Part shown: positions 1 to 64,000 of the stretch, in pieces | Layout of the letters: every line of letters starts with the position of its first letter | How positions within the stretch are numbered: position 1 is the stretch's first letter | Origin: Escherichia phage vB_EcoM_SA21RB | DNA: 64,000 nt | Strand: one strand, 5' to 3' | Sequence record: OL960580 | Notes under the pieces: generated by a model | Databases searched by the model: none | What the model saw: the letters and a program-made list of their open reading frames with translations, nothing else | Told to the model about the DNA's origin: nothing | Made by a program: the position numbers and the translations under genes

Positions 1-58
1 CATGTTTTTCCTCCATAGAGATTATACTCTAATAAATTAAAGCATAATCTCTTATAAA

Positions 59-1741
59 TTAAACCATTACAGTAAATCGACCAACTTTCTTCATTTGAAG
101 ATGCTGACCATATGCTTGTGGGTCATGGTCTCTATGCGAAATAACAAAAACGTTAGTATTTTTTAAACTATCTAAAATAGTTGAAATAGCTTTTACACCT
201 TCAACATCGGTCGCTGAATCAAAAACTTCATCAAGAATTAATGTGTTTATTTTAACACCTGAAACTTTTTCAGCAATATCACGCCAAGTAAATAAAAGAG
301 CAATATCAATTCGTGCTTTTTCACCTTGACTAAATGAAGCATAACTAAAATCTTCACGACCACGGGATTTAATTGTCTCATTAAATTCTTCATCTAATGT
401 AAACACATAATCCGCTTCCATTATTTTAAGATAATGGTTAATCTGCTTATTAAATAATGGAATGTACTTTTTAATAATAGCACCTTTAATACCAGAATCT
501 TTGAGCATATCAGTCAAAATTCCTCTGTGGTATTTTTCCATTACTAAATTAGTTTTTGTCTTAACAATTTTATCAAGTTCTTCTTGAAGCAGTGCTATTT
601 CATCAGCATGGTCAATAAACTCAGATGATGCTTTTTCTATAGCCGCTTTAACTTTTTTAGCTTTATCTACCGTCGTGATTAAGGATTGCTTTTTATTGCG
701 AATATCATTTGCCAACGTCTGCTGGGTTTTAATATTATCTCGGTATTCGTCAACAAGAACTTTTAAATTATCACGATGTGTTGAAAGCTGTTCAAATGAA
801 TGCGTGCATTCAGAAACTTTATCTTTAATTTTAGAAACAACTTTATCACCGGAACTTAATTGTGACAAACAGGTTGGACATAATCCACCTTCGTGATACA
901 TATTAATGACTTTATTATACGAGTCAATTTTTGATTTAATTAAAAATGCTTCTTGACCGATTTTATTAAATGCATCAGTCGGGTCTTCATCCAAAACAAT
1001 ATTAACTAATCTTTCATTAGCTTCTTCTATTTCCGATTTTAGCGTTCTAGCTTCTTTTGCCAAATCATCATACATATTCTGTAGACGAGTAAGGTTATCA
1101 CCTGTTAATTTTTTCTGACGTTCAACGTTATCATTATATATTTTAATTTGTTGGATAATACTATCTTTTTTAACATCAAGCACTTGGTTTTGTGAATTTA
1201 ATTCACGTATTAGTGCTTTATTAAGCTTATCCATTTCAGCTAATGTTCCTACCTCAAGCAGGTCTTCCACAAGCTTTCTTCGCGCAGGGGTCGACAAACC
1301 CATGAAAGGGGTATACCCTGCTGTACCAAGGACAACAATCTGCTTGAAACTGGCATATGACATTCCGATAAGCTGTTCAAATTCTGCTTGGAAATCTTTA
1401 CTGCTGGCAGATTCATTAAGACGTGTACCGTTAACGGTGATTTCGAAAACGTTTGGTTTTTGTCCTCTTTTGATATAGTACTTTTTCTCATCATATTCCA
1501 TCCACAGTTCAACTAAAAGTTCTTTCTTATTTGTGCTGTTTATTAATTGGCCTTTCTTTACATCACGAAATGGCTTGCCAAAAAGCCCAAATGTGATGGC
1601 TTCTAACATAGTAGACTTACCACCGCCATTTCGTCCAGTAATAAGAGTTTTTTGAACCTTATCTAGTTGAATGTCAATAGGATTTCCACCTACTGACATT
1701 ATATTTTGATACCTAACTCGATTTAGTTTAAAATTCTTCAC
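59..1741 (-). CDS. 46: recombination endonuclease subunit gp46 (SbcC/Rad50-like ATPase)
   Basis: 560-aa ORF; N-terminal Walker A GRNGGGKST, long coiled-coil centre, C-terminal LILDEVFD Walker B; same length and position as T4 gene 46. Confidence 0.92.
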   Translation of the reverse strand: MKNFKLNRVRYQNIMSVGGNPIDIQLDKVQKTLITGRNGGGKSTMLEAITFGLFGKPFRDVKKGQLINSTNKKELLVELWMEYDEKKYYIKRGQKPNVFEITVNGTRLNESASSKDFQAEFEQLIGMSYASFKQIVVLGTAGYTPFMGLSTPARRKLVEDLLEVGTLAEMDKLNKALIRELNSQNQVLDVKKDSIIQQIKIYNDNVERQKKLTGDNLTRLQNMYDDLAKEARTLKSEIEEANERLVNIVLDEDPTDAFNKIGQEAFLIKSKIDSYNKVINMYHEGGLCPTCLSQLSSGDKVVSKIKDKVSECTHSFEQLSTHRDNLKVLVDEYRDNIKTQQTLANDIRNKKQSLITTVDKAKKVKAAIEKASSEFIDHADEIALLQEELDKIVKTKTNLVMEKYHRGILTDMLKDSGIKGAIIKKYIPLFNKQINHYLKIMEADYVFTLDEEFNETIKSRGREDFSYASFSQGEKARIDIALLFTWRDIAEKVSGVKINTLILDEVFDSATDVEGVKAISTILDSLKNTNVFVISHRDHDPQAYGQHLQMKKVGRFTVMV

Positions 1742-2001
1742 AAAAGATTCCTTTTAATGTATCTTTTAGACCATTCTATCATATCATCATAATCTAAAAA
1801 GTATTCATCAAATTCAGCCATGCAAACAACACCTTGTGCTGCTTTTGATGTGATATAAATTATTCCAACATATCTAGAATCTTCTTCGGTGTAATCAATA
1901 TTTGCTATGAATTCATCGTTAATGTCAAATGTCGAAAACTTCACAGTATGCATCCTTAATACAAGATACAGCCATATCTTGTAATGATTTAGGTGTGTCA
2001 T
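1738..2001 (-). CDS. hypothetical small protein between genes 47 and 46
   Basis: 87-aa ORF, 4-nt overlap with gp46 start (translational coupling); no motif recognised. Confidence 0.45.
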   Translation of the reverse strand: MTHLNHYKIWLYLVLRMHTVKFSTFDINDEFIANIDYTEEDSRYVGIIYITSKAAQGVVCMAEFDEYFLDYDDMIEWSKRYIKRNLL

Positions 2002-2188
2002 TATCTAAAATGTTGAAGTTAAAAGATACAGCCCAGTCAGTGCAGACCGTAACCTTTTTAATACAATTATCTTCAACCTCTAACGGTTCAAACCAATATT
2101 CAATAATTTCTTTATGACCAATATCATCTTTTACTTCGCATTCAAAATGCTGGCTCATCATAACATTTTTAAATTCATCAAAAGTCAT
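1925..2188 (-). CDS. hypothetical small protein between genes 47 and 46
   Basis: 87-aa ORF overlapping gp47 stop by 4 nt; overlaps next ORF so true start may be internal. Confidence 0.4.
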   Translation of the reverse strand: MTFDEFKNVMMSQHFECEVKDDIGHKEIIEYWFEPLEVEDNCIKKVTVCTDWAVSFNFNILDNDTPKSLQDMAVSCIKDAYCEVFDI

Positions 2189-3204
2189 TGTGTTGCCTCT
2201 ACATATAACTGATTTGCATATTGAATAAGTGCTTCGCGGTCAGAATCAGTGATGTCTGGAATTGCATTAATGTATTCTTCCATCAACGTCTGAAGAGATT
2301 GAACTTCAACTTCTTCACTATCATCTGACTCGACAGAGTTATCAATCTTTGACACAACTCGTAATGAATGCACAACTTTTTCTAGTTCAGATTCGAACTT
2401 CGTCAGATTTTTGTCTACCTCAGTTACTATAACACGTACTGATAGATTTGTAAAATCTTTATAGTCAATTTTTCCCTTAAATGGATATTGAATTCGACGA
2501 TGCCAGGTAGTGTTGTTTGGAATAAATTCCATTCGTTCTGTTTCTGTATCAAACACCCAGAACCCACGAGGGTCATTCTCGTCACCTGCAGTTAGTGTCC
2601 ATGGTGTCCCAATATATCTGACGTTAGCAGCCTCAGAGATAGTATGGAAGTGACCAGACCACACCTCTTTATAAGTCTTAAGGAAATCAGGTTCAAGACC
2701 GTGAGATTTCATTCCTTTATAAAAATAAAATCCATTCAGTTCCCAGTGACCAACACAAAAAGAAGCAGATGAAGTTTTGATGTGTTCAAGAATTTCACCA
2801 GTATTTTCTTCGCACATCCAAGGAATTAAATCAATCAAACATCCGTCAAAATCTACTGTAGTAGGCTTATCATATACTTTAACATTAGGATATTTAGCCA
2901 AAAGCTCAGTAGAAGCATTTGGAGTTAAAGTATTTTTAAAGTGCATATCATGGTTTCCTACAACAGTATGCAGGGTAATACCAGCATCATCAAGCATTTG
3001 AACTATTTCACGGGCGAACTCCATAGTTTTATGCGTGATTGCTTTTCGCACATCAAAAATATCGCCGTATTGAATCCATGTAGTAATTCCATTTTTCTTA
3101 GAATATTCTATTGCTTGTTTAATTCCATCCAACTGAATGGATTGAATCCACTCATCATCGGCTTTAACACCTAAATGCCAATCACCTAAATTTAAAATTT
3201 TCAT
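2185..3204 (-). CDS. 47: recombination endonuclease subunit gp47 (SbcD/Mre11-like phosphoesterase)
   Basis: 339 aa; N-terminal MKILNLGDWHLG and GDIFD/GNHD calcineurin-like phosphoesterase motifs; immediately upstream of gp46. Confidence 0.92.
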   Translation of the reverse strand: MKILNLGDWHLGVKADDEWIQSIQLDGIKQAIEYSKKNGITTWIQYGDIFDVRKAITHKTMEFAREIVQMLDDAGITLHTVVGNHDMHFKNTLTPNASTELLAKYPNVKVYDKPTTVDFDGCLIDLIPWMCEENTGEILEHIKTSSASFCVGHWELNGFYFYKGMKSHGLEPDFLKTYKEVWSGHFHTISEAANVRYIGTPWTLTAGDENDPRGFWVFDTETERMEFIPNNTTWHRRIQYPFKGKIDYKDFTNLSVRVIVTEVDKNLTKFESELEKVVHSLRVVSKIDNSVESDDSEEVEVQSLQTLMEEYINAIPDITDSDREALIQYANQLYVEATQ

Positions 3205-3364
3205 ATATCAAGAACCGTCATTGAAATGCAAAATAAAATTATTGAAATAAACCCATCTGGTGTGCTAAAGAACCCAATCCAACATGCTCTAGTGAATAGA
3301 TAAAACGCAAGAAAAAGTATCACATATCCAAGAAATATCATTATATCAAACTCCGTATAAAGCT

Positions 3365-3382
3365 AAAGGGCCGAAGCCCTTT
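3365..3382 (-). terminator. hairpin terminator after a-gt
   Basis: GGGC-CGAA-GCCC stem-loop overlapping the a-gt stop; weak U-tract. Confidence 0.45.
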
Positions 3383-4583
3383 ATTTTGTAATAATGTCAA
3401 ACTGCTCTTTAAAGCAGAAGCTTGAATCTTGATGCTGATACAAAAATTCATATGCTTTTTCTCGCTCACGATCATAAAGAGCTCGGTCAGATGACAGTTC
3501 TTTAATACGTTCAAATGTTGATTCCATATCATTTTCATCAAACCAAATGATACCGCTATCATGCGAGGTCAAAGGAGTATTATCAACACGGAATTTTAAA
3601 TTTTCGCCAGTAGATTTCCAAAATACCGGAATTGTTCCACATGCACCAAGCTCGAGATGAGTATATTCTAAAGAACGTTGTAGATATTTTTTATCTAATT
3701 TACTCAGCTGATAACCAAATCCGGATTTACTCATGCGTTCAAGCATTTCGCTATTTACATAACGGTCGAGAATTTGCGTTGGCAAATTAGGAGCAATTTT
3801 AATTTGGTCTACTTGATGAAGACGATAATACTCGTATGGAATTCCTTTTTCTTTAATAGGAATGAATGCTGGAGAACGTTCCAGACCTTCCATAATAGTA
3901 CTTAGTCCTGCAGGTTTAAGATGTTTTTCGTGAAAATCAAACATCTGATAAAAGCCTTTCCATGTAGTAGTACGACCAATCCAACGGTTGATATTCATGT
4001 TAATTTCAGAAACATCTTTCCAGTAAGTTGATCGAACCTTCGCAATATCCATAGGAGGCTGGAAGTTATATACGGTCGGTGCTTCTTCAATATCATCAAA
4101 CAGAGAAACAGTTTCCGGATACCATTCTTTCATCAGAACTTTATTAAAATCACCATTATCAGAATGACTAAAAATAACATCAGCTCGACGAACAGTTTCT
4201 TCTAATCCCAAATTTCGACGTAAAGAAAGAGAAGAATGGTCATGTTGATAAACTACAACACGAACCGAAGGTTTAATGTTATCAATAATTTTTTTATAGT
4301 TATTAATTGTGTCTTCTTCGACTGAAGTAGCAGGAACTGAATTGATAATTAGAATATCACAATCATTTACCAGCTTAAGTGTTTTATCGTATTCTTTTGC
4401 CAATAAAACCGGAATTGAAAATGACTTATAATCATGCGCGCAATTACGAGTAAATGATTTATCTTTAGCATAAACCAAAGTTACTTCATGACCATTTTTA
4501 ATAAACCAATCACGCTGCTCAAGAGAAAATTTAGTTACGCCACAACCTTCAAGACCTCGAGCCATAAAAATGCATACTTTCAT
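3381..4583 (-). CDS. a-gt: DNA alpha-glucosyltransferase
   Basis: 400 aa, T4 alpha-GT length; sequence recognisably T-even alpha-glucosyltransferase; position 47 / a-gt / 55. Confidence 0.85.
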   Translation of the reverse strand: MKVCIFMARGLEGCGVTKFSLEQRDWFIKNGHEVTLVYAKDKSFTRNCAHDYKSFSIPVLLAKEYDKTLKLVNDCDILIINSVPATSVEEDTINNYKKIIDNIKPSVRVVVYQHDHSSLSLRRNLGLEETVRRADVIFSHSDNGDFNKVLMKEWYPETVSLFDDIEEAPTVYNFQPPMDIAKVRSTYWKDVSEINMNINRWIGRTTTWKGFYQMFDFHEKHLKPAGLSTIMEGLERSPAFIPIKEKGIPYEYYRLHQVDQIKIAPNLPTQILDRYVNSEMLERMSKSGFGYQLSKLDKKYLQRSLEYTHLELGACGTIPVFWKSTGENLKFRVDNTPLTSHDSGIIWFDENDMESTFERIKELSSDRALYDREREKAYEFLYQHQDSSFCFKEQFDIITK

Positions 4584-4998
4584 TTAATATCCTCATTGTT
4601 TTGGTTTATTTTACCAAAAATTTATAAAGCAATATAGGAGCCGAAGCTCCTATCCGCATAATACACCATACAGAGGCTCATTAGAGCTTCTAAATTTTAT
4701 ACGCTTATATGTTATAGTTCCTTCTGCTTTAGCTTTATCATGAGATTCTTTAAAGCGTCTCATCATTTCTACTTTAGAGGAACGAATTTTATTATAATCT
4801 ATTTCACAAGTCTGGGCGTTCATCTTTCACAGCTGCCACCATTTTTTGACTTGATAGGAATCAACCCACACTTTCATATTAGGGTCTGCTCTTACAATAG
4901 GAGGATTAACTTCTTTAATTGAACTATCGTGGTATTCTTTTTCAGAAATTTTCACACAAAGATGACCATTCAAAGATTCAGTAAATCCTGCATTAATT

Positions 4999-5316
4999 TT
5001 AAGACGCTTGAATTTTACGTGTGTAAGCATCAATCATATCCTCAATCTGTGATCTAGTAGTCTTCCAAAGAATACTAATGAGTTCATCGTTATATGGCTG
5101 TTTTAGAATATCCCGACTTTTCTTGATAGCATATTCGTATTGAGCAAAATTATTGTTTTCAGCTGCAATCTGAGCGTGCTTATAAAGACGATTCAGTTCG
5201 CGTTTGTTTTTAGACAATAACTTATTTGCTTTTCTTTCTGCTTCAAGACGGTTCTTTTCTTCAATAGAAGAAATAAGCTTTTCCACTTCATCATTAATTT
5301 CGGGTTTATCAGTCAT
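4999..5316 (-). CDS. hypothetical protein
   Basis: 105-aa lysine-rich ORF between gene 55 and a-gt; no motif recognised. Confidence 0.45.
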   Translation of the reverse strand: MTDKPEINDEVEKLISSIEEKNRLEAERKANKLLSKNKRELNRLYKHAQIAAENNNFAQYEYAIKKSRDILKQPYNDELISILWKTTRSQIEDMIDAYTRKIQAS

Positions 5317-5317
5317 A

Positions 5318-5536
5318 TTATTTCTCTAATATAAAATAAAAATCATCATCTGTTAAATGATACCGATAGTTTAATTCTACACCATTAGATTTAAAAGCGG
5401 TATCATACGGATTTTCTGGATCAATATCAATGTCAAGAGCTAAAACTTCCCTGAGATACATTTTAAGTAAATAGGGAATAGCTTCAACTTCAGGTATTTC
5501 TTCCAAGAATCCGGAGAGGTTAATCGTTAGCCTCAT
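5318..5536 (-). CDS. hypothetical protein
   Basis: 72-aa ORF tightly packed downstream of gene 55. Confidence 0.45.
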
Positions 5537-6077
5537 ATAAAAAATCCAAACTAGGAGAATCGTCTACAACACTTTTCTTTTCAGCCCCCGGTGTTCTATA
5601 GGTTGATTCTTCGTAATGCGTCATTTTATCGTAGATGTCTTGAATAAAAGTTTCATCTACTAACGCAACCATATCGTCGTCACGACTGTCATAGACATTG
5701 TGAACGAAGTAACTATATTTCTTTGCAACTTCCTTACGTTCTTTTTTAATACGTTGGACGAATGCATTAAAACAAGCTTGAGTTATATATGCATGTGGGT
5801 TTTTATATTTCGTTTCATCAAAATTATGAAGCCCCTTAATAGAAGCTTCTATACCATCTGCAATCATTTCTTGTTTCCAAGATTGGGTGTATCCTGAAAA
5901 GTTGAAACGTTTAGATAAGCCTTCTGCAATAAGCATAATGGCTAATCCGATAGTATCATTCTGACGAACTACTTTATTTGGGTCTTTATTATTTGCTAAT
6001 TCTGTTTTCCAATCAATAATAGCTTGTAAAAGCTCTTTATTGTTTACGTAATTATATTTAGGCTTAGTTTCTGACAT
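5520..6077 (-). CDS. 55: late-transcription sigma factor gp55
   Basis: 185 aa from ATG at 6077 (track ORF starts 2 codons earlier at GTG); sequence [23 protein letters not shown] matches T4 gp55. Confidence 0.92.
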
Positions 6078-6155
6078 TTTCACCTCTTAGCTCAATTCAT
6101 AGATCTATTATATCATAATATTTGAAGATCTATCTTAAAGCATAGAGGATATCAG

Positions 6156-6425
6156 TTATCTAAGTAAGCAGTATGCTTGAAACACTTTCTCCATCATCTT
6201 TTTAAATTCGTGAATATCTATATAATGACTAGTTAAATCAGCATGATATAAAAAGTCTAAAAACTTTTCATGTGTGCTAGCATATTCACTTTCATTTAAT
6301 TCAGAAACATGGCTTTCCCAATACCCAACACCAGTCTTATTTGGGAAAAATGAAATTTTCATGCATTGATCAACATAGAAAATGCCATAATTTTCAATAG
6401 TAATAGAAATATTAATAAATTTCAT
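6156..6425 (-). CDS. hypothetical protein
   Basis: 89-aa ORF in the early block upstream of gene 55. Confidence 0.45.
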   Translation of the reverse strand: MKFINISITIENYGIFYVDQCMKISFFPNKTGVGYWESHVSELNESEYASTHEKFLDFLYHADLTSHYIDIHEFKKMMEKVFQAYCLLR

Positions 6426-6637
6426 GCATTCATCAACTTAGCCGCTCCAAGAGCTGCATCTAGTGAATCAAATTGGTCAACGTATTCAATCAATTCGCCG
6501 TAATTGGCATATAACCACCATTGGCTAAATTCATACTCAAGGATGAATCCATTTCCTTCAATTTGAGTTAAACCATTGCCGTTTGTATTTACTTCATACC
6601 CAGCGAGACGCAAATCGTTAATAAGAGCTTCGTTCAT
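6422..6637 (-). CDS. hypothetical protein
   Basis: 71-aa ORF, 4-nt overlap with downstream ORF. Confidence 0.45.
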   Translation of the reverse strand: MNEALINDLRLAGYEVNTNGNGLTQIEGNGFILEYEFSQWWLYANYGELIEYVDQFDSLDAALGAAKLMNA

Positions 6638-6639
6638 AA

Positions 6640-6966
6640 TTATACCTTAGTAATTTTCAGGTCTGCAAATTTTTTCTTGCGTTGATTTTTCATGCGACGA
6701 ATAGTTTTATCGGAAATTTCATGCTTTTGATAAGCTTTAGATTCTACACCAAAAGCTTTAACATCAAATTCTGACAAGATATATTGAACCAACAATTCAC
6801 GGATAGTATTACGTCCAATCTTCTGATCATTCTGTTTCATCGTCTGATGAAGCTCTTTTTCCCATTTATCCAAAATTTGAGGAGTTACAATATCGCCTTT
6901 TTCTAGCAAAGAAACTACTTTATCATATGCGTAAGAATTGATGGCGTTTTTAATTTGAATAGTCAT
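6640..6966 (-). CDS. hypothetical protein
   Basis: 108-aa ORF; basic C-terminus. Confidence 0.45.
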   Translation of the reverse strand: MTIQIKNAINSYAYDKVVSLLEKGDIVTPQILDKWEKELHQTMKQNDQKIGRNTIRELLVQYILSEFDVKAFGVESKAYQKHEISDKTIRRMKNQRKKKFADLKITKV

Positions 6967-7002
6967 ACATTATCCTCAATTACGTTAAAATTTTATTATC
7001 CA

Positions 7003-7019
7003 AAAAGGGCCGAAGCCCT
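7003..7019 (-). terminator. rho-independent terminator
   Basis: minus strand GGGCTTCGGCCC followed by TTTTT. Confidence 0.65.
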
Positions 7020-7219
7020 TAGCTAAACTTTTTGGCACCCTTCCAGCCTTCATACATCATTGCGGCTGATATTAATATTGCTCCTGAGCAACTTGAATAT
7101 TTGTGATTCCAAAACCAGTTTAGAAAAACTTCGTCATCAATACCTTGGGCTATCATATTTTCAAAGAACTGACGACGAGCTTCGGCAATTCGCTGCGATA
7201 ATTTAGATTCAGGATTCAT
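7019..7219 (-). CDS. hypothetical protein
   Basis: 66-aa ORF ending in a hairpin terminator. Confidence 0.4.
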   Translation of the reverse strand: MNPESKLSQRIAEARRQFFENMIAQGIDDEVFLNWFWNHKYSSCSGAILISAAMMYEGWKGAKKFS

Positions 7220-7358
7220 TTAAATTTTCCAGTTACCATTTTCATCAATAAATTTAATCCAGTCATTTACTGACCACTTAGTTGTATCACCTTTTGGAGT
7301 AACATTTAAAGTGTATAACCCCTGCTTAAAAAGCACTCGTTTGATATTCATATTTTCC

Positions 7359-7652
7359 TCAGCTGTAACGATAACACTCGTTTGATTTACGTTTAGCAAC
7401 TCGTTGAGAAGTATTATAATCAAAATCATCGTCAATGTAAACTGATTTTTTCAACTTTCTTACTTCACCGCGTAATTGACGATTTAGCTCATCTTTAACT
7501 TCTGAATCAATACCTTTCATTCTACGCCATTTATCTGAGCGAAAAATGTTTTCAACCATATCTTTATGACTTACACCATCAGGAGCTTTACGCTTTCCGA
7601 AATAGTCATAATCACGTACTTTTAAATCTTTACGACGATACGTTTTACCCAT
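7359..7652 (-). CDS. hypothetical basic protein
   Basis: 97 aa from ATG at 7652 (MGKTYRR...), whose start overlaps the upstream ORF stop (ATGGGTAA). Confidence 0.45.
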   Translation of the reverse strand: MGKTYRRKDLKVRDYDYFGKRKAPDGVSHKDMVENIFRSDKWRRMKGIDSEVKDELNRQLRGEVRKLKKSVYIDDDFDYNTSQRVAKRKSNECYRYS

Positions 7653-7821
7653 GGAGTTTAATTTCCTTAGCAACTGAACTAAATACAGCACGATCACAAA
7701 CCATGCGTTTGTTCCATTTAATCACAGTATAATGAACATCTAGATCATCGACTGCTGTAACAATAACGATATGTCCGTTAACACGATAGTACTGGTCAAT
7801 TTTAATCTCTTTATCAACCAT
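7645..7821 (-). CDS. hypothetical small protein
   Basis: 58-aa ORF translated by hand (MVDKEIKIDQYY...), below the track cut-off; downstream of an early promoter at about 7848-7885. Confidence 0.35.
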   Translation of the reverse strand: MVDKEIKIDQYYRVNGHIVIVTAVDDLDVHYTVIKWNKRMVCDRAVFSSVAKEIKLHG

Positions 7822-7847
7822 ATCAATTCCTCAAAGGTAATTCATAT

Positions 7848-7885
7848 GTTAATAATACCACGGTTTGAACCTGTTGTAAACAACT
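7848..7885 (-). promoter_or_regulatory. T4 early (sigma70-type) promoter
   Basis: minus strand GTTTAC(-35) ... TGGTATTAT(-10) with about 17-nt spacer. Confidence 0.6.
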
Positions 7886-7954
7886 TTGTGAAAAATATTT
7901 TAGGGAATGATAAGAAAGGAACGATAGCTTAGAATGGTAATATACAGAATGTAA

Positions 7955-7976
7955 GAAAGAAAGGCCCAGAGGGCCG
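7955..7976 (-). terminator. rho-independent terminator
   Basis: minus strand GGCCCTCTGGGCC followed by TTTCTTTC, just after the redoxin gene. Confidence 0.55.
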
Positions 7977-7978
7977 TC

Positions 7979-8302
7979 TTAATCTTCTATGATATCTCTA
8001 TCATATCCAAGTGAAATGAGAGTTTCTTTGAAGTGTTTAATGTTCTTTTGTCTAGAATCATTAATGAAAATGACTGGATAACGAATGTTAAGAGATGTGA
8101 ATCCAGCGCGTTTAGCAAGAGATACAATCAGTGGACGATCATACTCAATCTTACCATTATTAGTGAGGACTTTATAAAATGTATAAGGAGCATTGAGCTC
8201 CTTTAAAAGTTTTGTAACTGATTGACATCCAGGACAACGACCTACTTCATCTGGAATTCCATAGACTTCAATCTTATTCTTTAAGTTCGAGTTTTGTTCC
8301 AC
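7979..8302 (-). CDS. glutaredoxin/NrdH-like redoxin
   Basis: CPGC redox motif (EVGRCPGCQ) and a glutaredoxin-like length; no in-frame ATG before the motif, so start assigned to GTG at 8302 preceded by AAGGA; next to nrdG/nrdD. Confidence 0.5.
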   Translation of the reverse strand: MEQNSNLKNKIEVYGIPDEVGRCPGCQSVTKLLKELNAPYTFYKVLTNNGKIEYDRPLIVSLAKRAGFTSLNIRYPVIFINDSRQKNIKHFKETLISLGYDRDIIED

Positions 8303-8585
8303 GAGAAATAATTCCTTGGTAAGCCCAATAAGGAGGATTAACAGAATCCTCACCAGAGTTTTCTTCAGGAAAATAAACCTGGATAACAAATCCAGACGCA
8401 TCAAAGGTAAAATAAACCGTAGGTAGTTCACCTAACAATTCGGCACGAGTATTAATTTCTTCGAGATCTCGTTCACGTCCAGCCCAAAAACTAGGATTTA
8501 GACTACATTCGTAAAAATAATAGTCATTACCGAACATATCAAAACCCTTCCAACTCTCTACCACATACCGCTCAAAACTAATCAT
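8274..8585 (-). CDS. hypothetical protein
   Basis: 103-aa ORF between nrdG and the redoxin gene. Confidence 0.45.
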   Translation of the reverse strand: MISFERYVVESWKGFDMFGNDYYFYECSLNPSFWAGRERDLEEINTRAELLGELPTVYFTFDASGFVIQVYFPEENSGEDSVNPPYWAYQGIISRGTKLELKE

Positions 8586-8587
8586 AA

Positions 8588-8803
8588 TTAAGCCTTTTTA
8601 TCAAGAACAGAATTCAGCTTGTTAGTAATTTTATCCAGACGCTCATTAAACTCACTAGAAGATAAGCCCTTTTCTGGAGAAATTAAACTAATAACGAAAA
8701 ATATAGCAATAAAAGGAATAAGGAAAATAGCTCCAACTGCCATAAACAGAAAGAATGTTACAGTTGTAAGAAAATCAGCTAAACCTTTACGAAATTTATA
8801 CAT
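8588..8803 (-). CDS. small membrane protein
   Basis: 71 aa with one strongly hydrophobic segment (FFLFMAVGAIFLIPFIAIFFVISLI). Confidence 0.45.
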   Translation of the reverse strand: MYKFRKGLADFLTTVTFFLFMAVGAIFLIPFIAIFFVISLISPEKGLSSSEFNERLDKITNKLNSVLDKKA

Positions 8804-8918
8804 ATTTTACCCTTAATTAATTAACAAAGCATTGATAAGTACTAAACTATATTGGGAATAAAATTCTGGACCAAAATGAAAAATCATATCATTTATAGTG
8901 TCCATAATATAATTCAAT

Positions 8919-9389
8919 TTAATCATGTTTCCACACCCCATCGGTATTTGACCAAAGTCGCTGATTATCTGATCCTCTCCACAGCTTTTTGGTAGGAAGA
9001 TTTTTCTCATACTTCCCATCAATAATAACATCAACATATTTAAGCATTTCTAGTTGTTTAATATCTTCAAATTTATATCCTGTCCACAACCAAATGCTTT
9101 TATTTGGATAAAGATTTTTTACTGTTTGAACAATGCAATGAACAACATCTCTGTTATCAGGATAAAGAGGGTCACCCCCAGTTATAGTTAATCCTTCTAT
9201 ATAATCATTATTTAAACATTCAATTAATTGTTCTAGTGTTTCACCAGTGAATGGAACGCCATTTCTAGCATTCCATGTTGATTTATTATAACATCCTTCA
9301 CATTTATGCAAACATCCCGTAACGAAAAGAACGACCCTGCATCCAGGGCCATTCACAAAATCACAGGGATAAAATCTATCGTAATTCAT
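8919..9389 (-). CDS. nrdG: anaerobic ribonucleotide reductase activating protein (radical SAM)
   Basis: 156 aa; CxxxCxxC radical-SAM cluster motif (GCLHKCEGC); 4-nt overlap with nrdD. Confidence 0.9.
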   Translation of the reverse strand: MNYDRFYPCDFVNGPGCRVVLFVTGCLHKCEGCYNKSTWNARNGVPFTGETLEQLIECLNNDYIEGLTITGGDPLYPDNRDVVHCIVQTVKNLYPNKSIWLWTGYKFEDIKQLEMLKYVDVIIDGKYEKNLPTKKLWRGSDNQRLWSNTDGVWKHD

Positions 9390-11203
9390 TGGTGTTTAAC
9401 CCTATGCATGATTTCTTTATTTTTGCCAAGATTAAATCCGCGTTCGTTCGGATTTCCCAAATAACCACAAGTTCTTCTTATTGTGTTCATCTTTTTAGGA
9501 TCAGTTTCTCCACAAATAGAACAAACAAATCCGTTTTCAGTAGGAGTCATTTCATGGGTACTTCCACATGTAAAACATTTATCTACTGGCATGTTAACAC
9601 CAAAATAATCTAAATGTTGTGCAGCATAATCCCATACAGCCTCAAGACCTTTTAGGTTATTTTTCATATCAGGAAGTTCAACATAAGAAATGTGACCACC
9701 TGTCGCAATGAAATGATATGGGGCTTCTCGAGAAATCTTTTCAAACGGAGTGATATTTTCTTCTACTGAAACGTGGAAACTATTAGTGTACCATCCTTTA
9801 TCAGTAACATCCTTTACACTTCCATATTTTTCGGTATCGAGTTTACAGAAGCGATAACACAAGTTTTCAGCAGGTGTAGAATACAAGCTAAAAGCAAAAC
9901 CAGTTCTTTCAGTCCACTGCTTAAGACGAGCATTCATTTTAGTTAAAATTTCCTGTCCAATATCACGACCGACAAGAATATTCAATTCGTGAATACCGAT
10001 GTATCCTAGGGACACTGAACTTCTACCATTTTTAAATAACTCAATTATGTCATCATCAGGTTTAAGACGAACCCCGAATGCACCTTCTTGGTAAAGAATA
10101 GGAGCAACAGTCGCTTTAACTCCTTTTAAGGAACTAATTCTACACATCAAAGCTTCAAAACACAAATCCATTCGTTCATTGAACAATTCAACAAATTTCT
10201 GTTCATTGAACTGTGTTCCAATATAAGAATCTAATGCAATACGAGGAAGATTCAGTGTTACAACGCCAAGATTATTACGTCCATCAAGAATTTCATTACC
10301 AGTCGAATCTTTCCATACACTCAAGAAACTGCGGCAACCCATTGGAGAAACAGGAATAGATGAACCTGTGATAGCTTTATTGTTCTTAGCCGAAATGATG
10401 TCAGGATACATTCTTTTGCTTGCGCACTCTAAAGCAAGCTGCTTAATATCATAGTTCGGATCGTCTTTATAAAGATTAACACCTTCTTCAACGAACATAA
10501 CAAGTTTAGGGAAAATAGGAGTTATCCCATCACGACCGAGACCTTTAATACGATTTTTCAGAATTGCTTTCTGAATCATTCGTTCAGTCCAGTCAGTTCC
10601 CGTACCAAATGTAATTGTTACAAAAGGCGTTTGCCCGTTTGAACTAAAGAGAGTATTTACTTCATACTCATAAGCTTGAAATGCATCGTATACGTCTTTT
10701 TCTGTTTTAGATTGGGCGTAATTCAACGCATCAGCGATTTGCCATTTTTCTGCGTCCTCAATATGTTTTGCATAGGTGCGTTTAACATAAGGAGAAAGTA
10801 CTTTATCTACATTCGCAAAAGTCGTTCCGCCATATTGGTGGGAAGCAACCTGTGCAGTAATTTGCGCCATAATTGCAGTAGCAACGCCGATTGATTTAGG
10901 AGTTTCAATCTGTGCATTACCGAGCTTAAATCCGTTCTCAAGCATTCCTTTTAAATCTACTAAACAGCAATTAGTAAATGGAAGAGCAGGGGAATAATCA
11001 ATATCGTGGAAATGGATAATTCCGCTTTCATGCGCTTTCATAATAAAAGACGGGACCATATTTTTGGCAATGTGTTTAGACACAATACCAGCCATAAGGT
11101 CCCGTTGAGTTGGAAAAACACGAGAATCTTTATTAGCATTCTCGTTTAAAAGGTCTTTATTAGTTTTATGAATTAGTCCTTCAATTTCTTTTTCAATCGT
11201 CAT
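9386..11203 (-). CDS. nrdD: anaerobic ribonucleoside-triphosphate reductase
   Basis: 605 aa uninterrupted; C-terminal glycyl-radical motif RRTCGYLG and zinc-ribbon cysteines (CFTCGS...CSICG). Confidence 0.92.
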   Translation of the reverse strand: MTIEKEIEGLIHKTNKDLLNENANKDSRVFPTQRDLMAGIVSKHIAKNMVPSFIMKAHESGIIHFHDIDYSPALPFTNCCLVDLKGMLENGFKLGNAQIETPKSIGVATAIMAQITAQVASHQYGGTTFANVDKVLSPYVKRTYAKHIEDAEKWQIADALNYAQSKTEKDVYDAFQAYEYEVNTLFSSNGQTPFVTITFGTGTDWTERMIQKAILKNRIKGLGRDGITPIFPKLVMFVEEGVNLYKDDPNYDIKQLALECASKRMYPDIISAKNNKAITGSSIPVSPMGCRSFLSVWKDSTGNEILDGRNNLGVVTLNLPRIALDSYIGTQFNEQKFVELFNERMDLCFEALMCRISSLKGVKATVAPILYQEGAFGVRLKPDDDIIELFKNGRSSVSLGYIGIHELNILVGRDIGQEILTKMNARLKQWTERTGFAFSLYSTPAENLCYRFCKLDTEKYGSVKDVTDKGWYTNSFHVSVEENITPFEKISREAPYHFIATGGHISYVELPDMKNNLKGLEAVWDYAAQHLDYFGVNMPVDKCFTCGSTHEMTPTENGFVCSICGETDPKKMNTIRRTCGYLGNPNERGFNLGKNKEIMHRVKHQ

Positions 11204-11673
11204 TTTAAACTCTTTCTAAGCTGCTTCTTAAATGAAGCTATTAATTGTGTTTTAGTGTCAGATTCATTATATTCAAATCCTCTTTGAAGCATCTCAGCCA
11301 TCATTTCCTCTTTTCCTAAACGAGAAAATTCCTTTGATTTATCTCCAACAAAGTTAGGGTGAATATTATTTTGGGTGTAATCGGATTTTAAATAAGTAAG
11401 TAAATTTTCTAACCATTCAAGATAATCAACACCTTGTCCCTTTAAGCCAGAACGATTAAATTTATGCTTCATTTGACCTTCTGCAGCATTGCAGAGATTA
11501 CATAGCAACCCACGTACCTTTCCTGCTTTTGGTCCATTTAATTCATGGTCATGGTCAAGGTGATTAGCTTGAACATCAGGATTTAATTCTCGTTGGCAAA
11601 TTAAGCATTTACCATTTTGTGCATTATAAAATTTTTGTTTTTCTTCTTTGTATAATTTGCCAGTCAATAACAT
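11200..11673 (-). CDS. 49: endonuclease VII (Holliday junction resolvase)
   Basis: 157 aa; zinc-binding CLICQ...HLDHDH...CNLCN motif characteristic of T4 endo VII. Confidence 0.9.
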   Translation of the reverse strand: MLLTGKLYKEEKQKFYNAQNGKCLICQRELNPDVQANHLDHDHELNGPKAGKVRGLLCNLCNAAEGQMKHKFNRSGLKGQGVDYLEWLENLLTYLKSDYTQNNIHPNFVGDKSKEFSRLGKEEMMAEMLQRGFEYNESDTKTQLIASFKKQLRKSLK

Positions 11674-11721
11674 AATAAACCCTTACCTTAAATAGATAAG
11701 GGTATTTATTATTTTCAAGTA

Positions 11722-12186
11722 TTAAAACGCTCGGTCAGAAAAAGAAATTCGAGTTTCAAGCCATTCAATGTATTCTGCCGCAGCTTGCATCAAATTTCCT
11801 TCGTAATCATCAATATCTTTTTTCAACGCCGATTTAGATAATGCATATGAAATACGTTCACCCTGAAAAGCGGCTTTAGGTTTATGAATAGCTTGATCAA
11901 CTCGTTCTACAACTTCTTCAATTTCGCCATTTTCTACTGATTCAGTATTCCACAAGCACCAATACGTAATTGGCTTATCATAGATGTTAATAACCTTTCC
12001 GTCAGAAAGTTCAATTTCAATAATTCCAGTATCAGGTTCTATATCATCTTCACATTCTTTTGCAAGTTCACGAACTTTAAAGACAGTACCTGCACTAAGT
12101 TCTGGCCAATAATTACATAGCCCTTTATCAGCACGATTAATTCTAAACCACTTATCTACTGTAATCATGTCCCATCTCCATATCAA
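11722..12186 (-). CDS. hypothetical protein (positional equivalent of T4 pin)
   Basis: 154-aa ORF directly upstream of gene 49; identity to Pin not verified. Confidence 0.45.
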   Translation of the reverse strand: MIWRWDMITVDKWFRINRADKGLCNYWPELSAGTVFKVRELAKECEDDIEPDTGIIEIELSDGKVINIYDKPITYWCLWNTESVENGEIEEVVERVDQAIHKPKAAFQGERISYALSKSALKKDIDDYEGNLMQAAAEYIEWLETRISFSDRAF

Positions 12187-12291
12187 TTATGTCATTTATT
12201 GTAGGTTCATTATATACTGTTTCTTCATCAGTGTAAACCGGTTCTTCCGGCTCTGGCTCTACTGTTTCCCATCTAGCCGCCCACCAAGGTT

Positions 12292-12612
12292 TTATAGCGT
12301 AATCCATTCTCGTATTGTCTGAGTTACTACACGTTCACGGGGCTCGACTAGTTCAACAGTCGGAACTGCATAATACCAGTCAGAATGGTAAGAACCTGAG
12401 CGAGATTCATTTACAGACACATGTACGTTATGTTTTGGACTAAAATAAACGCACTGCCGATATTGGCATTTGCCATCTTGTACCCAATCTTCTATTTCGA
12501 CAGGTTTAAGATAATCCGAAAAATCGAAATCATAATTTTCTGAAAATGCATCATGGTCTTCGATGATTTCACTCAGAACTGCATCAACATCTAATTTATT
12601 TTCAATATTCAT
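12292..12612 (-). CDS. hypothetical acidic protein
   Basis: 106-aa ORF. Confidence 0.45.
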   Translation of the reverse strand: MNIENKLDVDAVLSEIIEDHDAFSENYDFDFSDYLKPVEIEDWVQDGKCQYRQCVYFSPKHNVHVSVNESRSGSYHSDWYYAVPTVELVEPRERVVTQTIREWITL

Positions 12613-12622
12613 TTTTCACCAA

Positions 12623-12832
12623 TTAATTTCGCAATTTATTAAGTTCTTCATAATCAATCCAGGATTCTAATCCTGATGGCAAATCAGATTCAATTTCCCA
12701 AAGAAGCTCTTCAATTTTCTGAAGACGATCTAATTCTTCGGCTGGAATAGTAACCATTGACGGAGTTCTTGATACACTAATATCGTAAATCATATTTACC
12801 CCAGTTTGACCATGCAATCGCCATATTTCCAT
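12623..12832 (-). CDS. hypothetical protein
   Basis: 69-aa ORF. Confidence 0.4.
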   Translation of the reverse strand: MEIWRLHGQTGVNMIYDISVSRTPSMVTIPAEELDRLQKIEELLWEIESDLPSGLESWIDYEELNKLRN

Positions 12833-13011
12833 TTAGAAATAGACTTTTCACCGTTAGAATAATAAACTTCGAGTTTAGCACGATTATTTTTAATTTGAAT
12901 AACCTTTGCTGTCATCAAAGTTCCATACCCGTAATAAACTGCGACTTCATCACCTACATATACCGCGCTTCCGCGGTAGTCATGGATATAATCAGTTCCT
13001 TCGAGCATCAT
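12796..13011 (-). CDS. hypothetical protein
   Basis: 71-aa ORF, 4-nt overlap with nrdC stop. Confidence 0.4.
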   Translation of the reverse strand: MMLEGTDYIHDYRGSAVYVGDEVAVYYGYGTLMTAKVIQIKNNRAKLEVYYSNGEKSISKWKYGDCMVKLG

Positions 13012-13271
13012 TTAAAGTATTCCCGCAATTGGTCAAATCCACCAATATGACTTCCATCAGGAGCAAATACTTGCGGCATCGTCAATCCGATTTGAGTATC
13101 ACGACCCAGTTTAGTCAGAAGCTCAGCAATTTTCTCATCATCAAAAACACCTTTTTCCGGCATAATGTTGATAAATTCAAACGGCTGTTTCTTCACAGTC
13201 AAGAGACGTTTTGCATTATCGCAATACACGCATTTATGGATGCTGCTATCATAACCATATACCTTAAACAT
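13008..13271 (-). CDS. nrdC: thioredoxin/glutaredoxin
   Basis: 87 aa; MFKVYGYD...KCVYCDNAK active-site CVYC; matches T4 NrdC. Confidence 0.92.
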   Translation of the reverse strand: MFKVYGYDSSIHKCVYCDNAKRLLTVKKQPFEFINIMPEKGVFDDEKIAELLTKLGRDTQIGLTMPQVFAPDGSHIGGFDQLREYFK

Positions 13272-13272
13272 A

Positions 13273-13515
13273 TTATTCCTTAATTCCTAGTACTTGTTTA
13301 AAAGTCTCGTCGTAATCAAGACTTTGACCCGTTTGTTCTTTATGTTTGTATATAATATCACTTACTTCTGATAGCATATTTTTATATGAACGAGTTAAAG
13401 CAGATTTAAGCACGCTGTATCTATCAGGAAATTTACCGTGTTCATTATAATAAGCTATTGCTAATTCACGGACTGCTTTTTCAGCAGTCTCCATATATTC
13501 TTTACGCTTTGTCAT
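13273..13515 (-). CDS. hypothetical protein
   Basis: track ORF 13273-13674 overlaps the upstream gene by 173 nt; trimmed to internal Met ([13 protein letters not shown]...), 80 aa. Confidence 0.4.
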
Positions 13516-13819
13516 TTTCTTCTCGGTTAAATCGGTGTTTGCAATGACGGCATTTATAACGAAGATTACTAGTCTGCCAATGGACCAATTGAACCTGTTC
13601 AGTACCGCATTCAGGACAATTAGGAACGTTTTTAGAAGCCCTTTCACGCCGTTCAACCATAGCCATAATGGCATCCCAAGCTGGAGGTTTAAAATCTAAA
13701 TCGTCACAACCATGAATCTTTCCACGCATTTCTAAATCGTCTTCTTCACCAGCCATAATAATTTTAATTAGGCTAGAATTACTTGAAGCTGCAATGTCTT
13801 CTAATAGACGCTTTTTCAT
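13502..13819 (-). CDS. zinc-ribbon protein
   Basis: 105 aa; CPECG...(17)...CRHCKH four-cysteine zinc-ribbon signature. Confidence 0.5.
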
Positions 13820-14745
13820 TTTAATACCTCAATAGCATTACGTAAACCATTTGCTTTGGCAGTTAAATCTTTAAGAACTTTAGTATGCTCTTCAATCTGT
13901 TTTTCAACTTCAATTAAGCGAGCATTAAGATATTCGCGTTCTTCGCTCAGGCTATCAACCTTTTCTACTTTAGGTTCTTTTACAATTGGCTTGTATGTAT
14001 TAGGGTTCTTCAGTTTAATTAGAATGCGTGAGCTGTATAACATTGAACCATTATCTTCGGTTTCGTCATACATTTCTACTACGTCCATGATTTTTAGCAT
14101 CATGCGGAGTTTATAAGACAACGAACGAATAGTTTTGTTGTGCTTATTAATTTCTCTAGCTGTCATGGTGCCGAGATTACGTGAGTAATAATAAGGAACC
14201 TGGATATTAATTAATACTGATGAACCACCTGGCATGTGTGTTACTTCATCAGCAATAACCCAGTCCTTAACATGAACTGTATTTGTACGGTCATCACCCG
14301 CGGTAAATAGTTTGCGAGCATGCTTAAAAAGCATATTCACTTGGTCATTGAATTGACAAGCAAATTTATCAGCAAATTTAGTTTCAGGAATGGTAGATAA
14401 CCAATCAGCCAAATGGGTCTTTTTAACATCGTTAACAATAGTAAATTCAACCAAATCAGTTATAGATGTCTCAGATTTAATAAAGCTCGGCTTCATAAAG
14501 TTTTTAATGTTATCGCGAGCTACAGTAGAAGATAACATACGAGAACGTTTAAACCATTGAAGCAAATTGCCCAACGAATGAGAATAAGCGTTTTGAGTAT
14601 CTTTACAGATATGATTTTCCTGGCCAACATATTGAAGGAAATCACGAAGAATATTATTGATTACTGCTCTGTGTCCGATCTGATAATTACGGTGTTTAGT
14701 AATAAGACTGTCAAAATAATCAATATAATGTTTACGAGTTTTCAT
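13816..14745 (-). CDS. hypothetical protein with C-terminal coiled coil (paralog array member 1)
   Basis: 309 aa; N-terminal MKTRKHY like member 3; heptad-like K/E-rich C-terminal 50 aa. Confidence 0.55.
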   Translation of the reverse strand: MKTRKHYIDYFDSLITKHRNYQIGHRAVINNILRDFLQYVGQENHICKDTQNAYSHSLGNLLQWFKRSRMLSSTVARDNIKNFMKPSFIKSETSITDLVEFTIVNDVKKTHLADWLSTIPETKFADKFACQFNDQVNMLFKHARKLFTAGDDRTNTVHVKDWVIADEVTHMPGGSSVLINIQVPYYYSRNLGTMTAREINKHNKTIRSLSYKLRMMLKIMDVVEMYDETEDNGSMLYSSRILIKLKNPNTYKPIVKEPKVEKVDSLSEEREYLNARLIEVEKQIEEHTKVLKDLTAKANGLRNAIEVLK

Positions 14746-14797
14746 ATTCTTCTCACTTGGTTAATGATTTATACTCCGAGCCATCCCTGGCTTTAAA

Positions 14798-15799
14798 TTA
14801 CTTAATTAACTGTAAAGCTTGTTCAAGACGATCAAGACGATTAACGGATTCTTCCCAAATCTTTTTAGCCTGCTCATATTCTTTCTGCGCTTTATTAGAA
14901 ATTTCTAGAACTTCTTTATAAGCTTTTTCTAGTGCAATAACTTCTGGACGAATTTCTACCGGTTCAGGCGAATCGTCAAGATTATCCATTAGTTCCTCAA
15001 GGGTAGTTTCTTCTTTAGGAGTATTCACAATTTCTTCACATTTTTGTTGGTAAATTTCTTTATCAGTCGGTAAATAAGCACATTTCACTTCACGAAGACT
15101 AACTACAATTTTATATCCTTCCCAACCGCATATATTCTTAAAAGGATACGTATGAATATTTTCTACTGTTTCCATACAAAGTAATGCGGTTTCTAATTGA
15201 CGAGTTATAGTGCTAGCAATTGAGAAAAATTTATTAATGTTCTTTTGGTTAGTTTCTGGTGTAAAAAATCCATAATTCACAAAAATAGATACTTTATTTT
15301 TATCAAGTTCATATTCTTTTACGATAATCATATCAGAAGCCAAAGGATGAATTTGACGATAATCGCCATAACATAATTTAGAAGCTGATTTTAGAATTTG
15401 CTTTTTGAAAAGTCTGAAATTACTAATCCAACGACGAGTAAAAATATTCTCAGGGTCTTCTTTATTATTAAGATGATAAGAATTAACATCACCGAACCAA
15501 TTATATCCTACTACATCTTTGGTTCGTTTAATTTCTTTCCCAAAATTACCAAGAATATCCCGATTAACCAAATATGAAAGAAGACGAGACTCTTTAAAGG
15601 TTTTCTTGATAACATCTTTATCTACACGACTAGAAATTTTACGAATTTCATGAATAAATTTAGTAGAAGAAACAATACCTGCATCAACACTATTGAGCCA
15701 TTGATTGATAATAGAAAGAACGCTATTTTGGCCAAACATCGGTATAGCTTTATCATCAATAACGCTATTGAATGATTTGATATATTCGTTACGAGTCAT
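14798..15799 (-). CDS. hypothetical protein with C-terminal coiled coil (paralog array member 2)
   Basis: start moved to ATG at 15799 (AGGAG 6 nt upstream; an early promoter sits inside the longer track ORF); RRWISNFRLFKKQILKSASKL resembles member 3 WRFIALFRRQLKQILSTASRL. Confidence 0.55.
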   Translation of the reverse strand: MTRNEYIKSFNSVIDDKAIPMFGQNSVLSIINQWLNSVDAGIVSSTKFIHEIRKISSRVDKDVIKKTFKESRLLSYLVNRDILGNFGKEIKRTKDVVGYNWFGDVNSYHLNNKEDPENIFTRRWISNFRLFKKQILKSASKLCYGDYRQIHPLASDMIIVKEYELDKNKVSIFVNYGFFTPETNQKNINKFFSIASTITRQLETALLCMETVENIHTYPFKNICGWEGYKIVVSLREVKCAYLPTDKEIYQQKCEEIVNTPKEETTLEELMDNLDDSPEPVEIRPEVIALEKAYKEVLEISNKAQKEYEQAKKIWEESVNRLDRLEQALQLIK

Positions 15800-15824
15800 A
15801 TTAATCTCCTCAGTAGAAAGTAAG

Positions 15825-15858
15825 AACATTATACCACATCCTTGTGGCAAAGTAAACT
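15825..15858 (-). promoter_or_regulatory. T4 early promoter
   Basis: minus strand GTTTAC ... TGGTATAATG. Confidence 0.6.
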
Positions 15859-16885
15859 AGTTCAGTGCATTTAGTGCATTGTTCAGTTTAGAACGTTGCT
15901 TCGTGAGATTTTTGACTTTTTCTTGAGCTTTTTCTAGCATCTTTTCAGCTTCTAGCACTTCATTAGTTGCTTTAACGAGTTCATCATCTACTGCCTTGAT
16001 AGACTTCTCAATCGCATCTGCATGCCATTTTTCAACAGGTTTAAGACTCGGATTTTCAACAGGAAGAAAATTCACTTTATTGAATTTCCATGCATCCTTA
16101 TTACCTGAACTATACATCCAAAATTTAGGATCGTTTGATGAGTAATTGGATAAATTTAAATTTAAGTTATCTTGCACTTCTTGCTTTTTCTCTTGCGTGA
16201 CTTCGTCCTTTCTCAAAAAATCGTATTTAAATGAAACGATCATATCAAGTTCATACGTTGTTGTATGTTCCCAATTTCGCTCAAAACGAGGTAAAATCTT
16301 AGAATGAACTGCAGCAACAACATCCATATACTTAAATGCTTCTGTCAACTGCGATTTAAGGCATTCGCAAATTGAAAGAGAATTTTTTGTATTAGGTTTA
16401 AAGCTAATTCGTGCAGTTCTGTTATTTTCTTTTAATGGTCTTACTTCCATCTGAAGAGTATAACCATCAAATTTCAGGTTCTTTAAGTTAATATCAGAAC
16501 CTTTTAATCGACTCGCAGTTGATAAAATTTGCTTTAATTGTCTACGGAACAGAGCAATAAATCTCCATTCAATACGATAATGATTTGGATTGAAAAATCC
16601 AGATGATAAATCGACCTTACTTTGACCAACGCCTTGAACAAATAGAGGATTTTTATAATCAATAGTTTTACAGAAATCTGTGAGCTGCTCACGAGCCGTC
16701 ATTTGTGTAATATACCCTGCTTTACTAAAATTACGTATCCATTCACTGCTATTTGTATACTTAAAGTGATGAATAACATGATTAACTTTATCAGGGTCTA
16801 AATTATTTTCACACAAAAATGTCATAACATCACGAGTATAGCTGGCATTACGAACCATATCTTCAATTTGAGAACGAGTTTTCAT
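15857..16885 (-). CDS. hypothetical protein with C-terminal coiled coil (paralog array member 3)
   Basis: 342 aa; shares internal motifs with members 2 and 4; C-terminal coiled coil. Confidence 0.55.
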   Translation of the reverse strand: MKTRSQIEDMVRNASYTRDVMTFLCENNLDPDKVNHVIHHFKYTNSSEWIRNFSKAGYITQMTAREQLTDFCKTIDYKNPLFVQGVGQSKVDLSSGFFNPNHYRIEWRFIALFRRQLKQILSTASRLKGSDINLKNLKFDGYTLQMEVRPLKENNRTARISFKPNTKNSLSICECLKSQLTEAFKYMDVVAAVHSKILPRFERNWEHTTTYELDMIVSFKYDFLRKDEVTQEKKQEVQDNLNLNLSNYSSNDPKFWMYSSGNKDAWKFNKVNFLPVENPSLKPVEKWHADAIEKSIKAVDDELVKATNEVLEAEKMLEKAQEKVKNLTKQRSKLNNALNALN

Positions 16886-16893
16886 GGTATTCC

Positions 16894-17784
16894 TTAAGAT
16901 TTAAGTAAATCGACAATTTTAATTAACTTTTCACGCTCAGATTTAGCTTTACTACTCAATCCAGATAGTCTGAAAATTTCATCGTCATATTGTTGAATAG
17001 AAATATTCAGCTCTTCAATCTGCTTATTAAAATAATCAATTTGTTCAGAATGTTTTTCGTTACTACGAACTGGTACAGGTTTTGTAGGCAATGTAGTTGA
17101 ACTGGATTCATTCGGGCGATAAATTAAAATACAACTTGAACCAATAGGGCATTTTGCACCAGATGAATATTCTAATGTTCCAGCTTCTTTTAAAACTTCA
17201 AAAGCTAAACAGAGATGATGCCCCATATTAACATAATCTGTAGAGTGAGCTCTGATGTAATAATCATCTCCACGAATACTAAATTTAAAGCATTTAAGGT
17301 CTTCTGTATTATTGGTCTTAAAAATCATTTGTTTATCTAGACCTTTAGCTAATCGAGCGCCTAATGCTAATAATCGTCGTTGATTTTCCCACAAATCTGC
17401 AATCATTTGGTCGAATGATAATTTCGGCATTAGTCGACCATAAAGGTCATATCCTTTATTATAATTACGAAGGATTTCACTCGCGTTAATACGAGACAAC
17501 GCTCCAATTTTATTAAGGGCTTTCATAATGCGATTAGATAAACTCATTCCAGATCCATTTGTTCGCTGTAAATGTTTTTCTAATCCAAATCCAATATCAA
17601 CTTTAAACTTATCTAAAATTTCAGCATGAACATCTCTGTCGATAACATTCAAATCCAAAGTTGGGTTAAATCTGTGAAAAAATTTATCTGGCTCTCCACG
17701 ACGAAGTACAGTCCATTCATTCATCATTTTTTTATTAACTAATGATTTAATTACTGCATTGACATTATTAATTACTACTGACAT
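16894..17784 (-). CDS. hypothetical protein with C-terminal coiled coil (paralog array member 4)
   Basis: start placed at ATG 17784 (GAGGA upstream); LAKGLDKQMIFKTNNTEDLKCFKF resembles member 3 RLKGSDINLKNLKF. Confidence 0.5.
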   Translation of the reverse strand: MSVVINNVNAVIKSLVNKKMMNEWTVLRRGEPDKFFHRFNPTLDLNVIDRDVHAEILDKFKVDIGFGLEKHLQRTNGSGMSLSNRIMKALNKIGALSRINASEILRNYNKGYDLYGRLMPKLSFDQMIADLWENQRRLLALGARLAKGLDKQMIFKTNNTEDLKCFKFSIRGDDYYIRAHSTDYVNMGHHLCLAFEVLKEAGTLEYSSGAKCPIGSSCILIYRPNESSSTTLPTKPVPVRSNEKHSEQIDYFNKQIEELNISIQQYDDEIFRLSGLSSKAKSEREKLIKIVDLLKS

Positions 17785-17791
17785 ATTTTCC

Positions 17792-18199
17792 TCACTCAAT
17801 TTCAATTTTACTAAATACACAGAATATGATTGAACAGACTACATAAGCGCCACACACGGATTGAACTAATACCATCCCAAAGAACCAAACAATATTATCA
17901 AACAGTGTCTGTTTTACGTCGAAAGGACGTAAACTTACAGTAATATTATCACCTTTTTCTATTGAAGAATACATCTCTGGGGAAATATATTCACTAAATC
18001 TATAACCGTCTTTGAGTTCATATACGGCAATAAACGATAAACTAGACCCCTTTCCTTGTGTTCCTGTAATAGTATTAACTACAGTAACATCATAATCTTT
18101 ATAGTGCATATAATCATTAATTGCGTAATAACCATATGCAACTACTACACATAAACAACATATCAATAAATTCAATCTTTTAATTATCAACTGTTTCAT
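17792..18199 (-). CDS. membrane protein (two hydrophobic segments)
   Basis: 135 aa; N-terminal LLICCLCVVVAYGYYAI and C-terminal FFGMVLVQSVCGAYVVCSIIFCVF hydrophobic helices. Confidence 0.5.
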   Translation of the reverse strand: MKQLIIKRLNLLICCLCVVVAYGYYAINDYMHYKDYDVTVVNTITGTQGKGSSLSFIAVYELKDGYRFSEYISPEMYSSIEKGDNITVSLRPFDVKQTLFDNIVWFFGMVLVQSVCGAYVVCSIIFCVFSKIEIE

Positions 18200-18254
18200 A
18201 ATAATCTCAATTAAAAGGGCTTAGAACCATTATACCATCCTTGGTATAAAGCGG

Positions 18255-18782
18255 TTATGCGAGTACCGTCTTTAACCGTTCTTCAAACTTCCGAAGAGTA
18301 TTTTGGCGTTCAGCTCTTTGCTTTTTGTAAGTTTCAATACGCTCTGAAATGAGAGAGTATCGTTCATTTACTGATTCTTTCATAAAATCAGGAATTTCAC
18401 GAGAAGCTTTAATTTCGTCAAATTTATCAATAACAGCTTGCTCTTCAGCAATTAAATTATCATACATTAAAATATCTTTCTTGATGAACTCAATATCTTC
18501 TTGAGTTACACGAGACATTTTAGATGCTTTATCCTTTTTGTACTGTTCGTTAGTATCACGAGACCAGTGTAATGTACGATTTTTATTCGTATTCTTGTAA
18601 ATTTCTACAATACCAATCTCATCAATAATAACGATCCAATTCCAACGGGATTTGTAAATTTGTCCTCCATCAACTGTGATTTCACCTCCGATTGAGATGT
18701 CGTTAAAGAACTTGCTTTGTGCTTCTGATTTAAATTTACCATCATTGTAATTTACCAGGTTGAAAATATCTTTAGCGTTCAT
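18255..18782 (-). CDS. hypothetical protein
   Basis: 175-aa ORF downstream of an early promoter. Confidence 0.5.
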   Translation of the reverse strand: MNAKDIFNLVNYNDGKFKSEAQSKFFNDISIGGEITVDGGQIYKSRWNWIVIIDEIGIVEIYKNTNKNRTLHWSRDTNEQYKKDKASKMSRVTQEDIEFIKKDILMYDNLIAEEQAVIDKFDEIKASREIPDFMKESVNERYSLISERIETYKKQRAERQNTLRKFEERLKTVLA

Positions 18783-18804
18783 TTTCTGTTCCTCCGTAGT
18801 TGAT

Positions 18805-18842
18805 AGTTGTATAGTACCATAGAGGAACAGTCTTGTAAACCA
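18805..18842 (-). promoter_or_regulatory. T4 early promoter
   Basis: minus strand GTTTACAAG ... TGGTACTATAC; same motif recurs at 20505, 24094 and 35908. Confidence 0.6.
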
Positions 18843-19157
18843 CTAAAAGAAACTTCTTTCACAATTTTTTCCACTGAACCATGCGCTCACTGCTTTCTTA
18901 GTCTCAGGAGCAGTGTTATCCATAAACCATTCAAAGGCAGCCTTTTTATGATTCTGGAGGGCTTCTCGGGCTTTAATCTGCTCACGGTCTATTAACACTA
19001 ACATATGAGCCTTTCTTGTCACCAAGGGCTTCTTATGATTCTTGGAGTATTCCCAGTCATTTGTCCAACGCATTGTCGTTGCGAACTGATGAACCGCGTC
19101 TTTAATTTTAGTTTCGTAAATTTCACGAGCCTTTGAGTATAACATCATTACCTCCAT
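18843..19157 (-). CDS. hypothetical protein
   Basis: 104-aa ORF. Confidence 0.45.
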   Translation of the reverse strand: MEVMMLYSKAREIYETKIKDAVHQFATTMRWTNDWEYSKNHKKPLVTRKAHMLVLIDREQIKAREALQNHKKAAFEWFMDNTAPETKKAVSAWFSGKNCERSFF

Positions 19158-19246
19158 TTACCAGTTTAATTCTAGTCATCTTTTTAATGGCAGTCCATAT
19201 AATCTATTTCTGAACTGCCTTTTTATCTTAGAAGGCCTCTTATGAA

Positions 19247-20215
19247 TTATTTCAGAAGAGTAACCTCAGCGATTTCTTCCCAACCGTTTTTGTCGGTCAT
19301 AATAAAGTCAGCAAGATAAAGAGCAGTACGCAGTGAAACATTGCGTAAACGATTAACATTGACTTTCATCCATGATAATGCTTTATAAGTTTCTTCATCA
19401 GAAAGACCGCGCTTTTGCATCATGTCAGTTGAAAGAATAACATCTTCAACCCTAACCATAATTTCTTCATTAGTGTGAACACCCAAATCCAAATAAACTG
19501 AGCGGGACACTAATGCTTGTAAATGTGGAGCAAGTTTAGTACCACGGTCTAATTCGCGGTCAATGTCAACGTTTGTGATAAAAACAATCGTTCCTTTAAA
19601 TTCAAACTCGCGCTCAATGCCTTTTTCTTCTAAGTAAGAAGATGCAGTGCTCCAGCAGACTTTACGGGTCTCTCCAGTGTCCAGAGCAGCTTTCAGAAGA
19701 TTAAGAATGTCCATATCAGAGAAAACATCCACATCATCAATCAAAAGGACAGAATTCTCTTCACGATTATTCCAAAGTTGTTCATAAAGACCGATACCGG
19801 AGATTTTACCGTTAATGCTTTTATATTCAATGTATCCATTATCATTTGCTTTATTTAAAGCTTTATCTAAAGAATACGTTTTACCAATACCCGCCGCACC
19901 AGAGATAATTAATGAACGAATGTTTCCGTTAATAATACCATTCGTCATCATTCCCATAACATTAAATCTTTTATTAATGCGGGTTTTCATATCTTCATAC
20001 GATTCTTTAACTTCTTCAACTTTTACACCATCATATGAAATGTCTGATTTGTAAACCCAAACACCACGACGTTTACCGTCAATTTCAACAAAAACTTTAC
20101 CATCTCCTTGTGCATCTACCGGAGCATTATCTGGGAACCATTCACCTAAGAGCTCAAAAGTTCCAGAGATTTCTTTACCGAAGTAGATACCCTTATTGAT
20201 AGTTACAGTTTTCAT
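19247..20215 (-). CDS. P-loop (AAA-like) ATPase
   Basis: 322 aa; Walker A GAAGIGKT, Walker B LLIDDVD, sensor-1-like VFITN. Confidence 0.65.
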   Translation of the reverse strand: MKTVTINKGIYFGKEISGTFELLGEWFPDNAPVDAQGDGKVFVEIDGKRRGVWVYKSDISYDGVKVEEVKESYEDMKTRINKRFNVMGMMTNGIINGNIRSLIISGAAGIGKTYSLDKALNKANDNGYIEYKSINGKISGIGLYEQLWNNREENSVLLIDDVDVFSDMDILNLLKAALDTGETRKVCWSTASSYLEEKGIEREFEFKGTIVFITNVDIDRELDRGTKLAPHLQALVSRSVYLDLGVHTNEEIMVRVEDVILSTDMMQKRGLSDEETYKALSWMKVNVNRLRNVSLRTALYLADFIMTDKNGWEEIAEVTLLK

Positions 20216-20272
20216 TTTATTCTCCTTTGATTTGATAGGACTACTATAACATAGTCCTATCAGTTTGTATAC

Positions 20273-20473
20273 TTATTTTGACATTTCTTCGATGTCACGA
20301 CGATACCCGTCACGAACTTCACGAAGAGCTTCAAGGCCACACATAGGCTCGATACCAGTAATGTGAACTTGATTAATCTGATACTCTACATCTTCTAACT
20401 GAGTGAAAACATAACGACGTTCAGCTGCGCACCCAGATTTAGCTTTACCGAAACGTTTATTCAAAGTAGTCAT
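20273..20473 (-). CDS. hypothetical small protein
   Basis: 66-aa ORF between the ATPase and the nucleotidyltransferase-like gene. Confidence 0.4.
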   Translation of the reverse strand: MTTLNKRFGKAKSGCAAERRYVFTQLEDVEYQINQVHITGIEPMCGLEALREVRDGYRRDIEEMSK

Positions 20474-20504
20474 TTTGTATCTCCAATTTACTCATTTGTT
20501 TTGA

Positions 20505-20543
20505 TAGTTGTATAGTACCATAAAGCTTTATGCTTGTAAACAG
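20505..20543 (-). promoter_or_regulatory. T4 early promoter
   Basis: minus strand GTTTACAAG ... TGGTACTATAC, immediately downstream of the NTase terminator. Confidence 0.6.
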
Positions 20544-20564
20544 TTTTGTGAAAAATTTTTGAAA

Positions 20565-20590
20565 TAAAAAAAGGGAGCCCGAAGGCTCCC
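20565..20590 (-). terminator. rho-independent terminator after the NTase-like gene
   Basis: minus strand GGGAGCCTTCGGGCTCCC followed by TTTTTTT. Confidence 0.7.
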
Positions 20591-20592
20591 TA

Positions 20593-21606
20593 TCATTTAT
20601 AATAACTTCGGTGGTTTTCAAGATAGACCTTCTCAAGGAAGTCATCCCAGAAACCCATGTCCACTTTTTGCTGCATACCGTTCTTAGAAGCTTCAGTAGA
20701 TGCTGCTTCTACTTGATCGACCACATCTTCCAAAAACTCTTGAACTGTTTTAAATGGATGTTTACCCAACTTCACGTCGAGAATAAATGGAGCATCTTGG
20801 AGTGGATAAACCAAGTCACCAGTTTTGTAAATTTCCAATAGTTGAAGTCCACCACGACAAGCATGGCTCAGAGCTTTCCAGTCAATGCCTTCATTGGCTT
20901 CGGCCTTACGAGCACGTTCACCGTATTCAGCATCTAATTTGTTCAGTGACTGTTTAAGCTCAATAAGAGAAAGAGTTGTCTGATATTTACGACCCAACAC
21001 AGTGTAGAACGTTTGTGGGCCTGTTTTCTCATGATTATGGAACACCCATTCACAGAATTCGTTTTCTGGAAGACGATGCTTAATATCTTCAACTTTAGTG
21101 CGACGTTGCTTAATGGAACCGTCTTCTTGGTAATCAACCCATTGCTCAGGGATTTGATTAACTACTTTCAATACATCACGTAATGCAGCCAAACGAGAAC
21201 CCTTGACACCGTATTTAGAAGCTTGCTTGCGAACATATCCTAAATAGGATTTCATGTTAGTCGTATAAAAACGAGAACGATTGTCTTGAATAAACTTCCA
21301 CACATCAGGCAAATCAGATTTAACCACTAGTTCAGGTGGAGTGTGAAGCATATCCAATGCTACAGTTTCACCATCTGCTGCTAATTTAAAGAAATATTTA
21401 AGACTGTATAGTTCATGGTCAATATCATCTTTAGTGTTTTTAGATGATGTGTTGTTAGTGTTTTTACTCATGTGTTCTTTGACATTTCCGATAAGAATAT
21501 CGCGAGCAGGAGGAACAAAGATTTCTTTAAAATCTACATCAGATTCTGGAGTAGAAGTTCCATAAAGATGACTACCAAAATAGCTTTTCATTACTGTTTT
21601 CATCAT
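20593..21606 (-). CDS. nucleotidyltransferase-fold protein (minimal-NTase-like N-terminus)
   Basis: 337 aa; N-terminal GSHLYGTSTPESDVDF fits the pol-beta-superfamily GS...[DE]h[DE]h signature; followed by a hairpin terminator. Confidence 0.55.
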   Translation of the reverse strand: MMKTVMKSYFGSHLYGTSTPESDVDFKEIFVPPARDILIGNVKEHMSKNTNNTSSKNTKDDIDHELYSLKYFFKLAADGETVALDMLHTPPELVVKSDLPDVWKFIQDNRSRFYTTNMKSYLGYVRKQASKYGVKGSRLAALRDVLKVVNQIPEQWVDYQEDGSIKQRRTKVEDIKHRLPENEFCEWVFHNHEKTGPQTFYTVLGRKYQTTLSLIELKQSLNKLDAEYGERARKAEANEGIDWKALSHACRGGLQLLEIYKTGDLVYPLQDAPFILDVKLGKHPFKTVQEFLEDVVDQVEAASTEASKNGMQQKVDMGFWDDFLEKVYLENHRSYYK

Positions 21607-22064
21607 TCAGCCTTATATTCAATAACAGGACATACTTTAGCTTTACGAGCTTTTAAAAATTCGACGATAATCGATTTCTTGGGTTGAATAGGAGGTAAAC
21701 CTTTATACGCTCTATCAATATTTTCTACGTGTAAAGCATAATCCTTTTTCCATTTATAATCTTTATATTTTTCACGCAAATGTGCAGGAATAACAAATGA
21801 ACCGATAATAAGTAAAACAACCAAAAGTGCAAGTATAAATGCCGATGGAAGAAGAGTCCATAAACTACCGAAAATAAGCCAACGTTGTAGGCTTTCTGCA
21901 CAAATAATTGTTAACCCTACGAGTATAGCACACCCAAAAATAGAAACGAAAAATGTAGGAATGGCAATAGACCAAAAATATGCGCATAATGTCTTAGGTC
22001 GTTGCCATTCATCGTTAAACAATTTGAATAATTTATAGTGCCAAGAGTTTTCATTAATAATCAT
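21603..22064 (-). CDS. membrane protein (multiple hydrophobic segments)
   Basis: 153 aa; at least three hydrophobic helices. Confidence 0.5.
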   Translation of the reverse strand: MIINENSWHYKLFKLFNDEWQRPKTLCAYFWSIAIPTFFVSIFGCAILVGLTIICAESLQRWLIFGSLWTLLPSAFILALLVVLLIIGSFVIPAHLREKYKDYKWKKDYALHVENIDRAYKGLPPIQPKKSIIVEFLKARKAKVCPVIEYKAE

Positions 22065-22066
22065 AA

Positions 22067-22588
22067 TTATCCTTTCATTGAAGGCGTAACGGTTGTTAAA
22101 TACTTAATCATAGCTTCAGCTTCTGATTTTGATAATGAAATTTCTCCATTGTTTTGACGAATAGAAATAAAATCCGGATGACGGTCACCACCAGCTTTTA
22201 AAACACACATATAAGTATCAACTTCACCTTCAATATTTGAAATGATTGAAGCAGTTCCACATGAATGTGGTTTTTGATAAATCAATGCAGCTTTTCTTCC
22301 ACCGTTTGACTGTTCATAGGCTTTTAATACATCAAGCAAATCAGTTCTTTTATCAATAGCTAAAATGTTATTTTCATCCTCAATGTTAAATCCTTCGGAT
22401 ACTTCATAAAGTGTTACCCATAAATCACCGATGTCAATAACAGCATTTACGCTTCCACGGCTTTCAAGAGTATGACAAATTTTCTTGATTTCATCATAAC
22501 TCATTTTAATAATATCATCTCCTTGACTAAGGAAGATGTCATTTTTAAATTCAACACGAATTAAACCACTTTCACTTGAAATAAACAT
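22067..22588 (-). CDS. hypothetical protein (paralog of 22595-23152)
   Basis: 173 aa; C-terminal SKSEAEAMIKYLTTVTPSM similar to neighbour NKDEAIALKTYLDSVIPTM. Confidence 0.5.
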   Translation of the reverse strand: MFISSESGLIRVEFKNDIFLSQGDDIIKMSYDEIKKICHTLESRGSVNAVIDIGDLWVTLYEVSEGFNIEDENNILAIDKRTDLLDVLKAYEQSNGGRKAALIYQKPHSCGTASIISNIEGEVDTYMCVLKAGGDRHPDFISIRQNNGEISLSKSEAEAMIKYLTTVTPSMKG

Positions 22589-22594
22589 ATTTCC

Positions 22595-23152
22595 TCACTT
22601 TGAAATCATAGTTGGAATAACAGAATCAAGATAAGTCTTTAGTGCAATAGCTTCGTCTTTGTTTAATGTAATGATATGTGATCGAAAATCGTCAATTTGA
22701 CGAATAGATACTACATCTCCCTCTTCATAGCATTTTGACACATTTAAAATAGTTTCATCATTCTGATTACAGGAGTTAGTAATAATAGCATTACATTTTT
22801 TAAACCATTTTAAATTATGTTTTCTTTTAGTAGAATCATAAAAATATTTAATGTTAGTTATAAAATTATCCCAATTATTAATTGATAAGCACATTGACTC
22901 GCTTTTAATATTAAATCCTGGGCATGAAGAATAAAAATGAATTTTATGCTCATCATTAATGCTTACAATTTTATCAGTGTAAGCATATTCAATTTGGGTT
23001 AAACGAACAATTTCACTAGGCGTAAAATATAACATATCATCTTCTTGCGTCAAACGATACATGTTATTTACTTTTTCGATCGCTAATTCACCAAAAAGCA
23101 CACTATCTTCTAATACTAATCGTTTCATATTGATTCTCTTCGACTCACTCAC
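22595..23152 (-). CDS. hypothetical protein (paralog of 22067-22588)
   Basis: 185 aa; shared C-terminal motif with neighbour. Confidence 0.5.
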   Translation of the reverse strand: MSESKRINMKRLVLEDSVLFGELAIEKVNNMYRLTQEDDMLYFTPSEIVRLTQIEYAYTDKIVSINDEHKIHFYSSCPGFNIKSESMCLSINNWDNFITNIKYFYDSTKRKHNLKWFKKCNAIITNSCNQNDETILNVSKCYEEGDVVSIRQIDDFRSHIITLNKDEAIALKTYLDSVIPTMISK

Positions 23153-23282
23153 AATTACATACTCCTTTGAATAATATCAATAATGTTGTTCACCAGATTA
23201 TAAGTAAACAATGGGTAATTATATTGAATCATCACATACACAACAAACAAAACTTTCATTCTCTTCTCCTTGGCAGTTGGCA

Positions 23283-23319
23283 AGATTACTATACCATAAC
23301 CTTGCCAACTTGTAAACCA
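23283..23319 (-). promoter_or_regulatory. T4 early promoter
   Basis: minus strand GTTTACAAG ... TGGTATAGTAAT. Confidence 0.55.
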
Positions 23320-23482
23320 TTAAATGACGTTTTCGATAAAATTCTGAAGCTTTGTATGAGCATCAACCATGATTTTCATTTCTTCTTTGGCGAAAGCTGT
23401 ACCTCTTTCCCGAGAAGAACATTCATAGTCAGAAACTGCATTAGCATATTCTTCAATTAGCTTCATTAAAAACATCTGCTTT

Positions 23483-23677
23483 TCAGTTTTCATTATTCCA
23501 CCTAATCATTTCAAGATATTGAACTAACTTAGCTTTGGATTTATCCAAATCCTTTTTAGCTGCTTCTATACCGTCGTATGAATATCCTTCACAATGCTCA
23601 ACTGCTAATTGATATGAATCTATTTCAATATCACGTGCTAATTTAATGATTTTTTCAAACTGTTCGCGTGTTAGCAT
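23483..23677 (-). CDS. hypothetical small protein
   Basis: 64-aa ORF. Confidence 0.4.
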   Translation of the reverse strand: MLTREQFEKIIKLARDIEIDSYQLAVEHCEGYSYDGIEAAKKDLDKSKAKLVQYLEMIRWNNEN

Positions 23678-23679
23678 AC

Positions 23680-23919
23680 TTAAACTCTCGTATTATGATC
23701 GATAATTTCATCAAGAAACATATCTAACGCTTCTAAAGCATTATCAACTTTAGCTTCAAGTTCATCAATACCTTTATTTGCAATGCCTGACGAAAACCAA
23801 GCAAAGTCACTAAGTTCCTCATCTGCTTTACGAATTAAAGCTACCAATTCTTTAATCTTATCAGCTTGTTCGATACTAATCATTATTCCACCACATATGA
23901 AAGAGAGAATATTGCACAC
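23680..23919 (-). CDS. hypothetical small acidic protein
   Basis: 79-aa ORF. Confidence 0.4.
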
Positions 23920-24071
23920 GCCATATGAGTTGCAACTTCATCACACATATTATAACGTTTCTTAAGAAGTTCTACAAGTTCTTCACTAGTAACTTCATCC
24001 ATGTCGACGAAAAAATCACCATTAATGATGACGTAGATATTTCCTTCTTGATTGAGTGCTTCAATTTTCAT
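23883..24071 (-). CDS. hypothetical small protein
   Basis: track ORF trimmed to ATG 24071 (MKIEALNQ...) because an early promoter -10 lies inside the longer ORF. Confidence 0.4.
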
Positions 24072-24093
24072 GATGTTCTCCTCTTTATCCGAT

Positions 24094-24130
24094 AGTTGTA
24101 TAGTACCACAGCTCAAACGGAAAGTAAACC
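24094..24130 (-). promoter_or_regulatory. T4 early promoter
   Basis: minus strand GTTTAC ... TGGTACTATAC. Confidence 0.6.
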
Positions 24131-24138
24131 GGTAAAAT

Positions 24139-24160
24139 GAAAAAAGTCTCCCGAAGGAGA
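24139..24160 (-). terminator. rho-independent terminator
   Basis: minus strand GTCTCCTTCGGGAGAC followed by TTTTTT. Confidence 0.65.
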
Positions 24161-24166
24161 CTAATG

Positions 24167-24553
24167 TTATTCGAGGGAAAGAAGATACTTACTCTGGTAA
24201 AACATCCCAGTAATATCATCTATCGTGCTTTGAATGGCTGGAGGCATTTCTTTATAAATGCTGTTAGATTGGTCTAGTATGCGATCAATCATTTTAATTG
24301 TGTCGGTAGGAAGTTTACTGGCATCTGGAATTGAAGGCGTGTATTTTCTACCAGAATACCCCAAATATTGCTCACCAAATTTATCAATCAAATCTGGCAA
24401 CTCGGAGAAAATAAAATCGTATGCTTTGTGTCTAGCATAACTTTTAGTTTCAAAATGTGCAGAATGAAAATAAGCTTGTGCAGCCATTAATAAACCTAAG
24501 TATTCATCTGCCTTTGAAGGTTTTCCACTTTGTGAAAAGTCGCTGAATTTCAT
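24167..24553 (-). CDS. hypothetical protein
   Basis: 128-aa ORF followed by a hairpin terminator; 4-nt overlap with rI stop. Confidence 0.45.
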
Positions 24554-24843
24554 TCAGTCTCCAATTTAATTTTCATAATTCTAGCGTATGATTGTGCCAT
24601 CTCCGCGCCTCGCTCTATACATTCAAAATCAGAAGAGCACGGGTCATTTTTATAGGTCGTTCTCATAAAACTATAGAATTGTTCAGACGATTCTACACTT
24701 TTATTTTCAAAAAGTGTATAAACGTGCCTAATACCAGATTCCATAAATTTATCAAAATGAGGATCGACATTCGCTTCAATCGATGGAGATAAAACAAATG
24801 ACAATCCTAGCATGGCAAAAAGTGCCGTTGCTTTTAAGGCCAT
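24550..24843 (-). CDS. rI: lysis inhibition regulator RI (periplasmic antiholin)
   Basis: 97 aa; MALKATALFAMLGLSFVLSPSIEA signal-anchor; near-identical to remembered T4 RI. Confidence 0.88.
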   Translation of the reverse strand: MALKATALFAMLGLSFVLSPSIEANVDPHFDKFMESGIRHVYTLFENKSVESSEQFYSFMRTTYKNDPCSSDFECIERGAEMAQSYARIMKIKLETE

Positions 24844-24855
24844 AAAGGCCTCCTA

Positions 24856-25068
24856 TCATTTTTGTCCTGTATTTACTTTATGCCGATGCACGGCCTTAAC
24901 TTTATCAAGGTATTTTTCAAAATTTCGCAATCTAGTATAGTCTGCCGGAGATTGGTTGAGTGATACTTCTCGACGCAAAGCTGAAATAACATTTCCAACT
25001 TCCCTACGAATTTCATCTAATTGAAGAACAGTAAGATTGCGAAGTTGCTTTTCAGTTAATTGTAGCAT
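24856..25068 (-). CDS. hypothetical protein between tk and rI
   Basis: 70-aa ORF. Confidence 0.45.
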
Positions 25069-25110
25069 ATATACCCCTTTAGTTAGATAAACCTATTTAT
25101 AACTTTTGCA

Positions 25111-25692
25111 CTAACCGAGCTTTTTAGTTAATTCATTCCAATGTTTTCTACACAAAGAAACATAAATTTCATCACCAATACAGATTTGATTACCTTCTTT
25201 AACTGGTGTTCCATCTTCCATTAATCGAGCTGTCATAATCGCTTTTTTACCACAATGACAAACTGCTTTTAGTTCAATAAGTTTATCTGCAATCGCCAAA
25301 AGTTCTTTAGAACCTTCAAATAATTTTCCAGCGAAATCAGTCCTTAGCCCATAAGCCATAACAGGAACATTATATGTATCAACAATTCGGCTTAATTGAT
25401 GCACTTGTTCAGTTTTTAAAAACTGAGCTTCATCTACAAATACGCAATGAATATCTTTTTGTGCTTCAGCCCATTTATAGAACTCAAAAATATCCATATC
25501 ATCCGTAATAATATTCGCTTCCTGTTTAATTCCAATGCGAGAAACGACTTCACAGACAGAATCGCGAGTATCAATAGCAGGCTTAAGAACTAATACACTC
25601 ATTCCACGTTCTTTATAATTATGTGCAGCAGTCAAAAGAGAAGCAGATTTTCCAGCATTCATTGCTGCATAAGTAAAAATTAAACTCGCCAT
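25111..25692 (-). CDS. tk: thymidine kinase
   Basis: 193 aa; P-loop AAMNAGKS, Walker B FVDEAQF and C-terminal zinc cysteines CHCG...CRKH. Confidence 0.92.
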   Translation of the reverse strand: MASLIFTYAAMNAGKSASLLTAAHNYKERGMSVLVLKPAIDTRDSVCEVVSRIGIKQEANIITDDMDIFEFYKWAEAQKDIHCVFVDEAQFLKTEQVHQLSRIVDTYNVPVMAYGLRTDFAGKLFEGSKELLAIADKLIELKAVCHCGKKAIMTARLMEDGTPVKEGNQICIGDEIYVSLCRKHWNELTKKLG

Positions 25693-25701
25693 ATCACCTT
25701 C

Positions 25702-25887
25702 TTAAAGCGTATTCACATAAGCTATTAATTCGTTTTCTTTCTTATCAAACCGATCAGCAAATTCTTCTTGCTGTTCGGGAGATAGCGGGCCGTATTCATC
25801 ATAAAAGGTGTTTGCTTCTGTATGCTCATCTAGAAGTTCATGGATAAGCTCAAACAATTTATCTTTTTGTTCTTTACTCAGACTCAT
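25702..25887 (-). CDS. hypothetical small acidic protein
   Basis: 61-aa ORF. Confidence 0.4.
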   Translation of the reverse strand: MSLSKEQKDKLFELIHELLDEHTEANTFYDEYGPLSPEQQEEFADRFDKKENELIAYVNTL

Positions 25888-26056
25888 ATATTAATTCCAG
25901 GAGTTTTAAAATAATTCGCTTTTGCTTAAATATTTCCATAGTTAAATGACCAGTATCTTTTTGACCGATTCCAATGGCAAAACCTTTATTAACAGCGAGT
26001 TCAATTAAATTATCAAGCTCACGTAACACTTCGTATTGTAACTCAAAACTATTCAT
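25874..26056 (-). CDS. hypothetical small protein
   Basis: 60-aa ORF. Confidence 0.4.
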   Translation of the reverse strand: MNSFELQYEVLRELDNLIELAVNKGFAIGIGQKDTGHLTMEIFKQKRIILKLLELIYESE

Positions 26057-26280
26057 TTTGGTTTACCTTCTTTAACGAAATCAGGATAAGGATAAAATCC
26101 TGAATAAAATCCTTCACCTTTATGATTGATGCATCCTTTATTAGAACAATAGCACCAATAATCGAAATCACAAGTCATTTCATCGTTGCATAAAGCAAAA
26201 ACAACCGGCCACTTACACTTTTCACAGTGGGCATTTTTAAGAATACTAGTTTGGCTCATAACCATGTAACCTTTAAGCAA
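26053..26280 (-). CDS. cysteine-rich small protein (possible zinc-binding)
   Basis: 75 aa; CEKCKW...CNDEMTCDFDYWCYCSNKGC. Confidence 0.45.
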   Translation of the reverse strand: MLKGYMVMSQTSILKNAHCEKCKWPVVFALCNDEMTCDFDYWCYCSNKGCINHKGEGFYSGFYPYPDFVKEGKPK

Positions 26281-26468
26281 TATTCTTCTACATGTTGTTT
26301 ACGACCTTTCTTATCAATAAAGGTATATTCAACGAATGTTCCAATGTAGTCTTTATCTACATCATGTGGACTATTAATTGGACATTTAGTGCGGCAAATG
26401 CGTTCCCATTGACGAATAATTACTGCTTTGTTTTTAGGATCAAACGGATGTGGGTAATGTACTTTCAT
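26256..26468 (-). CDS. hypothetical small protein
   Basis: 70-aa ORF. Confidence 0.4.
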   Translation of the reverse strand: MKVHYPHPFDPKNKAVIIRQWERICRTKCPINSPHDVDKDYIGTFVEYTFIDKKGRKQHVEEYCLKVTWL

Positions 26469-26919
26469 AATCCACCACTATTAAATCAATATCAGGAGTA
26501 AACATGTCGATTAATTTAGAAACCTTATCCCAATCACCGCCAGCAATACCACAACCTATGCGTGGAATGTAAATTACTGGTTTAAACAAAAGGGTTTCTG
26601 CCTGTAGATTTAATTCTATCATGCAGTTTACTAAAGCACCATAATCAAGATTAGGACCTGGTTCGTATTGCGTATACAGGTTATAGCATATACCAAATCC
26701 CGTAGGACTATGTTTAAAAACAATAGACATATCGCCTAATTTATCACGAGAACCGTACTCAGTAGTGGTTTTATCTATTTCTAAAATTTTGGGATAGGCT
26801 CTTGCTAATTGACCCGCTACGCCTGAACCCATAGTATGAAAACAATTGCACCCGTGCGCAATAATATTACCTTGAAGAAATAGGGCGACAATATCGCCCT
26901 TGATATATTTTACAATCAT
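26440..26919 (-). CDS. macro-domain protein (ADP-ribose binding/processing fold)
   Basis: 159 aa; KGDIV...IIAHGCNCFHTMGSGVAGQLA and IGCGIAGGDWDKV match the two glycine-rich macro-domain motifs. Confidence 0.6.
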   Translation of the reverse strand: MIVKYIKGDIVALFLQGNIIAHGCNCFHTMGSGVAGQLARAYPKILEIDKTTTEYGSRDKLGDMSIVFKHSPTGFGICYNLYTQYEPGPNLDYGALVNCMIELNLQAETLLFKPVIYIPRIGCGIAGGDWDKVSKLIDMFTPDIDLIVVDYESTLPTSV

Positions 26920-27257
26920 CTAGTACTCAATCCTCGATTATAAGAATCTACCAAACGGTCAACCATTGAATGACAAGCGGCTTTATCTTTTTCCTCCGCA
27001 ACTGAACATTCTAGGGTATTCCACTTTTTAGCATATCGTTTTAACAATGTATCATTTTTGTATCTGCTTGATTTATCTCTTTCTCCGTCTTTATATGCAT
27101 ATATTAATTTCTGTGCAAATTCAGCTTGGCATGCTTTATTTTTCCCGCAATAATCCGCTGCAGTACGGTTTACATACTCTCTAATTTCAGTATATGATGT
27201 ATCTGCTAACGCAGAAAATGAAATTAATCCTATACATAAAACCAAAATTTTAGTCAT
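26916..27257 (-). CDS. secreted small protein (signal peptide)
   Basis: 113 aa; N-terminal MTKILVLCIGLISFSALA signal peptide, four cysteines. Confidence 0.5.
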   Translation of the reverse strand: MTKILVLCIGLISFSALADTSYTEIREYVNRTAADYCGKNKACQAEFAQKLIYAYKDGERDKSSRYKNDTLLKRYAKKWNTLECSVAEEKDKAACHSMVDRLVDSYNRGLSTR

Positions 27258-27795
27258 TTACTATTTCCAAAAGTTTATTATTTTTAAGGTAATTAGCCTT
27301 TTCTAGGACTTCAGAAGCATATTTAGAACCTGCTTTAACATTCCATCCCGAATTATAAGAGGATATTGCTTTTCTTATATCGCCCTTATGTATATTTAAC
27401 CAATAAGAAAGTTCAATGTACGCCCAGGAAGCTGAATTGGATCGTTTATTCAACATTCTTTTTATTTCAGCATCGGTCATATTATAACCAAGTTCCTTAA
27501 CTCTTGCTCGCATAGTAGGCAAATAATTTTGGAACATTCCATAAGCGTGATGCTTTGGTTTAGATTTTAAATTAACTCCGCCAGAGCTTTCTTGCCATAA
27601 AATAGCAGCCATTATATGACCTAATCCGCTCTTGTGGATATTTTTGTGTGTTTTATATTTTCCATCCTTAGAAAATTGTTCCCCGAATTGATACGCGTAA
27701 CGCATGTTATCGAGTTGGACATTACTGAAAGTATGCTCGGAGCTATGTGCCATCATTGAAATGGCCAATAGACCAGCGAGTAGTGCTTTTCTCAT
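27250..27795 (-). CDS. secreted lytic transglycosylase-like protein (SLT domain)
   Basis: 181 aa; signal peptide MRKALLAGLLAISMMAHS; ILWQESSGG...YGMFQ resembles the SLT catalytic-Glu motif. Confidence 0.55.
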   Translation of the reverse strand: MRKALLAGLLAISMMAHSSEHTFSNVQLDNMRYAYQFGEQFSKDGKYKTHKNIHKSGLGHIMAAILWQESSGGVNLKSKPKHHAYGMFQNYLPTMRARVKELGYNMTDAEIKRMLNKRSNSASWAYIELSYWLNIHKGDIRKAISSYNSGWNVKAGSKYASEVLEKANYLKNNKLLEIVND

Positions 27796-27802
27796 GCTTA
27801 CC

Positions 27803-28264
27803 TCATTGAGTTTTAATTACTGCTTTAGAAGCCTTTCCTGGTAAACGACGACTGTTAATAATTGCCATCCTGCATTGAAGCGACGGGTCTTTGAACTTCG
27901 CATTAGGTTTACAAACTGTAAATCCAAGCCAAAGATTTCCATCTGTGATTTCTAAACGTCCAGGACGATATTCAACCCCATCAATAAAATCCTCGTCAAT
28001 GTCAGGACGAGGAGGCATACTCAGGAATTCATTAACTTCTAAAACATGGTCTTTTATTTTATGGAATAATTCAAAAACGTATGTCTCATCAATCTCCCGT
28101 TGAATTGCACGATCAAGAAGATGTTGAGAATATTTTAGATGAAACGATGAGACCCCTGCTGCTTTTGATGCCTCACGAATCTCATTGTTAATTTGACGAA
28201 ACTCCGACTCAAAGTGACGACGAAGCTTATTTCGACGGATAAAAACTTCTGTGTTGATAGTCAT
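27803..28264 (-). CDS. regB: endoribonuclease RegB
   Basis: 153 aa; sequence MTINTEVFIRRNKLRRHFESEF matches T4 RegB; early promoter directly upstream. Confidence 0.88.
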   Translation of the reverse strand: MTINTEVFIRRNKLRRHFESEFRQINNEIREASKAAGVSSFHLKYSQHLLDRAIQREIDETYVFELFHKIKDHVLEVNEFLSMPPRPDIDEDFIDGVEYRPGRLEITDGNLWLGFTVCKPNAKFKDPSLQCRMAIINSRRLPGKASKAVIKTQ

Positions 28265-28287
28265 GTTATTCTCCTCTTAACTGATAG

Positions 28288-28322
28288 AAAAATTATACCA
28301 CAGTCAAGAGGAAAAGTAAACA
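28288..28322 (-). promoter_or_regulatory. T4 early promoter for regB
   Basis: minus strand GTTTAC ... TGGTATAAT, 25-60 nt upstream of regB. Confidence 0.65.
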
Positions 28323-28323
28323 G

Positions 28324-28602
28324 TTATTCTTTAAATCTAATCAATTTATTCATAGACTTTGAAACTTCTGCACGAACCTCATGTAGATTTTTGAGCTGTT
28401 CAAGGCGCTGCGTATAGTAAGCAATTTCATCTTCTTCGAGACAGTCCTGTGAATCTTCTTTAAGATAACGTGCATAGTCCTGGAAAGCGTTACGGATTAC
28501 TTCCTGGAAATCATCAAGACTTTGAATTTTCTTAGGAGCAGCAGATACACGACGAGGGGCAGTATAATACTCATAACCAAACCCTGCACTTAATTGAGCC
28601 AT
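28324..28602 (-). CDS. hypothetical protein
   Basis: 92 aa from internal Met [10 protein letters not shown] (track ORF starts 14 codons earlier). Confidence 0.4.
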
Positions 28603-28868
28603 TAATATTTTTCCTCTGGTTGGAACATTGCACGACAAGCCCACATACTGGCTTCTTTGAGTTTCGTTTTAGCAATAGTTAACTGATCGAGGCTTTCAGC
28701 ATAATTCTTCGCGAGTTCATCATCTTCACAGCTATCGAATGCTTCCCAGAATTCATCATATAAAGCATCAAAGATAAGTCCTAAACGAACTTCAGCGTCT
28801 TTGATAGCATTCACTTTACCGATTTTCTCTTCAGTATGCGGCTTATAACCTTTAATGTCTTCAATCAT
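28602..28868 (-). CDS. hypothetical protein (at the remembered position of T4 vs.4/Acb2)
   Basis: 88 aa from MIEDIKGYK; second ORF upstream of regB, where I recall T4 vs.4; sequence identity not verified. Confidence 0.4.
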
Positions 28869-29082
28869 ATTTGACTTCCTCACCAGTACATAAATCATAT
28901 TCAACTAAACGAATAGGTTCATGAATGCCATATCCCTGAACAGAAATTTCTGTCGTAGGATAAATTCCATCAATATCACCCATATTCCACGCTTCGTTAA
29001 ATTGCTGTTCGCCTGAATTACTAAACCACTCGGCGAAAGCATTTAGCACATCTTTAGAACCTTCAATAATTATCTTTGCCAT
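28861..29082 (-). CDS. hypothetical small acidic protein
   Basis: 73-aa ORF. Confidence 0.4.
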   Translation of the reverse strand: MAKIIIEGSKDVLNAFAEWFSNSGEQQFNEAWNMGDIDGIYPTTEISVQGYGIHEPIRLVEYDLCTGEEVKYD

Positions 29083-29444
29083 TACAAACTCTCGGTAAAG
29101 GTACGAGCGATAACGTCGCGCTGCTGTTCCGGAGTCAGAGAGTTAAAGCGAACTGCATAACCGGATACACGGATGGTCAGCTGCGGATATTTTTCCGGAT
29201 GCTTAACTGCATCTTCCAGAGTTTCACGACGCAGAACGTTAACGTTCAGGTGTTGACCACCTTCAACTTTAACTGTAGGCTGTTGCTCAATTTCAATTTC
29301 ACGGGCATGCAAACCGTAGAAAATTTCTGGGTCTACAAAAGAGTCCTCTTTAAAGGTTTTAGAGACAATAATTCGTGCTTGAATACCATCTTCAAAATAA
29401 ATAGTACCTTTATGTGTGCCTTCAAGAATTTGATATGCTTTCAT
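29082..29444 (-). CDS. autonomous glycyl-radical cofactor (GrcA/YfiD-like)
   Basis: 120 aa; C-terminal [25 protein letters not shown] is the glycyl-radical loop found in GrcA and pyruvate formate-lyase. Confidence 0.75.
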
Positions 29445-29451
29445 ATAAACC

Positions 29452-29778
29452 TCAATTAGAAAATAAATTTATCCAAGATTGTTCTTTAATTAAAAATGGC
29501 TCAGAATCATATGCCATTAAACTCTGCGTGATTAGTCCTTTAAAAGGTCCATCAATAAATTCCATGGTAAAATATGGAATTTTATTCATTAGCCGTGCAT
29601 TAGGAGCAGTACATAAAACTTTGCATCCTTTGAATACACCCTTTTGTAATTTGTATTGCTTGGGATAAAATTCGCTCAAAATGTTATTATTTGCTAAAAT
29701 TTCAAAATGATTCACCAATTTATTTTTAATAGTTTTTGGCGAAAAATAAAGATATTCGAAAAGCTGAGTGTCTGTCAT
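29452..29778 (-). CDS. hypothetical protein
   Basis: start placed at ATG overlapping upstream stop (caaTGATGACA); 108 aa. Confidence 0.45.
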
Positions 29779-30365
29779 CATTGCATTCCGATTACGAAAA
29801 ACTGTGGACGAGTAATACCGCCAATACAACATTTAATATTACAGCAGCAGTGTACGGTGTCAATATGGACACTATAAATCTTATCCATATCAGGAGATTT
29901 GACAGGCTCGTCAATTATATACAAAATTCGCGAAAGCGATAAACCTCTGAACTTGCTTCCTTTATTACCTATAAAACTGCGCACAGAATCAGTAAATAAA
30001 CGAAAACGTATATCATCATTAGAATAACGCGAAAATTCCTTTTTAATGTTATTTGCAGAAATTTTAGCGTAAGCTGAAGTATTAGAAAGAACAATAACTG
30101 TTCCACCGTCATACAACCAATTAGCGGCAAAATTAGTTACTGCAGTTGATTTACCAGATTGACGTCCACCATCTAGTCGAAGTGTGCAATACTGCTTAAG
30201 TAAGTCTTCAAATGGCGGGATATATTCGTTTTTACAAATTTCTTCTACTCTAGCGTCAGAATGGTGTGTAAAAGCATTCATCAGGGATAGATAAGGACCA
30301 GTTAAAAATGTTCTCATTTTCTTCTCTCTAAATTTGGGCCATTCCATGGCGCATGAATTGTCCAT
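29778..30365 (-). CDS. P-loop NTP-binding protein
   Basis: 195 aa; Walker A GGRQSGKST, Walker B-like LYIIDEP; cysteine cluster at C-terminus. Confidence 0.5.
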   Translation of the reverse strand: MDNSCAMEWPKFREKKMRTFLTGPYLSLMNAFTHHSDARVEEICKNEYIPPFEDLLKQYCTLRLDGGRQSGKSTAVTNFAANWLYDGGTVIVLSNTSAYAKISANNIKKEFSRYSNDDIRFRLFTDSVRSFIGNKGSKFRGLSLSRILYIIDEPVKSPDMDKIYSVHIDTVHCCCNIKCCIGGITRPQFFVIGMQ

Positions 30366-30470
30366 TTCTGTATTTACCCATTACCGCACTTGGGCTCGAC
30401 CTTATTACAGGTTGGCGGGAATCCCTCATAGAATCATGAGGTCCAGCTTGTTCCCATATTTCTTATTTGC

Positions 30471-30944
30471 TTATTTGAATGATTTGACGTACTGAATAGA
30501 ACCTTTACTATTCACGAAAGCGATTTTACCATTTTTATTATACATGGTAGCAGTACGCTGATAGCCATAAGTTTGTTTACCAGATTGATAACCAACTAAT
30601 GCGAAATTATCTTCACCCATTTTATTCTGTTTAGCGCGAATACGTTCATGACCGTGTGCCATAAGAACCTTAGCATCACCAGTTGCAATGGATCGACGAG
30701 TTTTTTCATCTTCAACTGTATTAACAAAGTCGTCAAATGAATCAAATTTAGCATGAGATTTATTATACAGTTTTCCATCTACTGCATAATTATATCCTTG
30801 TACATCCATCTCAACTTCTGTACCATCATCCAATACAGCAGTGATTTTCTGACCTTTTTTAAATTTCAAAAGATCAGTAAAAGATTCAGCAATAATTTGA
30901 GAATTAATAGCTGCTTCAGTAATAAATTCTTGATATGTTTTCAT
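30471..30944 (-). CDS. internal-protein-like protein with capsid targeting sequence
   Basis: 157 aa; N-terminal MKTYQEFITEA (T4 internal-protein targeting peptide with L/I-x-E cleavage motif); adjacent to ipIII. Confidence 0.65.
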   Translation of the reverse strand: MKTYQEFITEAAINSQIIAESFTDLLKFKKGQKITAVLDDGTEVEMDVQGYNYAVDGKLYNKSHAKFDSFDDFVNTVEDEKTRRSIATGDAKVLMAHGHERIRAKQNKMGEDNFALVGYQSGKQTYGYQRTATMYNKNGKIAFVNSKGSIQYVKSFK

Positions 30945-30985
30945 ATGTTTCCTTTAAATGTAAATAGGTCTGAGTATTAGCTTTA

Positions 30986-31567
30986 TTAAGAATTACCACG
31001 GGCTGCATTAGCAACGGCGTAAGCGTACTGAACATTAGCGTCTTTAAACGTACCTTTAGAGGTATCTAGTTCTGCCTTAAAGCCGCCTTTAGTCATAACC
31101 TCGGCGAATTCTTTACGGAAAGCCATTGCATCAAGGCTTCTCCATGATGATTTGTGCTTGGCGAATTCAAGACCAGCGTAGTTGACAGCCTTAGCTAATT
31201 TATTATCAATAACCCATTTACCAGATTTAGGCACAAACACCGGGCCTTTCTGTTTAGAGAATAGTTTTAAATTCCAGCGACGAAGGTCACCGTCAGCTTT
31301 AACAAAAGCTGCGTCCAAGTTACTAGCAACAACATCTTGAATATGACCAAATTTAAGCCCATCAACTTCAATATTTAAATCGGTACGCCAGCGAAGTCCT
31401 TCCCAAGCGAAGGCTTTAAAGTCGGAAGCCTTTGTAGCTAAGTACCGTTCAATAGGAGCTGTTTTAGGGTCAAAGCCGTTTCCCGATCGGTAGGTCCACT
31501 CATCTTTATTAATGCCTTTGGCCTTTACTACAGAAGCTTCGGCAATAAATTCTTGATAGGTTTTCAT
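30986..31567 (-). CDS. ipIII: internal protein III
   Basis: 193 aa; MKTYQEFIAEASVVKAKG targeting peptide and body matching remembered T4 IPIII; early promoter upstream. Confidence 0.85.
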   Translation of the reverse strand: MKTYQEFIAEASVVKAKGINKDEWTYRSGNGFDPKTAPIERYLATKASDFKAFAWEGLRWRTDLNIEVDGLKFGHIQDVVASNLDAAFVKADGDLRRWNLKLFSKQKGPVFVPKSGKWVIDNKLAKAVNYAGLEFAKHKSSWRSLDAMAFRKEFAEVMTKGGFKAELDTSKGTFKDANVQYAYAVANAARGNS

Positions 31568-31626
31568 GTGTATCCTTTAAATGTAATTATTTTAATTAAT
31601 AATTTATCTCTTCAAGTAACTGTGAA

Positions 31627-31661
31627 TATACTATCACAATTCCAAGAGAAAGTAAACGGCT

Positions 31662-31662
<1 letters not shown>
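31627..31662 (-). promoter_or_regulatory. T4 early promoter for ipIII
   Basis: minus strand GTTTAC ... TGATAGTATAT. Confidence 0.6.
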
Positions 31663-32630
<968 letters not shown>

Positions 32631-32649
<19 letters not shown>

Positions 32650-33119
32650 TCAGTGATAAAGTTATTTAAATTTTGAGTATATTTCTTTTCATCAAAAATC
32701 TTTTGCTGCCTACGTAAACGCCATGGCATTTCAATGAACACGCACCATATTCCTGATAGTACTGCTGCTGTAAAAATATTAACAAGTATGATTAAAAGAA
32801 TCCAATCTCCCGTTCTGCCTACTGGACTTTCTCCAAAGAAGCAAAATACAAATGATGTCACAGGAAAACTAATGATATACCACAGAATAACCTTCTTATC
32901 TGTGAACCAATCAGCGTTCGTTAATTTAGCGCGACCATTATGAATACACACGAATTTATCATCTGTTGCAGTAGATGGCTTAACTGGTTGATATCCCATT
33001 CTAAACTCCCTAATCAGCAAATTTTTCATATCTTCGGAACAGCCGCTCCAGTCAACTCTATCGACTGAAATGCCATCGTCCCCATCATCTAAATCATACC
33101 AGCGAGTTTTTAAAATCAT
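32631..33119 (-). CDS. small membrane protein (paralog family)
   Basis: 162 aa; two hydrophobic segments; C-terminal NNFITECRKLK shared with neighbours. Confidence 0.5.
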
Positions 33120-33490
33120 TTGATTTTCCTACAATCACTCACAAACTCTTTCATTGATTCATTTTCAATATAAGACATGTAGTTATTATATTCTTTTAAT
33201 TGTATTTTGTAATCCTTTTTTCTTTGCCAATTTATTTTAAAATTATCATAATGAAAATATAAAATGATACTAAAGAATGAAAATAATGAAATTGCTATAG
33301 TATAATGAAGTTCACTCCAAACTTCTATTATATCTACTATACCGCTGACGTTACTGCGGATGTTTAAAATAATACAGTCAATCATTAATCCAATAAGACT
33401 ACCAGCAAGAGCTGCAGCCAACGCCACAGCAAAAATTAAAAATGACTCAGAAAAAGAATATTTGACTTTATTTAGTTTTGGCTTTTGCAT
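33116..33490 (-). CDS. small membrane protein (paralog family)
   Basis: 124 aa; two hydrophobic segments; C-terminal KEFVSDCRKIK. Confidence 0.5.
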   Translation of the reverse strand: MQKPKLNKVKYSFSESFLIFAVALAAALAGSLIGLMIDCIILNIRSNVSGIVDIIEVWSELHYTIAISLFSFFSIILYFHYDNFKINWQRKKDYKIQLKEYNNYMSYIENESMKEFVSDCRKIK

Positions 33491-33885
33491 CGTGATTCCT
33501 TAACAAATTTCATAATTTCATTAAATTCATACATATTTAGTTTAAGCTGGTGTTCCTTTTTAATCTTTTTACACTGTGCTTTCCAATCACGTACGCGTTT
33601 ACGATAATGTCTTCCTTGATACCAGTATCCTACCCAATTTACAGGTACTAATAAAAGTGGAACTATTAATGGAAGAATTAGCATTAATACAAGTATTTCG
33701 CCAGAATCAATATCAGTCATAACATCTAAAACACCTCCAATAATCAATAGAATTACAAATGATATGAGTATAACAGGACCTATTAATACATCAGTAGAAA
33801 TTATCTGACGCTTTAATTCATACTTCAACGGTTTACTTGGAAGGTATAGTGATGGTTTTGACATATTCTCTGCATTCCTTAACAA
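33472..33885 (-). CDS. small membrane protein (paralog family)
   Basis: 137 aa; two hydrophobic segments; C-terminal MKFVKESRCK; true start probably internal (MSKPSL). Confidence 0.5.
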   Translation of the reverse strand: MLRNAENMSKPSLYLPSKPLKYELKRQIISTDVLIGPVILISFVILLIIGGVLDVMTDIDSGEILVLMLILPLIVPLLLVPVNWVGYWYQGRHYRKRVRDWKAQCKKIKKEHQLKLNMYEFNEIMKFVKESRCKSQN

Positions 33886-34441
33886 ATTTTTCTAATAATA
33901 AATCGCTTTCAAAATTGGGATTTTCTACGAATTTATCAAAAAGATCATCAACAATAGTTAAGATATTCTTTTTACTAAGAATACGTTTATTTTCATGCTT
34001 CGTTTCAGAATCAACTATAAGAGTAAAGAAATATTTCTTGCCCTGAAATTTTACAGTAGTATCAATATAAAATAAATTTGACTTTTGTAAATTACGTTTA
34101 AACCATGCGTCACTTAAACTATAAACACCGAGATAATCATAATCGTCGTTTAAATAACAGACCGTCCATTCAGGGGAAACGAAATCAGTAAATTCAACGT
34201 CAAAATCGCATGTTAATAAATGAATTGATTCAATACTGTTAATAAGTATTCCAGGACGTATTAAAGACTTTTTACCTCTGGAAAATCTTCCATAAAGACT
34301 TTCATCAGTTTCATATGAAGAACCCCAATAATAATTACGTCCTTCTGCCATACGTTTAAGAGCATTTAGTAATTGGTCTGGAACATCAACTTGTCTTTGG
34401 AATTCTTCAAACATTGAATTGAAATCACTTTGCATTTTCAT
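33833..34441 (-). CDS. hypothetical protein
   Basis: 202 aa; C-terminus EKFVKECREYVK shares the FVKEC motif with downstream membrane genes. Confidence 0.5.
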   Translation of the reverse strand: MKMQSDFNSMFEEFQRQVDVPDQLLNALKRMAEGRNYYWGSSYETDESLYGRFSRGKKSLIRPGILINSIESIHLLTCDFDVEFTDFVSPEWTVCYLNDDYDYLGVYSLSDAWFKRNLQKSNLFYIDTTVKFQGKKYFFTLIVDSETKHENKRILSKKNILTIVDDLFDKFVENPNFESDLLLEKFVKECREYVKTITIPSK

Positions 34442-34482
34442 TCCTATTTACTCCAAGTAATAGGGGCCGAAGCCCCTTATCA

Positions 34483-35076
34483 TTATTTCAGAGAATTAAT
34501 ATATTCCTGAACATCGGCAGAGGTAGTTTCAACCCCAGAAATATTGCCATTAAAGGTTTCAACTCGGGCAAGAGTATCTTCAATATCAACCTTAGTCAGC
34601 GCTGCAATTTCAACTACATCATCAGCAGTACTAATTCCGAGGGCATTCGCAGCACGAGTTTCACGGATATATTCCAATTTAACTGCAAGTTCTTGGCGAG
34701 CATCATCTAACTCAACTACTTTCTTGGCGATTTCAATTCGCATTTCAGCATAACCATCAGCTTTAGTAGTCAACTGCTCAGCTGTTCGACGATATAGTAA
34801 ACCAAGTTTAGCATGCATTGTTACATCTTGACCTTCAGAAAGAAGTTTACGAATTTCACGCTCTTTTGATTCGGCTTGTCGATTCTTTTCGATAACAAGT
34901 TCACGAATACGTTTTTCTTCATTAATAGATTTAACAGAAGCAGTTTTTAGATCTTTAATTTTATCAAGCAGTTTTGCTGCTGCAGCAGTATACTGTTCTT
35001 CAACAGATAGATTTTTAGCCATAGCAGAACCAAGTTTAGTGCGAATAAACTCAACAATTTTCTTCAGTGTGTTCAT
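34483..35076 (-). CDS. hypothetical coiled-coil protein
   Basis: 197 aa; long alpha-helical/coiled-coil-like K/E-rich sequence. Confidence 0.5.
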
Positions 35077-35151
35077 AGTATTTCCTTAGGTTAATTGAGA
35101 TTTAAAATCCGTTGGAGTATTATATCTTGTTCTCCGAGGGGTGTAAACACG

Positions 35152-35550
35152 CTATTTCATTTTTGCGAGACAGATTTCATTGGCTTCCCATTGAGCTTGC
35201 TTAATAATAGCTTTGGATACAGGAACCTTTTGACCATAAGTTTTTGATGTTGAGAGAACAATATATTTGTTTGCCTCATTATGCCAACCCCATGATTTTT
35301 CGCCATGAGTACCTTTAACTACAGCTGACACCTCAACAGAACAACCATCAGCTCCAATCTTGGTATCCACAATCCATTCATTTCTCTCGGCAGCTTCATT
35401 TTCCGACCTCATTTTTTCTTCATACACGGCGGCCCAATCAGTTTTTGTCAAGCTTAAACTAAGAGCTTTCTCTAATTCTTTGGCAGCTTTTTGTTGTTCG
35501 GGTGTTAATGAATTATATAACTCTCGCATTTCTTTATCTTCAATATTCAT
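35152..35550 (-). CDS. hypothetical protein
   Basis: 132-aa ORF. Confidence 0.45.
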   Translation of the reverse strand: MNIEDKEMRELYNSLTPEQQKAAKELEKALSLSLTKTDWAAVYEEKMRSENEAAERNEWIVDTKIGADGCSVEVSAVVKGTHGEKSWGWHNEANKYIVLSTSKTYGQKVPVSKAIIKQAQWEANEICLAKMK

Positions 35551-35605
35551 TATGTTCTCCTCAAGTTACAGGCTCATAATATCTCAATCATGAGCCTGTG
35601 TAAAC

Positions 35606-35881
35606 TTATTTCATATTATTGAAATATTCTTCTGCGATTTCGTCGTTATCATGGTAAACTTTAGAAGACAGTTTAACATAACCTTCAGCAGTGAACATGT
35701 TAATCACAACTTTTACAGTATACCACTGACCGTCTTCATTACCCATTACTGCGTAAGTTTCAAACATCGGATGGTCAGGACCGATAACTTTAATATCATT
35801 CACTGTACGACCGAAATCTTCTGAAACGCATTTCATAAAGAAGTTGAACAGTTCGCCGTAATTATCCATTTCATTCTCCAA
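35606..35881 (-). CDS. hypothetical protein
   Basis: 91-aa ORF; early promoter upstream. Confidence 0.45.
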   Translation of the reverse strand: MENEMDNYGELFNFFMKCVSEDFGRTVNDIKVIGPDHPMFETYAVMGNEDGQWYTVKVVINMFTAEGYVKLSSKVYHDNDEIAEEYFNNMK

Positions 35882-35907
35882 GTTGTTTTCTGTATCAGTA
35901 GTTGATA

Positions 35908-35944
35908 GTTGTATAGTACCATGGAAGAACAGGGATGTAAACCG
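35908..35944 (-). promoter_or_regulatory. T4 early promoter
   Basis: minus strand GTTTAC ... TGGTACTATAC. Confidence 0.6.
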
Positions 35945-36075
35945 TTTTGTGAAAAATTTTTTAAAAAGTTTTAGAGAATTCTAGGGAGGGAAGGGGCAAT
36001 TAAAGGATAGGATAATATATTATAAAGGGTAGAAACTAAATGATGCCTAGAGAGGTCCAGAAAGGTCTAGATGCC

Positions 36076-36100
36076 AAAAAGCCCTATCATTTAGATAGGG
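36076..36100 (-). terminator. rho-independent terminator
   Basis: minus strand CCCTATCTAAATGATAGGG followed by CTTTTTGG, after ORF 36109-36672. Confidence 0.6.
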
Positions 36101-36108
36101 ATTTAAAA

Positions 36109-36672
36109 TTATTTATCTAGTTTAGTTATTATAGCTTCTGCGGCAGCTTTTAGCTTAGATGCGGTGTTAATACGATTTTTAATTTCAGTATACGCATCGC
36201 CAAGAACATCAAGGCTATCAGAATAAACACTTACACTATTGCGTTCGCTATTTGAAATAGAACCTTTAGTTTTACGATCAAAATCGGTGTACACGTCTTG
36301 AAGATCACGGGCTGCCTTCTTTGCATCATCCAATGCGTCAAGAGCTTTATTCAAAGCATTAACGTATTTTTTAGTGTCAAACATATTCTTAGAAATTTTA
36401 ACAGGTGCGCGTTCAGGAGTAGCTAATGTAGATTTAGGAACCTGAGCGCCAGATGCCAATTTCTTAGAAATTTTGAAAAACGCTTTATTGAATTTATTTT
36501 CTTGACTCATCGTAAAAGAACTATTATCGATGTTGTACATTTCAATAGCTTTAGCTTTCCACTTAAGAAAATCGCCGCGGTCTTTTGGGTCCAAGTGGAA
36601 GAATACTTTAGTAAGATCTGCTTCAGATGGTAATTTTGCTGCTTCGGTTAAAAATTCGGCATAGGTTTTCAT
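36109..36672 (-). CDS. internal-protein-like protein with capsid targeting sequence
   Basis: 187 aa; N-terminal MKTYAEFLTEAAK resembles the T4 internal-protein targeting peptide; terminator hairpin downstream. Confidence 0.55.
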   Translation of the reverse strand: MKTYAEFLTEAAKLPSEADLTKVFFHLDPKDRGDFLKWKAKAIEMYNIDNSSFTMSQENKFNKAFFKISKKLASGAQVPKSTLATPERAPVKISKNMFDTKKYVNALNKALDALDDAKKAARDLQDVYTDFDRKTKGSISNSERNSVSVYSDSLDVLGDAYTEIKNRINTASKLKAAAEAIITKLDK

Positions 36673-36762
36673 TTAAAATCCTTGAAATAATTTATCAGTT
36701 GGTTATTAATTATTTATTACTTTGTTATTATCCGTAACAGCATTCTCTATGTGATTCAAACT

Positions 36763-36789
36763 AAAAAGCCCAACCTTTCGGTTGGGGCT
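36763..36789 (-). terminator. rho-independent terminator (repeat copy A)
   Basis: minus strand AGCCCCAACCGAAAGGTTGGGCT + TTTTT; near-identical copy at 37321. Confidence 0.7.
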
Positions 36790-36796
36790 AAGAATG

Positions 36797-37270
36797 TTAT
36801 TTGATTTGTTTAGCAGACCAAATGCGGTCTTTGATGATTTTTTGAATGTCTTCAACATACTCTAGGTCATGAGCATGTGGGTTATCTTTGAAACTATAGG
36901 CACGGGCTAACTTTTGGCCTTCGGTTTTGATTACTAAAAGCTCTTTAAGGATAGCTTCATACTTAGCGATAATTCCTTTAACAATATTTTTTTCTTGTGT
37001 AGCTTTAGGATCTGCTTTAGGAGCAGGTTTACCCGAAGCCTTTGCAAAAGCAGCACCAGTAGCAACTAAACTTTTCCAGGCCATACTAACCGCATTTCCC
37101 GTAAATCCTTCTGCTTTCATGTCGCGAGCAAATTGGAATCGTGATTCGTCAGAAGCATCTTTATAGGAATATTTACCTGCTGCAATGGCTGCTTTTGCGA
37201 CAGCTTGAATTTCGGTGCTAGATGCTTCATTTAACACCGCTTCATTTAAAAATTGAGCATATGATTTCAT
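36797..37270 (-). CDS. internal-protein-like protein with capsid targeting sequence
   Basis: 157 aa; N-terminal MKSYAQFLNEAV; flanked on both sides by near-identical terminator hairpins. Confidence 0.55.
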   Translation of the reverse strand: MKSYAQFLNEAVLNEASSTEIQAVAKAAIAAGKYSYKDASDESRFQFARDMKAEGFTGNAVSMAWKSLVATGAAFAKASGKPAPKADPKATQEKNIVKGIIAKYEAILKELLVIKTEGQKLARAYSFKDNPHAHDLEYVEDIQKIIKDRIWSAKQIK

Positions 37271-37320
37271 CTTATTTCCTGTTTTAATTCGTAGATTTAA
37301 TATACTACTATATTTATACT

Positions 37321-37348
37321 AAAAAGCCCCAACCTTTCGGTTGGGGCT
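37321..37348 (-). terminator. rho-independent terminator (repeat copy B)
   Basis: minus strand AGCCCCAACCGAAAGGTTGGGGCT + TTTTT. Confidence 0.7.
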
Positions 37349-37396
37349 AAGCCTTGCGGCAACCTTGTCGGGGTTCCACCTGCTAAGGCAAGTGTT

Positions 37397-37490
37397 TGTA
37401 CGAAACGCCGGGATTCGAACCCGGTTATTAAGCAGTTGACGCTACTTAATATTTTTAAAAGGCCATATCTCGACCATATCCGAACGTTCC
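37397..37490 (-). ncRNA. tRNA-like element / small stable RNA candidate
   Basis: canonical T-arm (CCGGG-TTCGAAT-CCCGG) followed by a 7-nt 3-prime acceptor strand that pairs with CGGAACG about 85 nt upstream, but no regular D or anticodon arm; lies downstream of tRNA-Arg. Confidence 0.3.
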
Positions 37491-37664
37491 GTCAAAAACG
37501 CTACTCGGCTTACGGCAAAGATATTTCCTCGAATCGATAATTCGGTGCGCCGTTTCTGCTGTGGTGTAAGGGGATATTAATAAATCGTAAAGATTTATTA
37601 AGACCAGTCCTTACGCAGGGAACATCAGTCCGACGACTTACCGGTAGCGACCCGGTTTCTTGTT

Positions 37665-37740
37665 TGGTCGAGGCAGTAGGGATCGAACCTACGACCTAGG
37701 ACTTAGAAGGTCCTTGCTCTTCCTTCTGAGCTATGCCCCG
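37665..37740 (-). tRNA. tRNA-Arg (anticodon UCU)
   Basis: hand-folded cloverleaf; anticodon loop CTTCTAA; T-loop TTCGATC; encoded CCA. Confidence 0.85.
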
Positions 37741-37744
37741 TAAT

Positions 37745-37820
37745 TGGGGTGACCGATGGGAGTCGAACCCATGACTACGAGAATCACAATCTCGAGTTCT
37801 ACCAACTGAACTACGGCCAC
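37745..37820 (-). tRNA. tRNA-His (anticodon GUG)
   Basis: hand-folded; D-stem GTTC/GAAC, anticodon loop TTGTGAT, T-arm ATGGG-TTCGACT-CCCAT, discriminator C, encoded CCA. Confidence 0.8.
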
Positions 37821-37934
37821 ATTAATACCTACTCCAACAATCAAGATGTCTTCACACGAAATTAAGAGAAGAGTGATCAGTTCAACCCCGATAATCGCGT
37901 CAAGTAGATATTAATGTGACAGTTGTCACAAATT

Positions 37935-38009
37935 TGGCGGACGTGATAGGATTCGAACCTATAACCAATCGCTTAACAGGCGATCGCTCTGCCATTGAGC
38001 TACACATCC
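37935..38009 (-). tRNA. tRNA-Asn (anticodon GUU)
   Basis: hand-folded; acceptor GGATGTG/CACGTCC, anticodon loop CTGTTAA, T-loop TTCGAAT, encoded CCA. Confidence 0.85.
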
Positions 38010-38013
38010 AAAT

Positions 38014-38100
38014 TGGTGGGGAGTGATGGAGTCGAACCACCCGAGTCGCAATGACAATGGATTTACAGTCCACACCGCTACCTCTACGGGATAACTCCCC
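38014..38100 (-). tRNA. tRNA-Tyr (anticodon GUA)
   Basis: hand-folded; perfect acceptor GGGGAGT/ACTCCCC, anticodon loop CTGTAAA, long variable arm as in bacterial tRNA-Tyr, encoded CCA. Confidence 0.75.
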
Positions 38101-38113
38101 TTAATTCTTAATT

Positions 38114-38188
38114 TGGTGGCCCTGGGTGGAATTGAACCACCATCTGGCGATTATGAGTCGCTTGCTTGAACCTTCCAGCTACAGGGCC
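38114..38188 (-). tRNA. tRNA with CAU anticodon (Ile-lysidine type or Met)
   Basis: hand-folded; acceptor GGCCCTG/CAGGGCC, anticodon loop CTCATAA; lies after tRNA-Thr, where T4 has tRNA-Ile. Confidence 0.8.
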
Positions 38189-38189
38189 T

Positions 38190-38264
38190 TGGTGCTGATT
38201 GACGGAATCGAACCGCCGACCTTCTCATTACAAGTGAGTTGCTCTACCTACTGAGCTAAATCAG
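38190..38264 (-). tRNA. tRNA-Thr (anticodon UGU)
   Basis: hand-folded; perfect acceptor GCTGATT/AATCAGC, anticodon loop CTTGTAA, encoded CCA. Confidence 0.88.
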
Positions 38265-38270
38265 CAAAAC

Positions 38271-38360
38271 TGGCGGAGGCGATAGGATTTGAACCTATGA
38301 GTCGCCGGAGCGACTGCCGGTTTTCAAGACCGGTGCATTAAACCACTCTGCCACGCCTCC
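38271..38360 (-). tRNA. tRNA-Ser (anticodon UGA)
   Basis: hand-folded type II tRNA; acceptor GGAGGCG/CGCCTCC, anticodon loop CTTGAAA, long variable arm, encoded CCA. Confidence 0.85.
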
Positions 38361-38362
38361 AG

Positions 38363-38436
38363 TCTCCATACAAGGATTTGAACCTTGGACCTCCTGATCC
38401 CAAATCAGGCGCTCTACCAAACTGAGCTACACGGAG
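38363..38436 (-). tRNA. tRNA-Pro (anticodon UGG)
   Basis: hand-folded; anticodon loop TTTGGGA, T-arm CAAGG-TTCAAAT-CCTTG; CCA not encoded. Confidence 0.75.
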
Positions 38437-38446
38437 TAAATTAAAT

Positions 38447-38520
<74 letters not shown>

Positions 38521-38525
38521 AAATT

Positions 38526-38612
38526 TGGTGCGAGAAGTGGGACTCGAACCCACAAGGAAATCATTCCGCAGCATTTTAAGTGCTGTGCCTTTACCAATTT
38601 GACCATTCTCGC
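38526..38612 (-). tRNA. tRNA-Leu (anticodon UAA)
   Basis: hand-folded type II tRNA; acceptor GCGAGAA/TTCTCGC, anticodon loop CTTAAAA, long variable arm, encoded CCA. Confidence 0.85.
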
Positions 38613-38613
38613 G

Positions 38614-38686
38614 CTGGGAATAAAGGACTCGAACCTTTGCATCCTGGAATCAAAATCCAGTGCCTTACCAACTTGGCTAATTCCCA
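38614..38686 (-). tRNA. tRNA-Gln (anticodon UUG)
   Basis: hand-folded; perfect acceptor TGGGAAT/ATTCCCA, anticodon loop TTTTGAT; abuts tRNA-Leu (dimeric precursor as in T4); CCA not encoded. Confidence 0.85.
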
Positions 38687-38772
38687 ATTATTAACAAAGG
38701 CTCTCTAACAAGAACCCTTGATGATATAGGGTATTAATCAGTGCGGTATGAGTTAATAATAACAAATAATTC

Positions 38773-39288
38773 TTAAAGCAAATTAAACATCTTAACGGTC
38801 GGCAAAACAATTTCTTCTTCTATATAAGAGTATTTAACACTCTCAACTACACGCAAAAAATCATAATCATAATATTCAGAAGCACTGCCTAAAATATTAA
38901 TAAGTCCTTCAAGCACTTTATTACCATTCACAAAGAATAAGTCAAATACACGTTCTTCGTCTTCTTCGGATTTATTACCAAGGTCAACTTCTATATCAAA
39001 GACCTTTTTAATGAATTCTGGATAAAGCTGGTCTGAGAACAGTCCTTCAACCAAGTATTCATAGATAAAAAGCGATTGCTCGCTGAACAAACCATTACCG
39101 CAATAACGTTCAACTTTTGTGCTAGAATGTCTGCTTTTAAACTTCTTTAAAAGATATTGGAATTGTAAGATTTCATGCTCTTCTACGCCAAACAGTGTTT
39201 TAGTTTTATAGTTGTCACCATCATTTTCCCAGGTAGTGACATCAATTACGTAACCCTGCGGAATTGTAGTACCTAAACAAATATTCAT
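38773..39288 (-). CDS. hypothetical acidic protein
   Basis: 171-aa ORF upstream of the tRNA cluster. Confidence 0.5.
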   Translation of the reverse strand: MNICLGTTIPQGYVIDVTTWENDGDNYKTKTLFGVEEHEILQFQYLLKKFKSRHSSTKVERYCGNGLFSEQSLFIYEYLVEGLFSDQLYPEFIKKVFDIEVDLGNKSEEDEERVFDLFFVNGNKVLEGLINILGSASEYYDYDFLRVVESVKYSYIEEEIVLPTVKMFNLL

Positions 39289-39578
39289 TTGCTCACCATA
39301 TTAATGTAAGTATATTCAATACATTCAAGACCCAAAGGATTCTTGAAAATATCATATTCAAGAGGACCTTTTTCTGTTTCAATAAAGAAATCAAAATTTA
39401 CTGTGTTAAATTTACGGTCTTCCTTCACCAATTTAACTTGAGAAGATGAACGGTCAATGTAAACCTTTTCAACTTCAAAACATGTTAAAATGCCATAATC
39501 ATCAATCAAGGCTTTAGCCGCGTCTTGATCATATTTATATCCATTTTCAATTGACGATACTTTAGCATAAAGAATCAT
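39285..39578 (-). CDS. hypothetical protein
   Basis: 97-aa ORF, 4-nt overlap with neighbour. Confidence 0.45.
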   Translation of the reverse strand: MILYAKVSSIENGYKYDQDAAKALIDDYGILTCFEVEKVYIDRSSSQVKLVKEDRKFNTVNFDFFIETEKGPLEYDIFKNPLGLECIEYTYINMVSK

Positions 39579-39580
39579 TA

Positions 39581-40000
39581 TCAGCCTTCATCAACAATAG
39601 TATGAGTGTGGGCATTTACAATTTGCCACCAATCAAAGCGATTAGAACCATACATCGGTTTGTTTTCATTTTCTTTGATAATATCACGGAGTTCATCTTC
39701 GGTAGCGGCTTTCGCGATTAAATCAGCATATCCACCACGAGGATAATAATTATCACCTGCAAAAAGTAAAAAGTTCGGTTTAATATTATTGAACTCTTCA
39801 AGAGTAATAACTTTTCCTGTCGGTTGAACAATCTCTACATATTTATATCCTAATTTTTGAGCAGCATCTACTGCTTCAAGCAAAGTATCATGAGCCCATC
39901 CAATTTGACAACCTGGCTTTTCAGATGGATTAGCCTGATAATCCGCGTACACTTTATACATTCTATTCACCTTTAGAAATTTTATCCATAACGATAGCAA
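39581..40000 (-). CDS. hypothetical protein
   Basis: 139-aa ORF. Confidence 0.45.
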   Translation of the reverse strand: MLSLWIKFLKVNRMYKVYADYQANPSEKPGCQIGWAHDTLLEAVDAAQKLGYKYVEIVQPTGKVITLEEFNNIKPNFLLFAGDNYYPRGGYADLIAKAATEDELRDIIKENENKPMYGSNRFDWWQIVNAHTHTIVDEG

Positions 40001-40148
40001 TTAAACCAATTAAAAATGCTACTACAAGTGAAAAAACATTTTCTGCTGTAGTTAATAATCCGCATATAAATCCAACAAACATTGAAAAACTAAAAGCAGA
40101 AGCAGAAATTGCAATAGCAACATTTCGAATTAATTCACAACGTTTCAT
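39963..40148 (-). CDS. small membrane protein
   Basis: 61 aa with two hydrophobic segments; early promoter upstream. Confidence 0.45.
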   Translation of the reverse strand: MKRCELIRNVAIAISASAFSFSMFVGFICGLLTTAENVFSLVVAFLIGLIAIVMDKISKGE

Positions 40149-40172
40149 TTTATTCTCCTCAGTAGTTGATAG

Positions 40173-40208
40173 GGTAATAGTATCACAACTAAAACCCTAT
40201 GTAAACAA
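40173..40208 (-). promoter_or_regulatory. T4 early promoter
   Basis: minus strand GTTTAC ... GATACTATTAC. Confidence 0.55.
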
Positions 40209-40224
40209 CTTTGTGAAATATTTA

Positions 40225-40512
40225 TTACAAAAGATTTTTAGCAATAATCTTGAGATGTGCCGCAGAAATGTGTTTAGCTTTAAACAACGCAGTTTCTTCA
40301 GCAGGAGAGATAACGATTGTAGCACCATCCTTTTTAGCAGACCACCCATCGCCTAGGTAAACAGTACCTTTGATTTCTTCGCCATCAACCAGACTAATCA
40401 TTGGTTTACCTTCTCGTCCTTTATTTGCTTTAATAACTTCAGAAGTAAGAGTAGCTTCGGTAATAGTAGAAACCGGGGTAGTTGTAGAAGTAAATTCTTT
40501 GAAAGTTTTCAT
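40225..40512 (-). CDS. ipI: internal protein I (capsid-packaged, injected; inhibitor of a type IV restriction enzyme in T4)
   Basis: 95 aa; 19-aa targeting peptide MKTFKEFTSTTTPVSTITE followed by a 76-aa body, matching the remembered IPI precursor/mature sizes; directly upstream of 57B; early promoter upstream. Confidence 0.6.
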   Translation of the reverse strand: MKTFKEFTSTTTPVSTITEATLTSEVIKANKGREGKPMISLVDGEEIKGTVYLGDGWSAKKDGATIVISPAEETALFKAKHISAAHLKIIAKNLL

Positions 40513-40538
40513 TTTATTTTCCTAATTAATTTTGATGA

Positions 40539-40574
40539 GATAATAGTATCACTACCTCATCAACGTGTAAACAA
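40539..40574 (-). promoter_or_regulatory. T4 early promoter for ipI
   Basis: minus strand GTTTAC ... GATACTATTAT, 30-60 nt upstream of ipI. Confidence 0.6.
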
Positions 40575-40584
40575 CTTTGTGAAA

Positions 40585-41281
<697 letters not shown>

Positions 41282-41282
<1 letters not shown>

Positions 41283-41995
41283 TATAGTACCTTTAGTGTA
41301 TTTTTAATTTTAGAAAAAAGTTCTTCAAGAGAACCATCGTTTGTAATTACTAAATCGCCATCACGAATTGGCAATCCAGCTTCTGTAATATGAGTATCAT
41401 TGGATTTTTGACCAGGACGAACTACATGAATTACTGTAGCACCCATCGCCCTAGCCGCATCCATTTCATGATCTTGACGAGTATCAGGAACGATATAATA
41501 ATCATAACCTGAGTTAAATTTATCAAGATAATCTAAAGCAAATAATTTTACCCAATACATGCGGTCGAAGTTATTAACAATCAAATCCGTACCTAGGGCT
41601 TGCATCAGACGACGGACTGACCATTGATCTTCAATATTATTTATAACGTCAGCAATCTTGTTAAATGCTACGAAATTAACTGCGTCATCAAAAACAAACA
41701 CACCTTTAATTGGGCTTTTACTATTAAGATAACAAAATGCTTGTTCCATAATCGTAATTACTTCTAATTTAGTCAGATTTAAATTAGTCTCACGATCATA
41801 GTCAATTCCTTCAAACTCTTTACGAGTTAAGCAAGGATAGTCAGTGTTTGCTGCAAATACGCCCCATGCATAAGCCAATGCATCTTTAATAGGACCAGCA
41901 AGTTGATATTTAACTGCAGAATAATTATTCATGATAAAATCTGCAGTAGTATCTTTTCCACTACGCTTTACACCACTTAAAAAGATTAGTTTCAT
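41282..41995 (-). CDS. 1: deoxynucleoside monophosphate kinase gp1
   Basis: 237 aa; P-loop GVKRSGKDT at N-terminus; position 57A / 1 / 3. Confidence 0.88.
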
Positions 41996-42044
41996 ATGTT
42001 TCTCCTCAAATTTAGTTAAGATTATAACACATGAAACTGAAGCA

Positions 42045-42575
42045 TTAAACTTCTGCTATAATTTTGCCATCTTTTTCTACTTGAAAATACGTATAAGGAA
42101 TCGTTGCTGTACATACTAAAGCTGGGTCTGAATCTTCCGTGTAGCTAAATTCTACTTCAGACAGGTCAGAAACCCAGGGCTTATAAAAATTTATTGACAT
42201 CACGATTTCAGTTTTACTATTATCTAAAATGTAAAGCGTAATGTATTCGGGACCAGTTTTTTGGGCAGTATTTTCGCCTGTAAGATAGTTGCTAGTTCCT
42301 AGCATCCATTCATACATTCCTATCCACGACTTAAGCTCTTCATCAACTATAAATCTCACGATGAGTGGGTCGTACTCAAATGTAACTCCTGGACGCTGTG
42401 CTCGGCCTAGTCCAAACGGCCCAGTCACGGTATCAGTAACAGGTATCCTAATTCCTGGAATAGGAACTGACTGAGCATTTAAAGTAAAAGCAGATGTAGT
42501 ATTACTATGCGGTATTGATACTACAAAGTTAGTTGTATTTGCTTGGTTAAAAATTTGTTGCAGAGCTTGCGACAT
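42045..42575 (-). CDS. 3: tail completion / sheath stabiliser protein gp3
   Basis: 176 aa from internal Met MSQALQQ (T4 gp3 length); the track ORF extends 27 codons further. Confidence 0.8.
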   Translation of the reverse strand: MSQALQQIFNQANTTNFVVSIPHSNTTSAFTLNAQSVPIPGIRIPVTDTVTGPFGLGRAQRPGVTFEYDPLIVRFIVDEELKSWIGMYEWMLGTSNYLTGENTAQKTGPEYITLYILDNSKTEIVMSINFYKPWVSDLSEVEFSYTEDSDPALVCTATIPYTYFQVEKDGKIIAEV

Positions 42576-42681
42576 ATATTCCTCATAATGCTTTATAACT
42601 GTTGGTGGTATAATGGGTCTAAGTCCCTTCCATTCAATTCCAATTAGAACAAACAATAGAAAAGAATGGAAGATAATAGAA

Positions 42682-43506
42682 TTAGATATTTGACCAGACT
42701 TTGTTTGCAGAGAAACGTTTTCCTTTTGAAACGAACTGCTGAAGTGGCATTAACACAACGTTCGCCCAGTCTTTCGGGGCGATTTCAACAAGGCTACCCA
42801 TAATATTACCGGGTATATATGCCTTAATCATTTGGTCTGCACCCCTAAATCCTTTCACTTGACTCCAATCAATTTTTAATTTCGTTTTATTAGTAATAGT
42901 AGGTGTATTCGAATATTGCTTTAAAAGCTCTTCTAGAAATTGCTGACGAGCTTTAGGTGGAATATAGTGCAAGTTTAATCCGTACATTAAATTATGCTTA
43001 CCTAAACCAAGGTAAATTATCAAAGGAAATTTATCCCAGTAAGGAAGAGTTTCCTTGTGTTTAGCATCATAAGCAAAAGCATATATTCGTCCCGGCTGCG
43101 GGCGAACAACTTTATGTCCTTTTACTTGCTTAATAGTTTCAGCAAACCACTTTCTGGTTTTATTATTAATTGCTGCACCTTCATTACGAATTTTATCACG
43201 CAATGTTTGCCTGAATGAATTTATCATAAGCAGTTGTCTTTCTTGCTTATTAAGTTTATTCATTGGTTTTGATTCAAGCTTTTGAATCTTTTCAGCTGTT
43301 TTAATTCCTGAAGCATATTTTGACATTGCTGAAGTAAACGTAGAGTATTTGATTCCTCTTTCTTCAGCAAATTGCTTTCCTGTCATTCCTTTTGCTTTGG
43401 CCTTTCTGTATTCAAGACCTATCTGAATCCATTTCTTTTCGTTTAATGATTGCTTAACCTTTGGAACTTGGGGAGTGCTTTCATTAATTATTTGAAAAAT
43501 AGCCAT
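42682..43506 (-). CDS. 2: DNA end-protector protein gp2
   Basis: 274 aa, T4 gp2 length; basic protein; position 3 / 2 / 4. Confidence 0.85.
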
Positions 43507-43958
43507 TATGCCCCCTTAAAGCCAAGAGCTCGTAATCCATCTTCTGTTAGAATTCTAAATTTTATTCCACGCTTTTCAGCTAAAGCTTGCGCTGCTTTCC
43601 ATTTGTCAGTATTAACGGAATATGTATAAATTTCATTCATAAATCTTTTCTTCGCTGCAGTTGTTAGATGTGCTGGTTTAACTGGTGGTTGTGTTTCTTT
43701 TTTAGGTTTTATTTCAATAAAAAATTCTTGTCCAGAAGAATCTTTCATCCAAATATCCATGAAGTATCTACGTTTTTTCCCTTCTGCATTACAAAAATAA
43801 GGAATTACTGCTGTTTCACTACCCCATGCAATAATTTCTGGATTTTTATCTAACCATTCAAAAAAGAATTTTTCCCAATTTGATCTATACGTAATTTTTT
43901 TAGGGTCACCTCTATATTTTGATATATTTTTAGGAACCCATTTTCCAGAATATGCCAT
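43506..43958 (-). CDS. 4: head completion protein gp4
   Basis: 150 aa; 1-nt overlap with gp2 start (ATGG); late promoter upstream. Confidence 0.85.
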
Positions 43959-43969
43959 TGGATTCTCCT

Positions 43970-43977
43970 TATAAATA
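43970..43977 (+). promoter_or_regulatory. T4-type late promoter (TATAAATA) for gene 53
   Basis: exact TATAAATA about 28 nt upstream of the gp53 ATG. Confidence 0.7.
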
Positions 43978-43984
43978 GATAATA

Positions 43985-43992
43985 TATTTATA
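43985..43992 (-). promoter_or_regulatory. T4-type late promoter (TATAAATA on minus strand) for gene 4
   Basis: plus-strand TATTTATA = minus-strand TATAAATA, about 27 nt upstream of the gp4 start; divergent from the gene 53 promoter. Confidence 0.65.
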
Positions 43993-44005
43993 AACAGGAG
44001 GGCCC

Positions 44006-44596
44006 ATGCTCTTTACATTTTTTGATCCGATTGAATATGCGGCCAAAACGGTGAATAAAAACGCGCCGACTATTCCTATGACAGATATTTTTAGAAACTA
44101 TAAAGACTATTTCAAACGTGCTCTTGCGGGATATCGCTTACGTACTTATTACATTAAAGGTTCACCACGCCCGGAAGAATTAGCAAATGCTATATATGGA
44201 AATCCGCAGTTGTATTGGGTTTTATTGATGTGTAATGATAATTATGATCCGTATTATGGATGGATTACTTCGCAAGAAGCTGCTTATCAAGCATCTATAC
44301 AAAAATACAAAAACGTAGGTGGAGACCAAATAGTATATCATGTGAATGAAAACGGTGAAAAATTTTATAATTTAATATCATACGATGATAATCCATATGT
44401 TTGGTATGACAAAGGCGATAAAGCTAGAAAATATCCTCAATATGAAGGAGCACTTGCTGCGGTCGATACGTATGAAGCTGCTGTTCTTGAAAATGAAAAA
44501 CTTCGTCAAATAAAAATAATAGCAAAATCAGACATCAATTCATTTATGAACGACCTTATACGTATAATGGAGAAATCTTATGGAAATGATAAGTAA
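44006..44596 (+). CDS. 53: baseplate wedge protein gp53
   Basis: 196 aa; TATAAATA late promoter and GGAGGG ribosome-binding site upstream. Confidence 0.88.
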   Translation: MLFTFFDPIEYAAKTVNKNAPTIPMTDIFRNYKDYFKRALAGYRLRTYYIKGSPRPEELANAIYGNPQLYWVLLMCNDNYDPYYGWITSQEAAYQASIQKYKNVGGDQIVYHVNENGEKFYNLISYDDNPYVWYDKGDKARKYPQYEGALAAVDTYEAAVLENEKLRQIKIIAKSDINSFMNDLIRIMEKSYGNDK

Positions 44597-46307
44597 TAAC
44601 CTTAATTGGTTTGTTGGTGTTGTTGAAGATAGAATGGACCCATTAAAATTAGGTCGTGTTCGTGTTCGTGTAGTTGGTCTGCATCCACCTCAAAGAGCAC
44701 AAGGCGACGTAATGGGTATTCCAACTGATAAATTACCATGGATGTCAGTTATTCAACCTATAACTTCTGCAGCAATGTCTGGAATTGGAGGCTCCGTTAC
44801 TGGTCCGGTAGAAGGAACTAGAGTTTATGGTCATTTTTTAGACAAATGGAAAACTAACGGAATTGTCCTTGGCACTTATGGTGGAATAGTTCGCGAAAAA
44901 CCGAATAGACTTGAAGGATTTTCTGACCCGACTGGACAGTATCCTAGACGTCTAGGAAATGATACTAACGTATTAAACCAAGGCGGAGAAGTAGGATATG
45001 ATTCGTCTTCTAATATTATCCAAGATAGCAATCTAGATACTGCGATAAATCCTGATGATAGACCGCTATCAGAGATTCCAACTGATGATAATCCAAATAT
45101 GTCAATGGCTGAAATGCTTCGCCGTGATGAAGGATTAAGACTAAAAGTTTATTGGGATACTGAAGGATATCCGACAATTGGCATTGGTCATCTTATCATG
45201 AAGCAGCCAGTTCGTGATATGACTCAAATTAATAAAGTTTTATCAAAACAAGTTGGTCGTGAAATTACCGGAAATCCAGGTTCTATTACAATGGAAGAAG
45301 CGGTAACTTTATTTGAACGTGATTTAGCTGATATGCAACGTGACATTAAATCACATTCTAAAGTTGGCCCAGTTTGGCAAGCAGTTAATCGTTCTCGTCA
45401 AATGGCATTAGAAAATATGGCATTTCAGATGGGTGTTGGCGGTGTAGCTAAATTTAACACAATGTTAACTGCTATGTTAGCCGGAGATTGGGAAAAAGCA
45501 TATAAAGCTGGTCGTGATTCACTGTGGTATCAACAAACAAAAGGCCGTGCATCCCGTGTTACCATGATTATTCTTACGGGAAATTTGGAATCATACGGTG
45601 TTGAAGTGAAAACCCCAGCTAGGTCTCTATCAGCAATGGCTGCTACTGTAGCAAAGTCTTCTGATCCAGCTGACCCTCCTATTCCGAATGATTCGAGAAT
45701 TTTATTTAAAGAACCTGTTTCTTCATATAAAGGTGAATATCCGTATGTTCACACAATGGAAACTGAAAGCGGTCATATTCAGGAATTTGATGATACCCCG
45801 GGACAAGAACGATACAGATTAGTTCATCCGACTGGAACATATGAGGAAGTATCACCGTCAGGAAGAAGAACAAGAAAAACTGTTGATAATTTGTATGATA
45901 TAACAAATGCTGATGGTAATTTTTTGGTAGCTGGCGATAAAAAGACTAACGTCGGTGGATCAGAAATTTATTACAACATGGATAATCGTCTTCACCAAAT
46001 AGATGGAAGCAATACAATATTTGTACGTGGCGATGAAACTAAGACGGTTGAAGGTAATGGAACTATCCTAGTCAAAGGTAATGTTACTATTGTAGTTGAA
46101 GGTAATGCTGACATTACAGTTAAAGGAGATGCTACCACTTTAGTTGAAGGAAATCAGACTAATACAGTAAATGGAAATCTTTCTTGGAAAGTTGCTGGGA
46201 CAGTTGATTGGGACGTTGGTGGTGATTGGACAGAAAAAATGGCATCTATGAGTTCTATTTCATCTGGTCAATACACAATTGATGGATCGAGGATTGACAT
46301 TGGCTAA
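44580..46307 (+). CDS. 5: baseplate hub/cell-puncturing protein gp5 with lysozyme domain
   Basis: 575 aa; OB-fold N-terminus, central lysozyme domain (MAEMLRRDEGLRLKVYWDTEGYPTIGIGHL), C-terminal beta-helix repeats (VEGN/VKGN). Confidence 0.95.
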   Translation: MEMISNNLNWFVGVVEDRMDPLKLGRVRVRVVGLHPPQRAQGDVMGIPTDKLPWMSVIQPITSAAMSGIGGSVTGPVEGTRVYGHFLDKWKTNGIVLGTYGGIVREKPNRLEGFSDPTGQYPRRLGNDTNVLNQGGEVGYDSSSNIIQDSNLDTAINPDDRPLSEIPTDDNPNMSMAEMLRRDEGLRLKVYWDTEGYPTIGIGHLIMKQPVRDMTQINKVLSKQVGREITGNPGSITMEEAVTLFERDLADMQRDIKSHSKVGPVWQAVNRSRQMALENMAFQMGVGGVAKFNTMLTAMLAGDWEKAYKAGRDSLWYQQTKGRASRVTMIILTGNLESYGVEVKTPARSLSAMAATVAKSSDPADPPIPNDSRILFKEPVSSYKGEYPYVHTMETESGHIQEFDDTPGQERYRLVHPTGTYEEVSPSGRRTRKTVDNLYDITNADGNFLVAGDKKTNVGGSEIYYNMDNRLHQIDGSNTIFVRGDETKTVEGNGTILVKGNVTIVVEGNADITVKGDATTLVEGNQTNTVNGNLSWKVAGTVDWDVGGDWTEKMASMSSISSGQYTIDGSRIDIG

Positions 46308-46836
46308 TATACTTCCAATGAGCGCTGATTTAGGAGAATCCATGGAAGGTTCTTCTATCGACGTCACCTTTACAGCTCAATTAGAAACAGGTGAAACGTT
46401 AGTATCTATAAATATAACTAGTTACGAAGAAACTCCTGGGGTTTTAGTAGAAGAAAATCGTTTATATGGAACGTATGAATCTGTATTTGGATTTGGAAAT
46501 GATGCGCTGAAATATCGTTTAGATAATGAATTTAAAACTGCTGCTTCATGGGAAGACCTTCCAACTGATTCTAATACTCAGTTATATTTATGGAAAGCTC
46601 CTCAAAACCTCCAGAAGACATTCACTTACGAAGTAACATTAATATATGACTACCAAGAACAAGGTGAATCTGGAGGTTCTGGCAGTAATTCTAGGTCATC
46701 TTCTGATACTACTGAACCGACGAATCCCCCAGCTCCAATAAGAAAAACTCTTGTTAAAAATTATACAAAAACTATAGTTGGAAATTGGAGTCGTTGGGCT
46801 AATAAATTGAGAAGCTACGTGTATGAGAGGCCATAA
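46279..46836 (+). CDS. baseplate-associated protein (5.1 position)
   Basis: 185-aa ORF overlapping gp5 end; glycine/serine-rich C-terminal region; true start may be internal. Confidence 0.6.
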
Positions 46837-47130
46837 ATGTCAGGATTAAGTTATGATAAGTGTGTTACTGCCGGCCATGAAGCATGGCCTCCAACAGTTG
46901 TGAATGCTACACAAAGTAAAGTATTCACTGGAGGAATTGCTGTTCTCGTAGCAGGTGATCCAATTACAGAACATACAGAAATTAAAAAGCCATATGAAAC
47001 ACATGGCGGAGTGACACAACCTAGAACTTCTAAGGTATATGTCACTGGAAAGAAAGCTGTTCAAATGGCTGATCCAATATCATGCGGTGATACTGTGGCT
47101 CAGGCATCATCTAAAGTATTCATTAAATAG
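46837..47130 (+). CDS. 5.4: PAAR-repeat spike tip protein gp5.4
   Basis: 97 aa; [19 protein letters not shown]... small beta-rich protein at the T4 gp5.4 position. Confidence 0.85.
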
Positions 47131-47138
47131 GATTTAAA

Positions 47139-49121
47139 ATGGCAAATACCCCTGTAAATTATCAATTAACAAGAACAGCAAATGCTATTCCCGAGATATT
47201 CGTCGGGGGTACATTTGCTGAAATAAAACAAAACCTCATTGAATGGCTTAATGGTCAAAATGAATTTTTGGATTATGATTTTGAAGGCTCAAGATTAAAC
47301 GTTCTGTGCGACCTTTTGGCTTATAATACATTGTACATTCAGCAGTTTGGTAATGCTGCCTTGTATGAAAGCTTTATGCGTACTGCTAATTTGCGTAGTT
47401 CAGTAGTTCAAGCTGCACAAGATAATGGATATTTACCTACTTCAAAATCAGCTGCTCAAACTGAAATTATGCTAACTTGTACAGATGCATTGAATAGAAA
47501 TTACATTACTATTCCTCGCGGTACTCGCTTTTTAGCATATGCAAAAGATACTTCCGTTAATCCTTACAACTTTGTATCTACCGAAGATGTTATTGCTATT
47601 CGCGATAAAAATAACCAATATTTTCCGCGTTTAAAATTAGCCCAGGGGCGTATAGTAAGAACTGAAATCATTTACGATAAATTAACACCTATTATCATTT
47701 ATGACAAAAATATAGATAGAAACCAAGTTAAATTATACGTTGATGGAGCAGAATGGATTAACTGGACAAGAAAGTCAATGGTTCATGCTGGTTCTACATC
47801 AACAATTTACTACATGCGTGAAACTATTGATGGAAATACTGAGTTTTATTTTGGTGAAGGTGAGATTTCTGTTAATGCGGCAGAAGGAGCATTGACTGCT
47901 AATTATATTGGAGGTCTTAAACCTACCCAGAACTCTACGATTGTTATTGAGTACATCAGTACTAACGGTGCAGATGCGAATGGCGCAGTCGGATTTTCAT
48001 ATGCAGATACATTAACAAATATAACTGTCATCAATATTAATGAAAATCCAAACGATGACCCAGATTTTGTTGGGGCAGATGGCGGCGGTGATCCAGAAGA
48101 TATTGAGCGTATTCGCGAATTGGGTACTATTAAACGCGAAACCCAGCAGCGATGCGTAACTGCAACTGACTATGATACATTCGTTTCAGAGAGATTTGGT
48201 TCTATTATTCAAGCAGTTCAGACGTTCACTGATTCTACTAAACCTGGTTATGCATTTATTGCTGCTAAACCTAAATCAGGTCTGTATTTAACTACCGTAC
48301 AGCGCGAAGATATTAAAAATTATCTCAAAGACTATAATTTAGCTCCTATTACACCATCAATTATTTCTCCTAATTATCTTTTTATTAAGACTAATTTAAA
48401 AGTCACATATGCTTTAAATAAGCTGCAAGAATCCGAACAGTGGCTCGAAGGTCAAATAATTGATAAAATTGATCGTTATTATACAGAAGATGTAGAAATT
48501 TTTAACTCATCTTTCGCTAAATCTAAGATGTTGACATATGTAGATGATGCAGATCATTCTATCATTGGTTCATCAGCGACAATTCAAATTGTTCGTGAAG
48601 TACAAAACTTCTATAAAACGCCTGAAGCGGGTATTAAATACAATAATCAAATAAAAGATCGTTCTATGGAATCTAATACGTTTTCATTTAATTCTGGACG
48701 AAAGGTTGTAAATCCTGATACTGGTTTAGAAGAAGATGTATTATATGACGTCCGCATAGTATCAACAGACCGAGATTCTAAAGGAATTGGTAAAGTTATT
48801 ATTGGTCCATTTGCTTCTGGCGATGTTACAGAAAATGAAAACATTCAGCCATATACAGGCAACGATTTTAACAAATTAGCAAATTCTGATGGACGCGACA
48901 AATACTATGTTATCGGTGAAATAAATTATCCAGCTGATGTGATTTATTGGAATATCGCTAAAATTAATTTAACATCTGAAAAATTTGAAGTTCAGACTAT
49001 CGAATTATATTCTGACCCAACCGATGATGTTATCTTTACTCGCGATGGTTCACTGATTGTATTTGAAAATGACTTACGTCCACAATACTTAACTATCGAT
49101 TTGGAGCCTATATCACAATGA
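47139..49121 (+). CDS. 6: baseplate wedge protein gp6
   Basis: 660 aa, T4 gp6 length; position between 5.4 and 7. Confidence 0.9.
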   Translation: MANTPVNYQLTRTANAIPEIFVGGTFAEIKQNLIEWLNGQNEFLDYDFEGSRLNVLCDLLAYNTLYIQQFGNAALYESFMRTANLRSSVVQAAQDNGYLPTSKSAAQTEIMLTCTDALNRNYITIPRGTRFLAYAKDTSVNPYNFVSTEDVIAIRDKNNQYFPRLKLAQGRIVRTEIIYDKLTPIIIYDKNIDRNQVKLYVDGAEWINWTRKSMVHAGSTSTIYYMRETIDGNTEFYFGEGEISVNAAEGALTANYIGGLKPTQNSTIVIEYISTNGADANGAVGFSYADTLTNITVININENPNDDPDFVGADGGGDPEDIERIRELGTIKRETQQRCVTATDYDTFVSERFGSIIQAVQTFTDSTKPGYAFIAAKPKSGLYLTTVQREDIKNYLKDYNLAPITPSIISPNYLFIKTNLKVTYALNKLQESEQWLEGQIIDKIDRYYTEDVEIFNSSFAKSKMLTYVDDADHSIIGSSATIQIVREVQNFYKTPEAGIKYNNQIKDRSMESNTFSFNSGRKVVNPDTGLEEDVLYDVRIVSTDRDSKGIGKVIIGPFASGDVTENENIQPYTGNDFNKLANSDGRDKYYVIGEINYPADVIYWNIAKINLTSEKFEVQTIELYSDPTDDVIFTRDGSLIVFENDLRPQYLTIDLEPISQ

Positions 49122-52100
49122 CAGTAAAAGCACCTTCAGTCACTAGTCTCAGAATTTCCAAGTTATCCGCAAATCAGGTGCAAGTACGCTGGGATGACGT
49201 TGGTGCTAATTTCTACTATTTTGTAGAAATCGCTGAGACAAAAACAAACTCGGGGGAAAATCTCCCGAGTAATCAATACAGATGGATTAACTTAGGATAT
49301 ACTGCAAATAACAGCTTCTTTTTTGATGATGCTGACCCGTTGACATCATACGTTATTAGAGTAGCTACAGCTGCACAAGATTTTGAACAGTCTGATTGGA
49401 TTTATACCGAAGAGTTTGAAACTTTTGCTACAAATGCTTATACATTTCAAAACATGATTGAAATGCAATTAGCCAATAAATTCATTCAGGAAAAATTTAC
49501 TCTTAATAATTCTGATTATGTCAATTTTAATAATGACACTATAATGGCTGCATTGATGAATGAATCATTTCAATTCAGCCCATCATATGTTGATGTTTCA
49601 TCAATAAGTAATTTTATTATTGGTGAAAATGAGTATCATGAAATACAAGGTTCTATTCAGCAAGTATGTAAGGATATTAACCGAGTTTATTTGATGGAAT
49701 CAGAAGGGATTTTATACCTTTTTGAGCGCTATCAGCCTGTAGTTAAAGTATCCAATGATAAAGGACAAACTTGGAAAGCTGTAAAGCTCTTCAATGACCG
49801 TGTAGGATATCCTTTATCTAAGACAGTATATTACCAATCTGCGAACACAACATACGTTCTAGGATATGATAAGATTTTCTATGGCCGCAAATCGACTGAT
49901 GTTAGATGGTCAGCTGATGATGTCAGATTTAGTTCTCAGGATATAACATTTGCTAAACTTGGCGACCAATTACATTTAGGATTTGATGTAGAAATTTTTG
50001 CCACCTACGCAACTTTGCCAGCGAATGTATATCGCATTGCAGAAGCTATTACTTGCACCGATGATTACATTTACGTTGTCGCCAGAGACAAAGTTAGATA
50101 CATAAAAACTAGTAATGCACCTATAGATTCTGATCCATTATCTCCAACATATTCGGAAAGGCTTTTTGAACCTGATACAATGACTATAACCGGAAATCCT
50201 AAAGCAGTATGCTATAAAATGGATTCTATCGGTGATAAAGTTTTTGCTCTTATTATTGGTGAAGTTGAAACATTAAATGCTAATCCTAGAACATCAAAAA
50301 TAATTGATTCTGCTGATAAAGGAATATATGTTTTAAATCATGACACAAAAACATGGAAAAGAGTTTTTGGCAACACCGAAGAAGAAAGAAGACGTATTCA
50401 ACCAGGGTATGCGAATATGTCAACTGATGGTAAATTAGTTTCTCTATCATCGAGTAATTTTAAATTTTTAAGTGATAATGTTGTTAATGACCCTGAAACT
50501 GTAGCAAAATATCAGTTAATCGGTGCTGTTAAATATGAATTTCCTCGTGAATGGTTAGCTGATAAGCATTATCATATGATGGCATTTATAGCAGATGAAA
50601 AGTCTGATTGGGAAACTTTTACTCCTCAGCCGATGAAATACTATGCAGAACCATTCTTTAACTGGTCTAAAAAATCTAACACGCGTTGTTGGATAAACAA
50701 CTCTGATAGGGTTGTAGTAGTTTATGCTGATTTAAAATACACTAAAGTTATAGAAAATATTCCGGAAACATCACCAGATAGATTAGTTCATGAATATTGG
50801 GATGATGGCGATTGTACTATAGTAATGCCAAATGTTAAATTCACTGGATTTAAAAAATATGCATCTGGGATGCTTTTCTATAAAGCCTCTGGTGAAATAA
50901 TTTCTTACTATGATTTTAACTATCGTGTTAGAGACACTGTCGAAATTATTTGGAAGCCAACTGGAGTATTTTTAAAAGCATTTTTACAAAACCAAGAGCA
51001 TGAAACCCCTTGGTCGCCTGAAGAAGAGCGTGGATTAGCTGACCCTGATTTAAGACCATTGATTGGCACAATGATGCCTGATTCTTATTTGTTACAGGAT
51101 TCGAATTTTGAGGCATTTTGCGAAGCATATATTCAGTATCTTTCTGATGGATATGGAACCCAGTATAATAATTTACGAAATTTAATTCGTAACAAATATC
51201 CACGAGAAGAGCATGCATGGGAATATTTGTGGTCAGAGATATATAAAAGAAACATTTATTTAAATGCTGACAAACGCGATGCTGTTGCAAGATTTTTCGA
51301 ATCACGTAGCTATGATTTTTATTCTACTAAAGGAATTGAAGCATCATACAAATTTCTTTTTAAAGTTCTTTATAATGAAGAGGTTGAAATTGAAATTGAA
51401 TCTGGGGCTGGTACTGAATATGATATAATCGTTCAATCTGATTCTTTGACTGAAGACTTAGTAGGACAAACGATTTATACAGCCACAGGAAGATGTAATG
51501 TTACTTATATAGAAAGAAGCTATTCTAATGGTAAATTGCAATGGACCGTAACTATTCATAATCTTTTGGGAAGATTGATTGCCGGTCAAGAAGTTAAAGC
51601 AGAAAGACTTCCTAGTTTTGAAGGCGAAATTATTCGTGGCGTTAAAGGAAAGGATTTGCTTCAAAACAATATAGACTATATTAATAGAAGTAGATCATAC
51701 TATGTAATGAAAATTAAATCCAATTTACCTTCTTCCCGCTGGAAATCTGACGTTATTCGTTTTGTTCATCCAGTAGGATTTGGATTTATAGCAATTACCC
51801 TTTTAACAATGTTTATTAATGTTGGTTTAACTCTTAAACATACAGAGACTATAATTAATAAATACAAAAACTATAAATGGGATTCTGGATTGCCTACTGA
51901 ATACGCTGATAGAGTAGCTAAATTAACTCCAACCGGTGAAATTGAGCATGATTCAGTAACAGGCGAAGCAATTTATGAGCCTGGCCCAATGGCTGGCGTA
52001 AAATATCCTCTTCCTGATGACTATAATGCTGAAAATAATAATTCAATATTTCAAGGTCAATTGCCGTCTGAACGACGTAAATTAATGAGTCCTTTATTTG

Positions 52101-52216
52101 ATGCATCTGGAACAACATTTGCACAATTTAGGGATTTAGTTAATAAACGTCTAAAAGATAATATAGGAAATCCAAGAGACCCTGAAAATCCAACACAGGT
52201 TAAAATAGATGAATGA
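49118..52216 (+). CDS. 7: baseplate wedge protein gp7
   Basis: 1032 aa, T4 gp7 length; 4-nt overlap with gp6. Confidence 0.9.
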   Translation: MTVKAPSVTSLRISKLSANQVQVRWDDVGANFYYFVEIAETKTNSGENLPSNQYRWINLGYTANNSFFFDDADPLTSYVIRVATAAQDFEQSDWIYTEEFETFATNAYTFQNMIEMQLANKFIQEKFTLNNSDYVNFNNDTIMAALMNESFQFSPSYVDVSSISNFIIGENEYHEIQGSIQQVCKDINRVYLMESEGILYLFERYQPVVKVSNDKGQTWKAVKLFNDRVGYPLSKTVYYQSANTTYVLGYDKIFYGRKSTDVRWSADDVRFSSQDITFAKLGDQLHLGFDVEIFATYATLPANVYRIAEAITCTDDYIYVVARDKVRYIKTSNAPIDSDPLSPTYSERLFEPDTMTITGNPKAVCYKMDSIGDKVFALIIGEVETLNANPRTSKIIDSADKGIYVLNHDTKTWKRVFGNTEEERRRIQPGYANMSTDGKLVSLSSSNFKFLSDNVVNDPETVAKYQLIGAVKYEFPREWLADKHYHMMAFIADEKSDWETFTPQPMKYYAEPFFNWSKKSNTRCWINNSDRVVVVYADLKYTKVIENIPETSPDRLVHEYWDDGDCTIVMPNVKFTGFKKYASGMLFYKASGEIISYYDFNYRVRDTVEIIWKPTGVFLKAFLQNQEHETPWSPEEERGLADPDLRPLIGTMMPDSYLLQDSNFEAFCEAYIQYLSDGYGTQYNNLRNLIRNKYPREEHAWEYLWSEIYKRNIYLNADKRDAVARFFESRSYDFYSTKGIEASYKFLFKVLYNEEVEIEIESGAGTEYDIIVQSDSLTEDLVGQTIYTATGRCNVTYIERSYSNGKLQWTVTIHNLLGRLIAGQEVKAERLPSFEGEIIRGVKGKDLLQNNIDYINRSRSYYVMKIKSNLPSSRWKSDVIRFVHPVGFGFIAITLLTMFINVGLTLKHTETIINKYKNYKWDSGLPTEYADRVAKLTPTGEIEHDSVTGEAIYEPGPMAGVKYPLPDDYNAENNNSIFQGQLPSERRKLMSPLFDASGTTFAQFRDLVNKRLKDNIGNPRDPENPTQVKIDE

Positions 52217-53213
52217 TTCAAGTGTTATCTATCGTGCGATAGTTACTTCAAAATTTAGAACAGAAAAAATGTTGAATTTTTATAATTCAATTGGAAGTGG
52301 TCCGGATAAAAACACTATCTTTATCACATTTGGAAGATCAGAACCATGGTCATCAAATGAAAATGAGGCGGGCTTTGCCCCGCCTTATCCCACTGATTCT
52401 GTATTAGGTGTAACTGATATGTGGACACATATGATGGGAACAGTAAAGGTTCTTCCATCAATGCTTGATGCTGTTATTCCTCGCAGAGATTGGGGAGATA
52501 CTAGATATCCGGATCCATACACATTTAGAATTAACGATATTGTAGTGTGTAACTCAGCTCCTTACAATGCTACTGAATCAGGCGCAGGCTGGCTAGTATA
52601 TCGTTGTTTAGATGTTCCTGATACTGGAATGTGTTCAATAACATCTTTAACTGATAAGGATGAATGCCTCAAATTAGGTGGAAAATGGACTCCTTCTGCT
52701 AGGTCAATGACTCCTCCTGAAGGTCGAGGAGACGCGGAAGGAACAATCGAACCCGGCGACGGATATGTTTGGGAATATCTTTTTGAGATTCCGCCTGATG
52801 TATCTATAAATAGATGCACGAATGAATATATCGTGGTTCCTTGGCCTGAGGAATTAAAAGAAGACCCGGCTAGATGGGGGTATGAAGATAATCTCACTTG
52901 GCAACAAGATGATTTTGGATTAATTTACCGTGTTAAGGCAAATACTATCCGTTTTAAAGCATATTTAGATTCAGTTTATTTTCCTGAAGCTGCATTGCCG
53001 GGAAATAAAGGATTTAGACAAATATCAATAATCACGAATCCTCTTGAAGCTAAAGCTAATCCAAATGACCCAAACGTTAAAGCTGAAAAGGATTATTATG
53101 ATCCGGAAGATTTAATGAGGCATTCGGGCGAAATGATTTATATGGAAAATAGGCCACCTATTATCATGGCAATGGATCAAACAGAAGAAATCAATATTCT
53201 GTTTACATTTTAA
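52209..53213 (+). CDS. 8: baseplate wedge protein gp8
   Basis: 334 aa; followed by a hairpin terminator and the gene 9 late promoter. Confidence 0.9.
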   Translation: MNDSSVIYRAIVTSKFRTEKMLNFYNSIGSGPDKNTIFITFGRSEPWSSNENEAGFAPPYPTDSVLGVTDMWTHMMGTVKVLPSMLDAVIPRRDWGDTRYPDPYTFRINDIVVCNSAPYNATESGAGWLVYRCLDVPDTGMCSITSLTDKDECLKLGGKWTPSARSMTPPEGRGDAEGTIEPGDGYVWEYLFEIPPDVSINRCTNEYIVVPWPEELKEDPARWGYEDNLTWQQDDFGLIYRVKANTIRFKAYLDSVYFPEAALPGNKGFRQISIITNPLEAKANPNDPNVKAEKDYYDPEDLMRHSGEMIYMENRPPIIMAMDQTEEINILFTF

Positions 53214-53218
53214 CTTAA

Positions 53219-53244
53219 GGGAGCCCATGGGCTCCCTTTTTCTT
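53219..53244 (+). terminator. rho-independent terminator after gene 8
   Basis: GGGAGCCCATGGGCTCCC followed by TTTTTCTTT. Confidence 0.7.
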
Positions 53245-53252
53245 TATAAATA
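53245..53252 (+). promoter_or_regulatory. T4-type late promoter for gene 9
   Basis: exact TATAAATA 25 nt upstream of the gp9 ATG, just after the gp8 terminator. Confidence 0.7.
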
Positions 53253-53276
53253 CTATAAACTCATAAGGAAACCGCT

Positions 53277-54143
53277 ATGTTCATTCAAGAACCAAAGAAA
53301 TTGATTGATACCGGCGAAATTGGTAACGCTTCTACTGGTGATATCTTATTCGACGGTGGTAATAAAATTAATAGTGATTTTAACGCAATTTATAACGCGT
53401 TTGGCGATCAACGCAAAATGGCAGTAGCAAATGGCACTGGAGCAGATGGCCAAATTATCCATGCTACTGGATATTATCAAAAACACTCTATTACAGAGTA
53501 CGCAACTCCAGTAAAAGTTGGCACTAGGCATGATATTGATACCTCTACTGTAGGTGTTAAAGTTATCATTGAAAGAGGCGAACTCGGCGATTGTGTTGAA
53601 TTCATTAACTCAAATGGATCAATATCAGTTACTAATCCTTTAACAATTCAAGCTATTGATTCAATTAAAGGTGTTTCGGGTAATTTAGTAGTAACTAGTC
53701 CATATAGTAAAGTTACTTTACGCTGTATTTCATCTGATAATTCTACATCGGTTTGGAACTATTCTATTGAAAGTATGTTTGGGCAAAAGGAATCACCAGC
53801 TGAAGGTACATGGAATATTTCTACAACCGGATCAGTTGATATTCCACTATTTCATCGCACTGAATACAATATGGCTAAATTGTTAGTTACATGCCAATCA
53901 GTAGATGGAAGAAAAATTAAAACAGCAGAAATAAATATTCTTGTGGATACTGTTAATTCAGAGGTAATTTCTTCTGAATATGCTGTCATGCGAGTTGGTA
54001 ATGAAACCGAAGAAGACGAAATCGCTAATATTGCATTTAGTATTAAAGAAAATTATGTAACGGCGACTATAAGTTCTTCAACTGTCGGTATGAGAGCAGC
54101 AGTTAAAGTTATCGCTACGCAGAAAATCGGGGTGGCTCAATAA
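53277..54143 (+). CDS. 9: baseplate protein gp9 (long tail fibre socket)
   Basis: 288 aa; own TATAAATA late promoter. Confidence 0.9.
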   Translation: MFIQEPKKLIDTGEIGNASTGDILFDGGNKINSDFNAIYNAFGDQRKMAVANGTGADGQIIHATGYYQKHSITEYATPVKVGTRHDIDTSTVGVKVIIERGELGDCVEFINSNGSISVTNPLTIQAIDSIKGVSGNLVVTSPYSKVTLRCISSDNSTSVWNYSIESMFGQKESPAEGTWNISTTGSVDIPLFHRTEYNMAKLLVTCQSVDGRKIKTAEINILVDTVNSEVISSEYAVMRVGNETEEDEIANIAFSIKENYVTATISSSTVGMRAAVKVIATQKIGVAQ

Positions 54144-55951
54144 TGAAACAAAATATTAATATCGGTAATGTTGTAGATGATGGTACCGGTGACTACCTGC
54201 GTAAAGGTGGTATAAAAATAAATGAAAACTTTGATGAGCTTTATTATGAACTCGGTGATGGTGATGTTCCATATTCAGCCGGTGCCTGGAAAACTTATGA
54301 TGCTTCATCTGGCCAAACATTAAAAGCTGAGTGGGGGAAATCATACGCTATTAATACCTCTTCTGGAAGAGTAACTATAAATCTTCCAAAAGGAACTGTC
54401 AATGATTACAACAAGGTAATTAGAGCTAGAGACGTATTTGCTACATGGAACGTCAACCCAGTTACATTAGTAGCTGCTTCCGGCGATACGATTAAAGGGT
54501 CTGCAGTACCAGTTGAAATTAATGTTCAATTCAGCGATTTGGAATTAGTGTATTGCGCCCCAGGACGTTGGGAATATGTCAAAAATAAGCAAATTGACAA
54601 AATTACCAGTTCAGACATTAGTAATGTAGCTCGTAAAGAATTTTTAGTCGAAGTCCAAGGACAAACTGACTTTTTAGATGTTTTCCGTGGAACTAGTTAT
54701 AATGTAAATAACATCAGAGTAAAACATCGTGGTAACGAATTGTATTACGGTGATGTATTTAGTGAAAACAGCGATTTTGGCTCTCCGGGCGAAAACGAAG
54801 GTGAATTAGTTCCTCTTGATGGATTTAATATTCGATTAAGACAGCCTTGTAATATCGGTGATACTGTTCAAATTGAAACATTTATGGATGGCGTATCACA
54901 GTGGAGAAGTTCATATACAAGACGTCAAATTAGAGTGTTAGATTCAAAATTAACGTCAAAAACTTCTTTAGAAGGAAGCATTTACGTTACTGATTTATCA
55001 ACAATGAAATCAATTCCGTTTTCAGCTTTTGGATTAATTCCAGGTGAACCTATTAATCCTAATTCTCTTGAGGTCCGTTTTAATGGAATTTTACAAGAAT
55101 TGGCTGGAACAGTTGGAATGCCATTATTTCATTGCGTTGGTGCCGATTCAGACGATGAAGTAGAATGCTCTGTTTTAGGTGGAACTTGGGAACAGTCTCA
55201 TACCGACTATTCAGTTGAAACTGATGAAAACGGCATACCAGAAACATTGCACTTCGATAGAGTATTTGAGCATGGCGACATTATCAATATCACCTGGTTT
55301 AATAATGATTTAGGTACATTATTAACAAAAGATGAGATTATTGATGAAACTGATAATCTCTATGTATCGCAAGGACCAGGAGTAGATATTTCCGGTGATG
55401 TAAATTTAACAGACTTCGATAAAATTGGTTGGCCAAATGTAGAAGCAGTTCAATCCTATCAACGTGAATTTAATGCTGTTTCAAATATCTTTGATACGAT
55501 TTATCCTATTGGAACTATATATGAAAACGCTGTTAATCCAAATAACCCTGTTACATATATGGGATTCGGCTCATGGAAATTATTTGGGCAAGGAAAAGTT
55601 TTAGTTGGATGGAATGAAGATATTTCGGACCCTAACTTTGCTCTAAATAACAACGATTTAGATTCGGGTGGAAATCCTTCACATACTGCAGGCGGAACAG
55701 GTGGTTCTACTTCTGTTACATTGGAAAATGCTAATCTTCCTGCAACTGAGACAGATGAAGAAGTTCTAATAGTTGATGAAAATGGATCAGTCATTGTTGG
55801 TGGATGTCAATACGATCCAGATGAATCTGGTCCAGTTTACACGAAATACCGTGAAGCTAAAGCATCTACTAACTCTACCCACACTCCGCCAACATCAATA
55901 ACTAACATTCAACCATATATTACAGTTTATCGTTGGATAAGGATTGCATAA
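54143..55951 (+). CDS. 10: baseplate wedge protein gp10
   Basis: 602 aa; starts at the gp9 stop (ATAATG). Confidence 0.9.
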
Positions 55952-56610
55952 TGAGTTTACTTAATAATAAAGCGGGAGTTATTTCCCGCTTAGCCGATTT
56001 TCTTGGTTTTAGACCTAAAACTGGCGACATCGATGTAATGAATCGTCAATCAGTTGGGTCAGTGACAATTTCTCAATTAGCGAAAGGATTTTATGAACCT
56101 AACGTAGAATCAGCTATTAATGATGTTCATAATTTTTCTATAAAAGACGTTGGTACAATTATTACTAATAAAACTGGTGTTTCTCCTGAGGGTGTTTCTC
56201 AAACTGATTATTGGGCATTTTCAGGAACTGTGACAGATGATTCGCTTCCTCCTGGTTCTCCTGTTACTGTATTAGTATTTGGTCTTCCAGTTTCAGCAAC
56301 AACCGGAATGACAGCTATCGAGTTTGTTGCCAAAGTTCGTGTTGCGCTACAAGAAGCTATTGCGTCATTTACTGCTATCAACTCATATAAAGACCATCCA
56401 ACAGATGGTAGTAAATTAGAAGTTACTTATTTAGATAATCAGAAACATGTATTAAGCACATATTCCACATATGGAATAACTATTTCCCAAGAAATTATTT
56501 CAGAATCTAAGCCCGGATATGGCACATGGAATTTGCTTGGTGCACAAACTGTAACTTTAGATAATCAGCAAACTCCAATAGTACTTTATCATTTTGAGAG
56601 AACAGCATGA
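55951..56610 (+). CDS. 11: baseplate wedge protein gp11
   Basis: 219 aa from [20 protein letters not shown]; the track ORF begins 6 codons earlier. Confidence 0.88.
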
Positions 56611-58190
56611 GTAATAATACATATCAACACGTTTCTAATGAATCTCGTTATGTAAAATTTGATCCAACTGGTACAAATTTTCCGGCAGAGATTACTGATG
56701 TTCAGGCTGCTATAGCAGCCATTTCTCCTGCTGGTGTAAATGGGGTTCCTGATGCATCATCAACAACAAAGGGAATTTTATTTCTTGCCACTGAACAGGA
56801 AGTTATCGACGGAACTGATAATACCAAAGCAGTTACACCAGCAACGTTGGCAACAAGATTATCTTATCCAAACGCAACTGAAACTGTTTATGGATTAACA
56901 AGATATTCAACCAATGATGAAGCAATTGCCGGAGTTAATAATGAATCTTCTATAACTCCTGCTAAATTTACTGTTGCCCTTAATAATGCCTTTGAAACTC
57001 GTGTTTCAACTGAATCATCAAATGGAGTTATTAAAATTTCATCTCTACCGCAAGCATTAGCTGGCGCAGATGATACTACTGCAATGACTCCGTTAAAAAC
57101 ACAGCAGTTAGCTATTAAATTAATTGCGCAAATCGCTCCTTCTGAAACCACAGCTACCGAATCGGACCAAGGTGTTGTTCAATTGGCGACAGTAGCTCAA
57201 GTTCGTCAAGGAACCTTAAGAGAAGGCTATGCAATTTCTCCTTATACGCTAATGAATTCTACTGCTACTGAAGAATATAAAGGCGTAATTAAATTAGGAA
57301 CACAATCAGAAGTTAACTCGAATAATGCTTCTGTTGCGGTTACTGGCGCAACTCTTAATGGTCGTGGTTCTACAACGTCAATGAGAGGCGTAGTTAAATT
57401 AACTACAACCGCCGGCTCACAGAGTGGAGGCGATGCTTCATCAGCACTAGCTTGGAATGCTGACGTTATCCACCAAAGAGGTGGTCAAACGATTAATGGA
57501 ACACTTCGCATTAATAATACGCTCACAATAGCTTCAGGCGGAGCAAACATTACCGGAACAGTTAACATGACCGGTGGTTATATTCAAGGTAAGCGTGTTG
57601 TAACGCAGAATGAAATAGATAGAACTATTCCTGTCGGAGCTATTATGATGTGGGCGGCTGATAGCCTTCCTAGTGATGCTTGGCGCTTCTGTCATGGCGG
57701 AACTGTTTCAGCATCAGATTGTCCATTATATGCTTCTAGAATTGGAACAAGATACGGCGGAAGTTCATCAAATCCTGGATTACCTGATATGCGTGGCCTT
57801 TTTGTTCGCGGCTCTGGTCGTGGCTCTCACTTAACAAATCCAAATGTTAATGGTAATGACCAATTTGGTAAGCCTAGATTAGGTGTAGGTTGTACCGGTG
57901 GATATGTTGGCGAAGTACAAAAACAGCAGATGTCTTATCATAAACACGCTGGCGGATTTGGTGAGCATGATGATTCTGGAGCATTCGGTAATACCCGCAG
58001 ATCAAATTTTGTTGGTACACGTAAAGGACTTGACTGGGATAACCGTTCATATTTCACCAATGACGGATATGAAATTGACCCAGCATCACAACGAAATTCC
58101 AAATATACATTAAATCGTCCTGAATTAATTGGAAATGAAACACGTCCATGGAACATTTCTTTAAACTACATAATTAAGGTAAAAGAATGA
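56607..58190 (+). CDS. 12: short tail fibre protein gp12
   Basis: 527 aa; repetitive Thr/Gly-rich fibrous sequence. Confidence 0.9.
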
Positions 58191-59650
58191 CAGATATTGT
58201 ACTGAATGACTTACCATTCGTTGACGGCCCTCCTGCAGAGGGCCAGAGCCGCATTTCCTGGATTAAAAACGGCGAAGAAATATTAGGAGCTGACACACAG
58301 TATGGAAGTGAAGGTTCAATGAATAGACCTACAGTTTCTGTACTAAGAAATGTTGAAGTTCTTGATAAAAACATTGGAATACTTAAAACATCTTTAGAAT
58401 CCGCGAATAGTGATATTAAAACAATTCAGGGCATCTTAGATGTATCTGGTGATATTGAAGCTTTGGCCCAAATAAGTATCAATAAAAATGATATTTCTGA
58501 CCTTAAAACGCTAACCAGTGAACATACAGAAATATTAAATGGGACTAATAGTACTGTTGACAGCATTCTTGCTGATATTGGTCCATTTAACTCCGAGGCC
58601 AACTCTGTATACAGAACGATCAGAAATGATTTACTGTGGATAAAGCGTGAACTTGGACAATACACAGGTCAAGATATTAATGGTCTTCCTGTTGTAGGAA
58701 ATCCTAGCACGGGAATGAAGCATCGCATTATTAATAATACTGATGTCATCACTTCACAGGGAATACGTTTAAGCGAATTAGAAACAAAATTTATTGAATC
58801 TGATGTAGGTTCTTTAACTATTGAAGTTGGTAATCTTCGTGAAGAGCTTGGACCGAAACCACCGTCATTTTCACAAAACATCTACAGTCGTTTAAATGAA
58901 ATTGACACTAAACAGACAACAGTTGAGTCTGACATTAGTGCTATTAAGACCTCAATAGGATATCCAGGAAATAATTCGATTATTACGAGTGTTAATACAA
59001 ACACTGATAATATTGCATCTATTAATTTAGAGCTAAATCAAAGTGGAGGTATTAAACAGCGTTTAACCGTTATTGAAACTTCTATTGGTTCAGATGATAT
59101 TCCTTCGAGTATTAAAGGCCAAATCAAAGATAATACAACTTCAATTGAAGCTCTAAATGGAATCGTCGGTGAAAACACTTCATCCGGTTTAAGAGCGAAT
59201 GTTTCGTGGTTAAACCAAATTGTTGGAACTGATTCTAGCGGTGGACAACCTTCTCCTCCTGGGTCTCTTTTAAACCGAGTTTCTACAATTGAAACTTCTG
59301 TTTCAAGCTTGAATAACGATGTTCAAAACCTACAAGTAGAGATTGGTAATAACAGCACAGGAATTAAAGGGCAAGTTGTAGCGTTAAATACTTTAGTAAA
59401 TGGAACTAATCCAAACGGTTCAACAGTCGAAGAACGTGGATTAACAAATTCAATAAAAGCTAACGAAACCAACATTGCATCAGTTACACAAGAAGTGAAT
59501 ACAGCCAAAGGTAGTATATCTTCTCTGCAAGGCGATGTTCAAGCTCTACAAGAAGCAGGTTATATTCCTGAAGCTCCAAAAGATGGTCAAGCTTACGTTC
59601 GTAAAGACGGCGAGTGGGTATTACTTTCTACCTTTTTATCACCAGCATAA
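58187..59650 (+). CDS. wac: fibritin (whisker antigen control)
   Basis: 487 aa; long heptad coiled coil and C-terminal foldon [27 protein letters not shown]. Confidence 0.95.
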
Positions 59651-59653
59651 CAT

Positions 59654-59669
59654 GGGGCCGCAAGGCCCC
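59654..59669 (+). terminator. hairpin after wac (possible terminator/RNA stabiliser)
   Basis: GGGGCC-GCAA-GGCCCC immediately after the wac stop; no clear U-tract. Confidence 0.4.
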
Positions 59670-59682
59670 AAAGGATTTTTAA

Positions 59683-61384
<1,702 letters not shown>

Positions 61385-61425
61385 TAAATATTATAAACTA
61401 ATTAAAGCCCAGATTAGGAGAAATC

Positions 61426-64000
<2,575 letters not shown>

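Follow-up and report, generated by a model that had tools for sequence, protein, structure and literature searches.

Organization of the ip4 locus

The window analysed here, i.e. the whole 64-kb stretch of phage DNA, contains an ip4 (ipIV) gene at the ip locus, with vs.8 on one side and ipIII on the other, in the slot that is occupied by ipII and denV in T4 (Table 1). The original prediction placed a 157-aa open reading frame (ORF) starting with MKTYQEFITEA at positions 30471-30944; this is confirmed, and the strand, which had not been given, is the minus strand. The product begins at an ATG codon with the N-terminus MKTYQEFITEAAINS in the ORF listing of the window, and the translation of the ORF opens with MKTYQEFITEAAINSQIIAESF. 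An AAGGA ribosome-binding site is found at 30950-30954, with the ATG 5 nt further on, and an in-frame stop codon lies three codons 5' of the ATG.

The same prediction had put ipIII next to this ORF, which is indeed the case, and the lysozyme gene e follows. It had also reported that no denV-like ORF is found in the interval 29452-30471. In fact, this interval is filled by vs.7 and vs.8, whose products share 98% and 92% amino acid identity, respectively, with those of T4, and a tblastn search of the whole 64-kb window with T4 DenV gave no match at E ≤ 10. Phage T2 lacks the v gene of T4, a classical observation with which the absence of denV in this phage fits.

The locus had further been described as one that varies among T-even phages and encodes a capsid-targeted internal protein, and this view is upheld. 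Three layouts are recognized here: (i) e-ipIII-ipII-denV-vs.8 in T4; (ii) e-ipIII-ip4-vs.8 in the window, PST, ECML-134 and Shfl2; (iii) e-ip4-vs.8 in T2 and Bas43, which do not have ipIII beside ip4, whereas the phage studied here keeps it. By blastn, positions 27500-30459 of the window correspond to positions 1-2967 of the T4 locus, and homology is found again from 30973 on, immediately beyond the ipIII stop codon. The block at the right-hand junction, 54 nt long and composed of the 5' UTR, the ribosome-binding site and the first ten codons, is 96.3% identical to the 5' end of T4 ipII; moreover, 47 nt of it (30913-30959) match the 5' end of ipIII, with 89.4% identity for PST and 95.7% for T4. 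Thus only the body is exchanged, the denV and ipII bodies of T4 against the ip4 body, and this conserved leader block makes up one junction. The behaviour of ip loci as cassettes goes back to Repoila et al. 1994, as far as this work is cited in PMC12373910 and PMC3012670.

Signals for the expression of ip4 were searched for as well. Perfect T4 late-promoter boxes (TATAAATA) are present in the locus only 5' of e, and the pattern search found none directly upstream of ip4 or ipIII; a dedicated late promoter of ip4 was considered and dropped, as no perfect TATAAATA lies between ipIII and ip4. Scans for sigma-70 promoters and terminators gave background level only. The boxes 5' of e are likely to be the source of read-through transcripts that would span e, ipIII and ip4, a co-transcription that we infer from the arrangement of genes and boxes.

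The neighbouring vs.8 gene shows a change of frame with respect to T4: residues 1-39 of T4 Vs.8 match 30429..30313, and residues 26-219 match 30365..29781 in another frame. Judged by these matches, vs.8 of the window would be either shortened at its N-terminus, to the 195 aa of the PST annotation, or split; several small ORFs are annotated in this region of T2. Vs.8 (29778-30365, minus strand) carries a Walker-A-like motif, GGRQSGKST, and weakly matches AAA domains as well as the terminase large subunit in its N-terminal domain (Pfam E-values of 0.004-0.04; PHROG 2, E = 3e-6).

Table 1. Features of the ip4 region and of the other leader-bearing genes of the phage (positions in the window)
Feature	Position	Strand	Description	Basis
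vs.7 and vs.8	29452..30365	minus		tblastn with T4 Vs.7 and Vs.8; PST annotation
Left-hand junction	30460..30470		Last position of T4 homology on the vs.8 side is 30459, at the denV stop codon and 12 nt from the ip4 stop codon	
ip4 (ipIV) CDS	30471..30944 (stop codon included)	minus	157-aa precursor, internal head protein Ip4	ORF list, identity, Pfam, PHROG, dN/dS
Folded body, codons 21-157	30474..30884	minus	Predicted beta hairpins and three helices; basic, pI 9.3, 15.5 kDa	AlphaFold2 model
Flexible linker AAINSQIIAE, codons 11-20	30885..30914	minus	Second candidate protease site, IAE/S	Alignment, AlphaFold2 model
Capsid targeting sequence MKTYQEFITE, codons 1-10	30915..30944	minus	I-x-E/A prohead-protease site at its end	Read from sequence
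Conserved block of 5' UTR, ribosome-binding site and capsid targeting sequence; right-hand swap junction	30913..30966	minus	Common to ip4, ipIII and T4 ipII	
ipIII	30986..31567	minus	Upstream neighbour of ip4, same strand; 92.7% amino acid identity to T4 IpIII	PHROG 5341
Lysozyme gene e	31662..32156		Next gene upstream of ipIII	ORF list
Two perfect T4 late-promoter boxes, TATAAATA	32170..32190	minus	Upstream of e	Pattern search
Two paralogous ORFs	36109..36672 (187 aa); 36797..37270 (157 aa)	minus	Starts MKTYAEFLTE/A and MKSYAQFLNE/A, leaders of the capsid-targeting type	
ipI	40225-40512	minus	Product 100% identical to T4 IPI	PF11634

Identity and distribution of Ip4

The protein encoded in the window is 100% identical to the "IpIV internal head protein" of phage T2 (UniRef representative A0A2Z5WKT6_BPT2), and its best structural match in BFVD is UniProt Q38388, "Ip4 [Enterobacteria phage K3]", with 99% identity. 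The annotation Ip4 or IpIV is also found in PST, Shfl2 and ime09, whose proteins, like those of T2 and K3, have the same length and leader. The Pfam family PF24183 (DUF7412) covers the whole protein (residues 1-157 on profile positions 1-158 of 158; E = 5.7e-96, 319 bits against a cut-off of 27), as does PHROG 3155, 'internal virion protein' (E = 6e-102); a search of NCBIfam returned sub-threshold noise only. Judged by its sequence, the ORF is almost certainly Ip4 (IpIV), the T2-type internal head protein. The body, which had been taken for new and divergent, is therefore that of a known T-even internal protein, named though not functionally characterised. Ip4 has in fact been named since the 1990s, and both Pfam and PHROGs include it; as a sequence feature it is nothing new.

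The exact sequence is already public, on 459 contigs. In a tblastn search of 50,697 phage records Ip4 was found in 470, against 198 for T4 IpII; at least 290 of them carry it at 99% identity or more, including T2, RB18, RB33, teqskov and HY03, and 160 further records, from T4-like phages of Klebsiella, Salmonella, Serratia and Raoultella, have it at 60-80% identity. When 1.84 billion representatives were searched exhaustively with a profile, only eight proteins were returned at E ≤ 0.001, and no cellular homologue. Three of the eight are near-full-length, distant relatives of the DUF7412 family (E-values from 3e-17 to 3e-22), and all three possess leader-like N-termini, for example MNFEQFLNE/S and MNFKDFLNE/S.

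The surroundings of these three relatives were also inspected. A Logan contig of 2.8 kb (L003, ERR14707364), presumably from a distant T4-like phage, has four ORFs with leader-like N-termini (MNFEQFLNES, MNFQRFLNEA, MSFKKYLDEQ and MKFSEFLNES), one of which is a DUF7412 member; the contig represents a cluster of ip genes whose leaders follow another dialect. A metagenomic contig (L006, 139-1215) shows a distant DUF7412 gene directly 3' of a weak Pyr_excise (denV-like) ORF, and in L007 (4367-8557) such a gene has three GIY-YIG seg-like homing endonuclease genes around it, with Acb1/57B and dNMP kinase about 4 kb away. Since the distant relatives keep leaders and settings of this kind, DUF7412 appears consistently as an internal-protein family of T4-like phages.

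Leader and predicted processing

The leader of Ip4, MKTYQEFITE, differs at one of its ten residues from MKTYQEFIAE, the leader of T4 IpII and IpIII. The prohead protease of T4, gp21, recognizes the motif (L/I)-x-E. Ip4 contains two such motifs and no others, ITE/A (residues 8-11) and IAE/S (residues 18-21), both within the N-terminal 21 residues. In an alignment of 14 sequences of the Ip4 family (61-99% identity), E10 and E20 are invariant, and position -2 of the E20 site is always I, L or M.

For T4 IpII, cleavage of the homologous 10-aa leader is annotated (X04567.1), and by analogy Ip4 would be cleaved after Glu10. The motif at residues 18-21 suggests that a second cut, after Glu20, may occur, with a probability that we place a little short of even. 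Cleavage at Glu10 or Glu20 would leave a mature body of 15.5-16.5 kDa with a pI of 9.1-9.3, containing 22 Lys and Arg against 17-18 Asp and Glu residues, that is, a net charge of only about +4 to +5. It is very probable that Ip4 is packaged, processed and injected.

Body and predicted fold

The AlphaFold2 model of Ip4 (pLDDT 76, pTM 0.71) predicts a disordered stretch at residues 10-20 (pLDDT below 50) and an ordered body from residue 21. Two blocks, residues 47-67 and 105-131, are strongly conserved in the alignment of 14 sequences. An enzymatic reading of a 'HGHE' stretch was dropped, as its first His is not conserved (H/Y/F).

That the body does not resemble the internal proteins of T4, as had been noticed from the sequence, is borne out by all comparisons. 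A relationship to IPI* was considered at first, from a BLASTP match at E = 3e-4 and a match to PHROG 4363 (the IPI family) at E = 0.0077; both are driven by the leader, and leaderless Ip4 aligns with IPI* at E = 10, outside the IPI* family PF11634. T4 IpII aligns only weakly, over a stretch that takes in the leader (aa 1-75, 33% identity, E = 1.7e-4); the match of T4 IpIII is confined to the first 13 residues. PHROG 7857 (IpII) and PHROG 5341 (IpIII) are not matched by Ip4, which has no detectable similarity to these families beyond the leader. More generally, the body shows no resemblance in sequence or fold to IPI*, IpII, IpIII, any solved fold or any known inhibitor, and a profile search of PDB sequences gave nothing below E = 0.5.

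Selection on ip4

Between the window and T2, PST and Bas43, ip4 has 11, 15 and 14 synonymous differences and 0, 0 and 1 non-synonymous differences, respectively (40 and 1 over the three comparisons), which corresponds to a dN/dS of 0-0.02. The gene is under strong purifying selection. The value is comparable to that of the lysozyme gene e in the comparisons with T2 and PST (0.02-0.04) and lies far below that of ipIII (0.20). The low dN/dS, together with the full-length match to DUF7412, indicates that ip4 is a real, constrained gene and not a chance ORF.

Of the 193 residues of the adjacent IpIII, 14 are not those of T4 IpIII, and the protein evolves much faster than Ip4 or the lysozyme alongside it, as expected for an arms race with enzymes of the GmrSD-ECOR17 type.

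Other leader-bearing genes of the phage

The phage is a mosaic Tequatrovirus, and none of the records is 99% identical to it over 25 kb. At least five genes of the window bear leaders of this kind, those for IPI, IpIII and Ip4 and two paralogous ORFs, so that IPI and IpIII of the T4 type are present together with Ip4 of the T2 type in one genome. The two paralogues lie in a 1.2-kb insertion with respect to T4 (36101-37315), between e.8 and the rnaC/rnaD-tRNA region, with a perfect late promoter, TATAAATA, ahead of the pair at 37311-37318. Both match PHROG 2280, in which no function is assigned. The family of the 157-aa paralogue occurs in 511 phage records, and the protein is called 'hypothetical protein' in every related record listed. 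By their leaders the paralogues look like unrecognised internal proteins, and the insertion like a third ip locus.

Comparison with known internal proteins

T4 IpII, an inhibitor of GmrSD-ECOR21/BrxU, is encoded in the same slot and on the same strand as Ip4, with a nearly identical 5' UTR, ribosome-binding site and 10-aa leader. Given this leader block and slot, both proteins are presumably packaged, processed and injected. Their bodies are unrelated, that of IpII belonging to a protein of 100 aa against 157 aa for Ip4. Moreover, Ip4 is not a functional substitute for IpII, because T2, which has Ip4 and lacks IpII, is restricted by GmrSD-ECOR21.

IPI* of T4 (PF11634), an inhibitor of GmrSD-CT596, also resembles Ip4 in having a leader of the capsid-targeting type that ends in ITE/A and a small, basic, processed body (processing being, for Ip4, predicted), and like ip4 its gene is a non-essential accessory gene. 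A further parallel is Bas37_0260, which bears a capsid targeting sequence and is required for resistance to McrBC (bioRxiv 10.1101/2025.11.20.689424). It resembles Ip4 in that the same N-terminal packaging signal precedes a body not found in T4, and that its gene lies in a variable ip locus; this locus, ipI, is a different one from that of ip4.

Proposed role of Ip4

The following course of events is proposed. (i) Late in infection, ip4 would be transcribed along with e and ipIII, and its translation would start from a strong ribosome-binding site. (ii) The MKTYQEFITE leader, nearly identical to the capsid targeting sequence of T4, which has been experimentally defined, would direct the precursor into the prohead, to its scaffolding core. 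(iii) There gp21 would cut after Glu10 (ITE/A), and possibly after Glu20 (IAE/S), and the basic body of 15.5-16.5 kDa would be packed with the DNA. (iv) By analogy with other internal proteins, the body would be injected with the DNA and, once in the cytoplasm, would bind and block a host nuclease that attacks the incoming glucosyl-hydroxymethylcytosine DNA; the same analogy makes a type IV, modification-dependent restriction enzyme, outside the GmrSD variants tested so far, the likely target.

A packaged, processed and injected anti-restriction protein is thus the most likely role for Ip4 by analogy, and the leading hypothesis. Ip1, Ip2 and Ip3 are inhibitors of one GmrSD type IV enzyme each, a different one in every case and without cross-protection (PMC12373910); IPIII is active in the cytoplasm without its capsid targeting sequence (PMC9391042); and Bas37_0260, the fourth such protein, protects against McrBC (bioRxiv 10.1101/2025.11.20.689424). 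From these precedents we lean slightly towards an anti-defence role of some kind; that the target is a type IV restriction enzyme is more tentative, and we give it somewhat less than an even chance.

The original prediction had proposed the product of the ORF as a candidate injected anti-restriction or anti-defence factor. The proposal still leads, with one published result against it: Silas et al. 2025 assayed ip4-10 against their GmrSD systems and obtained no reproducible inhibition (PMC12373910, Supplementary Fig. 9). Their 'ip4' is presumably the Ip4 of the window, as suggested by the shared Repoila nomenclature and by Q38388. In addition, T2 is restricted by GmrSD-ECOR21 and GmrSD-ECOR17 (PMC12373910); as T2 carries an identical Ip4, neither enzyme is a target of Ip4. 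The near-invariance of Ip4 in Tequatrovirus departs from the pattern of a fast arms-race protein such as IpIII (dN/dS of 0.20) and also counts against the anti-restriction reading. The searchable literature, to which the original description of Ip4 does not belong, contained no report of Ip4 in virions or of its activity, and nothing on the function of Ip4, IpIV or DUF7412.

A rival reading is an injected effector with a target other than a type IV restriction enzyme, either another first-line defence or a conserved host factor exploited in the take-over of the cell. The tested GmrSD systems were negative, the predicted fold of Ip4 has no known relative, and identities of 61-82% in phages of Klebsiella, Salmonella, Serratia, Yersinia and Citrobacter suggest a target present throughout the Enterobacteriaceae. 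However, positive evidence favours no particular target of this kind, all four characterised proteins with a capsid targeting sequence counter type IV restriction, and the diversity of GmrSD far exceeds the 15 groups sampled (PMC12373910). We regard such an effector as unlikely.

Ip4 could also be mainly structural cargo, one of about 1000 basic internal molecules that neutralise the charge of the DNA and aid its packaging or ejection, without a specific host target. The basic mature body agrees with this, as do the contacts of T4 internal protein lysines with DNA phosphates (review PMC3012670), a sequence that is strongly conserved rather than diversifying, and a published GmrSD screen that gave no target. 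Against it, the small net charge and the conserved motifs in the two blocks, which fit a folded surface or core, do not suggest a generic polycation; ip genes are non-essential according to Silas et al. (PMC12373910); the combinations of ip genes at the locus differ among T4, T2 and the phage studied here, which argues against a fixed structural need; and all internal proteins with a resolved function are specific inhibitors. This makes a mainly structural role improbable. It is extremely improbable that the leader is a relic and that Ip4 stays unpackaged and acts only within the infected cell, because the leader and the invariant Glu10 are kept across the whole family, distant relatives have CTS-like leaders (CTS, capsid targeting sequence), and over its 54 nt the leader block has 96% identity to its T4 ipII counterpart.

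The anti-defence hypothesis can be taken further: once injected, Ip4 would inhibit a host immunity factor outside the tested GmrSD variants, through a fold that has no known relative. Taken as a whole this is rather doubtful; the immunity factor might be a type IV enzyme not sampled so far or another first-line defence common to the Enterobacteriaceae. Ip4, for which the searchable literature contains no published target, is, if injected as predicted, among the commonest injected proteins of T-even phages, and the presence of Ip4, IPI and IpIII in one genome could guide the choice of strains in the hunt for its target. If the hypothesis is true, a conserved target would account for the near-invariance of Ip4 within Tequatrovirus and for the 61-82% identity that is kept in phages of Klebsiella, Salmonella and Serratia.

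Follow-up and report, generated by a model that had tools for sequence, protein, structure and literature searches.

A candidate third internal-protein locus in a T4-like coliphage: gene cassettes bordered by repeated terminator hairpins between e.8 and the tRNA operon

The internal proteins (IPs) of T-even phages are encoded at polymorphic loci, whose shuffling principle was set out by Repoila, Tetart, Bouet & Krisch 1994, as related in later accounts (PMC2839356, PMC12373910). According to these, the ipI and ipII/ipIII loci, with IpIV-IpVI in PST, encode small basic proteins that have only a leader of ~10 residues in common. The proteins are described as non-essential, their number and identity differing among close relatives (PMC2839356, PMC12373910, PMC9026906), and conserved blocks of transcription and translation signals that flank each ORF are thought to mediate the shuffling. 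Each protein that carries a capsid-targeting sequence (CTS) and has a known function is an inhibitor of a single, specific type IV restriction enzyme: Ip1, Ip2 and Ip3 each act on a distinct GmrSD enzyme (PMC12373910), and Bas37_0260 on McrBC (bioRxiv 10.1101/2025.11.20.689424). Two further systems offer points of comparison, the PeSL cassettes of T4-like phages (Arbiol et al. 2010, PMC2839356; Comeau et al. 2014) and the morons of lambdoid phages.

The stretch of DNA analysed here (64,000 nucleotides, hereafter the window) belongs to a Tequatrovirus, as seen from its T4 gene order (ipIII, e, nudE, e.2-e.8, tRNAs, ipI, 57B, 57A, 1) and its T4-type products. Two genes that we call g1 and g2 lie between e.8 and the rnaC/tRNA operon, ~3 kb distant from each classical IP locus. 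IP genes are described by Arbiol et al. (PMC2839356) as confined to two loci and absent elsewhere; g1 and g2 stand outside both the ipII/III and the ipI locus (denV-e and trna.4-57B), a criterion that is a positional convention and carries no functional requirement. The features of the site, in the direction of transcription, are as follows.

37665-38686, minus strand: tRNA operon with 11 tRNAs (tRNA detection).
37349..37664, minus strand: stable-RNA region resembling rnaC/rnaD, which closes the tRNA operon at its 3' end and lies upstream of the cassettes, near-identical to the rnaC/rnaD-annotated T4 sequence (NC_000866).
37318..37351, minus strand: repeat copy A, 34 nt, hairpin AGCCCCAACC-GAAA-GGTTGGGGCT followed by T5 (stem-loop 37321-37348); exact pattern, 10-bp stem with 7 GC pairs.
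37311..37318, minus strand: T4 late-promoter consensus TATAAATA, lying 2 nt past the T-run and preceding the g2 ATG by ~40 nt (motif).
36797-37270, minus strand: g2, 157 aa, CTS-bearing, starting MKSYAQFLNEAV (MKSYAQFLNE/AVLNE/ASS...; ORF and motif).
36760..36792, minus strand: repeat copy A', 33 nt, the A hairpin minus 1 nt, starting 4 nt past the g2 stop (pattern and folding).
36711..36718, minus strand: AATAAATA, a late-promoter-like octamer with one mismatch, preceding the g1 ATG by ~40 nt (motif).
36109-36672, minus strand: g1, 187 aa, CTS-bearing, starting MKTYAEFLTEAAK (MKTYAEFLTE/AAK...; ORF and motif).
36077..36100, minus strand: hairpin B, CCCTATC-TAAAT-GATAGGG followed by CTTTTT (hairpin 36082-36100), the predicted terminator of g1 itself (prediction and folding).
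35913..35941, minus strand: sigma-70/T4-early-type promoter of e.8 (TTTACA, 17-nt spacer, TG-TACTAT; promoter prediction).

This arrangement resembles the PeSL cassettes in that a unit of terminator and promoter stands on either side of a variable ORF, in that relatives without the ORF keep exactly one unit (T4/PST versus RB18; G3F7 versus G50 and the window), and in that the cassettes are transcriptionally insulated. It differs in its parts. PeSLs use a sigma-70-like early promoter within a unit of ~100 bp and their stem-loop lies within or after the promoter, whereas here the promoter is of the late type (TATAAATA), the repeat measures 33-36 nt and the stem-loop precedes the promoter. The IP elements of Arbiol et al. 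(PMC2839356) likewise have an early promoter and a weak AT-rich stem, in contrast to the strong GC-rich terminator and late promoter found here at a third position. Like a lambdoid moron, a gene at this site can stand alone between two conserved transcription units, supplied with a promoter and a terminator of its own. Moron insertion, however, is believed to proceed without conserved linkers on either side (PMC2839356), while the borders here are conserved repeats, and, unlike morons, genes of the g2 family have long been established at this position in several genera.

The preliminary description of this DNA had placed g2 between two near-identical hairpins, and this is borne out. Together with its flanks the direct repeat reads ACTAAAAAGCCC(C)AACCTTTCGGTTGGGGCTAAG, and copies A and A' are identical except for one deleted C/G; the 28-nt hairpin pattern has two occurrences only, 37321-37348 (0 mismatches) and 36762-36789 (3 mismatches, all from the 1-nt deletion), with 0 expected in 100 shuffles. 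Both copies are called as terminator-like sites. Hairpin A (folding energy -20.6 kcal/mol, z -4.2) is predicted to terminate transcription of the tRNA/rnaC unit and borders the g2 cassette on its upstream side; A' is the predicted g2 terminator and the downstream border of that cassette; the deletion weakens A' to -13.5 kcal/mol, and A' is intact in two relatives (L014 and L021). The inclusion of g1 in the same hairpin-flanked cassette does not hold, g1 having its own terminator at 36082-36100 (hairpin B, -10.5 kcal/mol). The GGGCTTTTT end of hairpin B is a 9-nt repeat in common with A and A', and it bounds the g1 cassette when the junctions of T4/RB18 are set against those of G3F7, G50 and the window. 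An Rfam search returned tRNAs only; neither the hairpin nor the rnaC/rnaD region has a family there.

As to promoters, the TATAAATA consensus ahead of g2 is perfect and is one of eight minus-strand occurrences in the 64 kb. The layout TTTTT(n0-3)TATAAATA is kept across genera in relatives, Klebsiella phage KP01 included, and promoter prediction placed no sigma-70-like site at either hairpin flanking g2. For g1 there is only AATAAATA, possibly a weak late promoter, or else read-through from g2 across the weakened A'. In Mosigvirus-type g2 alleles this same variant, AATAAATA, stands upstream in place of TATAAATA. The e.8 promoter is the conserved flank to the right of the variable site, and the annotation of Yersinia phage fPS-2 has a predicted early promoter in the matching position.

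Across hundreds of genomes the flanks of the site agree at 93-98% identity, and what lies between them varies. Frequencies are BLAST counts in a phage collection, in which 701 records share the flanks, and not a genome-by-genome classification, because a scan of IMG/VR for e.8 gave only 10 loci. On these counts both genes are present in 127 of ~700 related genomes, g1 alone in ~37 and g2 alone in several hundred; 164 phage records contain g1 (95-99.6% identity) and 494 contain g2, and the hairpin is present in 683 records at 1082 places, ~399 records having two copies. An evenly spaced sample of 60 contained 11 records with both genes, 3 with g1 only, 23 with g2 only, 5 with g2 beside a different left neighbour and 6 with an empty site. 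Among individual phages, the site is empty, with one hairpin, in T4, T2, T6 and PST; it holds g2 alone in RB18 and fPS-2, g1 alone in G3F7, and both genes in G50 and the window, as also in ime09, pSs-1 and CrRp10. Conservation in all relatives, which the preliminary description had named as the finding that would speak against a cassette, is therefore not what is seen: all four states of presence and absence exist, the variability expected of internal proteins. In one relative (L015) g1 is paired with a Mosigvirus-type g2 allele, a case of allele shuffling.

Comparison of the repeats and flanks with T-even genomes, suggested at the same time, finds the intervening gene variably present and the junctions inside the repeat. 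In T4 and PST the empty site runs from the left flank of A through a single repeat into the right flank of A'; G3F7 has a g2-loss junction like that of T4/PST and has kept g1. The junctions of empty sites lie exactly within the repeat in the case of g2, and within the shared GGGCTTTTT terminator end in that of g1, with no bases extra or missing. Judged by alignment, the T4 and G3F7 junctions are exactly those expected from a crossover within the hairpin repeat.

The explanation that we consider probable is that the stretch from e.8 to the tRNA/rnaC region is a third, variable IP locus, composed of two self-contained late-gene cassettes that encode CTS proteins and are joined by repeat linkers. 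The g2 cassette would comprise hairpin A, the late promoter TATAAATA, a Shine-Dalgarno sequence, g2 and hairpin A'; the g1 cassette would comprise a spacer with the AATAAATA-like element, a Shine-Dalgarno sequence, g1 and hairpin B. Since the repeats coincide exactly with the deletion/insertion junctions in relatives, the 34-36-nt repeat around g2 and the GGGCTTTTT ends around g1 probably serve as portable recombination linkers, by which cassettes could be dropped, regained and re-paired while the neighbouring transcription units remain undisturbed. Homologous recombination in T4 reportedly becomes efficient from roughly 50 bp (Singer et al. 1982). The repeat, at ~35 nt, is shorter, so that such events would be rare, or might depend on flanking homology in mixed infection and not on the repeat as such.

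The recombination-mediated, moron-like insertion proposed in the preliminary description stands in part: the cassette is variable and the junctions lie in repeats, while for g2 the direction is more likely the reverse. The g2 family is found at the equivalent spot in Mosigvirus, in a Klebsiella phage and in ~170.5-kb (JS98-sized) contigs. Because it resides at the same place in other genera, empty sites are more likely deletions, and the empty state of T4 would more likely reflect a loss than the ancestral condition. Relatives of g1, like those of g2, occupy the corresponding site in other Tevenvirinae genera; one distant g1 relative (P0028) was recovered at E 1.6e-6 in a search of 1.8 billion proteins. 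The idea that g1 is a recent gain, prompted by its uniform 95-99.6% identity, was dropped, as distant full-length relatives adjoin e.8 in other genera.

An alternative that we regard as unlikely attributes the likeness of the hairpins to selection for terminators only, and the variation in g1 and g2 to exchange of flanks during co-infection, possibly with co-conversion driven by SegB, a homing endonuclease encoded nearby in the tRNA cluster. Related GC-rich hairpins with a GAAA loop do occur at many borders of this locus in several genera, as a generic motif would, and the near-identity of the e.8-side and rnaC-side flanks (93-98%) offers ample homology for swaps of whole alleles. Moreover, in two phages with an empty site, T4 and PST, segB lies next to it, and preferential inheritance of the T4 tRNA region driven by SegB has been published (Brok-Volchanskaya et al. 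2008, as cited in PMC4122927). However, flank exchange spreads configurations that already exist; it cannot create empty or single-gene states whose junctions lie precisely in a 34-36-nt repeat or in GGGCTTTTT. The phage GRNsp7 has segB and yet keeps g2, and both copies in the window carry A, the less common variant (CCCCAACC), at a position that is G in most relatives, which suggests that the copies interact.

The second part of the favoured explanation concerns the protein products. Residues 4 and 7 of the CTS (Y/F and F) direct targeting and residues 8 and 10 direct processing, and the prohead protease gp21 cleaves after L/I-x-E (PMC9026906). Both g1 (MKTYAEFLTE) and g2 (MKSYAQFLNE) begin, as had been noticed, with such a targeting peptide, having Y4, F7, L8 and E10; the gp21 site is L-T-E10 in g1 and L-N-E10 in g2, which has a second site at L-N-E15. 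A scan for the CTS motif in all six frames of the window returned exactly the five ORFs that the preliminary description had listed (30471, 30986, 36109, 36797 and 40225). The predicted mature proteins are small, basic and rich in lysine (g1: ~19.7 kDa, pI 9.46, 14.7% Lys; g2: ~16 kDa, pI 9.40, 13.6% Lys), as are T4-type internal proteins, IPIII and IPI of the same window having pI 9.70 with 12.0% Lys and pI 9.02 with 13.2% Lys. The 10-residue CTS would dock the proteins onto the scaffolding core of the prohead, gp21 would remove it after L-x-E(10), and the trimmed basic proteins, of ~20 and ~16 kDa, would be packed with the DNA and enter the cell at the next infection.

That g1 and g2 are instead never encapsidated, their conserved 5' end being a block for recombination or translation initiation at the DNA level and their products late cytoplasmic proteins, seems to us quite improbable. 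The annotation accords with it, all 80 of 80 sampled GenBank records labelling the genes 'hypothetical protein' or 'Phage protein' and phrog_2280, which both match, being listed as 'unknown function', and so does the position outside the two classical loci. Nevertheless, among leader variants (MKSYAQFLNE, MKTYAEFLTE, MKTYNEFLNE, MKFKEFLAE) synonymous and neighbouring positions vary while residues 4, 7, 8 and 10 are conserved at the amino-acid level, so that conservation falls exactly on the residues of experimental importance. Foreign proteins are packaged when they bear no more of IPIII than its first 10 residues (PMC9026906). In addition, g1 and g2 share the basic, Lys-rich composition of the known IPs, and g2 has a late promoter like theirs.

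Both genes are evidently real and under purifying selection, since dN/dS is 0.02-0.13 for g1 and 0.02-0.14 for g2. They appear from full-length matches (g2 1e-59, g1 1e-53) to belong to one mosaic family, phrog_2280, which was the only family matched; neither protein matched PF11634 (IPI_T4) or the IpII/IpIII PHROGs, and cytochrome b562 and TraA arose in Pfam/NCBIfam scans as sub-threshold noise only. An AF2 model of g2 (pLDDT 75) has a disordered CTS, an N-domain of three helices, a P/K linker and a helical hairpin, and a Foldseek search of it against the PDB returned nothing at E <= 0.001; the AlphaFold model of g1 (pLDDT 57) was too poor for structure searching. The least probable alternative, that one IP gene was copied locally along with its terminator and the copies then diverged, leaving the hairpin as a relic and no mobile linker, could draw on the shared full-length match to phrog_2280, which extends to bridging proteins, on a JS98-type protein of 205 aa that aligns with both g1 (E 5e-5) and g2 (E 9e-8), and on similar predicted architectures, but was not adopted, given that g1 and g2 align directly only over the 10-residue CTS (BLASTP, hhalign; E 0.25 with the CTS removed), that the repeat brackets g2 and does not part two equal units, g1 ending in a different hairpin, that the family is an apparent domain mosaic in which the KP01 type joins a g2-like N-domain to a JS98-like C-domain, and that the two lineages are already separate in other genera.

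Our preferred explanation, a third IP locus with exchangeable late-gene cassettes, may extend further. Tentatively, and with somewhat less than an even chance in our estimate, the e.8-rnaC interval would be an unrecognised third IP locus across the Tevenvirinae (Tequatrovirus, Mosigvirus, the ~170.5-kb JS98-sized contigs and Klebsiella T4-likes), encoding mosaic injected phrog_2280 proteins, in which N- and C-domains are recombined on either side of a Pro/Lys-rich linker, and exchanged by means of a terminator and late-promoter unit that would be the late counterpart of PeSLs. A full-text literature search, whose scope did not include the ten IP ORFs of Repoila 1994, found no paper on g1 or g2. 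The principle of shuffling having been described already (Repoila et al. 1994, as reported by later authors), the g1/g2 locus is a new example of it.

By analogy with Ip1-3, g1 and g2 are likely to be injected anti-defence proteins, which would neutralise host defences upon entry of the DNA. With Ip1 (IPI*), Ip2, Ip3 and Bas37_0260 they have in common the CTS, the gp21 motif, a basic composition, putative late signals and a patchy distribution among Tequatroviruses; in contrast, the mature parts are without similarity in sequence or fold, and family and PHROG searches did not place g1 or g2 in the Ip1/Ip2/Ip3 class of restriction inhibitors. The IP set of a phage helps to fix its host range, because each T-even IP of known function blocks one restriction enzyme at DNA entry. 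Some 490 sequenced phages carry g2 and ~160 carry g1, many of them phage-therapy isolates, and the label of probable injected protein provides two candidates for anti-defence screens. The precise junctions also make this a clean natural case of terminator repeats that let T4-like phages gain and lose insulated cassettes. If the wider reading of the locus is true, hundreds of coliphages that are candidates for therapy would carry, in g1 and g2, new and specific inhibitors of host defences.

The minus-strand gene order of the window is that of T4, running from an internal protein (IP) gene at the ipII position through ipIII, e (lysozyme), nudE, e.2–e.8, the tRNA cluster, ipI, 57B and 57A to gene 1, and agrees with the annotation of the T4 record NC_000866. 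Tequatrovirus phages provide the best DNA matches, with up to 98.3 % identity. Between e.8 and rnaC lie two unannotated genes, g1 and g2, whose products begin with a capsid-targeting sequence (CTS). In order of transcription the features are as follows.

Layout of the two cassettes (all on the minus strand)
Upstream of the cassettes, minus strand: tRNA operon (11 tRNAs), then an rnaC/rnaD-like region
37321-37348, minus strand: hairpin A, 3' of the rnaC/rnaD-like region
37311-37318, minus strand: T4 late promoter TATAAATA, a perfect match, 2 bases past the T-run of hairpin A
Downstream of the late promoter, minus strand: AGGA Shine-Dalgarno site
36797-37270, minus strand: g2, 157 aa
36762-36789, minus strand: hairpin A', beginning 4 nt past the g2 stop codon
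Between A' and g1, minus strand: 90-nt spacer with AATAAATA and a Shine-Dalgarno site
36109-36672, minus strand: g1, 187 aa
36082-36100, minus strand: hairpin B, unlike A and A' (-10.5 kcal/mol)
About 140 nt beyond hairpin B, minus strand: early-type promoter for e.8

The independent annotation of phage fPS-2 places an early promoter at the position equivalent to that of e.8, and TATAAATA occurs as only 8 octamers on the minus strand of the window, one of them being that of g2. The near-identical hairpins reported around g2 in the preliminary description were recovered as a direct repeat which, with its flanks, covers 34 nt at 37318-37351 and 33 nt at 36760-36792, the sole difference being one base deleted in the downstream copy. 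Because of this deletion A' is less stable than A (-13.5 versus -20.6 kcal/mol), and A, A' and B all score as intrinsic-terminator-like. Within the 64 kb, the hairpin pattern is found at two places only, against none expected by chance. Both window copies carry the rarer CCCCAACC variant, which gives an A-U pair; in most relatives one or both copies read CCCCGACC and form a G-U wobble. As a shared derived change, the variant hints at gene conversion between the two repeats.

That the repeats delimit a cassette is borne out by the junctions in relatives. In the transcription orientation, RB18 reads ...GCAAGG-[CTTAGCCCCGACCGAAAGGTTGGGGCTTTTTGGTAT]-AAATAAG...g2... on the left and ...AACATT-[CTTAGCCCCGACCAAAAGGTTGGGGCTTTTTGGTAT]-CTAGGCC... 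on the right, whereas T4 and PST read ...GCAAGG-[repeat]-CTAAGCC..., i.e., the left flank of A, a single repeat and the right flank of A'. The identical precise join is found in G3F7, which keeps g1. The g1 cassette spans AGTTTGAATC... to ...GATAGGGCTTTTT, and its borders are the 9-nt GGGCTTTTT common to the 3' ends of hairpins A' and B. Mosig et al. (1998, as cited in PMC2839356) had already noted GGGC/GCCC motifs at the endpoints of deletions in T4.

A search of 50,697 phage records with the 1.6-kb region matched part of it in 701 and the whole region, with both genes, in 127. Records with g1 numbered 164, all 95–99.6 % identical, those with g2 494 (60–99 % identical) and those with the hairpin 683, at 1082 places, with two copies in about 399 records. 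Of 60 records evenly spaced down the match ranking, 11 had both genes, 3 g1 only, 23 g2 only, 5 g2 with a different left neighbour and 6 an empty site, and 12 had the rnaC side alone in common. Genomes read for the individual states are G50 (both genes), G3F7 (g1 only), RB18 and fPS-2 (g2 only), and T4 and PST (empty, with one hairpin each). Thus g2, as anticipated for a cassette, is variably present in T-even relatives, being absent from T4, PST and G3F7. In GRNsp7, g2 is accompanied by an unrelated gene for a predicted membrane protein of 184 aa.

In other phages, too, the gene for this type of protein (MKLLKYLSW..., phrog_2143, without CTS) forms an additional cassette at the e.8–rnaC site, located at 1902-2456 of locus L005 and at about 2136-3380 of the IMG/VR contigs L016-L020. 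It precedes the IP gene in L017 and L019 and follows it in L018, L020 and GRNsp7; its borders are GGCCCTTCC-GAAA-GGTTGGGCC hairpins, with TATAAATA following the hairpin where this lies upstream of a gene. In Escherichia phage vB_Eco_F26 (OP870145, L007 1201-1560), ~350 bp are duplicated in tandem, from the 5' end of e.8 through the intergenic region and hairpin B into the 3' end of g1, which leaves an extra truncated g1 fragment; the duplication may be genuine or may have arisen in assembly. The tRNA cluster (37665-38686, minus strand) has 11 tRNAs (Arg, His, Asn, Tyr, Met/Ile-CAU, Thr, Ser, Pro, Gly, Leu, Gln) versus 8 in T4 and lacks the homing-endonuclease gene segB, and a 351-bp ORF lying between rnaD and tRNA-Arg in relatives such as G50 and RB18 is absent from the window and T4. 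Directly downstream of tRNA-Gln, ahead of trna.2/3/4-like ORFs, is a 171-aa ORF (38773-39288, minus strand) for which the T4 record offers no equivalent; Mosigvirus SA35RD has a 516-bp ORF at the matching place. The 171-aa ORF marks a further variable cassette, in the interval from the tRNA cluster to ipI.

In three other lineages, the equivalent site, immediately past the tRNA/rnaC terminator and upstream of the e.x genes, also has a gene of the g2 family. In Mosigvirus SA35RD this gene lies between two hairpins of more divergent sequence; in Klebsiella phage KP01 the GGGCTTTTTAGTATAAATAT string is conserved and the downstream terminator is unrelated; the third lineage is represented by IMG/VR contigs. 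As for g1, contigs of ~170.5 kb encode a 205-aa CTS protein (JS98-type) adjoining e.8 that aligns with it over the full length (27 % identity, E 5e-5), and when 1.8 billion proteins were searched exhaustively, one further distant relative emerged, P0028 (E 1.6e-6). Hence both gene lineages have long been resident at the site, and the empty state of T4, T2 and T6 is most simply explained by loss. Contig L015, in which g1 is paired with a Mosigvirus-type g2 allele (75 % amino-acid identity), shows that alleles of the site get re-paired.

Both ORFs were recovered exactly at the positions given in the preliminary description. For packaging, the first 10 residues of IPIII suffice; positions 4 and 7 of the CTS are important for targeting, positions 8 and 10 for processing, and the protease gp21 cleaves after L/I-x-E (PMC9026906); g1 (MKTYAEFLTE) and g2 (MKSYAQFLNE) conform at all four positions. 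A motif scan found the MK[ST][YF]x[EQK]F start in exactly five window ORFs, precisely those listed previously as up to five targeting-peptide genes (30471, 30986, 36109, 36797 and 40225). Without their leaders, g1 (pI 9.5, 14.7 % K) and g2 (pI 9.4, 13.6 % K) are basic and lysine-rich, much like IPIII and IPI of the window. In the AlphaFold predictions for both, a disordered leader is followed by a small helical N-domain and, across a Pro/Lys-rich linker, by a C-terminal helical hairpin; confidence is moderate for g2 (pLDDT 75) and poor for g1 (pLDDT 57). Both genes are under purifying selection (dN/dS 0.02–0.14 against several alleles). From their sequences, we infer that both proteins would be packaged in the capsid.

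A simple tandem duplication is an unlikely origin of the pair, as direct comparison finds the leader alone in common. Instead, phrog_2280, which every member, bridging proteins included, matches over the full length, appears to be a domain-mosaic family, a reading suggested by the KP01-type protein with its g2-like N-domain and JS98-like C-domain (E 4e-6). The fHe-Yen9-01-type protein has the same combination; in both types the C-domain resembles that of the JS98 type (TPDLY motif), which in turn aligns with g1. This reading takes in P0010, P0011 (L009 4001-4534), L017 2760-3377 and P0028, and places the swaps around a Pro/Ala/Lys-rich linker.

How many CTS-bearing ORFs a T-even IP locus contains, and which ones, varies, and the conserved regulatory blocks that flank these ORFs probably mediate shuffling (Repoila et al. 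1994, as related in PMC2839356, PMC12373910 and PMC9026906). The mechanism at the g1/g2 site belongs to this already known kind. However, Arbiol et al. described the IP-associated elements as analogues of promoter-early stem-loop (PeSL) cassettes, early promoters with weak AT-rich stems, confined to two loci with IP genes absent elsewhere (PMC2839356); in comparison, g1 and g2 define a third locus, their linker joins a strong GC-rich terminator to a late promoter, and neither gene has a name. The sampled records (80/80) label them ‘hypothetical protein’ or ‘Phage protein’, and full-text literature searches found no paper on either. In place of ipII (100 aa in T4), the window has a gene (30471-30944, minus strand) for a 157-aa CTS protein (Pfam DUF7412/phrog_3155), so that the classical ipII/III locus is also alternatively configured in this phage; the 474-bp equivalent of this gene in Yersinia phage PST was named ipIV in the Krisch-lab annotation.

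Pfam and NCBIfam scans, and a Foldseek comparison of the g2 model with the PDB, detected no resemblance to a characterised protein or solved structure. Ip1, Ip2 and Ip3 are inhibitors of type IV restriction enzymes of the GmrSD kind, each acting on a different one (PMC12373910), and Bas37_0260, another CTS protein, inhibits McrBC (bioRxiv 10.1101/2025.11.20.689424). By analogy, the likeliest role for g1 and g2, with about an even chance, would be that of injected inhibitors of specific host defences, and they provide two concrete candidates for anti-defence screening.

Follow-up and report, generated by a model that had tools for sequence, protein, structure and literature searches.

The window, the whole stretch of 64,000 nt analysed here (Escherichia phage vB_EcoM_SA21RB, record OL960580), comes from a T4-like (Tequatrovirus) phage and carries a tRNA operon on its minus strand, running from 38686 to 37665 in the order Gln, Leu, Gly, Pro, Ser, Thr, Met, Tyr, Asn, a gap, His and Arg. 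ARAGORN called 11 true tRNAs only, and no tmRNA gene, in the window. From 37300 to 37745 the sequence aligns base for base with the tRNA-Arg/rnaD/rnaC/terminator region of T4. The features at issue are:

37915 to 37930, minus strand: 5′ hairpin UGUGAC-AACU-GUCACA between tRNA-Asn and helix P1 (read directly from the sequence)
37821 to 37914, minus strand: ‘His-leader’ RNA, a 94-nt three-way junction directly 5′ of tRNA-His (covariance model R1, 111.3 bits)
37745 to 37820, minus strand: tRNA-His (GUG), cassette partner of the His-leader (ARAGORN and Rfam; U at −1, C73, encoded CCA)
37544 to 37663, minus strand: rnaD orthologue (T4 species 2 RNA), 120 nt, 86.8% identity to annotated T4 rnaD
37399 to 37537, minus strand: rnaC orthologue (T4 species 1 RNA), 139 nt, 97.8% identity to annotated T4 rnaC, conserved fold
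37318 to 37398, minus strand: conserved structured 3′ trailer with the operon's intrinsic terminator (terminator scan; T4 identity 93.7%; MFE z = −4.6)
37348 to 37325, minus strand: stem and U run of that terminator (terminator scan)

Orthologues of the T4 species 1 and species 2 RNAs

A sequence-only reading of the window had singled out 37397–37490, downstream of tRNA-Arg, as a possible counterpart of a T4 stable RNA. On alignment with T4, this stretch is part of the already known species 1 RNA, rnaC: 136 of 139 bases are identical over the full length, and the gene lies downstream of tRNA-Arg and rnaD and upstream of an intrinsic terminator, as in T4. The two RNAs share the same fold, and their three base differences affect nothing essential, two of them falling in a 10-bp hairpin with pairing kept (A-U to G·U, and U·G to U-A) and the third (C/U at position 66) being unpaired in the long arm. 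The proposal was thus sound as to identity, but its boundaries were wrong: the interval takes in no more than the last ~91 nt, or 3′ two-thirds, of the 139-nt RNA, because its 3′ strand pairs with the mature 5′ end (37536→37530), and the list of structured stretches passed over the rnaD orthologue adjoining rnaC upstream (37663→37544).

The rnaD orthologue starts 2 nt past the CCA of tRNA-Arg, in the same slot as in T4. It is almost unchanged from T4 rnaD over 47 nt at the 5′ end and 25 nt at the 3′ end, whereas the central hairpin has diverged; seven homologues likewise have invariant ends and a variable central hairpin. The RNA is better folded than shuffled sequence (MFE z = −3.1). A hammerhead reading of it (CUGAUG...GAAAC) was dropped, the stem order being wrong by eye.

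At least 80% of the rnaC/rnaD pair is present in 679 phage records, and the annotation of RB68 carries both ncRNAs. The two also occur independently of each other in different genera, and in Dhakavirus phages without rnaC the same 3′ trailer directly follows rnaD. Annotation pipelines either mark nothing in such regions or wrongly call tRNAs or small ORFs there. Both RNAs were already known in the 1970s, yet they are still without a function. In T4 they are late RNAs by RNA-seq, validated by Northern blotting (PMC9697503), and their function is stated to be unknown (PMC3014915; PMC12685909).

The tRNA-like fold of rnaC

Four elements make up the rnaC fold:

37530 to 37536, minus strand: 5′ strand CGAUUCG of the acceptor-like stem, pairing with 37401–37407; two conserved central U·U mismatches
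37465 to 37524, minus strand: long irregular hairpin arm (MFE structure; 24 pairs counted, 12 changed on both sides)
37426 to 37451, minus strand: 10-bp hairpin UAUUAAGUAG-CGUCAA-CUGCUUAAUA, with compensatory changes in 8/10 pairs
37408 to 37424, minus strand: T-arm CCGGG-UUCGAAU-CCCGG, 100% paired, with the acceptor 3′ strand CGUUUCG (37401–37407) directly after it

Across 11 homologous sequences 95.9% of cells were paired, and 22 pairs had changed on both sides. None of 500 shuffles scored as high, slid controls were ~40% paired, and the MFE was well below that of shuffled sequence (z = −4.1). Structurally, rnaC is a tRNA mimic with a cloverleaf-like plan, in which a 7-bp acceptor-like stem formed from the RNA's own two ends is stacked on a canonical T-arm, the long irregular arm stands at the place of the D-arm, and the 10-bp hairpin stands at that of the anticodon/variable arm. 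It encodes no CCA, its 3′ end reading ...CGUA-CAA.

Several parts of this plan had been recognised from the sequence. The canonical T-arm is real (37424→37408) and appears as CCUGG/CCAGG in six sequences, and regular D and anticodon arms are indeed missing, rnaC having neither a D-arm nor a 7-nt anticodon loop. The long hairpin is genuine, with 8/10 pairs covarying, but it is 10 bp rather than 8 bp long (37451→37426); its loop CGUCAA (37436–37441) is invariant in 11/11 sequences. The acceptor stem then proposed, CGGAACG (37491→37485) with CGUUUCG (37407→37401), can form in the window's sequence but finds no support across the 11 homologues, where it is 88% paired, shows no double changes and has its third pair broken in 5/11. 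We reject it: the same 3′ strand pairs with the mature 5′ end CGAUUCG, with A-U↔G-C covariation, and CGGAACG (37485–37491) pairs locally with GCGUUUU inside the long arm. Five standard pairs of the acceptor-like stem are kept in 100% of cases, and A4-U135, present in five Tequatrovirus rows (the window, T4, teqhad, L024 and L036), is replaced by G4-C135 in EcS1, KM16, L032, SonariX, Kosakonia 305 and PEi26.

The flawless T-arm of rnaC and its acceptor-like stem could also suggest that one or both of the stretches flagged in the operon (the second being the gap upstream of tRNA-His) are degenerate, split or unusual tRNA genes, as the sequence-only reading had offered as its other option. In the rnaC homologue of SonariX, an annotation pipeline has in fact named the last 95 nt ‘tRNA-Met’, and the best Rfam match of rnaC is tRNA-Sec (RF01852), although its 17.3 bits (E = 1.6) fall well short of the gathering score of 47. 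This explanation is nevertheless very improbable. Neither stretch is accepted by ARAGORN or by the tRNA models of Rfam, rnaC has no match to the RF00005 tRNA model, and the absent D-arm and anticodon loop, together with the broken acceptor pairing, stand against it. The Rfam scan suggested earlier gives no gathering-score match in either stretch, tRNA-Sec being the best for rnaC and matches in the gap being noise (E≤10, 37250–38020). By local alignment against shuffles, the gap is no more similar to tRNA-His than expected by chance (z = −0.14), and a degenerate tRNA-His origin was rejected on that account; nine of the ten further tRNAs of the cluster likewise stay at chance, and tRNA-Tyr, the best of the 11, is marginal (z = 2.6, p = 0.04, without correction for the 11 tests).

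A conserved structured RNA upstream of tRNA-His

The gap between tRNA-His and tRNA-Asn is non-coding, as had been claimed, and 114 nt in length (37934→37821) rather than 115. It is better folded than shuffled sequence (MFE z = −3.0), and most of it is occupied by the His-leader:

37902 to 37914 with 37822 to 37834, minus strand: P1, 13 bp, 5′ strand UUAAUAUCUACUU with GAGUAGGUAUUAA; 96.9% paired, 5 pairs compensatory
37854 to 37900, minus strand: P2, ACGCG (37900→37896) with CGUGU (37858→37854), enclosing a variable hairpin domain with loop UUGAACUGAUCA
37836 to 37850, minus strand: P3 hairpin GACA-UCUUGAU-UGUU; 4/4 pairs changed on both sides in alignment A6

RNAalifold folds the His-leader alignment into a three-way junction with junction strands G, GAA and G. 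In alignment A2, 96.3% of cells were paired and 8 pairs had changed on both sides; in A6 (15 sequences), which was fitted to the covariance model, the figures were 92.1% and 12 pairs. None of 500 shuffles scored as high and slid controls were 35–55% paired, but the sequences represent only a few related lineages, and the shuffle controls may for that reason overstate covariation. Read within these alignments, the compensatory changes count in favour of P1 and of the P3 hairpin. The outer half of P1 is conserved in sequence while its inner half covaries, and the 7-nt loop of P3 is conserved as UCWUGAU. P2 is nearly invariant among close relatives, and there is little independent support for P2 and its inner hairpin; in diverged leaders P2 is replaced by ACGAU/AUCGU, CGAUAU/AUAUCG or GAGUGU/ACAUUC. 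Two interchangeable hairpin types occur in the P2 domain, and the loop sequence UGAAC is shared among three different hairpin types of His-leaders. Where distinct leaders were folded independently (MFE), the closing helix formed in all of them, with 13–14 bp in most and 9–12 bp in W70, SonariX L006 and REP2. The alignment holds 48 G·U cells against 4 A·C cells, which indicates that the fold belongs to the tRNA-sense RNA strand.

Candidate identities of other kinds were set aside. No family of Rfam 15 matched the His-leader at the gathering score. A hammerhead was rejected, the junction strands lacking the core (CUGANGA joining stems I and II, GAAA joining stems II and III) and Rfam giving no hammerhead match (CUGAUCA in the His-leader is part of a hairpin loop and absent from type-B leaders), and so were other known ribozymes, whose junction sequences do not fit and for which Rfam gave no match. 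A kissing interaction between the P2 and P3 loops (UCAUGA is self-complementary) is not claimed, the pattern being inconsistent across lineages. Protein coding on the tRNA-sense strand was dismissed, the only frames being of 37 to 57 aa and overlapping tRNA genes; the opposite strand has a 22-aa ATG frame within the gap and, across rnaC, two that start with TTG (32 and 34 aa), and the gap holds no plausible ORF. Its transcribed (minus) strand has no sigma-70-like promoter, and no MotA box (TGCTT) or late TATAAATA was found in the gap by eye.

The gap had also been proposed as a counterpart of the T4 small RNAs. That identification fails, T4 having no such element and the covariance model matching neither rnaC nor rnaD; homology with rnaD was rejected on the same ground, with only a short G(R)ACUGA motif common to both. 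Judged from its homologues, the His-leader is a separate, unannotated, conserved structured RNA with no counterpart in the two T4 RNAs. A search found 80% or more of the query in 351 phage records, at identities from ~77% to 100%; the carriers are phages only (several Tevenvirinae genera and one Vequintavirinae phage). Matches to model R1 come as one copy per genome: within the window the model finds only the gap element itself and no second copy, and related loci likewise have a single copy. A host origin was looked for in 5,426 E. coli genomes, with no match, and the His-leader pattern had no match in 185,579 species-representative genomes.

The position of the element is as constant as its fold. 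P1 stops precisely at position −2 of tRNA-His in 19 distinct leaders, which span five or more classified genera, and diverged leaders found by the model at full length (E = 4e-7 to 0.09) all abut tRNA-His. T4, T2 and RB68 have neither His-leader nor tRNA-His, and in T2 and RB68 tRNA-Asn is joined to tRNA-Arg by 4 nt where the window has leader and tRNA-His; its absence from T4 is probably why the element has stayed unannotated. By this comparison of Tequatrovirus genomes, leader and tRNA-His move as one cassette, gained and lost together.

An insertion/deletion cassette, an element also present in an unrelated phage subfamily and homing endonuclease genes near the locus in relatives might all be expected if the gap acted as DNA, whether as an operator, as a site cut by a homing endonuclease or as the inverted repeats at the ends of a small mobile element. 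We give this almost no credence: compensatory changes keep the helices, the excess of G·U over A·C is a pattern specific to the tRNA-sense RNA, and the internal hairpins P2 and P3 are conserved as well.

In three lineages (STP4-a, REP2 and W70) the leader is kept without a following tRNA-His, which has been lost in STP4-a and REP2; the W70 leader is followed by tRNA-Gln and shows three compensatory P1 pairs. In KM16 a second leader, in tandem with the first, does not adjoin tRNA-His; its core is ~83% identical to the L039 leader, and its 11-bp closing helix is of completely different sequence. These leaders and the second KM16 copy argue against a purely cis role. It is conceivable, if on balance doubtful, that the His-leader is mainly a stable trans-acting RNA (a third ‘species’ RNA, for instance a sponge for protein or RNA, or an anti-defence decoy) whose adjacency to tRNA-His reflects processing sites only. 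The fold preserved where tRNA-His is absent, the KM16 copy, the conserved loops (UCWUGAU in P3, and UGAAC) and the precedent of T4 RNAC and RNAD all point that way, but such a role leaves the exact −2 boundary in 19 leaders and the joint gain and loss with tRNA-His in Tequatrovirus to be accounted for.

Probable processing, possible roles and known systems

The 3′ strand of P1 ends at −2 of tRNA-His, and the U at 37821 is position −1. The tRNA-His that follows a His-leader has no encoded G−1, with U at −1 in all distinct leaders collected. Histidyl-tRNA synthetase normally recognises its tRNA chiefly by G−1. Upstream of P1, GUCAC in the 3′ arm of the 5′ hairpin copies the 3′ acceptor strand of tRNA-His, and GUCACA can alternatively pair with U−1 to C5 of tRNA-His, a lineage-specific pairing that would extend the closing helix from 13 to ~19 bp. 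The 5′ hairpin is complete only in Tequatrovirus and STP4-a, while GUCACA alone is found in several other lineages.

The identities and folds of the three RNAs are demonstrated. It is likely that the rnaC and rnaD orthologues and the His-leader are small structured RNAs co-transcribed with the tRNAs and released by host tRNA-processing enzymes. For rnaC and rnaD, excision by these enzymes is presumed, and the acceptor/T-arm minihelix of rnaC would let RNase P cut its 5′ end. The His-leader is probably cut out in the same manner: cleavage by RNase P at G1 of tRNA-His would generate its 3′ end and 3′ processing of the upstream tRNA its 5′ end, and the closing helix would then shield it from exonucleases, leaving a stable RNA of ~95–114 nt.

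An extended helix of ~19 bp also approaches the size of an RNase III substrate. Processing stems for that enzyme are RNA duplexes of ~20 bp, roughly two turns of the helix, and its substrates include T4 tRNA precursors and species 1 RNA. The His-leader could be no more than a folding insulator, or a place where an endonuclease such as RNase III or RNase E enters, that splits the long multi-tRNA precursor and has no later role, as its constant location between tRNAs, in clusters with spacers of mostly 0–13 nt, would allow. We think this unlikely, in that a bare stem would not need a conserved junction, conserved loops and a compensated P3 hairpin, and the GUCACA extension is lineage-specific.

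Our preferred reading is instead that the His-leader acts first in cis, the helix-held 5′ leader of tRNA-His setting both how and when the 5′ end of the tRNA is cut. In a more far-reaching version, the helix may force RNase P one base upstream, so that U−1 is retained; alternatively, cleavage may be gated in time by switching between the acceptor stem and the GUCACA pairing. Once released, the His-leader would in this version have a second role in trans, for example as a decoy against host tRNA-targeting defence. This full proposal, in which a novel kind of phage RNA element sets the 5′ end of a G−1-less tRNA-His and then persists as a stable trans-acting RNA, is a long shot; if true, it would connect an uncommon problem of tRNA identity with a cis RNA dedicated to it. 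For rnaC we favour a putative tRNA decoy that would bind a tRNA-binding host factor.

With the His-leader, the conserved structured RNAs known from the tRNA operons of T-even-type phages number three, and the pairing of the leader with a tRNA-His lacking G−1 poses a testable question about the maturation and charging of phage tRNA-His. For the species RNAs, experimental handles are provided by the comparative structure of rnaC with its true-5′-end acceptor stem, the invariant CGUCAA loop, and the independent occurrence of rnaC and rnaD.

In joining an acceptor/T-arm minihelix to a large non-tRNA domain, rnaC resembles RNase P substrates of tRNA-like form, such as the tRNA-like domain of tmRNA or the bacterial Y-RNA-like YrlA. 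There is, however, no significant covariance-model match to either, the layout of rnaC is cloverleaf-like, unlike the end-joined tmRNA/YrlA type, and no CCA is encoded. For the His-leader the nearest parallel is with spacers of E. coli tRNA operons, from which, reportedly, Lalaouna et al. recovered functional RNAs (3′ETS-leuZ and the internal spacer of metZ-metW-metV). The His-leader is phage-specific and without an E. coli match, unlike spacers of the 3′ETS-leuZ type, and those spacers are short Hfq-dependent base-pairing sponges, whereas the His-leader is a closed three-way junction. Both lie inside a polycistronic tRNA transcript, and the ends of the His-leader, too, would come from tRNA-processing enzymes.

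The tRNA operon and its T4-type small RNAs

BLAST placed the window in Tequatrovirus (T4-like coliphages), with vB_VIPECOOM01, teqhad and slur phages as the nearest records. ARAGORN and Rfam together located 11 tRNA genes, which all occupy the minus strand between 38686 and 37665 and are transcribed in the order Gln, Leu, Gly, Pro, Ser, Thr, Met, Tyr, Asn, gap, His, Arg; because the operon lies on this strand, 'downstream of tRNA-Arg' means lower coordinates. Compared with T4, the window has tRNA-Met(CAU), Tyr, Asn and His (37745-38188, minus) and no annotated tRNA-Ile; tRNA-Tyr, at 30.2 bits, barely clears the Rfam cut-off of 29. Tyr, Asn and His make up three of the four GUN-anticodon (queuosine-family) tRNAs, which are targets of colicin E5-type anticodon nucleases. 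Three structured RNAs were shown to lie within this single tRNA transcription unit, which ends at the terminator at 37348-37325.

Structured RNAs of the tRNA transcription unit, in order of transcription.
37914→37821, minus: His-leader, a 94-nt RNA immediately 5' of tRNA-His
37663→37544, minus: orthologue of T4 rnaD (species 2 RNA), 86.8% identity, coordinates transferred from T4
37537→37399, minus: orthologue of T4 rnaC (species 1 RNA), 136/139 bases identical (97.8%), coordinates transferred from T4

In the T4 reference annotation, tRNA-Arg is followed by rnaD (119 nt) and rnaC (139 nt), beyond which lies the e.8 side of the genome. Colinear alignment of the window (37745→37300) with this segment gave near-identity from the tRNA-Arg end through the terminator, and the same two ncRNAs are annotated in the curated T-even record of RB68. 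The sequence-only reading had taken 37397-37490 as a possible counterpart of the T4 stable RNAs; the kinship holds, the boundaries do not, as that interval is the 3' two-thirds of rnaC, and the T4 alignment reveals that the first 47 nt of rnaC and the whole of rnaD had been overlooked. With every testable defining feature found in it, the stretch belongs to the T4 rnaC family and as such is already known. T4 rnaC and rnaD are late RNAs by RNA-seq, confirmed by Northern blot (PMC9697503), and were again termed of unknown function in a 2025 study, in which one convergent SNP arose in the rnaD homologue while a T4-like phage was adapting to an E. coli strain that is only semi-permissive (PMC12685909); this SNP is the sole functional hint found for either RNA.

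Since rnaC occurs amid ordinary tRNAs without rnaD in EcS1, KM16 and SonariX, and rnaD is joined straight to the trailer, with rnaC precisely missing, in Dhakavirus MX01, IME08 and IME281, the two are independent modules. In seven rnaD homologues the 5' and 3' parts were invariant and the central hairpin varied freely, so that little covariation information was to be had. Many close relatives (among them vB_VIPECOOM01, T2 and RB68) carry between tRNA-Arg and rnaD a 351-nt ORF (phrog_3355, hypothetical protein; 1880-2230 in locus L003, 152-502 in L046, 1152-1502 in L048), which is absent from T4 and from the window (corresponding site 37663/37664).

The 79-nt trailer, terminator included, is 93.7% identical to that of T4. 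The region after rnaC (37318-37398, minus) comprises three small hairpins and the terminator, is also present in Dhakavirus and has a fold z of −4.6; it may have a role beyond termination. Its terminator hairpin (37325-37348, minus) is nearly identical to another at 36769-36786 (minus), with a CCCAACCGAAAGGUUGGG core, each following one of two adjacent minus-strand ORFs. The counterparts of both ORFs in one relative are phrog_2280, so that gene and terminator seem to have been duplicated together in tandem.

The fold of rnaC

Eleven rnaC homologues were compared: T4 and four close relatives, EcS1 (Kagamiyamavirus), KM16, a related Moonvirus-like contig, SonariX, Kosakonia phage 305 and Edwardsiella phage PEi26. 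Two fold models were set against each other, the preferred one placing the RNA's own 5' end in the acceptor stem and the other being that of the sequence-only reading (CGGAACG with CGUUUCG).

Two rnaC fold models over 11 homologues (preferred model; sequence-only reading).
Strands forming the acceptor stem: 2-8 and 131-137; 47-53 and 131-137
Pairing within that stem: 100% of cells; 88%
Stem pairs with double changes: 1 (A4-U135 ↔ G4-C135); 0
Stem pairs that break: none; the third, in 5/11
Paired cells, whole model: 95.9%; 94.2%
Pairs changed on both sides, whole model: 22; 9

Values for the preferred model were matched by 0/500 shuffles, and pairing in slid controls was about 40%. The 4-135 pair is A-U in all five Tequatrovirus sequences and G-C in the remaining six, and 12 covarying pairs fall in the long arm (positions 14-73), within which CGGAACG pairs locally. 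The acceptor stem first proposed thus gives way; the canonical T-arm is real and covaries (CCGGG/CCCGG with CCUGG/CCAGG), and so is the hairpin, which has eight covarying pairs and an invariant CGUCAA loop, although its length is 10 bp, not the 8 bp claimed. On the preferred model, rnaC is therefore cloverleaf-like. Its acceptor stem, which includes two conserved U.U mismatches, stacks on the T-arm; a greatly enlarged arm takes the place of the D-arm, and an over-long arm, closed by a 6-nt loop, that of the anticodon/variable arm. No tRNA model in ARAGORN or Rfam accepted rnaC, which tells against the suggestion of a degenerate or split tRNA. In the record of Enterobacter phage SonariX (L006 854-948), the 3' 95 nt of the homologue are labelled 'tRNA-Met', probably a mis-annotation arising from the T-arm and a spurious acceptor stem, the same trap as before.

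Between the CCA of the preceding tRNA and the 5' end of rnaC there is a conserved 5-nt spacer, AAUUA; in the window, rnaD (...CACC) plus one base precedes rnaC instead, to give a 6-nt spacer. This arrangement is consistent with RNase P as maker of that end.

A structured leader before tRNA-His

The gap between tRNA-Asn and tRNA-His is real, at 114 nt (37934→37821) rather than 115, and has no plausible ORF: the only tRNA-sense ORFs are frames of 37-57 aa running through the tRNA genes, and one 22-aa ATG frame lies antisense. No promoter-like site was found on its transcribed strand, and the Rfam scan suggested for it yielded no credible family match even at E≤10. T4, T2 and RB68 have neither the gap nor tRNA-His (tRNA-Asn and tRNA-Arg are 4 nt apart in T2 and RB68); leader and tRNA-His are therefore a cassette. 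BLAST recovered the element from 355 phage records, with 77-87% identity outside Tequatrovirus, in Karamvirus (EnC15), Jiaodavirus (Mineola), Gelderlandvirus (STP4-a), unclassified SonariX and two Vequintavirinae-type phages (W70, A7_1). It was not found in E. coli genomes or, by pattern search, in species-representative bacterial genomes.

RNAalifold predicted a three-way junction from nine distinct sequences.

Helices of the His-leader.
P1: 37914-37902 with 37834-37822, minus, 13-bp closing helix
P2: ACGCG/CGUGU, carrying a variable hairpin domain
P3: GACA-UCUUGAU-UGUU, hairpin

The alignment of these nine sequences (A2) was 96.3% paired, against 38-55% in slid controls, with eight pairs changed on both sides (shuffles as high: 0/500 for covariation score, 1/500 for pair count). 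The model-fitted alignment of 15 (A6) was 92.1% paired with 12 such pairs (shuffles as high, 0/500), P1 being 96.9% paired and P3 changed on both sides in 4/4 pairs. Among paired cells of A2, G.U outnumbered A.C by 48 to 4, and the structure therefore belongs to the tRNA-sense RNA strand, not to the DNA. A covariance model built from leader sequences gave the window copy a score of 111 bits and found exactly one copy per genome; unfiltered, it also matched over its full length in more distant phages, each time abutting the 5' side of tRNA-His (EcS1, KM16, L032, L038, L039, L040 and L041; E 4e-7 to 0.09). Folded alone, every distinct leader had a closing helix, of 13-14 bp in most cases (9-12 bp in W70, SonariX L006 and REP2), the tRNA-proximal half of P1 (UUAAUAUU/AAUAUUGA) being sequence-conserved and the distal half covarying (CUACUU/GGAGUAG, CAUUC/GAGUG, CUUUCU/AGAGAG). 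Salmonella phage KM16 bears in tandem, upstream of its His-leader, a second three-way-junction-like element (L005 344-441) with a core ~83% identical to the L039 leader and an entirely different 11-bp closing helix (UUUGUAUUUCA/UGAAAUACAAA), a whole-helix swap.

Copies of a short motif, G(R)ACUGA, are seen in rnaD (37624-37632, GGACUGAUG), the type-A His-leader hairpin loop (37874-37884, UGAACUGAUCA), the L039 leader (GGAACUGACC) and the KM16 upstream element (GGGACUGACC), and UGAAC is common to three otherwise unlike hairpin types; such recurrence could mark a shared ligand or be chance.

Proposed processing, and likeness to known RNAs

A genome-encoded G-1 is the norm in bacterial tRNA-His and normally its main identity element. 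The phage tRNA-His (GUG; 37745-37821 with U-1, minus) starts at G1 of GUGGCCG, with U-1, C73 and an encoded CCA, and so has no encoded G-1. In 19 distinct leaders from several genera, the 3' strand of P1 stops at -2 and the -1 base is U. The six bases before P1, GUCACA in Tequatrovirus and several other lineages, repeat the sequence of the 3' acceptor strand of tRNA-His, with complementarity to U-1 to C5; alternatively, in the window, they pair with an upstream UGUGAC in a 5' hairpin (37930-37915), which resembles a miniature tRNA-His acceptor stem. Co-folding of leader and tRNA put the extended-helix alternative at −57.8 kcal/mol and the modular fold at −55.6 kcal/mol, a difference of about 2 kcal/mol in favour of the extended helix, and GUCACA is thus a possible structural switch.

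RNase P would cut at the acceptor/T-arm mimic to make the rnaC 5' end and at G1 of tRNA-His to make the His-leader 3' end, the leader's 5' end arising from 3' maturation of the preceding tRNA; terminal helices would then shield the products. A first role in cis is the favoured, if tentative, reading for the leader, namely that it would hide the 5' leader of a tRNA-His lacking G-1 and thereby influence the site or timing of the RNase P cut; a stable leader RNA may then remain. Examples that speak against a role in cis alone are STP4-a and REP2, which have lost tRNA-His and kept the element, W70, where it lies between tRNA-Gly and tRNA-Gln, and the second copy in KM16. The modelled anatomy of rnaC, that of a tRNA mimic, suggests that it may act as a decoy for some factor that binds tRNA. 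The His-leader is a member of none of the described families tested; it is the same sort of RNA as rnaC and rnaD, and as the RNAs derived from spacers of bacterial tRNA operons.

Follow-up and report, generated by a model that had tools for sequence, protein, structure and literature searches.

Composition and extent of the cluster

The locus raises the question of what three tRNA genes for tyrosine, asparagine and histidine are doing in a phage cluster that otherwise resembles the tRNA cluster of T4. ARAGORN, run on the whole 64-kb stretch of DNA that was analysed (hereafter the window), called 11 tRNA genes, all on the minus strand between 37665 and 38686 (Table 1). All 11 were also matched by the Rfam family RF00005 at or above the gathering score, ten of them with 59-74 bits (E 1e-10 to 1e-14) and tRNA-Tyr with 30.2 bits. 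A preliminary description, based on folding by hand, had listed eleven genes including His, Asn and Tyr, and ARAGORN rejected none of its folds. The interval that it had given, 37665-38100, takes in Arg, His, Asn and Tyr, the four distal genes, and not the whole cluster.

In the order of the RNA the genes are Gln, Leu, Gly, Pro, Ser, Thr, CAU, Tyr, Asn, His and Arg, followed by rnaD, rnaC and a terminator. The ORF layout and an alignment with T4, Aplg8, 101117BS1 and UGKSEcP1 placed ipI/trna.2-4 on one side of the cluster and the e.x genes on the other. These flanks, the order of the eight T4 specificities and the presence of rnaD, rnaC and the terminator downstream of tRNA-Arg are those of the T-even stable-RNA operon. 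Between the CAU tRNA and tRNA-Arg there is no segB ORF; tRNA-Tyr and tRNA-Asn are found there instead, as in the segB-less T2-type form. The only ORFs of at least 40 aa in this stretch are spurious ones overlapping tRNA genes, and Pfam and PHROG searches of the flanking ORFs returned only phage families of unknown function.

Table 1. Stable-RNA genes and associated elements of the locus (window coordinates)
Feature	Position	Strand	Evidence
Conserved 5' flank, upstream of tRNA-Gln	38687-38760	minus	near base-for-base identity to T4, Aplg8 and 101117BS1 (alignment)
tRNA-Gln(UUG) (ARAGORN ttg)	38613-38686	minus	67.4 bits; 65/73 identical to T4
tRNA-Leu(UAA) (ARAGORN taa), class II	38526-38612	minus	59.3 bits; 87/87 identical to T4
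tRNA-Gly(UCC) (ARAGORN tcc)	38447-38520	minus	63.3 bits; 73/74 identical to T4
tRNA-Pro(UGG) (ARAGORN tgg), CCA end not encoded	38362-38436	minus	66.8 bits; 74/74 identical to T4
tRNA-Ser(UGA) (ARAGORN tga), class II, CCA encoded	38271-38360	minus	62.6 bits; body 87/87 identical to T4
tRNA-Thr(UGU) (ARAGORN tgt)	38190-38265	minus	72.9 bits; 73/76 identical to T4
CAU-anticodon tRNA	38114-38188	minus	ARAGORN label Met; 75/75 identical to T2
tRNA-Tyr(GUA) (ARAGORN gta), bacterial class II, A73, CCA encoded	38014-38100	minus	RF00005, 30.2 bits
tRNA-Asn(GUU) (ARAGORN gtt), G73, CCA encoded	37935-38009	minus	74.1 bits; 75/75 identical to T2
Short hairpin GUGACAACUGUCAC	37916-37929	minus	fold
96-nt structured leader of tRNA-His	37821-37916	minus	14-bp closing stem P1 (37902-37915 with 37821-37834), two inner hairpins
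tRNA-His(GUG) (ARAGORN gtg), C73, CCA encoded	37745-37820	minus	65.1 bits; canonical cloverleaf
tRNA-Arg(UCU) (ARAGORN tct), T2-type allele	37665-37740	minus	66.1 bits; 74/76 identical to T2, only 49/70 to T4
rnaD homologue (T4 stable 'species 2' RNA)	37544-37663	minus	104/118 aligned positions identical to T4 rnaD; annotated rnaD in Aplg8
rnaC homologue (T4 stable 'species 1' RNA)	37399-37537	minus	136/139 identical to annotated T4 rnaC
Intrinsic terminator, end of RNA cluster	37318-37348	minus	10-bp stem with 7 G-C pairs, GAAA loop, then TTTTT; annotated terminator in Aplg8

The 11 tRNAs, rnaD and rnaC form a head-to-tail series on the minus strand that ends at a single predicted intrinsic terminator. 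By homology with T4, the RNA is probably made as multi-tRNA precursors, from which the tRNAs would be cut out by host RNases (RNase P and others). A scan of 37000-40500 with the sigma-70 consensus gave 10 sites, against 9.8 expected from shuffled sequence, and no promoter was assigned; nor was a MotA-box-like motif seen by eye in the conserved 5' flank. This flank may serve as a processing site or as a leader close to the promoter. Rfam searches of 37250-38800 at E up to 10 gave no credible match for the leader, rnaC or rnaD, and the weak matches (Plastid-ycf2, sX4, YrlA, tRNA-Sec) were rejected as echoes of the tRNA genes.

Comparison with T4, T2, T6 and other tequatroviruses

The T4 cluster (NC_000866, 70.9-72.5 kb) consists of Gln, Leu, Gly, Pro, Ser, Thr, Ile(CAU), the segB CDS, Arg, rnaD and rnaC. 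It corresponds to the window in position, flanks (ipI, trna.2-4; e.x), strand and the order of the shared eight tRNAs, the last of these as stated in the preliminary description. Equally correct was its statement on the T4 set: the annotation of NC_000866 holds eight tRNAs, and Tyr, Asn and His are absent. From Gln to Thr the genes are 89-100% identical, whereas the CAU (47/72 identical) and Arg tRNAs of T4 are alleles different from those of the window. The homing endonuclease gene segB of T4 sits where the window has Tyr, Asn, the leader and His. All eight differences between the two tRNA-Gln genes lie in the anticodon arm (positions 27, 28, 30, 32, 38, 40, 42 and 43), and tRNA-Ser ends in GCCA in the window but in GTAA in T4, where CCA is not encoded.

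The CAU-anticodon tRNA most likely is of the Ile2 type and not a tRNA-Met, judging from its sequence, because its best matches in E. coli, its anticodon arm and its acceptor stem are all of Ile type. The best matches are genes annotated tRNA-Ile (81.6% identity over the full length), the 17-nt anticodon arm AGCGA-CTCATAA-TCGCC is the same as that of the E. coli Ile(CAT) gene, and T4 tRNA-Ile has the same acceptor stem, GGCCCTG. Besides this Ile2-type arm the tRNA has C4:G69 and C5:G68, two acceptor-stem pairs that are determinants for TilS, and a G1:C72 pair, so that it is not an initiator. After lysidine modification it would be expected to read AUA.

T2/T2L (AP018813; Brok-Volchanskaya et al. 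2008, PMC2330249) resembles the window in lacking segB and in the order CAU-Tyr-Asn-Arg; its Asn and CAU tRNAs are 100% identical to those of the window, and Tyr (86/87) and Arg (74/76) nearly so. T2 differs, however, in having neither the leader nor tRNA-His, with only 4 nt between Asn and Arg, in having an ORF instead of tRNA-Thr, and in carrying a 351-bp ORF between Arg and rnaD that the window lacks. The preferred cleavage site of SegB is the tRNA-Asn gene of T2L, in which a 27-bp site was mapped and into which SegB homing was described (PMC2330249); the tRNA-Asn gene of the window is identical to that of T2 AP018813. T6 carries a tRNA-Tyr that is 85/87 identical to that of the window and also placed after the CAU tRNA, followed by segB, and lacks Asn, His, Pro and Ser. 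As the window has no segB, the SegB-driven amplification of tRNA-Tyr seen in T6 cannot occur in cis.

The arrangement as a whole is already known. The preliminary description had implied that it was new, but many GenBank records annotate the 11-gene version, and the description of T2-type clusters dates from 2008; the window represents a further isolate with the same arrangement. The tequatroviruses Aplg8 (KT184308), Sf22 (NC_042039), UGKSEcP1 (OV877085) and vB_EcoM-101117BS1 (MZ234018) have these 11 tRNAs in an unchanged order, at 98-100% identity and with point differences only, and 101117BS1 likewise lacks the 351-bp ORF. The annotation of Aplg8 gives the 11 tRNAs together with rnaC, rnaD and the terminator. 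At the DNA level the locus shares 98-99% identity with many Tequatrovirus genomes, PMC7917993 reports tequatroviruses with 8 or 11 tRNAs, and the Tyr-Asn-His block was found in at least 186 phage records.

The additional tRNA-Tyr and tRNA-Asn

The tRNA-Asn of the window has G73 and the GUU anticodon, which make up the identity set of bacterial tRNA-Asn. In tRNA-Tyr we found the long variable arm, A73 and GUA anticodon of bacterial tRNA-Tyr, the identity set being listed in PMC9976931. The D stem of its cloverleaf contains one mismatch and one G.U pair. In contrast to its near-identity to the T6 and T2 genes, it shares only 60/89 aligned positions with E. coli tyrT. When the phage tRNA-Tyr and tRNA-Asn were compared with E. 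coli chromosomes by blastn, no cognate genes were matched, the sequences being too diverged, and the host tRNA genes used for comparison were taken by coordinates. The phage-type tRNA-Tyr is spread over unrelated phages and about 270 E. coli plasmids.

Codon usage was compared between the ORFs of the window, which were called mechanically, and a single 50-kb sample of E. coli K-12. In this comparison Tyr and Asn were the first and third most over-used amino acids (1.78x and 1.63x); UAU was used 2.5x and AAU 3.4x more than in the E. coli sample, and both still more in the late baseplate/tail block. The codons AGA, AUA, UCA, ACA, GGA, UUA, CAA and CCA were used 1.5-7.4x more by the phage, again with stronger enrichment in the late block. 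His was under-used (0.63x overall); in the late block it accounted for 10.6 of every 1000 codons, compared with 25.6 in E. coli.

The suggestion that the extra tRNAs adjust codon supply for AT-rich late genes thus fits Tyr and Asn, over-used and more so in the late block, but not His, which is under-used and still lower there. The eight tRNAs of the T4 set would read A-ending codons over-used by the phage, and tRNA-Tyr and tRNA-Asn most likely augment the tRNA pool for two amino acids in heightened demand in this AT-rich phage. A larger supply of tRNA-Tyr would also act as a buffer against host defences that destroy tRNA-Tyr. Since His codons are depleted, codon supply does not explain tRNA-His.

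Supply, defence or passengers

It had further been proposed that the extra tRNAs replace host tRNAs cleaved by anticodon nucleases. In their 7-nt anticodon loops the Tyr, Asn, His and CAU tRNAs of the phage do not differ from those of E. coli, and the idea of nuclease-resistant anticodon loops was rejected for these four; any anti-nuclease role would therefore act by dosage. The T6 tRNA-Tyr, expressed and functional, counteracts Septu (Chihara et al. 2026, PMC13096335), which cuts tRNA-Tyr in the variable arm and not in the anticodon, cleaves the phage copy too, and is overcome in a dosage-dependent manner (PMC13096335). The tRNA-Tyr of the window is nearly identical to this tested gene (85/87). 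For tRNA-Tyr, the proposed replacement of cleaved tRNAs thus finds support in published work on a close homologue.

Taken further, Tyr, Asn and His could be mainly spare parts against defence, with which the phage would outlast a depletion of the tRNAs, a serious possibility that we nevertheless do not favour. The three are among the four tRNAs with GUN anticodons (the queuosine family), which are the target set of anticodon nucleases of the colicin E5 type, although this 'three of four' pattern was noticed only post hoc. A general form of the hypothesis, in which colicin E5 is included, was described in PMC10264068. tRNA-Tyr is in addition a target of the Septu and retron-Eco7 effectors. Its T6 version rescues T6 from Septu, deletion of the T6 tRNA region sensitises the phage, and T4, without tRNA-Tyr, cannot escape (PMC13096335); retron-Eco7 is countered by the tRNA-Tyr of T5 (PMC11555353). 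A defensive role would also fit the spread of the phage-type tRNA-Tyr over unrelated phages and plasmids, and it would concern a tRNA-His that codon demand does not account for. However, with loops equal to those of the host, resistance to a loop-specific nuclease is not evident, and the wild-type dosage of a phage tRNA-Tyr that Septu itself cuts is insufficient, escape requiring amplification. Moreover, we found no report of a phage-defence nuclease acting on tRNA-Asn or tRNA-His, colicin E5 being a colicin.

It is highly improbable, and was already disfavoured, that Tyr, Asn and His are functionless, decaying passengers, representing the locus as it stands where a homing endonuclease has not taken their place. 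In favour of this, the region is a dispensable and strongly mosaic one: T4, T6, T2, JLBYU24 and UFV-AREG1 each lack different tRNAs and often have an endonuclease gene or an unknown ORF instead, and the D stem of tRNA-Tyr is imperfect. Against decay, all three genes keep full cloverleaves, correct discriminator bases and an encoded CCA, they are 99-100% conserved over hundreds of genomes, stem changes between genera are compensated, and the T6 tRNA-Tyr works in the cell. We are confident that the locus represents the segB-less T2-type version of a Tequatrovirus (T4-like coliphage) stable-RNA operon, to which a leader/tRNA-His module is added; tRNA-Tyr and tRNA-Asn most likely have a supply role, with tRNA-Tyr acting as an anti-defence buffer as well.

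tRNA-His and its structured leader

The body of tRNA-His is that of a bacterial tRNA-His, with a cloverleaf, the GUG anticodon and C73. Its 5' side is not: position -1 is U (window base 37821) and position -2 is A, whereas E. coli hisR encodes G at -1. U was found at -1 in all relatives of this tRNA-His that were examined. According to PMC9976931 and PMC5499578, the bacterial rule is an encoded G-1 that pairs with C73 and is preceded by U at -2, RNase P cutting between -2 and -1; G-1 is the major identity element for HisRS, and when it is lost, charging by the E. coli enzyme drops more than 100-fold. With no encoded G-1 for E. coli HisRS, 'supply' is doubtful for tRNA-His on this count too. 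In an IMG/VR sample, phage tRNA-His genes embedded in clusters had G at -1 in 41 cases and T in 16. A second class of U-1 genes was considered as possible tRNA-Val(CAC) on the opposite strand; this was ruled out, all neighbouring tRNAs lying on the strand of the His call. Changes in the stems of tRNA-His between genera are compensated.

The leader ends with position -1 of tRNA-His as its last base. Its single-sequence fold has z = -2.98, and in an alignment of sequences from 4 genera and UFV-AREG1, 98.8% of the cells were paired, compared with about 50% when the partners were slid (RNAalifold and pair counts); five pairs had changed on both sides. The leader occurs in 355 phage records, none of which annotates the element itself as a feature. 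Its sequence (37821-37916) had no match in Rfam at gathering scores and, among the matches listed at E up to 10, only a chance-level one below threshold that overlapped just its 3' end. A covariance model (R1), searched against the window and 55 other loci, recovered only the known copies; neither a further copy in the window nor one beside other phage tRNA-His genes was found. Scanning IMG/VR with an exact 15-mer yielded 52 loci, 48 of them chance matches, and a degenerate-pattern scan gave one new variant, L196, and two chance matches.

In Karamvirus, Jiaodavirus and Gelderlandvirus (e.g. Pet-CM3-4, Hyena_ER38 and Melville) the same leader lies directly 5' of a homologous tRNA-His with U at -1. 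Unlike in the window, the module is located there after tRNA-Gln and before Ser, inside larger tRNA clusters. The inner-hairpin sequence of Melville and L196 differs from that of the window leader, with the fold kept. The closing stem was also considered as the terminal inverted repeats of a MITE-like DNA element; this was rejected because the stem intermediates are all G.U on the tRNA-sense strand and none A.C, and because the two inner hairpins covary as well.

The leader overlaps by one base a short hairpin whose 3' half, GUCAC (37916-37920), could pair with G1-C5 of tRNA-His as well and is kept in members of Tequatro-, Karam- and Gelderlandvirus. In this fold the leader helix locks position -1 and abuts the acceptor stem, and the 5 nt upstream of the helix can sequester G1-C5.

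Another reading is that the module is not an ordinary translational tRNA gene and that its tRNA-like part is matured or used in some unusual manner; it might, for example, act as a decoy or regulator that is charged poorly, or be a tRNA for which the folded leader determines the 5' end. We consider this unlikely. It would agree with U-1 and A-2 standing in place of the G-1 and U-2 that make E. coli RNase P leave G-1, with the charging defect noted above, with a 14-bp stem that ends exactly at -1 and covaries across genera, and with the pairing of GUCAC to G1-C5. The depletion of His codons in the phage and the majority of cluster-embedded phage tRNA-His genes that do encode G-1 point the same way. 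However, the tRNA body is canonical (65 bits, C73, CCA, host-identical anticodon loop), with compensatory changes typical of a working tRNA; poor charging could be offset by high expression; and the structured spacer may be no more than a signal for processing or, as with rnaC and rnaD, a stable by-product.

More broadly, it may be proposed, very tentatively and as rather less than likely, that tRNA-His and its 96-nt leader form one conserved unit across genera of the Tevenvirinae whose tRNA is matured or used unconventionally. Such a unit might be a regulated pro-tRNA that RNase III opens, or a tRNA without G-1 that evades or titrates some host factor; alternatively, it could give rise to a third stable small RNA in addition to rnaC and rnaD.

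Implications

The tRNA region of T-even phages is a known mosaic hot spot in which accessory tRNAs and homing endonuclease genes replace each other. The present cluster is a clean example, in which the accessory Tyr and Asn tRNAs follow amino-acid demand and recent work links one of the two to the escape from a defence that cleaves tRNA. Its tRNA-His, widely conserved among phages, breaks the near-universal bacterial G-1 rule and is joined to an undescribed structured leader. If the leader/tRNA-His module is real as a unit, it would offer a simple system for studying 5'-end choice and HisRS identity during infection, and would allow one to ask what a tRNA-His does in a phage that uses little histidine.

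The tRNA gene cluster

ARAGORN identified exactly 11 tRNA genes in the whole window, all on the minus strand, and the Rfam tRNA model matched each of them at or above its gathering score, 10 of the 11 at 59–74 bits. The cluster is far above chance, which confirms the observation in the preliminary description. The interval reported there, 37665-38100, holds the four distal genes, but the full cluster spans 37665-38686 and is read from right to left. The remaining gene, tRNA-Tyr (30.2 bits), is of class II with a long variable arm, and the D stem of its cloverleaf contains one mismatch and one G.U pair. The T4 record bears out the comparison with T4 made there: it lists Gln, Leu, Gly, Pro, Ser, Thr, Ile(CAU), the segB CDS, Arg, rnaD and rnaC. 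Per-gene comparison with T4 placed homologues of the stable-RNA genes rnaD and rnaC downstream of the tRNA cluster.

Features of the tRNA region in the window
Feature	Position	Strand	Basis or remark
intrinsic terminator	37325-37348	-	downstream of tRNA cluster
rnaC homologue	37399-37537	-	136/139 identical to T4
rnaD homologue	about 37544-37663	-	104/118 identical to T4
tRNA-Arg(UCU)	37665-37740	-	ARAGORN, Rfam
tRNA-His(GUG)	37745-37820	-	ARAGORN, Rfam
structured leader, 96-nt spacer core	37821-37916	-	directly 5' of tRNA-His
tRNA-Asn(GUU)	37935-38009	-	ARAGORN, Rfam
tRNA-Tyr(GUA)	38014-38100	-	ARAGORN, Rfam
CAU tRNA	38114-38188	-	ARAGORN, Rfam
tRNA-Thr(UGU)	38190-38265	-	ARAGORN, Rfam
tRNA-Ser(UGA)	38271-38360	-	ARAGORN, Rfam
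tRNA-Pro(UGG)	38362-38436	-	ARAGORN, Rfam
tRNA-Gly(UCC)	38447-38520	-	ARAGORN, Rfam
tRNA-Leu(UAA)	38526-38612	-	ARAGORN, Rfam
tRNA-Gln(UUG)	38613-38686	-	ARAGORN, Rfam

The tRNA-Gln gene differs from that of T4 (locus L004, 6459-6531) at 8 positions (27, 28, 30, 32, 38, 40, 42 and 43), all in the anticodon arm, and is otherwise identical. The stem changes are compensated, whereas loop positions 32/38 are U/U in the window and C/C in T4. Both alleles circulate, 101117BS1 carrying that of the window and Aplg8 that of T4. The tRNA-Ser gene ends in an encoded GCCA in the window, Aplg8 and 101117BS1; the T4 gene reads GTAA and thus lacks an encoded CCA. ARAGORN labelled the CAU tRNA as Met. Against this label, its top E. 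coli matches are annotated as tRNA-Ile (81.6% identical, full length), its 17-nt anticodon arm is the same as that of the E. coli Ile(CAT) gene, and T4 tRNA-Ile shares its acceptor stem, GGCCCUG, in which C4:G69 and C5:G68 occur and G1:C72 is a normal pair. Judged by its sequence, this tRNA is best read as an Ile2 type, which would read AUA after lysidine modification.

Comparison with related phages

Many Tequatrovirus genomes match the 1.5-kb region at 98–99% identity, and in Aplg8 all eleven tRNAs, rnaD, rnaC and a terminator are annotated. A four-way alignment and per-gene comparisons showed that T4 is 89–100% identical from Gln to Thr, but has different alleles of the CAU tRNA (47/72) and tRNA-Arg (49/70), and carries the 666-bp homing endonuclease gene segB at the exact place of Tyr, Asn, the 114-nt spacer and His in the window. 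T2 (AP018813) is much the same as the window in Asn (75/75), CAU (75/75), Tyr (86/87) and Arg (74/76), but has a gap of only 4 nt between Asn and Arg, where the window has the spacer and His. The cluster of the window is therefore of the T2 type, lacking segB, with an added spacer-His module.

At least 186 phage records contain the Tyr-Asn-spacer-His block (coverage at least 80%); Shigella phage SF2-1 has it with 100% identity, and Sf22 is one of those in which its genes are annotated as tRNA-Tyr, -Asn and -His. Every intermediate arrangement was found among related phages: T6 has Tyr followed by segB and is without Asn, His, Pro and Ser; T2 has Tyr and Asn, with an ORF (133 aa, L193 5711-6112) replacing Thr; in JLBYU24 a seg-like endonuclease gene (L007 585-1235) replaces tRNA-Pro; and UFV-AREG1 has kept the spacer and lost His. 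The replacements in JLBYU24 and T2 show repeated exchange of single tRNA genes within the tequatrovirus cluster. According to published work, segB is missing from T2L, RB1 and RB3, which carry Met(CAU), Tyr, Asn and Arg; the preferred SegB cut lies within the tRNA-Asn gene of T2L, and this segment is excluded when SegB homes (PMC2330249). Reports of tequatroviruses with 8 or 11 tRNAs are routine (PMC7917993). In view of this published work the 11-tRNA cluster is not new; it is a widely annotated, already known variant of the T-even tRNA operon.

Most close relatives, including UGKSEcP1, Aplg8 and T2, carry a segment of ~360 bp with a 116-aa ORF (phrog_3355, unknown function; L003 1861-2211) between tRNA-Arg and rnaD, which is missing in the window (junction about 37664) and in vB_EcoM-101117BS1. 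Just downstream of the terminator, two adjacent minus-strand ORFs of 187 and 157 aa (36109-36672 and 36797-37270), both phrog_2280 (unknown function), look like a tandem paralogue pair; nothing comparable is present at this spot in T4. A 171-aa minus-strand ORF (phrog_2290, unknown function; 38773-39288) between trna.2 and tRNA-Gln is shared by T2 and many relatives, whereas T4 and T6 lack it.

Codon supply and replacement of cleaved host tRNAs

Two roles had been suggested for the additional tRNAs, adjustment of codon supply for late genes and replacement of host tRNAs cleaved by nucleases; as a whole, this interpretation was partly supported. Codons were counted in 80 long non-overlapping ORFs (84% of the window sequence) and compared with ORFs called likewise in a 50-kb E. 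coli K-12 sample. The codons of the eight canonical tRNAs were all enriched in the phage: AGA 7.4x, AUA 4.8x, UCA and ACA both 3.6x, GGA 3.4x, UUA 2.9x, CAA 1.6x and CCA 1.5x. Among the amino acids, Tyr ranked first in over-use (1.78x) and Asn third (1.63x), with UAU at 2.5x and AAU at 3.4x, but His was the second most depleted (0.63x). The plus-strand block 44006-62747 was taken as the late block from its synteny and from ORF sizes that fit those of T4 gp53, 5-12, wac, 13, 14 and 15. Per 1000 codons, this block contains 71 for Asn, 47 for Tyr and 10.6 for His, versus 37, 25.5 and 25.6 in the E. coli sample. Tyr and Asn thus agree with the codon-supply idea, whereas His does not.

Replacement of cleaved tRNAs has good support for Tyr, by homology with T6, whose tRNA-Tyr is identical to that of the window at 85 of 87 positions. 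Septu cleaves tRNA-Tyr in the variable arm, and added phage tRNA-Tyr rescues T6 infection; T6 with its tRNA region deleted is sensitised, and T4, which lacks tRNA-Tyr, is unable to escape (PMC13096335). Since Septu also cuts the phage copy (PMC13096335), the effect is one of dosage. The tRNA-Tyr of T5 has a similar role against retron-Eco7 (PMC11555353). Over both roles, the interpretation is plausible for Asn and as yet unsupported for His. Colicin E5 targets the four tRNAs with GUN anticodons, among them those for Tyr, Asn and His, and a link between this colicin and phage tRNAs has been raised in general terms (PMC10264068). In each of the phage tRNAs Tyr, Asn, His and CAU, however, the anticodon loop (7 nt) is the same as in its E. 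coli counterpart, with no sign of resistance-conferring changes.

The E. coli plasmid pEC881_2 (NZ_CP019027; L011 2921-3747) carries an Asn-Tyr-Thr-Ser tRNA cluster, of which tRNA-Tyr is identical to the phage copy at 82 of 87 positions (94.3% in the BLAST search). Plasmids with similar copies were found in 269 E. coli genomes; most of these plasmids are of ~110 kb and are probably phage-plasmids. The chromosomal tyrT/tyrV genes were missed by blastn; of 89 aligned positions, only 60 match the phage gene.

A structured leader and a tRNA-His without G-1

The predicted fold of the 114-nt Asn-His spacer is better than those of its shuffled versions (z = -2.98). A total of 355 phage records contain its 96-nt core, from phages of Escherichia, Shigella, Klebsiella, Enterobacter, Cronobacter, Salmonella and others. 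None of them has an annotation for the element as such, which in every genome examined is immediately 5' of tRNA-His, except in UFV-AREG1, where His is lost. No Rfam match was found for the element, nor a second copy in the window or 55 other loci. For nine distinct aligned sequences, RNAalifold predicted a 14-bp closing stem with two inner hairpins. Paired cells amounted to 98.8%, versus 40–51% with partners slid by 1–3 columns; five pairs had changed on both sides by pair counting, and none of 500 shuffles reached the observed covariation score. The covariation spans Tequatro-, Karam-, Jiaoda- and Gelderlandvirus. All intermediate pair states are G.U on the tRNA-sense strand, which argues for an RNA structure rather than DNA inverted repeats. 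In variant L196 and Melville the inner-hairpin sequence is replaced and the hairpin kept.

On its 3' strand the closing stem runs up to position -1 of tRNA-His. Just 5' of the stem, GUCAC (37916-37920) is complementary to G1-C5 of tRNA-His, and in a joint fold it extends the leader helix to ~19 bp at the cost of the acceptor stem; covariation gave no support for this extension. GUCAC is also the 3' half of a minus-strand hairpin, GUGACAACUGUCAC (37916-37929), just upstream of the leader stem, so that this hairpin and the extended helix are mutually exclusive.

The tRNA-His itself folds well as a cloverleaf and its gene encodes C73 and CCA, but has U at -1 (37821) and A at -2, where E. coli hisR has G at -1. 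Bacterial tRNA-His genes normally encode G-1, which along with U-2 and C73 directs RNase P to cleave between -2 and -1; without G-1, charging by E. coli HisRS drops more than 100-fold (PMC5499578; PMC9976931). By these rules RNase P would leave no -1 residue on the tRNA-His of the window, and HisRS would charge it more than 100-fold less well. U at -1 is present in all homologues from four Tevenvirinae genera. Phage tRNA-His genes within tRNA clusters in an IMG/VR sample, biased by the search pattern, had G (41), T (16), C (2) or A (1) at this position, the T class comprising the leader-linked family and a second one.

The second U-1 family (L092, L142, L154, L160, L164, L172, L177, L180, L182 and L191) is unrelated to that of the window. 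Its leader UUAGGU/UUUGGU pairs with the 3' trailer CCCUAA/CCCAAA around the U-1/C73 mismatch (G-2:C74, G-3:C75 and onward), with one compensatory A:U to U:A change.

The leader may keep the tRNA-His precursor in a closed form, to be opened by a double-strand-specific cut, or it may be set free as a stable small RNA comparable to rnaC and rnaD. We tentatively suggest, while considering it rather doubtful, that the leader and the G-1-less tRNA-His form a new functional RNA element with an unconventional maturation or use.

What the first reader, a model, noticed from the sequence alone, without database searches (positions are those of the whole stretch)
40225..40512. Internal protein I-like gene with a distinct 19-aa targeting peptide
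The 95-aa ORF has a targeting peptide (MKTFKEFTSTTTPVSTITE) unlike the MKTYQEFIAE type on the other internal-protein-like genes, followed by a 76-aa body, matching the precursor and mature sizes I remember for T4 IPI, the injected inhibitor of a type IV restriction enzyme. If this is IPI, its variants bear on host range against modification-dependent restriction.
Basis: partly seen in the sequence, partly recalled or inferred. Interest (0 to 1): 0.4.

Follow-up and report, generated by a model that had tools for sequence, protein, structure and literature searches.

The report
Phage T4 internal protein I gene
This is the well-known T4 gene ipI, whose product is packed into the phage head and injected with the DNA to block a host restriction enzyme; here the protein is identical to the T4 one, so the finding is correct but ordinary.

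Summary
The 95-aa ORF is real and lies on the minus strand at 40225..40512. All 95 residues, including the 19-aa leader, are identical to T4 IpI (AF158101, X03016). Residues 20-95 are identical to the solved structure of mature IPI* (PDB 2JUB, 76/76). It scores 180 bits against Pfam PF11634 "IPI_T4" (cut-off 25).

The DNA differs from T4 at four synonymous sites inside the ORF. The gene sits in the T4 position, trna.4 – ipI – 57B – 57A – 1 – 3 – 2 – 4, behind the same early-type promoter (TTTACA-17-TACTAT).

The window is not T4 itself but a close Tequatrovirus relative: the best 17-kb matches are 96-97% identical. It also encodes DNA alpha-glucosyltransferase, so the substrate of GmrSD-type restriction is expected to be present.

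The leader is not really "unlike" the MKTYQEFIAE type. It shares MKT[YF]xEF and the protease site [I/L]-x-E|A, with about nine extra Thr/Ser-rich residues in between.

The gene is already known: an injected, capsid-targeted inhibitor of the CT596-type GmrSD type IV restriction enzyme. Interest is low.

The side observations (un-named proteins with a capsid targeting sequence, and PeSL-like repeats flanking ipI) are more informative than the gene itself.

The parts
40225..40512 (-). ipI coding sequence (95 codons plus the TAA stop at 40225-40227)
   Evidence: ORF list. 100% protein identity to T4 IpI. Four synonymous differences from T4 DNA. Pfam PF11634 at 180 bits. phrog_4363 'internal virion protein'.
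40456..40512 (-). Codons 1-19: the propeptide / capsid targeting sequence MKTFKEFTSTTTPVSTITE, ending in the prohead-protease motif I-T-E followed by Ala
   Evidence: The solved mature protein 2JUB starts at residue 20. M1 K2 T3 E6 F7 T18 E19 A20 are invariant in six homologues, while residues 8-17 vary. IP propeptides of 10-19 residues target the proteins to the prohead core and are removed by gp21 (PMC9026906).
40228..40455 (-). Codons 20-95: mature IPI* (76 aa, calculated 8.0 kDa, pI 9.0)
   Evidence: 76/76 identical to PDB 2JUB chain A. Mass and pI computed, matching the ~8 kDa basic protein described in PMC9026906.
40520..40523 (-). Shine-Dalgarno-like AGGA, 7 nt upstream of the ATG
   Evidence: Read directly from the sequence; identical in T4.
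40543..40571 (-). Sigma-70 / T4 early-type promoter TTTACA-17 nt-TACTAT with TG before the -10 box
   Evidence: Consensus scan. Both hexamers are conserved in T4. It fits the PST/T4 PeSL promoter consensus TTTACW-N17-TAYWAT (PMC4122927). Function is inferred, not shown.
40532..40585 (-). Upstream copy of a 54-nt direct repeat (promoter plus a short stem-loop) flanking the ipI cassette
   Evidence: the repeat finder family D1, 78% identical to the copy at 40166-40219. The predicted stem-loop is weak (-6.6 kcal/mol, z -1.6).
40166..40219 (-). Downstream copy of the same repeat; it is the promoter region of the next gene, trna.4 (39963-40148)
   Evidence: the repeat finder D1. Promoter TTTACA-17-TACTAT at 40205-40177. 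Stem-loop -8.1 kcal/mol, z -2.7.

Best explanation
This is the ipI gene of a T4-like phage (genus Tequatrovirus), and its protein is identical to T4 IPI. The 95-aa precursor is made in the infected cell. Its N-terminal 19 residues act as a capsid targeting sequence that brings it into the scaffolding core of the assembling prohead. The prohead protease gp21 cuts after Ile-Thr-Glu19, leaving the 76-aa basic protein IPI* free inside the head at about 360 copies. At the next infection IPI* is ejected with the DNA. There it binds and inactivates the CT596-type GmrSD type IV restriction endonuclease, which would otherwise cut the phage's glucosyl-hydroxymethylcytosine DNA. Shown here: sequence identity, gene position, promoter conservation, the cleavage motif, and the presence of a DNA alpha-glucosyltransferase gene in the same window. 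Inferred from published work on the identical T4 protein: packaging, cleavage, ejection and inhibition.
For: The full protein is 100% identical to T4 IpI. It is 76/76 identical to PDB 2JUB IPI*. It matches Pfam PF11634 IPI_T4 at 180 bits against a cut-off of 25 and phrog_4363 'internal virion protein'. There are only four synonymous substitutions relative to T4 within the ORF, which indicates purifying selection. Gene order matches T4: trna.4 – ipI – 57B – 57A – 1 – 3 – 2 – 4. The [I/L]-T-E|A site and MKT..EF are invariant in homologues from four genera or species. The window has an alpha-glucosyltransferase at 3381-4583 (PF11440, 788 bits), so the GmrSD substrate is expected. [quoted passage not shown] Ip1 inhibits GmrSD(CT596) specifically, and not the ECOR21 or ECOR17 variants (PMC12373910). 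IPI is present at 360 copies, is cleaved, and has a 10-19-aa CTS propeptide (PMC9026906).
Against: Nothing in the sequence argues against it. Caveats follow. No experiment was done on this phage. The hosts this phage meets may or may not carry an IPI-sensitive GmrSD. No late-promoter box (TATAAATA) lies between 57B and ipI; the nearest on this strand is at 41638-41645 inside gene 1. How the protein is supplied during head assembly therefore rests on T4 knowledge rather than on anything seen here.
Confidence: 0.97

Rival explanations
1. The protein is a head-internal, DNA-associated structural or scaffold component, and anti-restriction is not its relevant role in this phage, for example because its hosts lack IPI-sensitive GmrSD.
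For: The IPs are basic and abundant (about 300-370 copies each) and were long assumed to interact with DNA. IPIII loss slows head assembly (PMC9026906). Mature IPI here has pI 9.0.
Against: The same review reports that IP genes are dispensable on standard hosts, and the only IPI phenotype is restriction on CT596-type strains. The protein is identical to the tested inhibitor. Only synonymous changes were seen against T4, which argues that the specific fold is being maintained.
Confidence: 0.02
2. The ORF is a chance open frame or a decayed remnant, and the real feature lies on the opposite strand (mechanical ORFs 40213-40356 and 40370-40525 on the plus strand).
For: Two short plus-strand ORFs of 47 and 51 aa overlap it.
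Against: The frame is intact with ATG, an AGGA ribosome-binding site and a promoter. It is 100% identical to a purified, structurally solved protein. It is conserved in 291 phage records. The plus-strand ORFs have no support of any kind, and all neighbouring genes are on the minus strand.
Confidence: 0.005

Closest known systems
Bacteriophage T4 internal protein I (IpI / IPI*, gene ipI, NP_049749; PDB 2JUB; Pfam PF11634)
   Same: All 95 residues are identical, including the 19-aa propeptide. The cleavage site, flanking genes, promoter hexamers and ribosome-binding site are the same.
   Different: There are four synonymous nucleotide changes in the ORF and four changes upstream: a 3-nt substitution (CGT vs TAC) in the promoter spacer just after the -35 hexamer, one substitution (T vs C) downstream of the -10 box, and a 1-nt deletion in the leader. 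The surrounding genome is not T4 (96-97% to ECML-134/ime09-type phages).
T4 IPII / IPIII and other internal proteins of T-even phages that carry a capsid targeting sequence (CTS)
   Same: They share the targeting logic: N-terminal MKT[YF]xEF...[I/L]xE|A, removal by gp21, packaging and ejection. Ip2 and Ip3 also inhibit GmrSD variants (PMC12373910). IPIII itself is in this window at 30986-31567.
   Different: The mature parts show no detectable similarity (blastp). The IPI leader is 19 aa rather than 10 aa. Each Ip inhibits a different GmrSD variant, with no cross-protection.
IPI alleles of RB69 (Mosigvirus) and dhabil (Dhakavirus)
   Same: Same family, length and gene position next to trna.4. 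The core GREGKP...KGTVYLGDG...KKDG..IVISPA is invariant.
   Different: Identity is 88% (RB69) and 58% (dhabil). The differences concentrate in leader residues 8-17 and the C-terminal helix. Their target specificity is untested.

Membership tests
T4 IPI (Pfam PF11634 IPI_T4, nuclease inhibitor) | Sequence match to the family profile above the curated threshold, over the full length | tested here: met
   180.1 bits against a cut-off of 25; protein residues 20-95 match profile positions 1-76 of 76.
T4 IPI (Pfam PF11634 IPI_T4, nuclease inhibitor) | Same fold as the solved IPI* structure | tested here: met
   Not modelled, because the mature sequence is 76/76 identical to PDB 2JUB chain A.
T4 IPI (Pfam PF11634 IPI_T4, nuclease inhibitor) | N-terminal propeptide with a capsid targeting motif, ending in the gp21 site [L/I]-x-E | tested here: met
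   MKTFKEF...I17-T18-E19|A20. These positions are invariant in six homologues. The leader is identical to T4's.
T4 IPI (Pfam PF11634 IPI_T4, nuclease inhibitor) | Conserved genomic position between trna.4 and 57B | tested here: met
   Window ORF order compared with the T4 annotation and phage Aplg8.
T4 IPI (Pfam PF11634 IPI_T4, nuclease inhibitor) | Actual cleavage, encapsidation (about 360 copies) and ejection with the DNA | not testable with these tools
   Known for the identical T4 protein (PMC9026906). Needs virion mass spectrometry for this phage.
T4 IPI (Pfam PF11634 IPI_T4, nuclease inhibitor) | Inhibition of CT596-type GmrSD restriction of glc-hmC DNA | not testable with these tools
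   Shown for the identical T4 protein (PMC4437046; PMC12373910). Here only the context could be checked: the alpha-glucosyltransferase gene is present at 3381-4583.

The most novel reading that the evidence does not exclude
The only part of IPI that varies appreciably among close relatives is the middle of the leader (residues 8-17, Thr/Ser/Pro-rich; one phage has an extra Thr), while the mature inhibitor is nearly frozen. The extra 9 residues, absent from the 10-aa CTS of the other internal proteins, might have a role of their own. They could, for example, tune copy number, the timing of release by gp21, or the position of IPI in the core so that it leaves the head first. The alternative is that they are a neutral spacer.
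Probability: 0.1. Interest if true: 0.3.

Novelty: already known. Interest (0 to 1): 0.06.

Why it matters
It confirms that this phage carries the canonical T4 allele of the injected anti-GmrSD protein. That predicts it should plate on hosts with CT596- or Eco94-type GmrSD. It says nothing about other GmrSD variants, since each Ip is specific to one. This is useful for annotation and for host-range prediction of a therapeutic or environmental T4-like phage, but it adds no new biology.

Tried and rejected
1. I looked for a T4 late promoter (TATAAATA) next to ipI. None lies between 57B and ipI. The window total of 12 matches equals chance expectation (10.8), so nothing can be concluded from it.

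2. I checked the overlapping plus-strand ORFs (40213-40356 and 40370-40525). They have no support and were rejected.

3. I tried to read the primary papers: Rifat 2008 (PMC2255585), Bair 2007 (PMC1868451) and Repoila 1994 (PMC395341). None is held in the library. Published facts are therefore cited from PMC9026906, PMC4437046 and PMC12373910.

4. I considered that the window might be T4 itself. This was rejected. The best 17-kb matches are 96-97% identical and none reaches 99%. There are 11 tRNAs instead of 8, a different protein sits in the ipII slot, and gene 1 is 237 aa rather than 241 aa.

5. Structure prediction, the large protein-database searches and the metagenome scans were deliberately not run. 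Identity to a solved structure makes them uninformative.

6. The stem-loop in the upstream repeat is weak (z -1.6). I do not claim it is a terminator.

Full report
**Observation**

The window has an ATG-initiated 95-codon ORF on the minus strand at 40225..40512.

**Identity**

- A search of all PDB chain sequences returns one hit, 2JUB chain A, 'Internal protein I'. It is 76 residues long, and residues 20-95 of the ORF align to 1-76 with every position identical (E = 1e-44).
- Pfam gives PF11634 'IPI_T4, nuclease inhibitor from bacteriophage T4' at 180 bits against a gathering score of 25, covering the whole profile.
- PHROGs gives phrog_4363 'internal virion protein'.
- tblastn against 50,697 phage records finds 291 records with a homologue. 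In 74 the identity is at least 99%. The 100% full-length matches include T4 itself (AF158101.6 73594-73878, annotated 'ipI: IpI internal head protein') and the original T4 sequence X03016.1, 'internal capsid protein (Ip)I precursor'. The 19-residue leader is therefore also identical to T4's.
- At the DNA level the ORF differs from T4 NC_000866 at four positions, all synonymous. The flanks differ at a handful of positions.

**Context**

- The order trna.2-like, trna.3-like, trna.4 (39963-40148), ipI, 57B (40585-41040), 57A (41040-41282), gene 1 (41282-41995), gene 3, gene 2, gene 4 is the T4 order.
- Upstream of ipI on the coding strand lies TTTACA-17 nt-TACTAT with a TG extension (40571-40543). 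An AGGA lies 7 nt before the ATG. Both promoter hexamers are conserved in T4.
- The same promoter architecture precedes trna.4 (40205-40177). The two promoter regions form a 54-nt direct repeat, 78% identical, that brackets ipI. This fits the 'PeSL' promoter-early/stem-loop cassettes, whose consensus for the PST/T4 pair is TTTACW-N17-TAYWAT. These are held to mediate modular gene shuffling in T4-type phages (PMC4122927). The predicted hairpins are modest (z -1.6 and -2.7).
- No late-promoter box lies next to ipI.

**What genome this is**

It is not T4. Over 17 kb around the gene the best public matches (ECML-134, ime09, SH-1 and others) are 96-97% identical, and none reaches 99%. The tRNA cluster has 11 genes where T4 has 8, and the T4 annotation has segB in that cluster. 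The slot beside ipIII holds a 157-aa DUF7412 protein rather than T4 IPII.

The window also encodes DNA alpha-glucosyltransferase (3381-4583, PF11440, 788 bits). The phage is therefore expected to carry glucosylated hmC, which is the substrate of GmrSD-type enzymes.

**The leader**

Four other ORFs in the window begin with a 10-residue capsid targeting sequence followed by Ala:

| ORF | Length | Leader | Note |
|---|---|---|---|
| 30986-31567 | 193 aa | MKTYQEFIAE | IPIII |
| 30471-30944 | 157 aa | MKTYQEFITE | |
| 36109-36672 | 187 aa | MKTYAEFLTE | |
| 36797-37270 | 157 aa | MKSYAQFLNE | |

The IPI leader shares MKT[YF]xEF at the start and [I/L]-x-E|A at the end, and carries about nine extra Thr/Ser/Pro-rich residues in between. 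Apart from the N-terminus, the five proteins show no pairwise similarity.

In an alignment of IPI from this window, T4, ECML-134, RB69, UFV05 and dhabil, the positions M1 K2 T3 E6 F7 T18 E19 A20 are invariant. Residues 8-17 are the most variable part of the protein. The mature body is almost unchanged within Tequatrovirus and Mosigvirus. 'Distinct' is therefore fair for length, but it is the same kind of signal, as the literature also states (PMC9026906).

**Mechanism**

The following is established for the identical T4 protein and inferred here.

- IP propeptides of 10-19 residues target the proteins into the prohead core and are removed by the gp21 protease. IPI is present at about 360 copies, is cleaved, and is ejected into the host (PMC9026906).
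[quoted passage not shown] Co-expressed IPI* abolishes the restriction and the toxicity of the enzyme (PMC4437046).
- Ip1, Ip2 and Ip3 each inhibit one GmrSD variant, with no cross-protection (PMC12373910).
- The calculated mature protein here is 76 aa, 8.0 kDa, pI 9.0, matching the described ~8 kDa basic protein.

**Comparison and membership**

Every sequence-level defining feature of the IPI family was tested and met: profile match, identity to the solved protein, propeptide with cleavage motif, and gene position. The biochemical features (cleavage, packaging, ejection, inhibition) cannot be tested with these tools. They rest on identity to the tested protein.

**Verdict**

The gene is T4 ipI in a T4-like phage and is already known, so interest is low (0.06). 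The least conventional reading not excluded is that the variable extra segment of the IPI leader has a function of its own. I put that at about 0.1 probability and modest interest.

Noticed in passing
window 36109-36672 (-) and 36797-37270 (-): Two adjacent ORFs (187 and 157 aa) start with CTS-like leaders MKTYAEFLTE|A and MKSYAQFLNE|A. Both fall in phrog_2280 'unknown function'. The 157-aa one has homologues in 511 phage records, and every listed record that carries an annotation calls it 'hypothetical protein'. A TATAAATA late-promoter box sits at 37311-37318 (-), about 40 nt upstream of the second ORF. T4 has no gene of this size at this position, between e.8 and rnaC. They look like un-named injected internal proteins, and so are candidate inhibitors of further defence systems.
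   Followed up: partly
window 30471-30944 (-): The slot next to ipIII (30986-31567), where T4 has the 100-aa IPII, holds a 157-aa CTS-bearing protein. It matches Pfam DUF7412 and phrog_3155 'internal virion protein', and its leader is MKTYQEFITE. This phage's set of injected proteins therefore differs from T4's, and its target is unknown.
   Followed up: partly
window 40166-40219 and 40532-40585: ipI is bracketed by a 54-nt direct repeat (78% identical) made of an early promoter (TTTACA-17-TACTAT) and a short inverted repeat. This matches the PeSL cassettes proposed to drive modular gene shuffling in T4-type phages, and the bracketing would allow ipI to be lost or exchanged as a unit.
   Followed up: partly
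window 40585-41040 (-): The gene directly upstream of ipI (T4 57B; RefSeq calls it 'RNA ligase') matches Pfam PF23474 Acb1, the anti-CBASS protein, at 203 bits. Two counter-defence genes thus sit side by side.
   Followed up: no
window 37665-38686 (-): The tRNA cluster has 11 genes: Arg, His, Asn, Tyr, Met(CAT), Thr, Ser, Pro, Gly, Leu, Gln. T4 has 8. In the T4 annotation the segB homing endonuclease gene lies between tRNA-Arg and tRNA-Ile, whereas here tRNA-His follows tRNA-Arg after 4 nt. The CAT-anticodon tRNA occupies the position of T4 tRNA-Ile.
   Followed up: no
window 40456-40512 (-), alignment A2: Among IPI homologues, leader residues 8-17 are the most variable part of the protein (TS-TTTPVSTI / TSTTTTPVSTI / IS-PVANVSTL / TS--TTNASTL). 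The mature inhibitor is nearly invariant within Tequatrovirus and Mosigvirus.
   Followed up: partly
window 3381-4583 (-): A DNA alpha-glucosyltransferase gene is present (PF11440, 788 bits). This implies glucosyl-hmC DNA, the substrate of the enzyme that IPI inhibits.
   Followed up: no
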